Below are positions 1 to 20,000 of a DNA stretch of 20,000 bases, one piece after another. Numbering within the stretch: position 1 is the first letter of the stretch; each line of letters starts with the position of its first letter. The notes beneath the pieces were generated by a model, which saw nothing but the letters and a program-made list of their open reading frames with translations, was not told the DNA's origin and searched no databases. Where the stretch lies: the IMG/VR virus record IMGVR_UViG_3300030116_002442. One strand, given 5' to 3'. The position numbers and the translations under genes were made by a program. Source of the stretch: an uncultured virus (IMG/VR IMGVR_UViG_3300030116_002442) (lineage: Duplodnaviria > Heunggongvirae > Uroviricota > Caudoviricetes).

Positions 1-1416
1 AAATCTAGCAGTATCAGCTCCTTCATCTCTAGAGTTTATAGGTATAATACCATCATTTTTTATATGATATAAAACTGTTTGCATATCCATACCTATATTA
101 GAAGGCATTTGTGATACATCATAAACTACTGCTTTACCACCCGCTCTTGATAATGTAAGTTCTATGTGATACATAACTACATTATATAAAGTTTGTATAT
201 GTTTTAAAACATCTACTAAACTATTTACTCTACCTGTAGACATATTATGCACGCATCCTACATAAGATAAAGAAGTTGGTCCTATATCGTCTACAGACCT
301 TACTTGATTTGGTCTTCTTCTACATCTAGTTACTATTCTACCACCTATCTTTGTTCCTTCCCAAATATCATCTACATATTTAGTTATAATCTCTTCATCT
401 TTTCTTGCCTTATAATCATCTTTTACCATTTTTCTAAAAGGCGCATCTGGATTGTGTTTATTAGGAGAAACTTTGTATTTTACAGCTCTTATGGATTTCC
501 ATTCACCATGTATAAGTCTTATTCTTACACCAGTAGAAGTATCATATTGCACCCACTCTATGTTTGTGTTGTAACTACCTAATTCAGTTCCAGAAGATAT
601 ATGCCTCATGTTTTCAAGCTCCATTACTTCTTTTTTACTTAACTCATCTCCATATTCGTCTAGTATTTCATTAACACTTAACCATCTTTGTTCTACAACC
701 CATTGTGAGTTATCTAAATAGTCAGAGTCTATTGCTGTGTCAAAAGCAATGTTTCTAGGGTCTACTCTTCTAACATATGGGTCTCCATTTAATATTTCTG
801 TTTTATAAAATACTTTACCTGTAACTAATAAATCTCTAAATCCACTTTTAAATAAATCTTTCCATCTATGTCTTTCCATTAAATAAGCTAAACCATCTTC
901 TACAGATTCTTCTACAGCCTCTTTATACGTATATCTCATGAAAGTCTCTATGTCATCAGGAATTTCTAAATCTGAATTATCTTGATTTATTTCCATTCCC
1001 ATTACATCATTTATCTCTTTCTTAATATCTACTAGCATTTTTTCCATTACCATAGATACTTTAGCGTCTTGTTTTCTATTAACTGCAGATTTATTAATAG
1101 AACTAACTTTAGTCTCTAAAGGTCTTCTTAATTCTTCACTTGTCAACAAATCTATTTTAGGAGCAATTATATTGTAGTTTGTCATTCTAGCAGGAAAGGG
1201 CGTGCCATATTGGTCAGTTACATATTCATAATCTTTTGGGTCAAAATGACCATGATAAGCTTGATAGTTTCTAATATCTTTATATCTATCGTTTATATAT
1301 AAACTGTTATGGTGTTGAGCTATATATGGAGCCATAGCGTCCAAGTTTTGTTCACACCAATCTTTATTTTTCTTTTTGTCACTAAGCAATTGCCTAGGAA
1401 AATTTACATGCGGCAT
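1..1416 (-). CDS. Portal protein, crAss-like (partial; runs off the window start)
   Basis: Not in the ORF track. Manual translation from ATG 1416 is open to base 1: MPHVNFPRQLLSDKKKNKDW...FPARMTNYNIIAPKIDLLTSEELRRP...FRDLLVTGKVFY...RRVDPRNI...DIWEGTKIGG...SLVDVLKHIQTLYNVVMYHIE. These motifs resemble crAss-like portals, and the gene lies directly downstream of TerL. Confidence 0.85.
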   Translation of the reverse strand, partial: MPHVNFPRQLLSDKKKNKDWCEQNLDAMAPYIAQHHNSLYINDRYKDIRNYQAYHGHFDPKDYEYVTDQYGTPFPARMTNYNIIAPKIDLLTSEELRRPLETKVSSINKSAVNRKQDAKVSMVMEKMLVDIKKEINDVMGMEINQDNSDLEIPDDIETFMRYTYKEAVEESVEDGLAYLMERHRWKDLFKSGFRDLLVTGKVFYKTEILNGDPYVRRVDPRNIAFDTAIDSDYLDNSQWVVEQRWLSVNEILDEYGDELSKKEVMELENMRHISSGTELGSYNTNIEWVQYDTSTGVRIRLIHGEWKSIRAVKYKVSPNKHNPDAPFRKMVKDDYKARKDEEIITKYVDDIWEGTKIGGRIVTRCRRRPNQVRSVDDIGPTSLSYVGCVHNMSTGRVNSLVDVLKHIQTLYNVVMYHIELTLSRAGGKAVVYDVSQMPSNIGMDMQTVLYHIKNDGIIPINSRDEGADTARF

Positions 1417-1419
1417 ATC

Positions 1420-3240
1420 TTAATTTTTAAATGGAATTAATCTACCACCTTCCTTTTTGTAGTAAACAAATCCCAAAGTTTCACCCTTTGCTTCTTTTTC
1501 TCTTGCCTGTAATTGAAATACATCAATATTATGAATTAAACACAATCCAAAAGCTATAGCCCTATCCGTGTTTCTTGTTCCATAATCAGACAACTCATTT
1601 AACAATTCTATGAACCATATATCATCAACATTTGTTTTAATATAATCGTCCATGTACTGCTCCATAACGGCCTTGGTTTGTTTATTCATTTGTAAACCAT
1701 ATCTATTTCTAGTTAAGGTACCAGGCGCGTGTGCAGTTTTGGGTTTTTCTTTCATATATTTAAGAGCTTTATTTCTCTTAAAATAATCTATTATCCCAAT
1801 TCTTGTATACTCTATGAGCATTTTAGCATTATAATATACAGCTAATTTTAAACATCCATCCCAGAATTCTTCTGCTGTTTTAGGTCTTTCTGTATACTCA
1901 GCAATAATATAATCACTTGGTATTTCAGTAGAAACAAATCTTCTGTATATCAAAGCGCTTCCCATAGAAGCTGTAGATTCTGCAGTATCTTGGTCATAAG
2001 AATCAATACCACCAATGTCTAAATTATCATATTCTAACATTGGATGTTCTAATATTTTATACGGACCATTTTTATCTGCTATCCATTCTACATTATCAGT
2101 AAATCCATCTTCATCATCAAACACCCATTCCAATCTACCATGTTGTATTTGATTTTGAAATTTAGTGTGACTCATTATTCTGCCTCTTTGAGCGTTAATA
2201 AGTGATAAATCAAATCTACTTCCTTTAGTCTTTAAAAATGCTTCCTCTACTGTTAGAGGGTAGTTTTGTATATGTAAATTATAAGCTTTACTATTATCTC
2301 TACCTTCTAGCTTTTCTCTTTCTTTTAACAACTCTTTTCTTGCGCCCACTTCGTCACTTTCTCCAGTTTTTAAATCAAAAAAACCATAATAACATACAGA
2401 AGCAGGTATAAATAAAGGAATTAAATTAAATGAATCTGCATTGTAATACATTTCCATAAAATCTTTAGATGAGGTTTCTATATCACCACCCGTTCCTCCA
2501 ATTACAGGAACTCCAAATTGTATATTACCATCCATAAAACAAGCTTTTGATGACATATAAGCATTTAGCAACTCCTTGAACTCACCAGCTTCTTCAAATA
2601 TCATTACACTTAAACGTTCACCTTTAAAAACTTCTGGATTAGACATTGTTCTACAATGTATAGCAGATTGATAACCTCCTATATTCCATTTACCATCTTT
2701 TGTTTTTTGTTTATATCCACTTTTAACCACATCCGAAGTATCTTTCAATACTGAATGTTTAAAGTTATTATGCTGTGCATTTAAACCTTTTTTCACTTTG
2801 TCAAAGAACGAATCTGCAGTAACTTGTAATCCTGCAGCTATTCCTACCTCATTATAAGGATAGAATGTGTATTCGTGAGCACATAATGCAGAATTCATAT
2901 AACTAAAACCTTTATCTCTGGCTTTTATTACAATCATTCCCTTTTGCTCATCTTTACATTGCTCAAAGGTATCAAAATATAGTTTATCTAAATCTCTATA
3001 CCACGGAGCAATTAAAGTTTTTCTGTTTCCAGATTCTTCTCCACTATTACCTAAAATTCTATAAAAATTTAAGTAATAATAATGCTTTCCTGTTATCTTA
3101 TCCATTCCCTTTGGCTTGTAGCCATTCTTACACCTATGTATTTGCTCTTCCCAATACTCTTGATAAGAAACTGACTCTGGGTCTAAATCGGGTATACCCT
3201 CATAGACTATAGGAGCATATTTCTTTATGTTCTTAGACAT
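1420..3240 (-). CDS. terL: Terminase large subunit, crAss-like
   Basis: 606 aa. Walker A-like KARDKGFSY, Walker B MIFEEAG, coupling motif GGTGG, nuclease motifs GGIDSYDQD and DRAIAFGLCL. The N-terminal ITGKHYYYLNF is typical of crAss-like TerL. Confidence 0.93.
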   Translation of the reverse strand: MSKNIKKYAPIVYEGIPDLDPESVSYQEYWEEQIHRCKNGYKPKGMDKITGKHYYYLNFYRILGNSGEESGNRKTLIAPWYRDLDKLYFDTFEQCKDEQKGMIVIKARDKGFSYMNSALCAHEYTFYPYNEVGIAAGLQVTADSFFDKVKKGLNAQHNNFKHSVLKDTSDVVKSGYKQKTKDGKWNIGGYQSAIHCRTMSNPEVFKGERLSVMIFEEAGEFKELLNAYMSSKACFMDGNIQFGVPVIGGTGGDIETSSKDFMEMYYNADSFNLIPLFIPASVCYYGFFDLKTGESDEVGARKELLKEREKLEGRDNSKAYNLHIQNYPLTVEEAFLKTKGSRFDLSLINAQRGRIMSHTKFQNQIQHGRLEWVFDDEDGFTDNVEWIADKNGPYKILEHPMLEYDNLDIGGIDSYDQDTAESTASMGSALIYRRFVSTEIPSDYIIAEYTERPKTAEEFWDGCLKLAVYYNAKMLIEYTRIGIIDYFKRNKALKYMKEKPKTAHAPGTLTRNRYGLQMNKQTKAVMEQYMDDYIKTNVDDIWFIELLNELSDYGTRNTDRAIAFGLCLIHNIDVFQLQAREKEAKGETLGFVYYKKEGGRLIPFKN

Positions 3241-3242
3241 AT

Positions 3243-3419
3243 TTAATCTTTTTGTCCCTCTATTGCTTTTTTCTCTTCTGGTAACCTTGCTTCACTTAAT
3301 TTACCACCTACTTTAAAAAATGTTTCCATTCTTTTTTTATGTGCTTTTAACTTATCTTCTTCTATAAAATTATCTCCGTCTCTAACGTACTTAGTACCAT
3401 TTATTTTTATCTTATTCAT
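3243..3419 (-). CDS. Hypothetical protein, 58 aa (MNKIKINGTKYVRDGDNF...AIEGQKD)
   Basis: Manual ORF that fills the gap. Its start overlaps the upstream stop (ATGA) and its stop lies 2 nt before the TerL start. Confidence 0.7.
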   Translation of the reverse strand: MNKIKINGTKYVRDGDNFIEEDKLKAHKKRMETFFKVGGKLSEARLPEEKKAIEGQKD

Positions 3420-3943
3420 ATCTTAGATTTTATATTCATTTGCTCTTCTAAGTAACTCATTTTAGCCTCTCCTTTTATTTTCTTTCTTTCTCCTCTTCTT
3501 TCTATTGCATCTAATAATTTTTGTCTAGTGTTTAATACTTTCTCTACACCTATCATTATTTTTTGCATACTTTCAGCATTATCTTCATTAATCTTCACAT
3601 TCTTCATTAGCTGAGTGTACTCATCTATCTTTTCATTAAAAGCTATTAGTTGAGCGTCTAATGGGTCAAACTGTAGCTCTTTATATTTTTTAATTGCGTT
3701 AGCAATTTTTTCGTTTCTAATACCTTTCCAATTATAAGTATCAAACACAGCTTTACTTACTGACTTTACTTGTTCTCTCTCTACAAAGTGCCTATAAGGA
3801 GAATCATAATCACATACTAAAGCCACCCATAATATTCCTTTCAACCCAAATTCTTCTACTACCTCTCTAAACTCTTCAATAGCATACAAACCATCGTCTG
3901 TTTCTATAATTTCCCCCCGCTTATCAATGTTTAGTAAATACAT
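3416..3943 (-). CDS. Conserved protein upstream of TerL; possible terminase small subunit
   Basis: 175 aa, helical/coiled-coil C-terminal half, DYDSPY motif, position upstream of TerL. Function is inferred from position. Confidence 0.55.
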   Translation of the reverse strand: MYLLNIDKRGEIIETDDGLYAIEEFREVVEEFGLKGILWVALVCDYDSPYRHFVEREQVKSVSKAVFDTYNWKGIRNEKIANAIKKYKELQFDPLDAQLIAFNEKIDEYTQLMKNVKINEDNAESMQKIMIGVEKVLNTRQKLLDAIERRGERKKIKGEAKMSYLEEQMNIKSKI

Positions 3944-3944
3944 A

Positions 3945-4418
3945 CTATGTTGTTGTGTTTAACGCTACAAACAATTCTAATTTACAAGTAGCTGTATTAG
4001 CAAGTGCAGTAATAGTCTCTATATCTATTTGTGTAGCACTTGAGTCATGAGCGGCGTCACTTGTAAAAAATTGAGGGTGTTCTGTTGATGTATTTGGTGT
4101 TGCAAGTATAAAGCTTCTACCAGCATCTAACCTAAAAGCGGCAACGGAAGCAGTTGAACTTTCTTTTTCTATACCTATTGTTATAAAATTTGTTGTATCT
4201 AAATTTGTTAATCTTACATATTCTACATCGTCTTGGTCTAAAGTTGATATACCAGCTGCGGCAGATGCAAATGTTAATAAGTTTATTTCAGAAGTTGGCA
4301 CCTCTACAATAGTTTTTAAACATTGAGTGATACCAGCAATAGACTTAGTTTGTGTGGAATTAAATTTTTGACCATTTAACGAAAGGGTCTCTGTAACTGT
4401 AGTTGTTAATGTAGCCAT
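3945..4418 (-). CDS. Putative virion protein, paralog family A (copy 1)
   Basis: 157 aa, Thr/Ala/Ser-rich, beta-strand pattern. Shares YVR(L/I)T and K(L/V)ELF(V/I)A motifs with the neighbouring gene. Confidence 0.6.
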   Translation of the reverse strand: MATLTTTVTETLSLNGQKFNSTQTKSIAGITQCLKTIVEVPTSEINLLTFASAAAGISTLDQDDVEYVRLTNLDTTNFITIGIEKESSTASVAAFRLDAGRSFILATPNTSTEHPQFFTSDAAHDSSATQIDIETITALANTATCKLELFVALNTTT

Positions 4419-4426
4419 ATGTTATA

Positions 4427-4885
4427 TTATTTTGCGTCAGTACTTGCTATAAACAATTCAACCTTTCCTTTACCTCTCACACAATATGCTTTAACAGAAT
4501 CTATATCTTTCAAAGCAGTATAATCTGCAGCATCTATACTATCTCCTTCAGCAAATGTTGATAATGTATGAGAGTATATGTAATAAGATTCTCCTTGTGA
4601 TAGTTCGTAAAGTTTACAAAGGTCGCCTTCGCTATTTACTTCTACAATCATAGGTTCAGCACCTAAGCTTGTTATTCTAACATATTTAACAGCTCCATCG
4701 TCAAACACACCTCCGCTTACAGTATCTGCATGTGTAGTGTATAAAGTTGTTACAGTTCCTTGTTTAAAAGAAAATACTCTTTCGTGAACATCAGTAATGT
4801 TTGGTATTTGTAGCGTCTTTACGTTTCCGTAACTTTTTCCTTGGACACGAACTTTTTCAGTATGGGTTATTGTAAGTATAGACAT
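4427..4885 (-). CDS. Putative virion protein, paralog family A (copy 2)
   Basis: 152 aa, collinear similarity to 3945..4418. Confidence 0.6.
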   Translation of the reverse strand: MSILTITHTEKVRVQGKSYGNVKTLQIPNITDVHERVFSFKQGTVTTLYTTHADTVSGGVFDDGAVKYVRITSLGAEPMIVEVNSEGDLCKLYELSQGESYYIYSHTLSTFAEGDSIDAADYTALKDIDSVKAYCVRGKGKVELFIASTDAK

Positions 4886-5178
4886 TATTTTTTTATTTTA
4901 AATTTTAGTTTCCATACACCATGTTCTACATATGTGTATGATTCATTAACATATTCTCCTGTGTCGTAATTTAAATAGGTTTCATAACCTTCATATACGC
5001 CTCCCCCTACATATGATATAGATTTATCGGCTATTTTATAACCTTTATCTATTAAATTCATTATTATATCATCTTCTTTTTTTACGATAGATGAAAACTC
5101 TTTAAAAAACGTGTTATGATACAATTCACCCTTAAGCGTCTTGTATATAGACCCGTATTTTGTTTTTTCTAAAAACAT
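4885..5178 (-). CDS. Hypothetical protein, 97 aa
   Basis: ORF tightly packed with the downstream gene; TAnnTTTG box 4 nt upstream of the ATG. Confidence 0.7.
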   Translation of the reverse strand: MFLEKTKYGSIYKTLKGELYHNTFFKEFSSIVKKEDDIIMNLIDKGYKIADKSISYVGGGVYEGYETYLNYDTGEYVNESYTYVEHGVWKLKFKIKK

Positions 5179-5182
5179 TACT

Positions 5183-5190
5183 CAAAGATA
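5183..5190 (-). promoter_or_regulatory. Bacteroidota-type -7 promoter box (TATCTTTG)
   Basis: Matches TAnnTTTG, AT-rich upstream, 4 nt before ATG 5178. Confidence 0.7.
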
Positions 5191-5208
5191 TGAAAATTTA
5201 ATGACATG

Positions 5209-5805
5209 TTAATTTCTGTTTGTAGAAATAGATGTTAACACTTTATCAACACCAACTACATAAGGTATATCTCTTGTGTTTTTACCTTCTGAGCTTAAAA
5301 TTATGTCATTGTTTTTTATCTCTCTAAACTCTTTATTTAAAAATATTAATACTGGTAAATGCTCTCCTTCGTCTATAGTTAACCTTACTTCGTCTATCAT
5401 TCCAGCAGTTCTTTCAAAAAACAAAGATAATGTAGTGTTATTGTAAGCTGCTGAACCCACAAAAGTATTTATAGGATATGAATACACATAGTCTTCTGTT
5501 AATAAAGTTCTTTCTACAAATACATTATAAGGTTTTTTTTCAAAATCATTTACTACATCATCACTTATTGTGTTAGTTACTGTTACTCTAGTAGCAATAG
5601 TTGATGCAGATACAGTTCCTATAGTTTTTTTAGTTCCTTCATCATTAATATATTTTACAACATCTCCTAATTTTAATTTTTTTGTTGACCAATCCACATA
5701 ACCTGGGTCAGTGTCTTCCCAATATTGATTAATAAGGTTGCTTGTAACTGTAGATTTACCTAATTTTATTATAGTGGAATTATATGAAAATATTATATGA
5801 TACAT
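5209..5805 (-). CDS. Hypothetical protein, paralog family B (with a large N-proximal insertion)
   Basis: 198 aa. The C-terminal half (YPINTFVG...LSLFF...VRLTI...KEF) matches the family-B pattern. Confidence 0.65.
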   Translation of the reverse strand: MYHIIFSYNSTIIKLGKSTVTSNLINQYWEDTDPGYVDWSTKKLKLGDVVKYINDEGTKKTIGTVSASTIATRVTVTNTISDDVVNDFEKKPYNVFVERTLLTEDYVYSYPINTFVGSAAYNNTTLSLFFERTAGMIDEVRLTIDEGEHLPVLIFLNKEFREIKNNDIILSSEGKNTRDIPYVVGVDKVLTSISTNRN

Positions 5806-6107
5806 TATTTTGTAACTATTTTAGTAAACGAACCTACAGCAGTCACATCTTGTACGTCATACCTTTCTTCTAAATCAGAAAATACTATTACTGATTCTGA
5901 AGATGTGTTAAATATCTCAGCAATAGATTTTATTACCCTTTCCCCTCTACCGCTAGTAACTGTTAAAGGTATTCTGTAAGAAAGTGGCGCTTTTTCAAAA
6001 TACAAATCTACTAGTATAGCTGAATTGTACTTGCCACCCATAAAATGCCTTACTGGTAATAGTAAATAATCTGATTCGGTGTTTACAAACAATACGTGTC
6101 TTTCCAT
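5805..6107 (-). CDS. Hypothetical protein, paralog family B (minimal form)
   Basis: 100 aa; LPVRHFMG...VDLYF...IPLTV...EIF. Confidence 0.65.
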   Translation of the reverse strand: MERHVLFVNTESDYLLLPVRHFMGGKYNSAILVDLYFEKAPLSYRIPLTVTSGRGERVIKSIAEIFNTSSESVIVFSDLEERYDVQDVTAVGSFTKIVTK

Positions 6108-6111
6108 TATG

Positions 6112-6119
6112 CAAATATA
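6112..6119 (-). promoter_or_regulatory. Bacteroidota-type -7 promoter box (TATATTTG)
   Basis: TAnnTTTG, 4 nt before ATG 6107. Confidence 0.7.
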
Positions 6120-6121
6120 CT

Positions 6122-6150
6122 AAAAAAAACAGGAGGCCAGAAAGACCTCC
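6122..6150 (-). terminator. Intrinsic terminator
   Basis: Minus strand reads GGAGGTC-TTTCT-GGCCTCC followed by TGTTTTTTTT. Confidence 0.75.
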
Positions 6151-6183
6151 CATCCCATGAAAACTGAACTAAGAAAAGAACTA

Positions 6184-6191
6184 CAAAGATA
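6184..6191 (-). promoter_or_regulatory. Bacteroidota-type -7 promoter box (TATCTTTG) with no downstream ORF before the terminator
   Basis: Shares TTCATATCTTTG with the promoter at 5183-5194. Confidence 0.6.
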
Positions 6192-6204
6192 TGAATTATT
6201 TTTT

Positions 6205-6561
6205 TTATCGTTTTCCGCCAAAATATTCCTTTGCAAATCCTTCCTTAACTAATAAATCGTTTACGCTAATATACTCATTTTCTTTTTTTATGAATAATTC
6301 TCCTAACACCCTACCAAACTTACCCTTACCATGAGACTTCATAATTATATTATCTTCTTCTAACATTTCTATTAACCTTTCTTTAGAAGCAAGACCTCTA
6401 GCTTTTTCTTCTAAATCTCTTGTTCTACTTTCAGGAGCGTTTATTCCATACATTCTTATTCGCCTTTTAATGTGAGTGTTAAAACCTAAGTCAATCATAA
6501 CATCTAATGTATCACCATCAACTACCCTGTCTATCTTTACTCCATAATTGTATTTTTCCAT
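6205..6561 (-). CDS. Thermonuclease (staphylococcal nuclease-like) family protein
   Basis: RVVDGDTLDV, RIRMYGINAPES and GKFGRVLG motifs. Confidence 0.9.
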   Translation of the reverse strand: MEKYNYGVKIDRVVDGDTLDVMIDLGFNTHIKRRIRMYGINAPESRTRDLEEKARGLASKERLIEMLEEDNIIMKSHGKGKFGRVLGELFIKKENEYISVNDLLVKEGFAKEYFGGKR

Positions 6562-6562
6562 A

Positions 6563-6652
6563 TCACAAGTTTATATCGTCGGGCGCCTGGTCTATAATGT
6601 GTTTCTTTAACCAAACGCGCAAGCGTTTTAAAAATTTTTTATACCAACCCAT
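6563..6652 (-). CDS. Small basic/amphipathic peptide, 29 aa (MGWYKKFLKRLRVWLKKHIIDQAPDDINL)
   Basis: Manual ORF that fills the gap. The ATG abuts the upstream stop, and the stop is 1 nt before the nuclease start. Confidence 0.6.
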   Translation of the reverse strand: MGWYKKFLKRLRVWLKKHIIDQAPDDINL

Positions 6653-7390
6653 TTAATACACAGCTACTATAGTTACCCCTCCTCCGTATACCTCTTCTCC
6701 ATTTGCTTGTGCTAATTCTATTAATAAATAATTTGTTTCATCCGCAGTAACATCTGTAATATCTATTGCTGTACCTATGTTACCTGTTCCTCTACTTGTA
6801 ACTGTTTTGCTATTTATATCTGCTTCGTATACTGTAACTGCAGATGTTGCGCTACCATATATATTAACTACAGTAGCTTTAAAACCCTTTGGTATAGTTA
6901 CAGAAGCATATAGTGGGGCGGTAGAAAAAGACTCTACCCACCTATCACTACCAGTGTCATCTATCATTACAGGTCTACCTACATCATCTGCTATAAAGTC
7001 TCTTGGTAATATTTTTATAAGATTTCTACTTCCATGCCAGCCATTATCATGACTATTACCCGAACTATACGTCCAACTTAAATCTGATATATGTGATGAT
7101 GGGAATGTTGAGGTAGCTGTATTAAATTCTATGTATATGTTGTCTCCTGTAGAAAATTCTTTAGTTATATCTTCTAATACCTCTTTATGTTTGTTATTAG
7201 TTATAGTAAGCGTAACAGCAAAATTATTCATACCTTTAGTATCTGTATTTTCTACTAAGGGTGTAAAATATAAATTTAACTCATTATCAGCATTAGGGTG
7301 AGCTCCTGTAAAATTATCTAATGGCACAAATACTTCACCTTCTGTTTGATTGTTTGTAGCACTTTTATTTAATAGTATAAATTTTCTCAT
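6653..7390 (-). CDS. Paralog family B domain fused to a C-terminal beta-rich domain; possible virion/receptor-binding protein
   Basis: N-terminal VPLDNFTG...LNLYF...VTLTI...KEF. The C-terminal ~130 aa begin at GWHGSRNLIKILPRDF and are beta-rich. Confidence 0.6.
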   Translation of the reverse strand: MRKFILLNKSATNNQTEGEVFVPLDNFTGAHPNADNELNLYFTPLVENTDTKGMNNFAVTLTITNNKHKEVLEDITKEFSTGDNIYIEFNTATSTFPSSHISDLSWTYSSGNSHDNGWHGSRNLIKILPRDFIADDVGRPVMIDDTGSDRWVESFSTAPLYASVTIPKGFKATVVNIYGSATSAVTVYEADINSKTVTSRGTGNIGTAIDITDVTADETNYLLIELAQANGEEVYGGGVTIVAVY

Positions 7391-7749
7391 TATGTATCTT
7401 GTATATTTACAGTTATAGAAAAAATACTAGTAACACCAGCAATAGAATACTTACCACTTACATCGTCACCTATTTCTATTAAATAATTTTCACCATTAGA
7501 AAACTCTTCCATAATAGCTCTAAATACAGTTCCAGATGACCCAGTTGATGTGTTTATCACTACATTATCAGTGGCAGTATTAGCAGTAGATTTAAACTCA
7601 TGCATGCATTTAAAGTTTAACATTACCATTGTAGAGTCTATAGTATAACCGCCTTCAAATCTACTCAAAGGATATAAACAAGAAGAAGTTTGGTCGTCGT
7701 CGTCAGCTACATTAGCTACATTTCTAAAGTATACATATTTATCATTCAT
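7390..7749 (-). CDS. Hypothetical protein, paralog family B
   Basis: 119 aa; YPLSRFEG...VMLNF...VVINT...EEF. Confidence 0.65.
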   Translation of the reverse strand: MNDKYVYFRNVANVADDDDQTSSCLYPLSRFEGGYTIDSTMVMLNFKCMHEFKSTANTATDNVVINTSTGSSGTVFRAIMEEFSNGENYLIEIGDDVSGKYSIAGVTSIFSITVNIQDT

Positions 7750-7753
7750 ACAT

Positions 7754-7761
7754 CAAATTTA
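7754..7761 (-). promoter_or_regulatory. Bacteroidota-type -7 promoter box (TAAATTTG) heading the late module
   Basis: TAnnTTTG, 4 nt before ATG 7749, with an A-tract upstream on the minus strand. Confidence 0.7.
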
Positions 7762-7904
7762 CAAAATTTTTATTTTTTTTATTTTTTTAGTGTAGGCACG
7801 TTTCTGTGAAGGTCTATATTGTTACGCCCCCACCGTCTCTCATTCTTCAAACCCCCGAGGCCTCAACATAACATCTGTCTATGTAACATAAAAAAGGATT
7901 GTTA

Positions 7905-7929
7905 GTTTTGCTGTTCTGTATTGTATTAA
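7905..7929 (+). repeat. Early-region motif copy 1 (GTTTTGCTGTTCTGTATTGTATTAA)
   Basis: 23/25 identical to 8486-8510; core also present at 8874, 9664 and 11304. Confidence 0.75.
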
Positions 7930-7945
7930 CTAAAACTATATTACT

Positions 7946-8191
7946 ATGAACAAGTTATTTATTTATTTACCATTAGGTTATGTTATATTAGGATGGACTA
8001 TATTCTTATCATGTCTTGTCTTCACAGAACCTAACTACCAAGCGTTACTAATATTACTACTATGTATTATGTTAGTAAAGTATTACCTATTCTATGCTAT
8101 CAAATATGTTAGACAATCAGAGAAAGATGAGATAGAATGGAAAGAATATCTTAAAGAATTAAAAGAATTAAGAGAAAAGAGGGACATTTAG
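7946..8191 (+). CDS. Small membrane protein, two predicted TM segments plus a charged C-terminus
   Basis: 81 aa with two hydrophobic stretches; followed by a terminator. Confidence 0.75.
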   Translation: MNKLFIYLPLGYVILGWTIFLSCLVFTEPNYQALLILLLCIMLVKYYLFYAIKYVRQSEKDEIEWKEYLKELKELREKRDI

Positions 8192-8203
8192 TCCCTTTTT
8201 TTT
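8180..8203 (+). terminator. Intrinsic terminator
   Basis: AGGGAC-ATTTA-GTCCCT followed by a T-run. Confidence 0.8.
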
Positions 8204-8396
8204 ATAAAAGGTTGTACCTGCGGTACGATTTGTTTAATATTTGTTATAAAAACGAGTGTATGTGTACAAGTATGAACCACTATATTCTGCCATTATCACT
8301 ACTATGTGTTACTCAGTGTGTTACATGCGTTATGTTGTTCTGTACTATTTAGGTAATTAGTATTGTTATGCTGTGCTTGTTGTCCCACACCCGCCC

Positions 8397-8425
8397 AAGT
8401 TACGAAAAAAAAATGACATTGTCAA
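8397..8425 (-). promoter_or_regulatory. sigma70-like promoter TTGACA-N17-TAACTT overlapping a TGACATTGTCA palindrome
   Basis: Perfect -35 hexamer, 17-nt spacer, 4/6 match at -10; inverted repeat at 8414-8424. Confidence 0.5.
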
Positions 8426-8485
8426 GTCTATTCTTAAGTATTTATGCTACTTCATACTATTTAGATGTTCTGTCTGTTATGTATT

Positions 8486-8510
8486 GTTTTGCTTTTCTTT
8501 ATTGTATTAA
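8486..8510 (+). repeat. Early-region motif copy 2 (GTTTTGCTTTTCTTTATTGTATTAA)
   Basis: Near-identical to 7905-7929; directly precedes a structured element. Confidence 0.75.
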
Positions 8511-8513
8511 TAC

Positions 8514-8594
8514 TGATAAACCTCTTCTATAGGTGCTAATTGATTGAAAGATATTAGCTATATAGTTTGTTCAGATGAGCAAAGGGGTTTATCA
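8514..8594 (+). ncRNA. Candidate structured RNA, 3-way junction
   Basis: P1 TGATAAACCTC/GGGGTTTATCA; P2 CTATA/TATAG plus GCTAAT/ATTAGC; P3 TTTGTTC-AGAT-GAGCAAA. Confidence 0.5.
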
Positions 8595-8610
8595 TATCAT
8601 TCATAAGTAA

Positions 8611-8702
8611 GGATTAGTCAGTAGCCTAACTAACAACTGAAGACACCGAGATGTGGATAAACTATAATCTAAGGTTACGCCCTCTCACCTTAAGCAGAGG
8701 GC
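8611..8702 (+). ncRNA. Candidate structured RNA: hammerhead-like element followed by an H-type pseudoknot
   Basis: GTC...CTGAAGA-CAC/GTG-GATAAAC with TAGT/ACTA pairing; then interleaved stems TAAGGT/ACCTTA and GCCCTCT/AGAGGGC. Confidence 0.35.
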
Positions 8703-8724
8703 ATTATATTTTAGCTATGAAAAT

Positions 8725-8871
8725 ATGAGTCTAAATAAATCAGTACTTGTAGTCATATTGTGGTTTGCAATGTGTCTATTTGTTTTAACATCACTATCAT
8801 CATGCAGTACAAGTAAAATCAACTCATGTTGGGACAGTAATGGTAAAACTAAAAATGGTATATACAAATAA
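8725..8871 (+). CDS. Small lipoprotein, 48 aa (MSLNKSVLVVILWFAMCLFVLTSLSS-CSTSKINSCWDSNGKTKNGIYK)
   Basis: Manual ORF with a basic N-region, hydrophobic h-region and lipobox LSS-C. Confidence 0.65.
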   Translation: MSLNKSVLVVILWFAMCLFVLTSLSSCSTSKINSCWDSNGKTKNGIYK

Positions 8872-8873
8872 TT

Positions 8874-8891
8874 GTTTTGCCGTTCGTTATT
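8874..8891 (+). repeat. Early-region motif copy 3 (GTTTTGCCGTTCGTTATT)
   Basis: Starts 3 nt after the stop at 8871, upstream of ORF 8946. Confidence 0.7.
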
Positions 8892-8945
8892 ATAGGTTTT
8901 GTTTGCTCGCCTTGAAGAGTAATATTAATTTAATTTTATTAAGCT

Positions 8946-9527
8946 ATGACAACATTAGCAAATTTTAAAAAGCTTGAAAATGTTTCAAGTGTACCTGTAG
9001 AGTATATGGATAGAACTCCAGGTATTAAAACAGGGGTATTAGATACTCTTACACCATCATTTACATACAAAATGTACAATGGTATTGATAAAAATGGTAA
9101 CATAAAAACTACCGAGCCTAAGCCATATGATATGGCAGATATCGTTCTTATTGAAAGACGAAAAGATAAAACTGGCCAATGGTATGACAAAGAATTACCT
9201 ACATTCTCAATGAACTTTAAATCTGTAGAACAATCTGACAACAGGGTTACATTTTATTCCATGTTATTCAGAAATTGTACATCTAAAGACATTGTTAATG
9301 AAATGTCCACAGGTAAATTAATCAAATCTAAAGCTTTCGTTAGTATTCTAAATGCTAATGATATACAACCTAATCAGTTTGTAGATATGGTTAAAAACCT
9401 AAAAACACCTATCTCGTTTGCTCAATACAAGCGTGATAATGGACAACTAAACTTCGTTGATGTAGATTACTACAACGAAAACAAAGCACAATCTTCTAAT
9501 GCTACTACAGAAGAACCTGTGTTTTAA
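8946..9527 (+). CDS. Hypothetical protein with an SSB-like acidic C-terminal tail (…TTEEPVF)
   Basis: 193 aa with a flexible linker and acidic-Pro-x-Phe end; has its own upstream motif and terminator. Confidence 0.75.
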   Translation: MTTLANFKKLENVSSVPVEYMDRTPGIKTGVLDTLTPSFTYKMYNGIDKNGNIKTTEPKPYDMADIVLIERRKDKTGQWYDKELPTFSMNFKSVEQSDNRVTFYSMLFRNCTSKDIVNEMSTGKLIKSKAFVSILNANDIQPNQFVDMVKNLKTPISFAQYKRDNGQLNFVDVDYYNENKAQSSNATTEEPVF

Positions 9528-9530
9528 TTC

Positions 9531-9563
9531 TAAGGGGGACTTCATCGTTCCCCTTATTTTTTT
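9531..9563 (+). terminator. Intrinsic terminator
   Basis: TAAGGGGGAC-TTCATC-GTTCCCCTTA followed by T7, directly after the stop. Confidence 0.85.
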
Positions 9564-9663
9564 AACCCCTGTCAGCACAGGGGAGCTTAGCCCTACCAAT
9601 CGACGGCGTGGGCGCGCTTAGTCACTATCATGCACGGTAGTGTGCCAATAGGTACAATTATTT

Positions 9664-9681
9664 GTTTGGCTGTTCTTTGCT
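9664..9681 (+). repeat. Early-region motif copy 4 (GTTTGGCTGTTCTTTGCT)
   Basis: Matches the core GTTTKGCYDTTC; upstream of ATG 9717. Confidence 0.65.
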
Positions 9682-9716
9682 TGTTGTTTTTTGTTTAACC
9701 TTTAATACTTTATGCT

Positions 9717-9824
9717 ATGAATATAGAAATTAATTCTGAGGACATGATTATATTGTCCTTGTACAACGAAAATAATGTAAATGAAGATATGTTTGATACC
9801 TTTGTGTCAAGCTATATCTCATAA
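9717..9824 (+). CDS. Small acidic peptide, 35 aa (MNIEINSEDMIILSLYNENNVNEDMFDTFVSSYIS)
   Basis: Manual ORF with the same leader (TTTAACCTTTAA…TTTATGCTATG) as ORF 10690. Confidence 0.6.
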   Translation: MNIEINSEDMIILSLYNENNVNEDMFDTFVSSYIS

Positions 9825-9829
9825 TTAAA

Positions 9830-10127
9830 TAAACGATAATCCATGGGTGATAATACATATTTAACAGAAAAGTGCTTGCACGAAGTAATTAACTATGTAT
9901 ATATGATGGTAGGAGCGACCAAAGCGGTGGCGGTTGTTTGACGTTAGGTGCACACTTGTTAGGGCCAATATCACAAAGCTCTTTAGAAACTCTTAGGCAA
10001 GGGACAGAAAGCCCCCTACATTTATTTGTATGGGTAAGTAATTATCTTGAACGATTAGACTCAAGAATTGAGAAAAAAAACTGGGCCACTCCTATTAATC
10101 GACAGACCACATTCTCCGTATCGTTTA
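9830..10127 (+). ncRNA. Candidate ~300-nt multi-domain ncRNA
   Basis: Closing stem TAAACGATA/TATCGTTTA; internal long-range pairs TAGGA/TCCTA plus GTGGC/GCCAC; several hairpins; no convincing ORF. Confidence 0.5.
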
Positions 10128-10136
10128 ACTTGTAAG

Positions 10137-10227
10137 ATAAGACTATTAGGTTGCAGAACAAGATACTTGTTGGTAGTGTATACTACATTGGAGGATAAAT
10201 ATCCTTTTTCTGTAGCCAATGTCTTAT
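10137..10227 (+). ncRNA. Candidate structured RNA, 4-way junction
   Basis: ~19-bp closing stem enclosing three 5-bp hairpins. Confidence 0.55.
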
Positions 10228-10251
10228 TATTTTTTAATTAATACTTATAAC

Positions 10252-10581
10252 ATGAAAAAATTACTTAAATCAATTAATTTATTGATAGCTGATTATCTTT
10301 CAGGTAAAGATATGGCTATCATACCTAAATCAGAACTCACTTTATTTATTAAACAATGTGAAGATGATGTACATTCCTTAAAACATGAAGTTCAAAACAT
10401 AACTATAGATGGCGAAAGTGTTACAAGAATGATACAAGATGAAGTTATAAATGCTTTAGAGTTTCGTTCTTATGACCTTGAACAATATATAGAAGGCTGT
10501 GGTTCGTGTGATGAGGTAATCACAGATTTAAAATCAAGAATAAATGAGTTTAAAACTAAAAACAATTTACGTAAAAATTAG
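10252..10581 (+). CDS. Hypothetical protein (start re-assigned to MKKLLKS)
   Basis: The track start at 10219 lies inside the 4-way junction stem. ATG 10252 has the TTAATACTTATAAC leader seen at other early genes. Confidence 0.7.
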   Translation: MKKLLKSINLLIADYLSGKDMAIIPKSELTLFIKQCEDDVHSLKHEVQNITIDGESVTRMIQDEVINALEFRSYDLEQYIEGCGSCDEVITDLKSRINEFKTKNNLRKN

Positions 10582-10587
10582 TAATAT

Positions 10588-10671
10588 AGGGAGTGCTCGT
10601 CGTAAGTAGCGGTTATTCACTCAGACGTACGTGTAAGCTGCAGCTAAGCACGTGAGAGCTCCCTTTTTTTT
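10588..10671 (+). ncRNA. Branched stem-loop ending in a U-tract (structured terminator/attenuator candidate)
   Basis: AGGGAGTGCTC/GAGAGCTCCCT closing stem, internal ACGTG/CACGT stem, T-run. Confidence 0.45.
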
Positions 10672-10689
10672 AACCTTTAAATTTATGCT

Positions 10690-10908
10690 ATGGAAATATT
10701 TGCAATTAATATGAAAACATATATGTTCAATAATTATACTGATGAAAGCTTTTTCAAAATAACTATTATTGATAATATGTTATACCAAACATTAGAAAGT
10801 GCTGTAAAGCAATTAGAATTATTATATGAAACTATTGATACAGATAATACAAATGTAGAGTATTACATAAGTACATACACATTACAATTACAAGATGATT
10901 ATAATTAA
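10690..10908 (+). CDS. Hypothetical protein, 72 aa
   Basis: ORF with the conserved early leader. Confidence 0.7.
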   Translation: MEIFAINMKTYMFNNYTDESFFKITIIDNMLYQTLESAVKQLELLYETIDTDNTNVEYYISTYTLQLQDDYN

Positions 10909-11113
10909 TAAACAAGAGGTTGATATCACCTCTTTAACAGTAGAAGATGTCAATAGATGTGACTTTCCGAAGTTCACTGATGCGTTCTTGTCAGCAGGTA
11001 AATACACAAATGGTAACAACCTGAACGGCAAGGAGTTAGAACAGCTTGAAAAAGAATACCCAGACTTAGTAAACCAGTTAGCAGTTGAATCGTATTGGGA
11101 TATAGGTCTATAA
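10895..11113 (+). CDS. Hypothetical phage protein, 72 aa (DFPKFTDAF motif)
   Basis: Overlaps the upstream stop; acidic globular composition. Confidence 0.7.
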   Translation: MIIINKQEVDITSLTVEDVNRCDFPKFTDAFLSAGKYTNGNNLNGKELEQLEKEYPDLVNQLAVESYWDIGL

Positions 11114-11126
11114 TTTTTCATAGCGA

Positions 11127-11203
11127 GCCACAGGTAAGTGTGGTACTTTTATAGTAAAATTAATACGAAACCAACTGAAGAGTGCTTACCCACTCTTTTT
11201 TTT
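11127..11203 (+). ncRNA. Candidate kissing-loop RNA ending in a terminator hairpin
   Basis: GCCACA-GGTAAG-TGTGGT and AAGAGTG-CTTACC-CACTCTT plus a T-run; the two loops are exact complements. Confidence 0.55.
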
Positions 11204-11229
11204 ATTCACTATCATTAATACTTACAACC

Positions 11230-11301
11230 ATGGAAGACTTAACCGACAATATATTTATAGGACTTATAGCAGTATTTATACTTTATATGATATTCGGGTA
11301 G
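11230..11301 (+). CDS. Single-TM micropeptide, 23 aa (MEDLTDNIFIGLIAVFILYMIFG)
   Basis: Manual ORF with a TTAATACTTACAACC leader like other early genes; ends 3 nt before motif copy 5. Confidence 0.55.
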   Translation: MEDLTDNIFIGLIAVFILYMIFG

Positions 11302-11303
11302 CT

Positions 11304-11321
11304 GTTTGGCTATTCGTTATT
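11304..11321 (+). repeat. Early-region motif copy 5 (GTTTGGCTATTCGTTATT)
   Basis: 15/18 identical to copy 3; upstream of ORF 11349. Confidence 0.7.
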
Positions 11322-11348
11322 CCTTTTGTTTAACCTTAATTTATAACT

Positions 11349-11894
11349 ATGAAAGAAAAACTTCAAACCGAAACAATATACAATGCATTGATTAATTATC
11401 AAATGTCATGCTCAAATGACCATAAAACTAAAAGCTTACAAGAAGCTATTTATCAATTAGAAGATATTAAAAACAACAAAGCTTTTATTAAAAACATTAC
11501 TAAAGCAAAAGATATTAAAAATGAAGCATGTTTAACTATAGATAATGTAGTTCATTTCTTAGAAACTTTTATTAAAATGGAGCCAACAGTAATTTCATTT
11601 ATAAAAGAAGATAATGGCACTACAGTGCATACTTTTATAAGGCATAACTCTATAGATTATCAAGAATGTGATAAATACAATCCTATTATGGGAGAAACAA
11701 ATGCTAGAGTTGAGCATGTGTCTAGAAAAATGTTTTCATTCTTCTTAAATATAATAGAATTGATGTCAGATACTCAATTAACGTACATGAAAAAAATATT
11801 TCATAACGAAATAAAAAGAAGAAAAGATATAGACAAAGTTGTTGATAAAGCTTCAAAAAAAATATTAAAAGATAATATAGATGAAAATAAATGA
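11349..11894 (+). CDS. Hypothetical protein, 181 aa
   Basis: Long ORF with the conserved leader; no recognised motif. Confidence 0.75.
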   Translation: MKEKLQTETIYNALINYQMSCSNDHKTKSLQEAIYQLEDIKNNKAFIKNITKAKDIKNEACLTIDNVVHFLETFIKMEPTVISFIKEDNGTTVHTFIRHNSIDYQECDKYNPIMGETNARVEHVSRKMFSFFLNIIELMSDTQLTYMKKIFHNEIKRRKDIDKVVDKASKKILKDNIDENK

Positions 11895-12075
11895 TGAAAT
11901 GCGCAATGGTATTCCTTGGGAAGCCATTGAAGATTACTATGATATGTTAGAGGAGCCTGAGTGGTTTTACTTCCATTGCTCTGATAATGTGTCGTATGAA
12001 ATTACCAGTAAAGGAGAAACCTTTGCTGATGAAAAATTATTAACTAAAAAATTATATAAAAAATGTGTGGATTAG
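11881..12075 (+). CDS. Hypothetical acidic protein, 64 aa
   Basis: Overlaps both neighbours by 13-14 nt. Confidence 0.65.
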   Translation: MKINDEMRNGIPWEAIEDYYDMLEEPEWFYFHCSDNVSYEITSKGETFADEKLLTKKLYKKCVD

Positions 12076-12977
12076 TAGGATTTAGTGGTAAAGCTGATAC
12101 AAGTGTATTTAAAGCTTTACATTTATTAGCAGATAATGACAGTAGGGGCGGACACTCTTCAGGATTATTTGCAAATGGTAAAATATACAAGACTGTTGAT
12201 GAGTCTATGAATATATTACCTATGCTTAAAACTAGCGTAACTGGTAGTGTTCTTATTGGACACACTAGATATGCAACTCACGGTAAACATACTGTTGAGA
12301 ACGCTCACCCTTATCAATATAATAACATTGTAGGAGCACACAATGGTGTATTATCTAATTATGAAGAGGTGGGTAAAAAGTTTAATATTAAAAAGACCAC
12401 CGTTGACTCTCAAATGATATTTAAATTACTTGCACAAGAAAAAGACGACAACCATTTAGGTTTATTTAGTGGTGCTAAGAATGTTTTATTTACCAAAGGA
12501 GACAACAAGCTTTATGTATACCGTAGAGATAACCCATTGTTTTACTTAGAAACAGAGGAGGGTATATATGTAAGTTCTTTAGAAGAAGGTCTTAAAAATA
12601 TTAAGAAAAAGAACGAAGTTGTAATAGAAGTTCCAGAAAATAAATTATTTACATTAGAAAATGGCAAGATTGTAAAAACAAAGAAAATTAAACATAAACC
12701 AATCGCATCTAAATCTACTGTAAATACAGACTGGAGAAGCTATGGTGGATACACTCCAAGAAGTGAGCTCTATGGTAATTACACTTATGACAGTTATGGT
12801 GGTTATGATTTTCAAGAAGAAGATGATAAGCTACAAGAACAAGAGTTTGAACAACTTGCAGATTTTGCTGACTTTGTGCATGAATTGTATTGTACTGACA
12901 GATTTACTGATACAGAGCAACACAAGCTTATGGAATTGTATAACTTTTTAAACACTTATGCTTATGAGTACTATTAA
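12063..12977 (+). CDS. Class II (Ntn) glutamine amidotransferase
   Basis: N-terminal MCG (catalytic Cys2), RGGHSSG, GHTRYATHG, NAHPY, HNGVLSN and VDS motifs. Confidence 0.92.
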   Translation: MCGLVGFSGKADTSVFKALHLLADNDSRGGHSSGLFANGKIYKTVDESMNILPMLKTSVTGSVLIGHTRYATHGKHTVENAHPYQYNNIVGAHNGVLSNYEEVGKKFNIKKTTVDSQMIFKLLAQEKDDNHLGLFSGAKNVLFTKGDNKLYVYRRDNPLFYLETEEGIYVSSLEEGLKNIKKKNEVVIEVPENKLFTLENGKIVKTKKIKHKPIASKSTVNTDWRSYGGYTPRSELYGNYTYDSYGGYDFQEEDDKLQEQEFEQLADFADFVHELYCTDRFTDTEQHKLMELYNFLNTYAYEYY

Positions 12978-14316
12978 AGAAAAATTAGTTGAATGTGTAT
13001 GTGGTAATCATTTTCCTATTGAAGAGGTTGTAGACCTTTATGGTGGAGGTTATGTTCATAATGAAGAATTAGATGATTATGTACAATTAGATGAATCTTG
13101 TGGGGAATCTCAACTTAGTAACGGTGGACTTTGGTGCCACATACACGATACTATAGAAGTTGATTGTGACAGCAGCTATTATCCTGCAGAAAACTATCAT
13201 GACTTTGACATTGACTGGTGTCATGCTAATGAAACCTATATGTATACAGATAATATGTACTGGGGGTATGTTAGTAGAAGAAATGAGGGTTGGTTCTGTA
13301 ATGAAAGTACTGATTATGTTTATTCAGAACGTGATGATGTGTATTTTATGGACTGCGATATAGCTCGAGATAGAGACTATGAATATTGTGAATCATCAGA
13401 TGATTATCTGCATGTAGATGACATAGAAAACTCAGGAAGCGAGTGGGATAACACTAGCGACACAGCTAATCTATGTAAAAAGTATAGAAAAACTTTTGGT
13501 ATGCCATATACTTTTGGTGTAGAAATAGAAACTAGCGATGGTTACTTAGAATTTGATAGCAGCCTAAATGTTAAAGCTGTATACGATGGTAGTATAAACG
13601 GTAAAGAATATGTTACTGGTTGTATGTCAGGTGATGGAGGTGTTAATATGTTACAGAGAATATGCCAAAAAATTAGTCATACTTGTTATGTAGACTCTAG
13701 TTGTGGCGTTCATGTTCATATAGGTGGTGCTAACTTCAATAGAAGATTTAGTATATTATCTGTTATGTTAGGTGTAATGCTTGAGACGCAAATATTTTCT
13801 ATGATGCCTCCATCAAGAATGAAGTCTAGTTATTGTTTGAAAATACCTGATAAGTTCTATAAGTTAAGAACTATTAACAAAAGACTATACCCAAGAACAT
13901 ACAAAAGAATGTTAAATTTATTAGCAGAGTATGTTCATGTTGAAGGGTCTGAGTTTTCTAAAAACAATAACAAAAAACTTTCTCATCCAGGTGGTAGGTA
14001 CGCTAGTTCTAGATATAAGTGGTTAAATCTAAATAACTGTAGTTATAATAGAACTGGCCCTAATACCATTGAATTCAGGTGTCATAGTGGCTCTAAAGAT
14101 TTCACTAAAATATATAATTGGTTATTAATATGTATGTGTTTTGTGAAGTATGTAGAGAATAATTCTAGAGACATTATAAATTCATACAATGATTGGATTA
14201 AGGGGCATGTTAGTAAAAGAATAACACTGGATACAATTATAAAAGCTGGACTTGGTAAAAAATCTGATTTCTTGATACAATACATCAACAACAGAATGGA
14301 AAAGTTTTCAGGTTAA
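12958..14316 (+). CDS. Putative amidoligase (COOH-NH2 ligase, glutamine synthetase-like fold) with an acidic repeat N-terminus
   Basis: TFGVEIE, DGSI, EYVT, SCGVHVHIG, RYKWLN and TIEFR motifs; adjacent to the GATase-II. Confidence 0.85.
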   Translation: MLMSTIKEKLVECVCGNHFPIEEVVDLYGGGYVHNEELDDYVQLDESCGESQLSNGGLWCHIHDTIEVDCDSSYYPAENYHDFDIDWCHANETYMYTDNMYWGYVSRRNEGWFCNESTDYVYSERDDVYFMDCDIARDRDYEYCESSDDYLHVDDIENSGSEWDNTSDTANLCKKYRKTFGMPYTFGVEIETSDGYLEFDSSLNVKAVYDGSINGKEYVTGCMSGDGGVNMLQRICQKISHTCYVDSSCGVHVHIGGANFNRRFSILSVMLGVMLETQIFSMMPPSRMKSSYCLKIPDKFYKLRTINKRLYPRTYKRMLNLLAEYVHVEGSEFSKNNNKKLSHPGGRYASSRYKWLNLNNCSYNRTGPNTIEFRCHSGSKDFTKIYNWLLICMCFVKYVENNSRDIINSYNDWIKGHVSKRITLDTIIKAGLGKKSDFLIQYINNRMEKFSG

Positions 14317-14329
14317 TCGCTGCTCAATT

Positions 14330-14456
14330 AAGTGTGTGTAATAGTTATTTAAAATATATCTTGTCCGTAACTATGTGCGGCCCGTGATTCCGCGCACACA
14401 CTTTAACATAAGGTTTAGATTAGGCCTAGAGCTGAATACTCTATCAACCAATCTAA
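14330..14456 (+). ncRNA. Candidate structured RNA: 3-way junction plus an interrupted hairpin
   Basis: AAGTGTGTGT/GCACACACTT enclosing ATAGTTAT/GTAACTAT and GCGG/CCGC; then TTAGATT/AATCTAA with TAGAG/CTCTA. Confidence 0.5.
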
Positions 14457-14460
14457 TAAT

Positions 14461-14493
14461 ACCCCTACTATTTGGCGTGTAGGGGTTCCTTTT
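14461..14493 (+). terminator. Terminator-like hairpin
   Basis: ACCCCTAC/GTAGGGGT followed by TCCTTTT. Confidence 0.6.
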
Positions 14494-14530
14494 GTTGATA
14501 ACTTTTTTTTATTATTAACAATTATTAATA

Positions 14531-14538
14531 TAAATTTG
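14531..14538 (+). promoter_or_regulatory. Bacteroidota-type -7 promoter box (TAAATTTG) heading the replication module
   Basis: TAnnTTTGCA, 7 nt before ATG 14546. Confidence 0.7.
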
Positions 14539-14545
14539 CAACCTC

Positions 14546-14863
14546 ATGGATAAATTACAAAAACAATTATGGTTCGATACTTTCTGGAAAGAGTATCCCA
14601 AAAAGGTAGGTAAAAAACAATGTAAGACATACTGGTCTAAACTAAAAGTGTCAGCAGAGTTATTCACTATCATTATGGACAGTTTGGTTGCTCAAAACGT
14701 CCTACGTGCAAAATATGCGCAAAATAATGCGTGGTACCCTAATCCTCCCGACCCTATTCGTTGGCTTAAATACGAACGTTGGGAAGATGAATTACCACCA
14801 ATGGAAACTGAAGTTAAACAGGTTTATAAAAAACCACAATACAAAAATTATGATGAAAGATAA
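14546..14863 (+). CDS. Phage replication-initiator/replisome-organiser C-terminal-like domain, stand-alone
   Basis: FDTFWKEYPKKVGK…W…P…WLKYERWEDE pattern; upstream of DnaB. Confidence 0.7.
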   Translation: MDKLQKQLWFDTFWKEYPKKVGKKQCKTYWSKLKVSAELFTIIMDSLVAQNVLRAKYAQNNAWYPNPPDPIRWLKYERWEDELPPMETEVKQVYKKPQYKNYDER

Positions 14864-15029
14864 TGTAATAGTAGATTACGATAAAGTGCAAGACGCTTTA
14901 CAATACTTCCAAGAATTTAGAATGGAAGAATTAAAACAAGACGACGCTTATTATATTAAACATATGATAAGGTATATAGAATACCTAGAGTTTAAAATAG
15001 ATGTTAAAAATAAAGCGTTAGGATTATGA
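14853..15029 (+). CDS. Hypothetical protein, ~58 aa (MKDNVIVDYD…)
   Basis: 3' part of track ORF 14688..15029; ATG at 14850 or 14853; ATGA overlap with dnaB. Confidence 0.65.
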   Translation: MKDNVIVDYDKVQDALQYFQEFRMEELKQDDAYYIKHMIRYIEYLEFKIDVKNKALGL

Positions 15030-16327
15030 ATAAAGATAAATTAAATTTTGAAAGAATATTACTTGGTAAACTTATTAATAACCCTGAAAATTATTATGAA
15101 AACCACTCTCTTTTAAATGTATCTTTATTTAGTAACCCAGACAATAGAAAATTGTTTTCAGTATTAGATAAACAATATCAAGAAACAGGTAAAATAGATT
15201 TGACACAATTTTATATGTCTTTTTCTGACTCATCTACAGCTATAGATATAGCTCGTAAATGCACAGAAATGGCTTATGATGGCTCTACATGTCAATCTAT
15301 TATACTTGTTTTAAATCAAATATCTAGAAAAGAAAGATTAAAAATGTTATGTTTAAAAACTATAGACAGAATTAATAATGACGATGATTTATTTGAAATA
15401 GTAGATTCTGTTGAAAAAGAAACAAACAATATAGGTAATGTAGATAACAATGAATTAGTTTCTATAAGCGAACAAATGCCAGGTATGCTTAAAGGTTTAG
15501 AAGATAATATAAATTCTAACGGCATGACTGGTATACCTAGTGGCTTTCCTTCTATAGATAAATTTACAAGTGGTTGGCAAAAACAAGACTTAGTTATAAT
15601 AGGTGGTGCCTCATCTATGGGTAAAACTAGTTTTGCTTTAAATGTAGCTGTTAATGCTTGTAATATGAATCACTCTATTGTTATATTTTCTTACGAAATG
15701 AGTGTAAATCAAATGTTAATGCGTATGGTTAGTGGTGACACTAATATAAACAATAAACATTTACTTAAAGGCACTATATACCCAGAAGAGTTAACAAAAA
15801 TACACCAAAGTGTTGGTCATTTTGAAAAACTCAATATGTATATAGACGAGTGTAGAAATACATCCTTAAAATATTTACTTAATAGAATAAGACAATATGT
15901 TATATCTAAAAAAGTAGAAATGGTAGTTGTAGATTATCTTCAATTAATTTCTTACAATGCAAAGGGTAGAACAAGAGAACAAGAAGTGTCTCATGTAGCA
16001 AGGGCATTAAAAAACATAGCTAAAGAATTAGACATAACTGTAGTTGCTTTGTCTCAATTATCTAGAAATGTAAGTAAAAGAGATACGGGTAGGCCTACAC
16101 TTGCTGACTTAAGAGAATCAGGTGAAATAGAACAAGCTGCTGATGTTGTTGCTTTTGTTTATAGACCAGAATATTATGGTTTAAAAACAGATGATAATGG
16201 CAATAGTGTAGAGGGTATGGCTGAAATAATATTTGCTAAGGGTAGAAATATAGGTATAGGTAGTAAGTATTTAAAGTTTGTTGATTACTTAACTAAGTTT
16301 GAAGAGTTATCAACATTTAAATCTTAA
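15026..16327 (+). CDS. dnaB: Replicative DNA helicase, DnaB family
   Basis: GIPSGF, GGASSMGKT (Walker A), FSYEMS, VVVDYLQL, LSQLSR, DLRESGEIEQAAD and KGRN motifs. Confidence 0.96.
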   Translation: MNKDKLNFERILLGKLINNPENYYENHSLLNVSLFSNPDNRKLFSVLDKQYQETGKIDLTQFYMSFSDSSTAIDIARKCTEMAYDGSTCQSIILVLNQISRKERLKMLCLKTIDRINNDDDLFEIVDSVEKETNNIGNVDNNELVSISEQMPGMLKGLEDNINSNGMTGIPSGFPSIDKFTSGWQKQDLVIIGGASSMGKTSFALNVAVNACNMNHSIVIFSYEMSVNQMLMRMVSGDTNINNKHLLKGTIYPEELTKIHQSVGHFEKLNMYIDECRNTSLKYLLNRIRQYVISKKVEMVVVDYLQLISYNAKGRTREQEVSHVARALKNIAKELDITVVALSQLSRNVSKRDTGRPTLADLRESGEIEQAADVVAFVYRPEYYGLKTDDNGNSVEGMAEIIFAKGRNIGIGSKYLKFVDYLTKFEELSTFKS

Positions 16328-16361
16328 TAAACTATCAAAATATTTTTGCTTTTCTTTTTTG

Positions 16362-16388
16362 TATATTTGTATTTATTAAGTACATTTG
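16362..16388 (+). promoter_or_regulatory. Two tandem TAnnTTTG boxes (TATATTTG 16362-16369, TACATTTG 16381-16388)
   Basis: Intergenic; the second box is 6 nt before ATG 16395. Confidence 0.55.
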
Positions 16389-16394
16389 TATGAT

Positions 16395-16619
16395 ATGATT
16401 AGATTTGATGATACATCTAAAAAGGTGTCTAAAAACCTTAATATTAAAAAAGATATTGTTAAAAAAGTTCTTAACAAAACCTTCGAGGAAATAGAAAAGA
16501 ACTTAAATAACAATAAAAATTTTATGTTTAAGGGTTACACTAAAATTGTCAAGTCTAATCAGAAAAGAAAACCGATAAATAAAATCGAATTGTTTAATTT
16601 AAAAACGAAAGAAAAATGA
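16395..16619 (+). CDS. HU/IHF-like DNA-binding protein (divergent, short)
   Basis: Basic; helix-helix pattern VSKNLNIKKDIVKKVLNKTFEEIEKNL followed by FMFKGY, similar to the HU GFG strand. Confidence 0.55.
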   Translation: MIRFDDTSKKVSKNLNIKKDIVKKVLNKTFEEIEKNLNNNKNFMFKGYTKIVKSNQKRKPINKIELFNLKTKEK

Positions 16620-17299
16620 AACCGAATATAATTATTGTGGGACCCTCGGGGTCAGGTAAGTCGAGCTCTATGAGAAATCTTGACCCTAAGTCCACAGCTG
16701 TGATTAACACAGAAAGAAAACAACTGCCATTTAGAAATGCTAATGAGTTTATGAATGTGCCAGTTAAAAGTGTGTCAGAATTTCACACAGCTTTAGACAA
16801 AGCTATTAAAAGTGATAAAATAAAAACTATTGTTGTAGAATCTTTTACCTCTCTTGTAGAAACTATATATAGAGAAGCCGAAATAAGATACAAAGGCTTT
16901 GATGTGTGGGGTTATTACAACAAAGAGATAGGTAATATACTAGACAAGTCTAAGAACTCTGATAAGTACGTTATATTTACTGCTATAGATGGTGTGTATG
17001 ATGGAGATAATGGAGTTGAAGAAAGGTATGTTGCTGTAGATGGTAATAGATGGAAGAAAAGAGTAGAGAAAGAGTTTGTTGTTAGTTTATTTACAGACAC
17101 TTTATCTACTGATGATGGTGTTCAGTATAGGTTTAGAACAAATACAACAGGTAGAGATTCTGCAAAGAGTCCTATGGATATGTTCAAAAGCCTTTACATA
17201 GATAACTGTTTAAGAAAAGTTATAAGAGCTTGTAAAGACTATTATACAGAGCCACAAACAGCTATTATGAATAGTACATTTGCAAAAGAAAAAGTTTAA
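16616..17299 (+). CDS. AAA_24 / Sak4-like P-loop ATPase (single-strand annealing)
   Basis: GPSGSGKSSS, INTERKQLPF, IVVES and SAKSPMDMF…IDN motifs; directly upstream of an SSB-like gene. Confidence 0.85.
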   Translation: MKPNIIIVGPSGSGKSSSMRNLDPKSTAVINTERKQLPFRNANEFMNVPVKSVSEFHTALDKAIKSDKIKTIVVESFTSLVETIYREAEIRYKGFDVWGYYNKEIGNILDKSKNSDKYVIFTAIDGVYDGDNGVEERYVAVDGNRWKKRVEKEFVVSLFTDTLSTDDGVQYRFRTNTTGRDSAKSPMDMFKSLYIDNCLRKVIRACKDYYTEPQTAIMNSTFAKEKV

Positions 17300-17315
17300 T
17301 TAAAATCGAATAAAA

Positions 17316-17864
17316 ATGTTTCCAAAATTGAATGAAACCAAATTAAAGACTCCTGAATCTAAGTCAGATTACTTAGGTGCAGGAGCACACACAGTAGAAA
17401 TTAGAAAATTTAAAACAAGTGATGAGGTACCAGGTTATCAAGGCACGCCATATACAGAATTTATGGTGGGTAATGACTCTGGTATTGCATTTCTAAAATT
17501 CACAGGTGTAGATAACTATACTAGTGAAGCTGCTGCTAGAGTAAGAACTGAGATATTTAAATCTTTCTTAACCGCCGCAGGTTGTTCTAATTTTACAGAC
17601 GCTCACATTGCTTGCACTACAATATTAGGCAAGAAATTAGAGGTGTGTTTAGCAACAAGGGAGTATTGGACTACAGATAAAGACACCAATAATCCAGAAA
17701 TAAAAACCAGAGTTGAATACAAATTCGCAAACCCTTTTGGTAGTAAGATAACTTTTAAAGATAGTTATAACAAGCCTATGTCTGCAGAAGACAGACAAAA
17801 ATACGAACAGGCTGTTAGTCTTTCTACATCAGGTAGTAACGATAATGTTGAAGTTCCATTTTAA
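17316..17864 (+). CDS. Putative single-stranded DNA-binding protein (DUF669-like)
   Basis: YLGAGAHTVEI start, acidic tail ending VEVPF, adjacent to the Sak4-like ATPase. Confidence 0.65.
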   Translation: MFPKLNETKLKTPESKSDYLGAGAHTVEIRKFKTSDEVPGYQGTPYTEFMVGNDSGIAFLKFTGVDNYTSEAAARVRTEIFKSFLTAAGCSNFTDAHIACTTILGKKLEVCLATREYWTTDKDTNNPEIKTRVEYKFANPFGSKITFKDSYNKPMSAEDRQKYEQAVSLSTSGSNDNVEVPF

Positions 17865-17875
17865 ATATTAAAATA

Positions 17876-18046
17876 ATGAAAATAGTAAATTACTTTACAG
17901 CAAACGCAAGACAATGGGATAAATTTAAATTAGAATTTAGACTATTAGGCTTTACATTTATTGAATTAAAACTTGACATTTCTAGAAAGTGTTTTAAGTT
18001 TGTATTGTTAAACGTAGGTTTTAACTGCAATAATTGCGAATGCTAA
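17876..18046 (+). CDS. Hypothetical protein, 56 aa (MKIVNYFTANARQWDKF…CNNCEC)
   Basis: Manual ORF; its stop abuts the next ATG. Confidence 0.7.
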   Translation: MKIVNYFTANARQWDKFKLEFRLLGFTFIELKLDISRKCFKFVLLNVGFNCNNCEC

Positions 18047-18451
18047 ATGGGAAGTAAGCACTTAGCATTTATTAAAAATGGAAAAGTGACTTATCAAAAC
18101 AGAGAATTGTTTGATGACCACTTGCTCAGTTACGAGGGTAAGACTGTAGTAATTACAGTAGGGGAGCAGAGAAGGAGACGTAGTCTTAATCTCAACTCGT
18201 ATTATTGGGCAGTGGTTGTCAAACTTTTATCTGAAGAAACAGGTTATGATAAAGACGAAATGCATGAAGTATTAAAGTCTATGTTTCTTAGAACAAGGTA
18301 TCAAATAAAGGGAGTGTGGGTAGATGGAACAAAATCTACTACCAAATTATCTAATAAAGAAATGGGTGAGTTTATAGAAGAGGTAAAAAGATTTGCGTCT
18401 ACAACTTTAGGTGTATATGTTCCTGACCCAAATGAAGTAGATTATGAATAG
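18047..18451 (+). CDS. NinB/Orf-like recombination protein
   Basis: RSLNLNSYYW, HEVLK, STTKLSNKEMGEFIEEV and GVYVPDP motifs. Confidence 0.8.
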   Translation: MGSKHLAFIKNGKVTYQNRELFDDHLLSYEGKTVVITVGEQRRRRSLNLNSYYWAVVVKLLSEETGYDKDEMHEVLKSMFLRTRYQIKGVWVDGTKSTTKLSNKEMGEFIEEVKRFASTTLGVYVPDPNEVDYE

Positions 18452-18836
18452 TTTTTTTATATTAGGCAATGTGCCTTCTAGTAAGAATGGTAAAAGATGG
18501 ACGGGTAAATATCTTATACACAGTAAAACAACTATGAGATATATAAAAGAAACTAAAGATGATTACTTAAGATTAAGAAAAGATTTTACAGAGGAGTTAA
18601 AAAAATACAAACCTCCTTATATAATATCATTTAAATTTATTAGAAATAGCAAAAGAAAGTTTGATTATGTTAATCCTTTACAAACGGTACAAGACCTTAT
18701 GGTTAAGTATCATTGGATAGAAGATGATAATGCAAATTTTTTATTACCTGTATTTGAACCATATGAATATAATAAAGTTAAACCAGGTGTGTTAATCACC
18801 ATAAAATCAAATAACCATGACAAAGAGAAGAAATAA
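18444..18836 (+). CDS. RusA-like Holliday junction resolvase
   Basis: VPSSKN, RKFDYVN, QDLM and IEDDN motifs. Confidence 0.78.
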   Translation: MNSFFILGNVPSSKNGKRWTGKYLIHSKTTMRYIKETKDDYLRLRKDFTEELKKYKPPYIISFKFIRNSKRKFDYVNPLQTVQDLMVKYHWIEDDNANFLLPVFEPYEYNKVKPGVLITIKSNNHDKEKK

Positions 18837-19041
18837 TACTCACTATACTAGATTGTTAGACTACTTAAAAAAGTTTAAAAGTATAACAAGTCTAGATGCA
18901 ATAAGAGACTTAGGTAACACTAGGTTATCGGCTACTATATATACACTAAGACGTGATGGATATAATATAGAAAGTGAAGATATTAAAGTTAGTAACAGAT
19001 GGGGTGGCTCAACCACTGTATCAAAATACACATTAGTATGA
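18817..19041 (+). CDS. Winged helix-turn-helix protein
   Basis: LLDYLK…SITSLDA…RLSATIYTLRRDGYNI pattern. Confidence 0.8.
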   Translation: MTKRRNNTHYTRLLDYLKKFKSITSLDAIRDLGNTRLSATIYTLRRDGYNIESEDIKVSNRWGGSTTVSKYTLV

Positions 19042-19832
19042 AGCGACCAAATATTAAATTAATTAAAGATTCAGAGATAACTGACCATACATATTATGAA
19101 GACTGTATGTATATGTCAAACTCTATGCTTAAAATGTTTATGGAAAAATGCCCTAAACATTATGCATATAGATTAGAAAATCCTATAAAAACAACACAAG
19201 CAATGAAGTTTGGAACAGCTTTTCATATGTTAGTTTTAGAGGGTATAGAAGTTTTTCAAAAAAACTATGTAGTAGAACCCGATGTAGACAAAAGAACTAC
19301 ACTTGGTAAAGCAACTCTTATTAAGTTTAATGAACACATAGGAGATAGAATACCTATACCCGTTAAAGACCATAGTCTTATGATGAGTATGTTTGAACAA
19401 TTATCAGAACACAACAACATAGATATACTTTTACAGTGTAAAGAAAAAGAGTCAATATATTTATGGGAAAACAAAACAGTGGGATTGTTGTGTAAAGGTA
19501 AGTTTGATGCAGTTAATCATGACAAGAAATATATAGTTGATTTAAAAACCACTAGGAATGCTGGTCCAGAAAAATTTAAAGAATTACTTATGAATGCTAA
19601 GTACCATATGCAAGCAGCCTATTATCTTGATGCCCTTGGATATTCCGATTACTTTATAATAGCTATTGAGAAAGATAGGCCGCATTGCGTATGCACTTAT
19701 AAGTTAAGTAAAGAGATGATACAAGAAGGTAGAAAGCTTTATATGGATGGGTTAAAGTCGTACAAAAAGATTATTAAAAATGACGACTCTTATATGTTAG
19801 ATTATAATTTAGGAAAGATATGCAAAATATAG
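19038..19832 (+). CDS. PD-(D/E)XK nuclease, RecE/exonuclease VIII-like (DUF3799-like)
   Basis: SNSMLK, AMKFGTAFH, CKGKFD, IVDLKTT and YHMQAAYY motifs. Start moved to the ATGA overlap at 19038. Confidence 0.88.
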   Translation: MKRPNIKLIKDSEITDHTYYEDCMYMSNSMLKMFMEKCPKHYAYRLENPIKTTQAMKFGTAFHMLVLEGIEVFQKNYVVEPDVDKRTTLGKATLIKFNEHIGDRIPIPVKDHSLMMSMFEQLSEHNNIDILLQCKEKESIYLWENKTVGLLCKGKFDAVNHDKKYIVDLKTTRNAGPEKFKELLMNAKYHMQAAYYLDALGYSDYFIIAIEKDRPHCVCTYKLSKEMIQEGRKLYMDGLKSYKKIIKNDDSYMLDYNLGKICKI

Positions 19833-19924
19833 AGTTAAAAGATTTAGTTGTATTAATGATTATGTTAATATTAGCTTGTATAAATGTGTGGGTAATAGAA
19901 TATTTAATGAATAATTGTAATTAA
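19820..19924 (+). CDS. Small single-TM peptide, 34 aa
   Basis: Manual ORF MQNIELKDLVVLMIMLILACINVWVIEYLMNNCN filling the gap. Confidence 0.5.
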   Translation: MQNIELKDLVVLMIMLILACINVWVIEYLMNNCN

Positions 19925-19926
19925 TT

Positions 19927-20000
19927 ATGGAAAAAGAATTAAAATTAGAAGATAGTATAGAAATAACTATTAAAAATGTAAAGTTAGTAATTAAACATAA
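19927..20000 (+). CDS. Hypothetical protein (partial)
   Basis: MEKELKLEDSIEITIKNVKLVIKH…, open to the window end. Confidence 0.55.
   Translation, partial: MEKELKLEDSIEITIKNVKLVIKH

Follow-up and report, generated by a model that had tools for sequence, protein, structure and literature searches.

Results

Layout of the early-gene spacers

We analysed the arm of an uncultured marine phage that carries the early genes; it lies in a stretch of 20,000 nucleotides that we call the window, and the window's terminase is closest to those from Bacteroidota phages. An earlier reading of the same DNA (hereafter the original prediction) had named eight branched RNA folds in the spacers of this arm. The features of the region are as follows.

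8209..8231, + strand: small hairpin GUACC-UGC-GGUAC immediately past the terminator of gene 7946-8191 (terminator scan)
8514..8594, + strand: 81-nt hairpin with a three-way junction and inverted ends of 13 nt; polymorphic by insertion/deletion
8609..8672, + strand: 64-nt conserved block with no convincing fold, which in relatives comes after a small membrane-protein gene's stop codon
8679..8702, + strand: 7-bp hairpin, loop ACCUUA (8687-8692) complementary to UAAGGU (8670-8675)
9531..9565, + strand: plain intrinsic terminator of gene 8946-9527 (10-bp stem and T-run)
9566..9583, + strand: hairpin CCCCUGU-CAGC-ACAGGGG, immediately past that terminator
9717..9824, + strand: missed 35-aa ORF within a supposed spacer (ORF list)
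9830..10127, + strand: stretch of ~300 nt with a closing 9-bp helix, UAAACGAUA/UAUCGUUUA
10137..10227, + strand: 7-bp outer helix, invariant internal loop UAUUA/AAU, 9-bp inner helix and variable interior (three hairpins here)
10252..10581, + strand: gene cassette, an insertion separating the 10137 element from the 10588 element
10588..10671, + strand: three-way junction with a basal stem beside a U-run, P2 with an invariant loop, and P3 taking inserts of 6-74 nt
10690..11113, + strand: cassette of two small genes between the 10588 and 11127 elements
11126..11201, + strand: hairpin with loop GGUAAG, followed by a terminator hairpin whose loop, CUUACC, is complementary to it, and a U-run
11231..11299, + strand: missed 22-aa hydrophobic ORF (ORF list), reading frame conserved in the relative L002
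14330..14403, + strand: three-way-junction terminator past the amidoligase gene, closing helix (GU)n/(AC)n
14404..14500, + strand: two more hairpins, the last at 14462-14485 with a U-rich tail; lineage-specific

The elements lie between co-directional genes, often 5-30 nt from the stop codon and from the next start codon, and U-runs close most of them. Most spacers had been described as filled almost end to end by folds, which is not the case, since the 35-aa and 22-aa ORFs and repeated promoter-like motifs, overlooked at the time, are also present in them. The 9717-9824 ORF aligns with an ORF of L002, and the two share start context and stop. A T/G-rich promoter-like motif gave 9 matches against 2.4 expected, with + copies in the early/replication arm at 7906, 8487, 8875, 9665, 11305, and 16344. 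The promoter-like repeats TTTKGCTRTTC and TTCACTATCAT were found near some elements and never inside 10137 or 10588. Terminator-like sites in 7700-15000 numbered 10 against 2.3 expected; those at 8180-8205 and 9531-9565 are plain terminators.

Family search and folding energy

No Rfam match reached the gathering score in the whole window or in 10 related loci. Below threshold, 7700-14700 contained five matches of 16-28 bits (thresholds 50-100), none of them on a named fold, and ARAGORN found no tRNAs in the window. Membership in Rfam 15 families of hammerhead and other ribozymes, riboswitches, sRNAs, or tRNA/tmRNA was rejected, as gathering thresholds were not reached. The original prediction had recognised no named family among the folds, and Rfam likewise assigns none of the elements.

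Folding energies, expressed as z against dinucleotide shuffles (+ strand / - strand), were as follows.

8514-8610: -3.6 / -2.2 (core 8514-8594, -4.2 on +)
8611-8724: -0.9 / -1.3
9566-9660: -1.9 / -2.2
9830-10136: +0.4 / -1.3
10137-10218: -3.3 / -1.5
10137-10232: -4.9 to -5.9 (+ strand only)
10582-10672: -2.0 / -2.7
11114-11230: -1.7 / -1.2
14330-14500: -4.0 / -4.7

The control, 40 coding tiles of 95 nt, had a mean z of -0.62 (sd 1.12), with 2 of the 40 below -3; energy by itself therefore picks out only 8514, 10137, and 14330. With z of -1.5 to -2.0, neither 10588 nor 11127 is remarkable in energy.

Comparison with relatives was more telling than folding energy. The 10137, 10588, and 11127 folds, along with the initial half of 14330, are preserved in relatives with compensatory changes, and the single hairpins 8679-8702 and 9566-9583 are likewise preserved; among all related loci compared, 8514, 9830, and 14404-14500 belong to the window's own lineage only. 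Four of the eight named folds (10137-10227, 10588-10671, 11126-11201, and 14330-14403) thus have comparative support, as + strand RNA. The claim of unrelated, branched folds therefore stands for at least four real, mutually unrelated, strand-specific, and conserved elements and falls for 9830 and most of 8611 and 9566. Several early-gene spacers hold different, evolutionarily preserved RNA structures.

The 10588 three-way junction

The junction at 10588-10671 is the strongest element. Its 13 distinct variants come from marine viral and metagenome contigs, some of which have no other DNA similarity to the window. Across the 13 variants, 98.6% of cells were paired (slid controls, 31-53%), and both sides had changed in 9 of 30 pairs. 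None of 500 shuffles reached the observed value, a control inflated by relatedness within the covariation samples of 7-13 related sequences. RNAalifold, run on an 11-variant alignment, independently gave the same fold. Two pairs are conserved as U-G, in 11 and 12 of the 13 variants; they fix the + strand of 10588, for which the earlier statement that G-U pairs on the plus strand set the strand is thus true.

The U-rich run after the element is present in 13 of 13 variants, as is the hallmark of an intrinsic terminator, a G+C-rich stem followed by a U-run. Neither 10588 nor 14330 is a simple short-loop hairpin, as 60-140 nt separate the strands of the basal stem. Variant lengths were 93, 99, 110, 111, 135, 136, 166, and 167 nt; insert lengths are not multiples of three, which indicates that the element is not coding. 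A core of ~45 nt is nearly invariant, partly by construction because the members were collected by exact words, even where the exonuclease is 33% identical to that of the window; the Sak4-like protein of those 10588-bearing phages showed 24% identity to the window's in a 92-residue local match. Half-word scans added just one loop change and one additional pair state.

In four different gene contexts the element starts 6-16 nt past a stop codon, and the next ATG is close behind the U-run in the window and in L007. It lies between an SSB-like gene and a replication-initiator gene in L007 and directly ahead of a primase gene in L005. A covariance model detected one copy per record in five of five virus records, of which three have a completeness of 95% or more; searching the window with it gave no further copy.

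The 10137, 11126, and 14330 elements

For 10137, 96.5% of cells were paired in 9 distinct variants, compared with 31-53% in slid controls, and 3 of 16 pairs were altered on both sides; the element also occurs on two further contigs. Its 7 bp, loop, and 9 bp amount to some two turns of double helix with an interruption, located between cistrons as in RNase III sites of the T7 early type.

At 11126-11201, both stems and the 6-bp loop-loop helix were 100% paired in 7 distinct variants. The loop pair 18-74 is GC in five variants, GU in one, and AU in one, and double-sided changes affect one pair in the first hairpin and three in the terminator stem. A stem followed by a U-run, the hallmark of an intrinsic terminator, is present at 11177-11201.

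The architecture of 14330-14403 recurs with other inner hairpins and a U-run in L002 and G003, and the folded segment gave z -5.1 in L002 and -2.9 in the window. Both the stem and the U-run of a terminator are found in the L002 and G003 versions; the window's tail is merely UUUAAC. The segment 14404-14500 is restricted to the window and the 98%-identical L001, and the window's replication-initiator gene comes after 14330-14500.

Upstream spacers

In L008, the flanks of the 8209 hairpin (AAGGTTGT...ACGATTT) are kept and the stem is altered on both sides to GUUCC/GGAAC (by eye). The 8514-8594 fold is favoured by folding energy but missing in related strains: among all related loci compared it has no relative, and no second copy was found in them or in the window. 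Marine DNA contigs from two runs skip 8508-8609, and one run has 235 other letters instead.

The block 8609-8672 is 95% identical in L002, where the flanking genes are ~70-78% identical, and 8609-8702 is 89% identical in L010. It is not coding, because strain variants at 8649, 8650, and 8652 abolish the ATG at 8651. A hammerhead-like element had been proposed at 8611, where we found nothing resembling a hammerhead (no Rfam match, z -0.9). The stem of the adjoining 8679 hairpin changes from GCCCUCU/AGAGGGC to GUCCUCU/AGAGGAU in L002 and CACUAU/AUAGUG in L010 (by eye). Its loop is complementary at 6 of 6 positions in the window and L002 and at 5 of 6 in L010, without covariation; a pseudoknot between 8687-8692 and 8670-8675 is possible. 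A 60-nt hairpin is inserted amid TATAAT repeats in L002.

In L002 and L014, the 9566 hairpin reads CCUCUGU...ACAGAGG, with one pair altered on both sides (by eye), and the remainder of the 9566-9660 cluster is lineage-specific. The folds named at 8611 and 9566 thus reduce to one hairpin each with compensatory changes. The proposed ~300-nt domain at 9830-10127 was not borne out, its energy being no better than shuffles and relatives being absent. That stretch contains a 65-aa ORF with a single match (92% identical), and relatives have unrelated helix-closed domains of ~150-190 nt in its place.

Gene cassettes at the joints

The 10252-10581 cassette is absent from L002, L008, and L017, in which 10137 and 10588 adjoin; contigs from two runs join 10230 to 10584, and L052 and L054 carry a homolog of the cassette at the same position. 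Similarly, the 10690-11113 cassette is absent from L008, L018, L021, and L024, in which 10588 and 11127 adjoin, and a natural contig joins 10659 to 11117. In L008-type relatives, 10137, 10588, and 11127 are contiguous behind a single gene. The elements therefore occupy joints where small promoter-less cassettes are gained and lost in related genomes; these joints, like the structures and their strand, conservation, and position, are shown by the analysis. The T/G-rich promoter-like motif was not found upstream of either cassette, so transcription must enter both through the elements.

Discussion

Annotations of phage early regions usually show small unknown genes with promoters and hairpin terminators between them. 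The spacers here hold more conserved information than the genes: at least three unrelated folds covary, one of them being shared with phages that lack other DNA similarity to the window and one having a covarying loop-loop contact to a terminator. Our tentative preference, which falls a little short of probable, is that the elements punctuate early transcripts in cis, as partial terminators, as processing sites, and by protecting 3' ends, and that they double as recombination linkers. Several unrelated RNA domains, each with its own closing helix, would fold independently on the + strand, the conserved set comprising 10137-10227, 10588-10671, 11126-11201, and 14330-14403 with the hairpins at 8209, 8679, and 9566. 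A basal stem abutting a U-run would act as a partial terminator or 3'-end signal, and the 16-bp interrupted helix at 10137 may be a site for a double-strand RNase. Each domain would shield the upstream message at its 3' end, leaving free the unstructured leader of the next promoter-less gene. Cassettes would be gained and lost exactly at domain borders, and recombination between related phages would fall in the domains because these are the only conserved DNA between variable cassettes.

The placement between co-directional genes, the U-runs, and the cassette joints favour the option of processing signals or punctuation in the original prediction, and we infer that the elements are transcribed, take part in termination or processing, and have an insulating role. 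The further idea of one coordinated system is not supported, as only position links the elements. For the decoy or anti-defence roles suggested there, the analysis gave evidence neither for nor against. Several points argue against punctuation: the constraint on the 10588 core is far beyond the need of a terminator or protective hairpin, efficient termination at 10588 would silence the genes directly behind it, the folding energies of 10588 and 11127 do not stand out, the covariation samples comprise 7-13 related sequences, and three of the eight named folds are without comparative support.

It is possible, if on balance unlikely, that at least one element is an RNA with its own function and not passive punctuation. 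The 10588 element could then be a terminator that responds to a ligand or protein, an RNA that cleaves itself, or the active part of a 3' UTR-derived trans-acting RNA, or the contiguous ~330-nt 10137-10588-11127 array could be a single early non-coding RNA with cassettes inserted later. In its favour, the P2 loop and junction of 10588 are near-invariant despite 24-33% identity of replication proteins, with covarying stems; P3 tolerates inserts of 6-74 nt, like peripheral stems of ribozymes or aptamers; the element is single-copy per genome; three elements stand contiguous behind one gene in L008-type genomes; and the kissing loops, which covary, point to a specific fold in three dimensions. 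However, no Rfam ribozyme, riboswitch, or sRNA family was matched, no promoter of its own was seen, 10588 begins a few bases past a stop codon, neither a partner protein nor a ligand or target came to light, and the exact-word search was biased toward an invariant core.

The conserved U-G pairs would be A-C mismatches on the opposite strand, the orientation is always that of the genes, and the U-run always follows the basal stem. These observations make action at the DNA level improbable, whether as single-strand hairpins in replication or recombination or as the inverted ends of small mobile insertions (8514, perhaps 9830). Single-copy, and with helices that persist as the interior varies, the conserved elements are the opposite of a mobile insertion, and 8514 has no second copy in any related locus compared. 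Such a role would nevertheless suit the position of 10588 before a replication-initiator gene (L007, after the SSB-like gene) or a primase gene (L005), the equal stability of both strands of 14330-14500 ahead of the replication-initiator gene, the 13-nt inverted ends of 8514-8594 and its presence or absence among strains, and the L002 hairpin insertion between TATAAT repeats. Very improbable, finally, is that ordinary terminators, promoters, and chance folds in AT-rich spacers account for everything, with conservation due only to recent DNA exchange between related phages. Values of z below -3 do occur in 2 of 40 coding tiles, the 9830 stretch, the 8611 block, and the rest of 9566 fail, and plain terminators exist at 8180-8205 and 9531-9565. 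This reading is already disfavoured by covariation, with double-sided changes in 9, 3, and 5 pairs of three separate elements and 94-99% of cells paired in these against 31-54% in slid controls; in addition, 10588 is common to contigs otherwise without DNA similarity to the window.

The elements have parallels in known systems. Early-gene RNase III sites of phage T7 are interrupted helices of ~20 bp with an internal loop between co-directional cistrons and leave protective hairpins at 3' ends. By its 7 + 9 bp around an invariant internal loop, 10137 is a candidate for such a site by structural analogy; unlike in T7, its distal part is a variable multi-hairpin domain. Purine riboswitches and HK022 put, located in early leaders or operons, fold compactly over ~70 nt; their stems covary, junction or loop nucleotides are invariant, and the riboswitches also make loop-loop contacts. 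The elements here resemble three-way-junction aptamers and processive antitermination RNAs in compactness, covarying stems, and an invariant junction or loop, but they have no Rfam match, the basal stem itself abuts the U-run, and P3 takes large inserts.

The promoter-early stem-loops (PeSLs) of T4-type phages recur within one genome, unlike 10588, the one element tested by covariance model, which is single-copy per genome. PeSLs are small conserved intergenic regulatory sequences of variable early regions and mark sites where unrelated genes are inserted, deleted, or swapped (PMC4122927). The elements here similarly lie at joints of insertion, deletion, or replacement (10230-10584, 10659-11117, and 8508-8609 in natural contigs). 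As described there, a PeSL is one composite promoter/terminator stem-loop, whereas our elements are mutually unrelated and multi-helix. Fremin, Bhatt, and Kyrpides (2023) predicted viral structured RNA candidates from IMG/VR, 8,495 motifs, many of which contain Rho-independent terminators or adjoin replication genes (PMC10690425). None of six contig names occurs in the six supplementary files searched for that article; as far as its motifs are described, the elements here are like them in being covarying, intergenic, and located in uncultured phage contigs.

If the elements are control or processing modules, they would provide a handle on the timing and balance of early expression in uncultured marine phages and would explain how promoter-less cassettes are shuffled without breaking expression. 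A bolder proposal, which we regard as quite unlikely, is that 10588 is a new functional RNA class across at least three deeply diverged marine phage lineages. The invariant P2 loop and junction would serve as a binding site for a ligand, a protein, or RNA polymerase, or as a self-cleaving centre, and would thereby decide whether transcription continues from early or SSB genes into those that follow. The 10137 helix and the 11127 kissing-loop terminator would join it in a modular array of RNA control elements, around which cassettes are swapped. As a compact, well-defined candidate, 10588 is suited to biochemistry.

Genomic setting and relatives

The window has a G+C content of 31%, and its genes lie on either side of a divergent region, as listed here.

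1–7749, minus strand: portal, large terminase and other genes
From 7946, beyond the divergent region, plus strand: plus-strand genes
12063–14316, plus strand: glutamine amidotransferase/amidoligase pair
Further plus-strand genes: replication-initiator-like, DnaB-like helicase, Sak4, NinB/Orf, RusA and exonuclease

The large terminase is 27–30% identical to the terminases of crAss-like, Flavobacterium, and Cellulophaga phages, and a Bacteroidota host is therefore likely. No DNA match to the window was present in the phage collection, and a search of viral contigs for relatives of the 193-aa protein found none. Two relatives were obtained with the amidoligase as the query: L001, a fragment of 98% identity, and L002, which is 67.8 kb long and has 60% protein identity. 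A blastn comparison with L002 showed that the spacers were more conserved than the genes: 8609–8672 was 95% identical, 10589–10826 was 84% identical (approximately 95% over its first 75 nt), and the hairpins at 11114 were intact. Whole genes of the window, namely, most of 8946–9527 and 9830–10581, had no counterpart in L002. The amidotransferase-like and amidoligase-like genes overlap by 20 nt and are 60–77% conserved in relatives.

Conserved three-way junction at 10588

Scans for exact words from the core of the 10588 element, originally described as a branched terminator, retrieved 5 viral contigs and 14 marine metagenome contigs, and half-word scans added 3 viral contigs. Three of the viral contigs carrying the element (L004, L005, and L007) have no other DNA similarity to the window. 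The 13 distinct variants could be aligned without trouble, and a hand-drawn model and RNAalifold, the latter run on an earlier 11-variant alignment, concurred on a three-way junction. Its basal stem consists of 7 + 2 pairs and adjoins a U-rich run; an 11-nt loop caps the 4 + 3 pairs of the P2 arm, and the P3 arm has 6 + 5 pairs with inserts of 6, 17, 18, 42, 43, 73, or 74 nt depending on the variant, often terminating in a small ACCUGCAGGU hairpin. Across the 13 variants, 98.6% of the cells were paired, compared with 31–53% when the partners were slid, and two-sided changes had occurred at 9 of the 30 pairs. On four of the five measures, 500 shuffles never attained the observed level. U-G is the state of two pairs, in 11 and in 12 of the 13 variants, respectively, and another pair occurs as U-A, G-U, and A-U. 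These states fit an RNA, or at least the plus strand, rather than a duplex cruciform.

From GCUCG to CGUAC, the sequence hardly varies, partly as a consequence of recruiting members by exact words; half-word scanning contributed just one change in the loop (GGUUAUUC to GGUGAUUC) and the A-U pair state. When five virus records, three of which are at least 95% complete, were scanned with a covariance model, each yielded a single copy. In the window lineage, the element is placed among small early genes. In L007, its neighbors are a gene with an SSB-like acidic tail at its end and a replication-initiator gene, whose ATG is closely 3' of the U-run; in L005, it lies between a similar gene and a primase gene. 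The exonucleases of the window and L007 are 33% identical, and the Sak4-like proteins of the window and L005 are 24% identical over a 92-residue local match; the near-invariant RNA core is therefore under far tighter constraint than the proteins.

A 22-mer from the element had no matches in 185,579 bacterial and archaeal species genomes in a word scan of low sensitivity. An 18-base pattern gave nine matches in the same genomes, all in unrelated MAGs, against approximately 17 expected by chance according to our own estimate, and one of the nine was a partial 18-bit match to the covariance model. These word-scan negatives do not show that the element is absent from hosts.

A second conserved long hairpin was observed beside the 10588-type element, on its 3' side in L004 and L005 and on its 5' side in L034, L037, and L038. 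The two lineages differ in its closing helix, GGGCAGAG/CUCUGCCC versus AGAACAAAG/CUUUGUUCU, and have a loop containing CCTGTTATACTTTGTGA in common.

Structures at 10137, 11127, and 14330

Nine distinct variants of the 10137 element share an outer helix of 7 bp and an inner helix of 9 bp with an invariant internal loop (UAUUA opposite AAU) between them, whereas the interior varies from one hairpin (in L013) to three (in the window). In these variants, 96.5% of the cells were paired (31–53% in slid controls), and 3 of 16 pairs were changed on both sides; the element also occurs in two further contigs. The helix can be likened to the RNase III sites of T7. An ATG at 10219 falls within its 3' strand, and the next gene most likely begins at 10252 instead, as in the related contig L052.

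The kissing loops predicted at 11127 are supported, although just one loop pair covaries. Both the first hairpin and the terminator hairpin, as well as the 6-bp helix joining their loops, were 100% paired in the seven distinct variants. Loop–loop pair 18–74 was G-C in five of these, G-U in another, and A-U in the last. Changes on both sides affected one pair in the first hairpin and three in the terminator stem. The middle hairpin, compared by eye, is UAC/GUA in the window and GAC/GUC in L002; its formal count of 43% paired (helix 3) arises from misplaced columns in the structure line.

The first half of the 14330 element is a three-way junction with a (GU)n/(AC)n closing helix. L002 and the related genome G003 retain this helix, two inner hairpins of differing sequence, and a U-run, and the L002 fold is the same as that of the window. 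The second half (14404–14500) was found only in the window lineage.

Family and energy checks

No Rfam family matched the window at its gathering score, and the matches below threshold were at chance level and lay off the predicted folds; no tRNAs were found in the window either. The original prediction had proposed eight branched folds in the early spacers, and a comparison of folding energies with dinucleotide shuffles set three of these apart. The z values were −4.2 for 8514–8594, −4.9 to −5.9 for 10137–10232, and, for 14330–14500, −4.0 on the plus strand and −4.7 on the minus strand. The other five folds had plus-strand z values between +0.4 and −2.0. Energy alone is a weak test here because 2 of 40 coding tiles used as the control were also below −3 (mean −0.62, sd 1.12).

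Several of the folds were also weak by comparison with relatives. The 8514–8594 structure is stable but private to the window lineage, being missing or replaced in related strains. The "hammerhead-like" label at 8611 was rejected, there being no Rfam match and a z of −0.9; 8609–8672 is a highly conserved 64-nt block in which no fold was seen. Just downstream, the hairpin at 8679–8702 has both strands changed in the related locus L010, and its loop can pair with a UAAGGU immediately upstream (6/6, 6/6, and 5/6 pairs). Within the hairpin cluster at 9566, the first hairpin alone (9566–9583) is common to relatives, with one compensated pair; a conserved 35-aa ORF and two motifs, TCACTATCAT and a T/G-rich one, lie in the same spacer. 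The domain of approximately 300 nt suggested at 9830 folded no better than shuffles and had no relatives, and 9830–10127 contains a 65-aa ORF with a single near-identical match. Other phages carry different helix-closed domains of approximately 150–190 nt at this position, and the 9830 region is not clearly related to those in L002 and L017.

A 48-aa ORF at 8725–8871 has a lipoprotein-type signal (..LTSLSSC..), and its 3' part is kept in L002 and L010. Inserted into its conserved 8609-type block, L002 has a 60-nt perfect hairpin (4129–4187, AUGAGAG...CUCUCAU) between two TATAAT repeats, which looks like a small mobile palindrome. L052 (1–400) and L054 have a string of helix-closed domains upstream of a 10137-type element, which are further structured spacers in the same style; two have the closing helix CAGGG..CCCUG with UAACUUA behind it, and the third is closed by AAAAGAAGGCAG..CUGCCUUCUUUU.

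Cassette joints and the proposed role of the elements

In four related contigs (L008, L018, L021, and L024), the 10137, 10588, and 11127 elements are contiguous behind a single gene and form a structured tail of approximately 330 nt. The window has one gene between 10137 and 10588 and two between 10588 and 11127. Alternative joints were also seen in contigs of four marine DNA runs: 10230–10584 in two runs, 10659–11117 in one, and 8508–8609 in two, with 8505 joined to 8609 across 235 other letters in a third. The sequencing runs listed as containing the region included none of RNA. The T/G-rich motif that marks other gene starts is missing in front of the inserted cassette genes, which must therefore be transcribed through the elements. 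An integron-like attC reading of the joints was dropped; no integrase was found among the 29 window ORFs scanned, and the elements are sequence-conserved and mutually different.

Several unrelated, conserved plus-strand structures thus occupy the early spacers, tightly placed between stop and start codons and at the borders of mobile cassettes, and the basal stems of most abut U-runs. The simplest account would be that they are cis-acting punctuation of early transcripts: they would cause partial termination or processing, protect 3' ends, and insulate the leader that follows; cassettes could be exchanged via homologous recombination in these conserved islands. In how they would work, the elements are much like the promoter-early stem-loops (PeSLs) of T4-type phages (PMC4122927). 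They are not PeSLs by membership, however: they are mutually different, the 10588 element, on which a covariance model was used, is single-copy per genome, and any promoter part is putative.

The near-invariant core of 10588 is more than punctuation needs, and this element may have a specific binding, sensing, or catalytic role. Wobble pairs, fixed orientation, and U-runs make a role at the DNA level less likely for the conserved elements; such a role is reasonable for 8514 and for the symmetric 14330–14500 before the replication-initiator gene.

The 8,495 structured-RNA candidates predicted by a large survey of IMG/VR contigs (PMC10690425) may already include these motifs; six contig names were absent from the six supplementary files searched. 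Literature on Cellulophaga phage stem-loops and kissing-loop terminators yielded no description of such elements.

Sequence motifs in the spacers

The T/G-rich motif TTTKGCTRTTC was observed on the plus strand 40–70 nt upstream of gene starts, at 7906, 8487, 8875, 9665, 11305, and 16344. It has nine matches in the window against 2.4 expected, and none of 200 shuffles reached nine. It probably belongs to early promoters or leaders, and it fits neither the sigma-70 consensus nor the spacing of the Bacteroidota −33/−7 consensus.

A TTCACTATCAT motif lies just 3' of terminators, 8–30 nt before start codons, at 9621, 11205, and 14663 (and 8790). It has four matches against 0.9 expected, occurs also in L002, L010, and G003, and has the 9-mer TTATTCACT in common with the invariant P2 loop of 10588. 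TTTAACC was not enriched in the window (nine matches against 5.6 expected), and UAAG-type words were two to three times denser in spacers, in small numbers.

A block at 8381–8430, GTCCCACACCCGCCCAAGTTACGAAAAAAAAATGACATTGTCAAGT, contains the palindrome TGACA-T-TGTCA and is nearly identical in L002. Its summed depth was 3–8 times that of neighboring stretches in four marine DNA runs, and many contigs diverge at 8427/8428 or just before 8381–8401, as if the block were common to many different genomes.

What the first reader, a model, noticed from the sequence alone, without database searches (positions are those of the whole stretch)
9830..10127. Candidate ~300-nt large structured ncRNA of unrecognised family
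Seen: the ends pair perfectly (TAAACGATA 9830-9838 / TATCGTTTA 10119-10127). Domain 1 has ATACATA/TATGTAT, TTAA/TTAA and TGCTT/AAGTA. Domain 2 is closed by TAGGA (9910) and GTGGC (9927) pairing with the contiguous GCCAC-TCCTA (10085-10094). It contains TAGG-caa-GGG/CCC-CCTA and TCTTGA/TCAAGA hairpins. A possible pseudoknot joins GGTTGTT (~9932) to GACAGACC (~10101). GC is higher than in the flanks and there is no credible CDS. It lacks the signatures I know for tmRNA, RNase P and group I/II introns. Inference: a new phage large ncRNA or ribozyme-sized RNA.
Basis: partly seen in the sequence, partly recalled or inferred. Interest (0 to 1): 0.8.

Follow-up and report, generated by a model that had tools for sequence, protein, structure and literature searches.

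The report
Swappable non-coding cassette in phage early transcript
The 300-base stretch is a discrete, dispensable, apparently non-coding insert that sits between a tiny early phage gene and its terminator, at a spot where related marine phages carry other, clearly folded RNA cassettes; its own fold is unproven.

Summary
A near-identical strain lacks it, which defines a 303-nt insertion at 9826-10128. The perfect 9-bp closing helix lies within 4 nt of both ends (chance about 3-7 in 10,000).

It lies in the untranslated tail of a 35-codon early gene (9717-9824), upstream of a conserved long hairpin plus T-run (10136-10235). Related marine phages, probably of Bacteroidota, carry zero to three other stem-closed cassettes (A, B, C, D) at this site, joined by CTTATAA-type linkers. 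Those cassettes fold far better than shuffles and show compensatory changes and plus-strand-only G-U pairs.

The window's cassette (W) does not share that signal:
- Fold energy equals that of shuffles (z -0.1 to +0.4; interior +1.2 to +1.6).
- No sequence variation was found to test covariation.
- No RNA run holds it.
- No Rfam, tRNA or tmRNA match.
- Its 80-codon open frame lacks ATG, phage codon usage and relatives.

Verdict: W is a new, probably RNA-level accessory cassette of a swappable array. A "large structured ncRNA or ribozyme" is not shown.

The parts
9531..9566 (+). Intrinsic terminator of the upstream 193-aa gene (8946-9527)
   Evidence: 10-pair stem 9531-9556 followed by a T-run. 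The same layout is seen in relatives.
9569..9586 (+). Conserved leader hairpin CCCCTGT-CAGC-ACAGGGG
   Evidence: Read. L023 has CCTCTGT/ACAGAGG, with both sides changed. L024 and L034 are identical to the window. L029 and L030 have CCCTGT/ACAGGG. Judged by eye, not counted by a tool.
9621..9643 (+). Conserved motif (T)TCACTATCAT..ATGCACGGTAGTG, promoter- or operator-like and itself a hairpin (CACTATC/GGTAGTG)
   Evidence: Present in every relative, including the distant L029 and L031. Found once or twice per phage record. Its function is inferred only.
9656..9700 (+). T/G-rich stretch with repeated TTTG just upstream of the small gene; possible Bacteroidota-type promoter
   Evidence: Sequence read and conserved in character in relatives. 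The promoter consensus (-33 TTTG, -7 TAnnTTTG) is recalled, not tested. The sigma-70 scan found nothing here.
9717..9824 (+). Small early gene, 35 codons, acidic product (MNIEINSEDMIILSLYNENNVNEDMFDTFVSSYIS)
   Evidence: Six of 7 differences in the X14 variant fall on third codon positions (positions worked out by hand). All 3 differences in L023 are synonymous (by eye). Relatives carry a 65-codon acidic gene in the same place. No Pfam or PHROG family matched.
9826..10128 (+). Cassette W, the finding: a 303-nt optional insert
   Evidence: Ends come from the empty-site contig X13 record 7, which matches the window through 9825 and then runs on with the CTTATAAGATAAGG... hairpin sequence that stands at 10129 onward here. 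W is identical in L022. It is near-invariant in 4 runs. No copy was found elsewhere.
9830..9838 (+). 5' arm of the closing helix
   Evidence: (I19).
10119..10127 (+). 3' arm of the closing helix
   Evidence: (I19).
9893..10135 (+). 80-codon open frame inside W (TTG at 9938 and 9956, no ATG or GTG); probably not a gene
   Evidence: Only one relative was found, P0001, a variant of the same element. Codon score is 0.076 bits per codon against 0.38-0.75 in 18 of 18 genes. GC by codon position is flat at 0.40/0.43/0.35.
10129..10135 (+). Linker CTTGTAA (CTTATAA in relatives), the junction sequence that recurs between cassettes
   Evidence: Junctions read.
10136..10228 (+). Conserved extended hairpin H: basal arms 10136-10157 and 10209-10228, variable apical insert 10158-10208
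   Evidence: 20 pairs kept in 9 of 9 sequences. G-U pairs occur at 3 positions that would be C-A on the other strand. One position reads UG:3, CG:3, UA:3. z is -5.0 to -8.7.
10230..10235 (+). T-run after H; with H it forms the likely terminator of the small-gene transcript
   Evidence: Sequence read. H is kept whatever gene follows it. Termination is inferred.

Best explanation
W (9826-10128) is an optional, single-copy, non-coding cassette. It sits in the 3' untranslated part of a small early gene of a marine phage whose host is probably a member of the Bacteroidota.

Shown:
- The cassette is a clean 303-nt presence/absence difference between near-identical strains, with no target-site duplication.
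- It is bracketed by its own 9-bp helix.
- It lies between the stop codon of a gene under purifying selection and a conserved plus-strand hairpin with a T-run.
- At the same point, relatives carry none, one, two or three other stem-closed cassettes (A, B, C, D), always in the order A, B, C, D, joined by CTTATAA-type linkers.
- Cassettes A-D and the terminal hairpin have RNA-type signatures. Cassette D is 98.6-99.4% identical in three phage backgrounds whose neighbouring small gene is about 86% identical (measured for one of the three pairs).

Inferred:
- W is transcribed on the plus strand, together with the small gene, from a promoter near 9656-9700 to the terminator at 10136-10235.
- Its closing helix folds it as an insulated domain of that RNA.
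- Cassettes are exchanged between co-infecting relatives by recombination at the short linkers and the conserved hairpin. These phages encode Sak4, an exonuclease, NinB and RusA.
- The cassette acts at the RNA level as an accessory function. My leaning is a trans-acting or decoy RNA released at the AU-rich linkers, used in host takeover or counter-defence. Simple protection of the early message against degradation is the second choice.

W's own internal structure, its expression and its function are not shown.
For: - Phage context and strand: portal and terminase on the minus strand, replication and recombination genes on the plus strand. The nearest terminases belong to crAss-like, Flavobacterium and Cellulophaga phages, all below 60% identity (the 15 listed rows 27.5-29.7%).
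- Empty site and exact ends: X13 record 7.
- Closing helix at those ends: p about 2.5e-4 to 7e-4.
- Array composition, from 13 sequences that span the site (window, 5 IMG/VR loci, L022-L028; L025, L027 and L028 look like repeats of L014, L013 and L008): W in 2, D in 3, C in 7, A in 8, B or B' in 6. One Logan contig is empty.
- Cassettes are single-copy per phage record. D has one full copy in 1 of 4 records and A+C have one place each in 4 of 4. W occurs once in the 20-kb window.
- RNA signatures in sister cassettes: z -1.9 to -4.7 for A, B, C and D, and -5.0 to -8.7 for H.
- Cassette C has 41 pairs with 97.4% of cells paired and 3 pairs with compensatory change. Slid controls give 36-53% paired and 0-1 such pairs.
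- Hairpin H has 20 of 20 pairs kept in 9 sequences, with plus-strand-only G-U pairs.
- D is 98.6-99.4% identical across L023, L026 and L034, against 85.9% for the adjacent small gene between L026 and L034.
- W is not a known RNA.
- W is probably not a gene.
- The one diverged W copy (P0001) implies, by the most sparing reading, G9963>A. That turns a G-U pair of the hairpin 9961-9965/9978-9982 into A-U. Two further changes fall in that hairpin's loop (inference).
- Precedent: two long early intergenic regions of the Cellulophaga phage phi14:2 are transcribed above most genes and stay abundant, function unknown (bioRxiv 10.1101/2020.03.07.982082, passages read).
Against: - W lacks the thermodynamic signal that all its sister cassettes have. 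Its interior is predicted to be ill-defined.
- No covariation can be counted for W, because the copies in L022 and in 4 runs are identical or differ by one letter or one inserted base.
- Transcription is not shown.
- W contains an 80-codon open frame that ends in the linker's TAA. A 32-codon ATG frame overlaps its TTG by TTGA. Together they span nearly the whole cassette, which a non-coding reading leaves to chance (my rough estimate for the long frame is about 0.06).
- W never occurs together with A-D, so its membership of their class rests only on position, closing helix and linker.
- The proposed function is a guess from context.
Confidence: 0.5

Rival explanations
1. W is neutral or selfish DNA: an inverted-repeat-ended insertion or recombination debris lodged in a harmless place between a stop codon and a terminator, with no RNA function. 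It is transcribed only because of where it sits.
For: - It has terminal inverted repeats.
- It is dispensable: an empty-site strain coexists in the same run.
- It has no fold-energy signal.
- Sister cassette D spreads between backgrounds almost unchanged, as a mobile element would.
Against: - There is no target-site duplication at the W junctions (one search compared).
- It is single-copy: once in the window. Cassettes A, C and D occur once per phage record, including a 94%-complete 62-kb record.
- Five cassettes with five different end sequences all use one site and keep a fixed order, which is hard to explain by independent transposition.
- No transposase or recombinase lies nearby.
- GC is raised in a 30% GC genome.
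- The sister cassettes carry compensatory changes.
Confidence: 0.25
2. W is a small protein-coding cassette, an orphan accessory gene. It would encode a 65-residue product from TTG 9938, possibly coupled to, or once fused with, the 32-codon ATG frame 9843-9941.
For: - The open frame of 80 codons ends in the linker TAA. Together with the ATG frame it covers 9843-10135.
- A gene caller predicted a 59-residue protein on a variant copy, 54 of 59 residues identical.
- Hypervariable phage regions usually hold small orphan genes.
- AlphaFold2 on the single sequence predicts a helix at residues 26-47.
Against: - The long frame has no ATG or GTG.
- Codon score is 0.076 bits per codon, below all 18 genes tested (0.38-0.75).
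- GC is flat over codon positions (0.40/0.43/0.35), whereas 21 of 25 genes have GC3 of 0.15-0.28 and the other four 0.28-0.37.
- No relative exists other than the same element, in the word-indexed search of 5.8 billion cluster representatives. An exhaustive HMMER pass over 1.84 billion representatives gave one further row, P0002, at E 1.5e-4, 618 aa, five short stretches; I take it for noise but did not inspect it.
- No Pfam or PHROG family matched.
- The language-model recognition score is 1595, below the 2300 that 91 in 100 real proteins reach.
- Mean pLDDT is 61 and pTM 0.37.
- One contig carries a 1-base insertion behind 9969 that would break the frame. Its depth is 2.9, so it may be an error.
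Confidence: 0.15
3. W is a diverged member of a known RNA class (group I or II intron, tmRNA, RNase P, 6S, self-cleaving ribozyme, riboswitch).
For: Its size, closing helix and raised GC resemble such RNAs.
Against: - No Rfam 15 match at gathering score in the window.
- Nothing but three noise hits at E up to 10 in 9400-10400, none inside 9868-10127.
- ARAGORN found nothing.
- W does not interrupt a gene or an RNA gene.
- The sister cassettes in relatives also have no Rfam match.
Confidence: 0.03

Closest known systems
Early intergenic 'long non-coding RNAs' of the crAss-like Cellulophaga phage phi14:2 (bioRxiv 10.1101/2020.03.07.982082; passages read)
   Same: Gene-free stretches in the early arm of a marine Bacteroidota phage, on the strand of the early genes. 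In phi14:2 they are transcribed above most genes from the earliest time point and stay abundant. Their function is unknown.
   Different: - No sequence similarity: blastn of W, A, B, C, D and H against phi14:2 bases 1-9000 gave only short matches at E 0.026 or worse.
- The flanking proteins are unrelated.
- Part of the phi14:2 gene-free region is a tmRNA gene, which W is not.
- Expression of W is untested.
PeSL (promoter-early stem-loop) cassettes of T4-type phages (PMC2839356, PMC4122927; search listing and the start of the abstracts seen; details recalled)
   Same: Short conserved motifs at module borders in hyperplastic early regions. Closely related phages gain, lose and replace whole modules at these motifs.
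   Different: PeSLs flank small protein genes and combine a promoter with a stem-loop. Here the swapped units themselves are non-coding and stem-closed, the border is a 7-8 nt linker, and the whole array lies inside one 3' untranslated region.
Miniature inverted-repeat elements and transcribed palindromic repeats (MITEs, ERIC, Correia; recalled)
   Same: Inverted-repeat ends, a size of 100-350 nt, a position between stop codon and terminator, and folding as RNA when transcribed.
   Different: No target-site duplication. Single-copy. Fixed order of different cassettes at one site.
Modular structured 3' untranslated regions of RNA viruses, such as flavivirus xrRNA and dumbbell elements (recalled)
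   Same: A row of self-contained folded RNA modules between the stop codon and a terminal hairpin. The number and type of modules vary between relatives.
   Different: Different kingdom and genome type. No sequence or demonstrated fold similarity. Nuclease resistance not tested.

Membership tests
Any Rfam 15 family (including tmRNA, RNase P, 6S, group I/II introns, small ribozymes, GOLLD, ROOL, HEARO, IMES, manA) | Covariance-model score at or above the family's gathering score | tested here: not met
   0 matches in the whole window. In 9400-10400 at E up to 10 there were only TtnuCD3, DapZ and AfaR, at 15-20 bits against gathering scores of 56-100.
tRNA / tmRNA | ARAGORN detection | tested here: not met
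   0 genes in the window and 0 in 7 related loci. The method does find the tmRNA of phi14:2.
Group I intron | Interrupts a gene or RNA gene; terminal G at the 3' end; conserved core | tested here: not met
   W lies after a stop codon and before a terminator. Its 3' end is ...CGTTTAA, with no G. No Rfam hit.
MITE / inverted-repeat transposon | Terminal inverted repeats | tested here: met
   9-bp perfect repeat, 4 nt and 1 nt from the ends.
MITE / inverted-repeat transposon | Target-site duplication | tested here: not met
   The empty site reads ...CATAAT|CTTATAAG... and the filled site ...CATAAT|W|CTTGTAAG.... No flanking duplication.
MITE / inverted-repeat transposon | Many copies per genome | tested here: not met
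   W occurs once in 20 kb. Sister cassettes occur once per phage record. The rest of the window's genome is not held.
Stem-closed cassette array of this locus (A, B, C, D) | Sits between the small early gene and hairpin H; closing helix at the cassette ends; CTTATAA-type linker at the 3' side | tested here: met
Stem-closed cassette array of this locus (A, B, C, D) | Fold energy well below shuffles | tested here: not met
   W has z -0.11 (plus strand). A-D have z -1.9 to -4.7. The W interior has z +1.2 to +1.6.
Stem-closed cassette array of this locus (A, B, C, D) | Compensatory base changes | not testable with these tools
   All DNA copies of W are near-identical.
Protein-coding gene | Canonical start, genome-typical codon usage, relatives with protein-type conservation | tested here: not met
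   TTG only. 0.076 bits per codon. Flat GC over codon positions. No relatives beyond the same element. No family.
Intrinsic terminator (for hairpin H at 10136-10235) | Stable hairpin followed by a U-run on the transcribed strand | tested here: met
   20 conserved pairs plus TTTTTT. The simple scan did not list it because its loop is long. Termination itself was not tested.
Transcribed RNA | Reads from RNA libraries covering the element | not testable with these tools
   None of the 24 listed runs is on record as RNA.

The most novel reading that the evidence does not exclude
A clade of marine Bacteroidota phages keeps, in the tail of its first early message, a slot for a library of interchangeable folded RNA cassettes (A, B, C, D, W). 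These are traded almost unchanged between phages that are otherwise 15% or more diverged. They would be RNA-only accessory 'morons' that act in host takeover or counter-defence, with W as a new, so far orphan, member.
Probability: 0.3. Interest if true: 0.8.

Novelty: new variant of a known kind. Interest (0 to 1): 0.5.

Why it matters
Accessory functions of phages are almost always sought among small proteins. This locus may hold them as RNA instead:
- The variable units are non-coding, each closed by its own helix.
- They are present or absent between strains that coexist in the same samples.
- In one case (D) a unit is far better conserved than the neighbouring gene.

If the cassettes are functional RNAs, they would give a handle on the unexplained abundant early non-coding RNAs of Bacteroidota phages. 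They would also add an RNA layer to the arms-race loci of marine viruses.

For W itself the value is more modest. It is a well-delimited orphan sequence whose RNA-level role still has to be shown.

Tried and rejected
- **Known RNA families:** Rfam at gathering score and at loose E-values, on the window and 9 related loci, and ARAGORN. Nothing relevant.
- **More W copies:**
  - blastn against 50,697 phage records gave no match.
  - Three W 20-mers against IMG/VR gave 0, 0 and 0.
  - One 20-mer against 185,579 species genomes gave 3 hits that are 20-23-nt chance matches.
  - blastn and nhmmer against all held loci found only the window and L022.
That scan found the array, but no cap was left to fetch the contig behind P0001.
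- **Expression:** no RNA holder listed among 24 runs. All four runs laid were DNA contigs.
- **Covariation in W:** not possible.
- **Multi-copy element:** rejected.
- **The TCACTATCAT motif as a repeated promoter:** the second window site (14664) lies inside a gene and is probably chance.
- **Shared motifs between W and the other cassettes:** only a 10-mer shared with D, within chance expectation.
- **Homology to the phi14:2 early region:** none.
- **Published catalogue of 10,006 viral structured RNAs (PMC10690425):**
  - The abstract and outline were read.
  - 6 supplementary files were searched for four motif strings and one sample number: 0 occurrences.
  - Files 1, 2 and 4 could not be searched, so prior listing there is not excluded.
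- **Literature searches** found no description of this array.
- **Earlier-findings look-ups** by place and by sequence found nothing.
- **A 32-residue query** was too short for the protein search.
- **Diversity-generating retroelement template, type III antitoxin repeats, integron attC:** considered from memory and dropped. There is no reverse transcriptase and no second copy in 20 kb, the units are not identical tandem repeats, and the junctions do not fit the attC core.

Full report
**Setting**

- The window is an AT-rich phage of about 30% GC. Portal and large terminase lie on the minus strand (1-3240). From 7946 onward, a plus-strand arm carries DnaB-type helicase, Sak4, NinB, RusA and exonuclease genes.
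- Its terminase is only distantly like those of crAss-like, Flavobacterium and Cellulophaga phages: all 207 matching records are below 60% identity and the 15 listed lie at 27.5-29.7%. Its genes lack Shine-Dalgarno leaders. The host is therefore probably a marine member of the Bacteroidota. This is inferred.
- Runs that hold the stretch are all labelled marine or seawater metagenomes or viromes.
- The finding lies in a 725-nt gap between a 193-aa gene (8946-9527) and a 109-aa gene. The true start of that second gene is 10252, not 10219.

**Observation**

- The end pairing, the domain 1 helices and TAGGA/TCCTA are present and dominate the predicted ensemble. GTGGC/GCCAC, TGCTT/AAGTA and the TAGG-GGG hairpin do not.
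- GC is raised.
- The fold as a whole is no more stable than dinucleotide shuffles. z is +0.37 for 9830-10127 and -0.11 for 9826-10128. The interior folds worse than shuffles (z +1.2 to +1.6).
- The minus strand is not convincing either (z -1.4 to -1.6).

**What the surroundings show**

Relatives were reached in three ways: through the downstream gene, through a conserved 17-mer, and through an alignment of the upstream gene. All share the same gap plan. In order, it is:
1. the terminator of the upstream gene;
2. a GC-rich leader with a conserved hairpin and the motif TTCACTATCAT..ATGCGCGGTA;
3. a T/G-rich stretch;
4. a small acidic gene;
5. a variable non-coding part;
6. a conserved long hairpin H (AAGATAAGACTATTAGG...CTGTAGCCAATGTCTTATT) with a T-run;
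7. the next gene, which differs between phages.

The small gene has 35 codons in the window, L022 and L023, and 65 codons elsewhere.

The variable part is built from discrete units. Each is closed by its own helix and followed by a CTTATAA-type linker:

| Cassette | Approx. size | Closing helix |
|---|---|---|
| A | 58 nt | CAGGGTG/CACCCTG |
| B, B' | 85-115 nt | CAGGG/CCCTG |
| C | 112-165 nt | AAAGAAGGCAGT/ACTGCCTTCTTT |
| D | 349 nt | ATAATAAAAAGAGAG/CTCTCTTTTTATTAT |
| W | 303 nt | TAAACGATA/TATCGTTTA |

Compositions seen:

| Composition | Loci |
|---|---|
| A | L008, L028 |
| A+C | L015 |
| A+B+C | L013, L014, L025, L027 |
| B'+C | L024 |
| B'+D | L034 |
| A+C+D | L026 |
| D | L023 |
| W | window, L022 |
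| none | one contig of run X13 |

- The order A, B, C, D is never broken.
- Distant relatives (L029, L031) keep the leader motif and a small gene but have no array.

**The ends of W**

- X13 record 7 matches the window from 9567 to 9825, with 4 other letters and 1 gap. It then runs straight into CTTATAAGATAAGG..., the start of H.
- W is therefore an exact 303-nt insertion (9826-10128) without flanking duplication, and it is dispensable.
- The perfect 9-bp helix lies 4 nt and 1 nt inside these independently fixed ends. This happened in 0.025-0.069% of 100,000 shuffles.
- Run X14 holds both a W copy and a D-type copy of the locus. Run X13 holds both W and the empty form. The site is therefore polymorphic within natural populations.

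**Are the cassettes RNA?**

- For the sister cassettes the evidence is good. Fold z-scores are -1.9 to -4.7 for A-D and -5.0 to -8.7 for H.
- GNRA and UUCG loops are visible in A, B and D (read by eye).
- In C, 97.4% of 190 cells pair and 3 of 41 pairs show compensatory change. Controls slid by 1-3 columns give 36-53% paired and 0-1 such pairs. Nine of 500 shuffles reach the observed covariation (only 5 sequences).
- In H, all 20 pairs are kept in 9 sequences. G-U pairs occur at three positions, and one position reads U-G, C-G and U-A three times each. These pairs exist only on the plus strand.
- The small gene is real. Six of 7 differences in the X14 variant fall on third codon positions, and all 3 differences in L023 are synonymous.
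- Together this points to one plus-strand early transcript: small gene, then cassettes, then terminator H. Transcription itself is not shown.

**Is W like them?**

- By position, closing helix and linker, yes. By fold energy, no. By covariation, unknown.
- All DNA copies are the same: L022 is identical. In four runs from three studies there were 0 differences, 0 differences, 1 other letter and 1 inserted base over 160-581 nt.
- The only diverged copy is a 59-residue gene call, P0001, with 54 of 59 residues identical.
- Read most sparingly, P0001's five changes are: G9963>A, which turns a G-U pair of the hairpin 9961-9965/9978-9982 (p 0.53-0.63) into A-U; two changes in that hairpin's loop; one at 9989; and one in the last base of the cassette. 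This fits an RNA hairpin, but it is thin and inferred.

**Coding rival**

Frame 9893-10135 is open for 80 codons. With the ATG frame 9843-9941 it spans the cassette. Against a gene:
- It has no ATG or GVG start.
- Its codon score of 0.076 bits per codon is below all 18 genes tested.
- GC is flat across codon positions.
- No relative other than P0001 turned up in two very large protein searches. The only other row, P0002 at E 1.5e-4, I take for noise.
- There is no family and no language-model support.
- The structure model is indifferent (pLDDT 61).

I give the coding rival 0.15.

**Mobility**

- D is 98.6-99.4% identical in L023, L026 and L034. The small gene next to it is 85.9% identical between L026 and L034, and the upstream cassettes differ outright.
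- Cassettes are single-copy per phage record.
- There is no target duplication, and five different end sequences use one site.
- This fits exchange by recombination between relatives, at the linkers and at H, better than transposition. The mechanism is inferred.

**Comparison with what is known**

- No Rfam family fits.
- The nearest precedent is experimental. In the Cellulophaga phage phi14:2, two long early intergenic regions are transcribed above most genes and persist, with function unknown (passages read).
- Those regions are not similar in sequence to this locus. One of them contains a tmRNA gene by ARAGORN and Rfam.
- Module swapping at short border motifs is known from T4-type phages (PeSL, listing only), but there the modules are genes.
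- Earlier notes of this scan describe similar swappable folded-RNA cassettes in other marine phages. I treat them as leads. One of them led me to the phi14:2 paper.

**Verdict**

- The claim that it is a large, ornately folded RNA or ribozyme is not supported by energy statistics and cannot yet be tested by covariation.
- The more interesting result is the locus: a slot for interchangeable, mostly well-folded RNA cassettes in the tail of an early phage message. W is an orphan occupant of that slot.

Noticed in passing
window 9717-9824: An unlisted 35-codon acidic gene with no basic residues. Natural variants differ almost only at third codon positions (6 of 7 in X14; 3 of 3 synonymous in L023). 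Relatives have a 65-codon acidic gene in the same place. As a small acidic first-early protein it is a candidate host-takeover or anti-restriction factor; that is a guess.
   Followed up: partly
window 9569-9586 and 9621-9643: The leader holds a hairpin with a both-sides change in L023 (CCCCTGT/ACAGGGG against CCTCTGT/ACAGAGG). It also holds the motif TTCACTATCAT..ATGC.CGGTA, which is conserved even in relatives only 36-38% identical in the upstream protein. The motif can itself form a hairpin, so it may be an early promoter or operator.
   Followed up: partly
L023 3400-3748; L026 2478-2826; L034 480-828: Cassette D (349 nt, rich in GNRA and UUCG loops, z -2.5 to -2.9) is 98.6-99.4% identical in three different array contexts, while the neighbouring gene is about 86% identical. 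It has no Rfam match. It is a better candidate for a large structured phage RNA than W.
   Followed up: partly
window 10158-10208 (and the same place in L008, L014, L024, L034): The tip of the conserved terminator hairpin H carries variable inserts of 24 to about 77 nt that are themselves small hairpins. This is a second, nested level of modularity.
   Followed up: no
L041 (NC_021806) 4031-4502: The gene-free early region of Cellulophaga phage phi14:2 contains a tmRNA gene. ARAGORN gives tag GSSVQKLAMVA, and Rfam tmRNA scores 46 bits against a gathering score of 47, E 1.4e-16. No RNA gene is among the features listed for bases 1-9000 of this record. It may be one of the two 'long non-coding RNAs' of unknown function reported for this phage. 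I did not check the paper's coordinates.
   Followed up: partly
window 10219-10581: The mechanical ORF starts at 10219, inside the terminator hairpin. Relatives show that the gene starts at ATG 10252 (109 aa). L008 and L028 lack this gene altogether and go straight to the next one.
   Followed up: yes
window 14317-14545: A second gene-free stretch with GC-rich hairpins, GTGTGCG..CGCACAC and ACCCCTAC..GTAGGGGT followed by a T-rich run, lies ahead of the replication-initiator-like gene.
   Followed up: no
window 12063-14316: An adjacent glutamine amidotransferase-like gene and amidoligase-like gene (PHROG matches at 7e-31 and 3e-20). The pair suggests a phage-encoded modification pathway.
   Followed up: no

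Follow-up and report, generated by a model that had tools for sequence, protein, structure and literature searches.

A single-copy structured RNA with complementary hairpin loops lies upstream of a membrane micropeptide gene in a marine phage

We describe a structured non-coding RNA of about 80 to 87 nt (11117-11203, plus strand), which is encoded in a single copy among the early genes of a marine phage that has not been cultured. Its first hairpin and its terminator-like last hairpin carry mutually complementary six-nucleotide loops. Compensatory changes among the homologs make the proposed structure very likely genuine, and a contact between the loops may explain why they are conserved. The element is followed by a conserved gene for a very short membrane peptide.

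Anatomy of the element

All coordinates are those of the window, the whole AT-rich stretch of 20,000 nucleotides of phage DNA that was analysed. The element and the gene behind it consist of the following parts:

11117-11127, plus strand: 5' tail TTCATAGCGAG, single-stranded, unpaired in the folds, with 11/11 columns invariant in six variants
11128-11143, plus strand: hairpin P1, stem CCACA/TGTGG (11128-11132/11139-11143) and loop GGTAAG (11133-11138)
11144-11156, plus strand: small hairpin P2, TACT and AGTA around the loop TTTAT
11157-11177, plus strand: A-rich unstructured linker, containing the non-conserved CAACTGAAGA
11178-11203, plus strand: hairpin P3, intrinsic-terminator-like, stem AAGAGTG/CACTCTT (11178-11184/11191-11197), loop CTTACC (11185-11190) and T8 (11196-11203)
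11230-11301, plus strand: 23-aa micropeptide gene (MEDLTDNIFIGLIAVFILYMIFG), with an acidic N-terminus and one hydrophobic helix

An initial sequence-only reading of this stretch had reported two hairpins with complementary six-nucleotide loops, the second of them a terminator hairpin with a long T-run, and both parts of that description can be read directly from the letters. P1 and P3 appear in the terminator scan as well as in the RNA fold of 11114-11215, and their loops are exact reverse complements. The stems that carry these loops are unrelated in sequence, and the two hairpins are therefore not halves of one larger inverted repeat. P3 has the form expected of an intrinsic terminator, with a G-C-containing stem of 7-8 bp directly before a U-run, in 6/6 variants (T8 in five of them, T5 in the one named L003), and together with the compensatory pairs in its stem this supports its assignment as a putative terminator. 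In the window type P2 is weak, being absent from the minimum-free-energy structure of the trimmed 87 nt and reduced to 3 pairs in that of a longer stretch. The tail could either be part of the 5' end of the RNA or overlap the transcription start.

The chance level of such an arrangement was estimated by counting perfect 5-bp stems with 6-nt Watson-Crick complementary loops lying 16-120 nt apart. The window contains one such hairpin pair and at least one was found in 2 of 300 dinucleotide shuffles (mean 0.007); with loops widened to 4-8 nt, 10 of 100 shuffles contained one. A search of both strands of three related phage genomes (193,057 bases), with G-U pairs allowed, turned up the homologs of the element and no other pair of this kind.

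The sequence-only reading had also pointed to a recurrence of CAACTGAAGA, and the ten bases do occur both at 8634-8643 and at 11172-11181. This recurrence is at chance level, since 11127-11301 shares 29 ten-mers with other parts of the window, where 200 shuffles gave 20.6 on average, and it is not conserved, the homologs having CAACCAAAGA, CAACAGAAGA and CAATGAAAGA in its place. Local alignment of 11101-11215 with 8501-8760 recovers only the ten-mer, with a score of 20, whereas other segments of the window reach 28. A repeat, or paralogy with 8500-8760, was rejected on these two grounds, the chance-level recurrence and the alignment limited to the ten-mer.

Homologs and distribution

Homologs were sought by neighbour-protein searches and by DNA-pattern scans of viral contigs, metagenomes, and bacterial and archaeal genomes. 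Eleven records including the window, from marine viral and metagenomic contigs, yielded six distinct element sequences, namely the window type (identical in L179 and L001), L181 (identical in L185), L183, L055 (identical in L184), L182 and L003 (identical in L186). The diversity is shallow and amounts to three lineages, with L003, whose downstream neighbour protein is only 31% identical, as the most distant member.

Chance matches were told by GC-rich unrelated flanks and the lack of hairpins. They accounted for 42/45, 1/4 and 115 of the at least 118 listed matches in the viral-contig pattern scans, for 1/8 in the metagenome scan and for 2/2 in the scan of bacterial and archaeal genomes, where one match lay inside a coding region and the other had no matching second hairpin or T-run; both were rejected. 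When the hairpin-hairpin-T-run architecture was searched with tail and stems left free, the three matches in 2.9 million viral contigs all belonged to the element family.

The covariance model R1 found one site each in the window (111.1 bits) and in the related genomes G003 (105.7 bits) and G002 (86.7 bits), the next best score being at most 16.4 bits, and it gave nothing credible in two further related genomes, G004 and G005 (15 and 16 bits). Across the whole window Rfam 15 produced no match at the gathering score, and at E ≤ 5 over 7700-11400 nothing fell within 11117-11203; the nearest row was porB RNA at 11213-11247 (E 3.9, with 20.4 bits where the gathering score is 35.1). In the literature searched we found no description of the element or of a phage terminator-loop kiss; the intergenic-transcript tables for the Cellulophaga phage phi14:2 could bear on the comparison with that phage. 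The element is a real conserved small RNA motif of narrow distribution, apparently not described before.

Covariation and strand

When the proposed structure is laid over the alignment of the six variants, 93.9% of its cells are paired, and sliding the 3' partners by 1-3 columns lowers this figure to 36-52%. Four pairs show changes on both sides, a number matched by 1 of 500 column shuffles. In P1, the pair in alignment columns 15/24 is C-G in three variants, U-A in two and U-G in one. The P3 stem of L003 reads AGGGGUA/UACCCCU in place of AAGAGUG/CACUCUU, with three of its seven pairs changed on both sides and pairing kept. Folded sequence by sequence, P2 is GACU/GGUC in L055, GACU/AGUC in L182 and L003, and UACU/AGUA in the window type, so that its first pair switches from U-A to G-C and its fourth is U-A or U-G; the alignment statistics undercount this support because MAFFT misaligns the 3' arm of P2.

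The same changes bear on the strand. U-G intermediates occur in P1 of L181 and in P2 of L055, and these, together with a G-U pair between the loops of L003, would be C-A mismatches on the minus strand, which argues for an RNA read from the plus strand. The position of T8 after P3 on the plus strand and the plus-strand orientation of all neighbouring genes lead to the same assignment. Folding energy showed no preference for the plus strand (z -1.86, with 10 of 200 shuffles as good, against z -2.43 and 1 of 200 on the minus strand). The structured plus-strand RNA proposed in the sequence-only reading is therefore borne out by compensatory changes, wobble intermediates and the T-run. A 26-aa ORF that crosses the element (11138-11218) was rejected, as its frame is lost in L181 through a 1-nt indel and in L003 through changes in length, and we accordingly treat the element as non-coding.

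Conservation and pairing of the loops

Comparison of the window with L003 showed identities of 11/11 in the 5' tail, 6/6 in the P1 loop, 5/6 in the P3 loop, 8/14 in the P3 stem and 14/35 in P2 plus linker. Over all variants taken together there is no variation in the tail and the P1 loop, and 12/35 columns are invariant in P2 plus linker. The terminator loop is thus more conserved than its own stem, which was unexpected; at the linker-level identity of 13/35, conservation of at least 5/6 positions would arise by chance with a binomial probability of about 0.03.

The single change in the P3 loop, from CTTACC to CTTATC in L003, still allows pairing with GGUAAG through a G-U pair. All 36/36 loop-loop cells are consequently paired in the 6/6 variants; five pairs of the would-be kissing helix are invariant and one changes from G-C to G-U on one side, with no double-sided covariation. 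The fate of the loops in homologs was the point on which the sequence-only reading had staked its proposal: their complementarity is preserved, which favours the proposal weakly, in that the C-to-U change of L003 keeps a pair, and the loops pair in every variant with no change on both sides. One tolerated change is weak evidence, because the P3 loop could undergo 18 different single substitutions, and 4 of them (4 of the 6 transitions, counted by hand) would also keep pairing. No variant with a different P1 loop was present among the matches listed in two pattern scans, one of which, free at the loops, gave three family members and one chance match.

Beyond the loops, complementarity extends by three wobble or A-U pairs into the 3' arm of P1 and the 5' arm of P3 in 6/6 variants, giving a 9-nt register. 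The pattern of P3-loop conservation is consistent with a kissing loop, and we rate an intramolecular kiss between the loops of P1 and P3 at about even chances; the invariant loops could also each be conserved for a separate partner.

The micropeptide gene and its promoter context

The single-transmembrane ORF that the sequence-only reading placed after the hairpins was found in 6/6 variants. The ORF listing gives 11230-11301 only as the inner part of a longer GTG-started ORF (11182-11301). The peptide gene begins 17-27 nt after the U-run in 6/6 variants (26 nt in the window), and its frame and 23 codons are kept in five of them, the L003 peptide having 25 aa. Differences between the window and L055 are distributed 8/3/12 over the three codon positions, with the third dominating, and the ORF is a real conserved gene. 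The homologs, a family of 22-25 aa, lie at:

1327-1395 of L190 (22 aa)
2884-2961 of L003
11230-11301 of the window

Near the 3' end of the gene, at about 1000-1020 of L185 (homologous to 11280-11295 of the window), the sequence has 2 bases fewer than the otherwise identical L181; this loss would shift the frame over the last micropeptide codons and may be an assembly error or a natural variant.

The peptide contains no basic residues and has a net charge of -2 to -3 in the five variants computed, and Pfam and PHROGs returned nothing credible (best E 0.11 and 2.3). Nothing in this acidic sequence without a credible family match indicates toxicity, and the suggestion of a possibly toxic peptide in the sequence-only reading found no support.

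Next after the peptide gene comes a gene for a 159-190-aa protein of no known family. The relative L190 has the same upstream gene, the 22-aa peptide gene and the same downstream gene without the RNA element, the peptide gene starting only 4 nt past the stop codon of the upstream ORF; R1 found no element in the L190 genome (best 15 bits). A peptide gene in this place without the RNA implies that the element was added to a row of genes that existed before it and that the peptide is independent of the RNA, and it also argues against a toxin-antitoxin relationship between the two.

The -7 box of Flavobacterium-type sigma-A promoters has the consensus TAnnTTTG at -12 to -5 (PMC9723704). One candidate precedes the element:

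11111-11118, plus strand: possible host sigma-A -7 box TAATTTTT, resembling TAnnTTTG

L055 has TAAGTTTT as a -7-like box one base further upstream of the tail. These boxes would put the transcription start near 11122-11123. No good match to a -7 box was seen in L003, where the element starts 15-20 nt past the terminator of another RNA, and a promoter for the element is weakly suggested, in L003 not at all. Read by eye against the same consensus, the 26-nt spacer between the U-run and the ATG of the peptide gene contains no good Flavobacterium-type -7 box, and for this reason the peptide gene of phages with the element probably depends on read-through of P3.

A second structured RNA upstream

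A second conserved structured RNA ending in T8 lies at 10586-10671 on the plus strand of the window. It has 23 predicted pairs, 7 of them compensatory in eight sequences (window, L003, L051-L053, L055, L056 and L059), and one of its distal stems carries an insert of variable length that can reach about 75 nt. Covariation supports it more strongly than it does the kissing-loop element. Its core pattern matched 10 viral-contig stretches, 8/10 without the kissing-loop element, and Rfam gave no match to it. In the 10/10 loci with enough flank the upstream RNA lies 78-991 nt 5' of the kissing-loop element, and in a relative contig of the L003 type the two are 20 nt apart.

The phage and its probable host

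The genes of the window are arranged in two blocks:

up to about 7750, minus strand: genes including that for a 606-aa terminase-like protein
from 7946, plus strand: numerous small familyless proteins, then GATase, amidoligase, DnaB, AAA_24 ATPase and PD-(D/E)XK nuclease

The best tblastn matches of the 606-aa protein are large terminase subunits of crAss-like phages, with 27-30% identity over at least 90% of the length. Its 207 matched records include 97 whose organism name begins with Flavobacterium, 47 with uncultured, 30 with Bacteroides and 10 with Cellulophaga. The amidoligase matched nine phage records, among them Cellulophaga phage phi14:2 with 28% identity. Class-II glutamine amidotransferase and amidoligase genes stand side by side at 12063-14316 on the plus strand (Pfam GATase_6, 2.5e-13; Amidoligase_2, 9e-18), a pairing also present in phi14:2-type phages. 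By these similarities the nearest relatives of the terminase and the amidoligase are in phages of Bacteroidota, among them crAss-like phages. These affinities, and ORFs without Shine-Dalgarno motifs upstream, point to a probable Bacteroidota host for this marine phage. Near-complete related contigs measure 62-68 kb. No cultured phage in the collection searched was matched at the DNA level by 8000-14500 (megablast) or by 10560-11350 (blastn), the record G001 had no match to 10800-11700, and the window contains no tRNA or tmRNA.

Several further features were observed around the early region. Two long stretches without credible ORFs (8192-8945 and 9528-10218, plus strand) stand at the start of the rightward early region and hold GC-rich hairpins and a strong terminator (9531-9556); they are reminiscent of the abundant early intergenic RNAs reported for phi14:2. 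The motif TT(G/T)TTTAACC followed by TT(T)AA occurs at 9691-9700, 10666-10675 and 11326-11335, 23-26 nt 5' of the ATGs at 9717, 10690 and 11349, with one more TT(G/T)TTTAACC at 9558-9567 directly 3' of the terminator 9531-9556. A similar motif precedes the homologous genes in L055 and L003, and its role may be that of an early promoter or of a signal for translation start. A count over the whole window that allowed up to 2 mismatches showed no enrichment (42 matches against 40.3 expected).

In the relative G003, the piece L201 (G003:C1:20001-40000) contains an open frame of 3571 aa or more (9285-19998, minus strand), which reaches the end of the piece. By tblastn it is weakly similar (E 8e-4), with 25% identity across some 300 aa, to a protein of crAss001-like Bacteroides phages that is a putative RNA polymerase. 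Pfam and PHROGs gave no match, and a DFDxD motif was not found in the 3571 aa read; given the weak match and the missing motif, we make no claim of a virion polymerase for G003.

Proposed mechanism and alternative explanations

To the observed helices, strand, single copy, linkage with the peptide and loop conservation, the reading we prefer would add a loop kiss, termination at P3 and a consequence for the peptide. The element would be an early small RNA, or a terminator-ended leader, compacted by a kiss between the P1 loop and the terminator loop, a proposal that we judge evenly poised between right and wrong. Transcription entering or starting at the element would end mostly at P3 and yield a short, stable early RNA. 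The P1 loop would dock on the terminator loop in a 6-bp intramolecular kiss, and the resulting compact fold would stabilise the terminator hairpin and the 3' end while leaving the invariant tail exposed as a recognition surface for a target or factor. Polymerases that read through P3 would supply the 23-aa membrane-peptide gene, and if the peptide is supplied in this way the element would also be an attenuating insulator between the upstream gene and the peptide. That the element regulates the peptide is doubtful on present evidence. Unlikely, in our estimate, is an extended form of this proposal in which the terminator loop serves as a regulated docking site, engaged either in the loop kiss, giving a clamped terminator and a stable small RNA, or in a 9-bp strand capture that gives read-through; such a switch may act jointly with the covarying upstream RNA at 10586-10671.

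The conservation profile can also be read as that of a trans-acting early small RNA, in which tail, P1 loop and P3 loop are each kept for separate partners (mRNAs of the host or the phage, a protein, or another molecule of the same RNA in an intermolecular kiss) and the self-complementarity is incidental or a self-mask. We hold this to be rather unlikely. Its most conserved parts, the single-stranded tail (11/11) and the P1 loop (6/6), form the pattern typical of seed regions, and the motif GUAAG is also present in the conserved upstream RNA at 10586-10671. However, no conserved complementary site emerged from the window and three related genomes, where the G-U-tolerant scan was too permissive and returned long lists, and a trans-acting role leaves unexplained why the exact complement of the P1 loop sits in the terminator loop.

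The 9-nt register suggests a further possibility, a conditional attenuator in which the P1 loop with its 3' arm (GGUAAGUGU) would pair with the 5' arm and loop of P3 (GUGCUUACC) as an antiterminator, a tail-bound factor opening P1 and so allowing read-through into the peptide and early genes. The register is available in 6/6 variants at -7.5 to -10.1 kcal/mol by the duplex program, with all 9 positions paired in L183 and L003, which have U-A and A-U in place of wobbles, whereas the remaining four variants pair 7. The spacer without a good -7 box, which makes the peptide gene seem dependent on read-through, would also suit an attenuator. Against this, the alternative fold reaches -7.3 kcal/mol where the main fold has -16.8 in the window, and -13.7 against -19.0 in L003, making it 5-10 kcal/mol weaker, and part of the 9-nt extension is trivial, since both stems end in U/A or G/U beside the loops. 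Conditional attenuation strikes us as quite improbable.

Very unlikely is a signal at the DNA level, for instance an origin, an inverted repeat bound by a protein, or a hairpin promoter used by a phage polymerase. A conserved flank beside an invariant-loop hairpin does resemble N4-type hairpin promoters, and folding is no worse on the minus strand than on the plus strand. N4-type virion RNA polymerase promoters come in several copies ahead of early transcription units, whereas the element has one copy per genome, its tail motif giving 2 matches with up to 3 mismatches against 2.17 expected. Moreover, the G-T intermediates and the G-U loop pair fit only a plus-strand RNA, P3 is followed by T8 as in a terminator, and the similarity of the giant frame of G003 to a crAss protein thought to be an RNA polymerase is weak.

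A type I toxin-antitoxin-like pair, with the peptide as toxin and the RNA upstream of it as antitoxin or translational gate, has a small single-transmembrane ORF directly 3' of a structured small RNA in its favour, as well as a GUAAGU at the window P1 loop that can pair with ACUUAC at -10 to -5 of the peptide AUG, but we find it extremely improbable, because L190 has the peptide gene without the RNA, the RNA is on the same strand with no extended antisense match, the peptide has no basic residues and only noise among Pfam and PHROG matches, and the start-site pairing was rejected as a conserved feature (ACUUAC is AUUUAC, hence a wobble, in L183, L055 and L182, and is unmatched in L181 and at that place in L003).

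Comparison with known systems

Terminator leaders, attenuators and terminator-ended small RNAs share with the element the hairpins, a GC-containing stem with a U-run, genes in the same orientation and, probably, a downstream dependence on read-through. The element differs from them in having no leader peptide, demonstrated antiterminator, ligand or protein partner, and in that the loop of the terminator itself seems to be conserved for docking.

Fully complementary loop-loop complexes are known from HIV TAR/TAR* (a 6-nt kiss), ColE1 RNA I/RNA II and R1 CopA/CopT, all of them intermolecular antisense interactions. Their 6-7-nt loops are likewise exact complements with all positions pairable; in the element, by contrast, both loops are on one RNA of about 87 nt, 41 nt apart, and one of them caps a terminator. 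The purine riboswitch aptamer (RF00167) combines an L2-L3 loop kiss with a closing helix, a three-way junction and a conserved junction core. It resembles the proposed fold of the element in having two hairpin loops that dock near a transcription terminator, whereas the element has no closing helix, three-way junction or junction core, and its terminator hairpin would itself be the kissing partner; a closing helix is absent from folds of the trimmed element, and the fold of a longer stretch pairs the flanks weakly. Guanidine-II (mini-ykkC) has two like ACGR tetraloops and controls translation. Two tandem hairpins, a variable linker and a function that in the element, too, would lie in loop-loop contact are common ground, but the element has two different, mutually complementary hexaloops (GGUAAG/CUUACC) and no Rfam match.

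Type I toxin-antitoxin systems such as hok/sok, fst and ibs/sib also place a small RNA beside a very short hydrophobic ORF; here there is no antisense match beyond 6 nt, RNA and peptide gene are not always linked, and the peptide is acidic. For the crAss-like Cellulophaga phage phi14:2, abundant early intergenic non-coding RNAs, described as long, are reported (bioRxiv 10.1101/2020.03.07.982082). They are like the element in being intergenic, at the start of the rightward early region, and in a phage whose terminase and amidoligase show it to be related. The first 12 kb of phi14:2 contained no homolog of the element, R1 scoring at most 16 bits there.

Implications

To our knowledge, little has been learned about regulatory RNAs of phages beyond a few model systems, and we know of almost nothing for marine Bacteroidota phages. 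The element also flags a conserved 22-25-aa membrane peptide gene and the RNA motif at 10586-10671, both without a match in the libraries searched (Pfam and PHROGs for the former, Rfam for the latter). Because it is small, easily synthesised and makes clear predictions, it could show whether a terminator loop serves as a tertiary docking site, and such docking could tune termination or RNA stability. If the regulated form of this proposal were true, the element would be a self-contained RNA switch that sets early transcription into a membrane micropeptide and replication genes in crAss-related marine phages.
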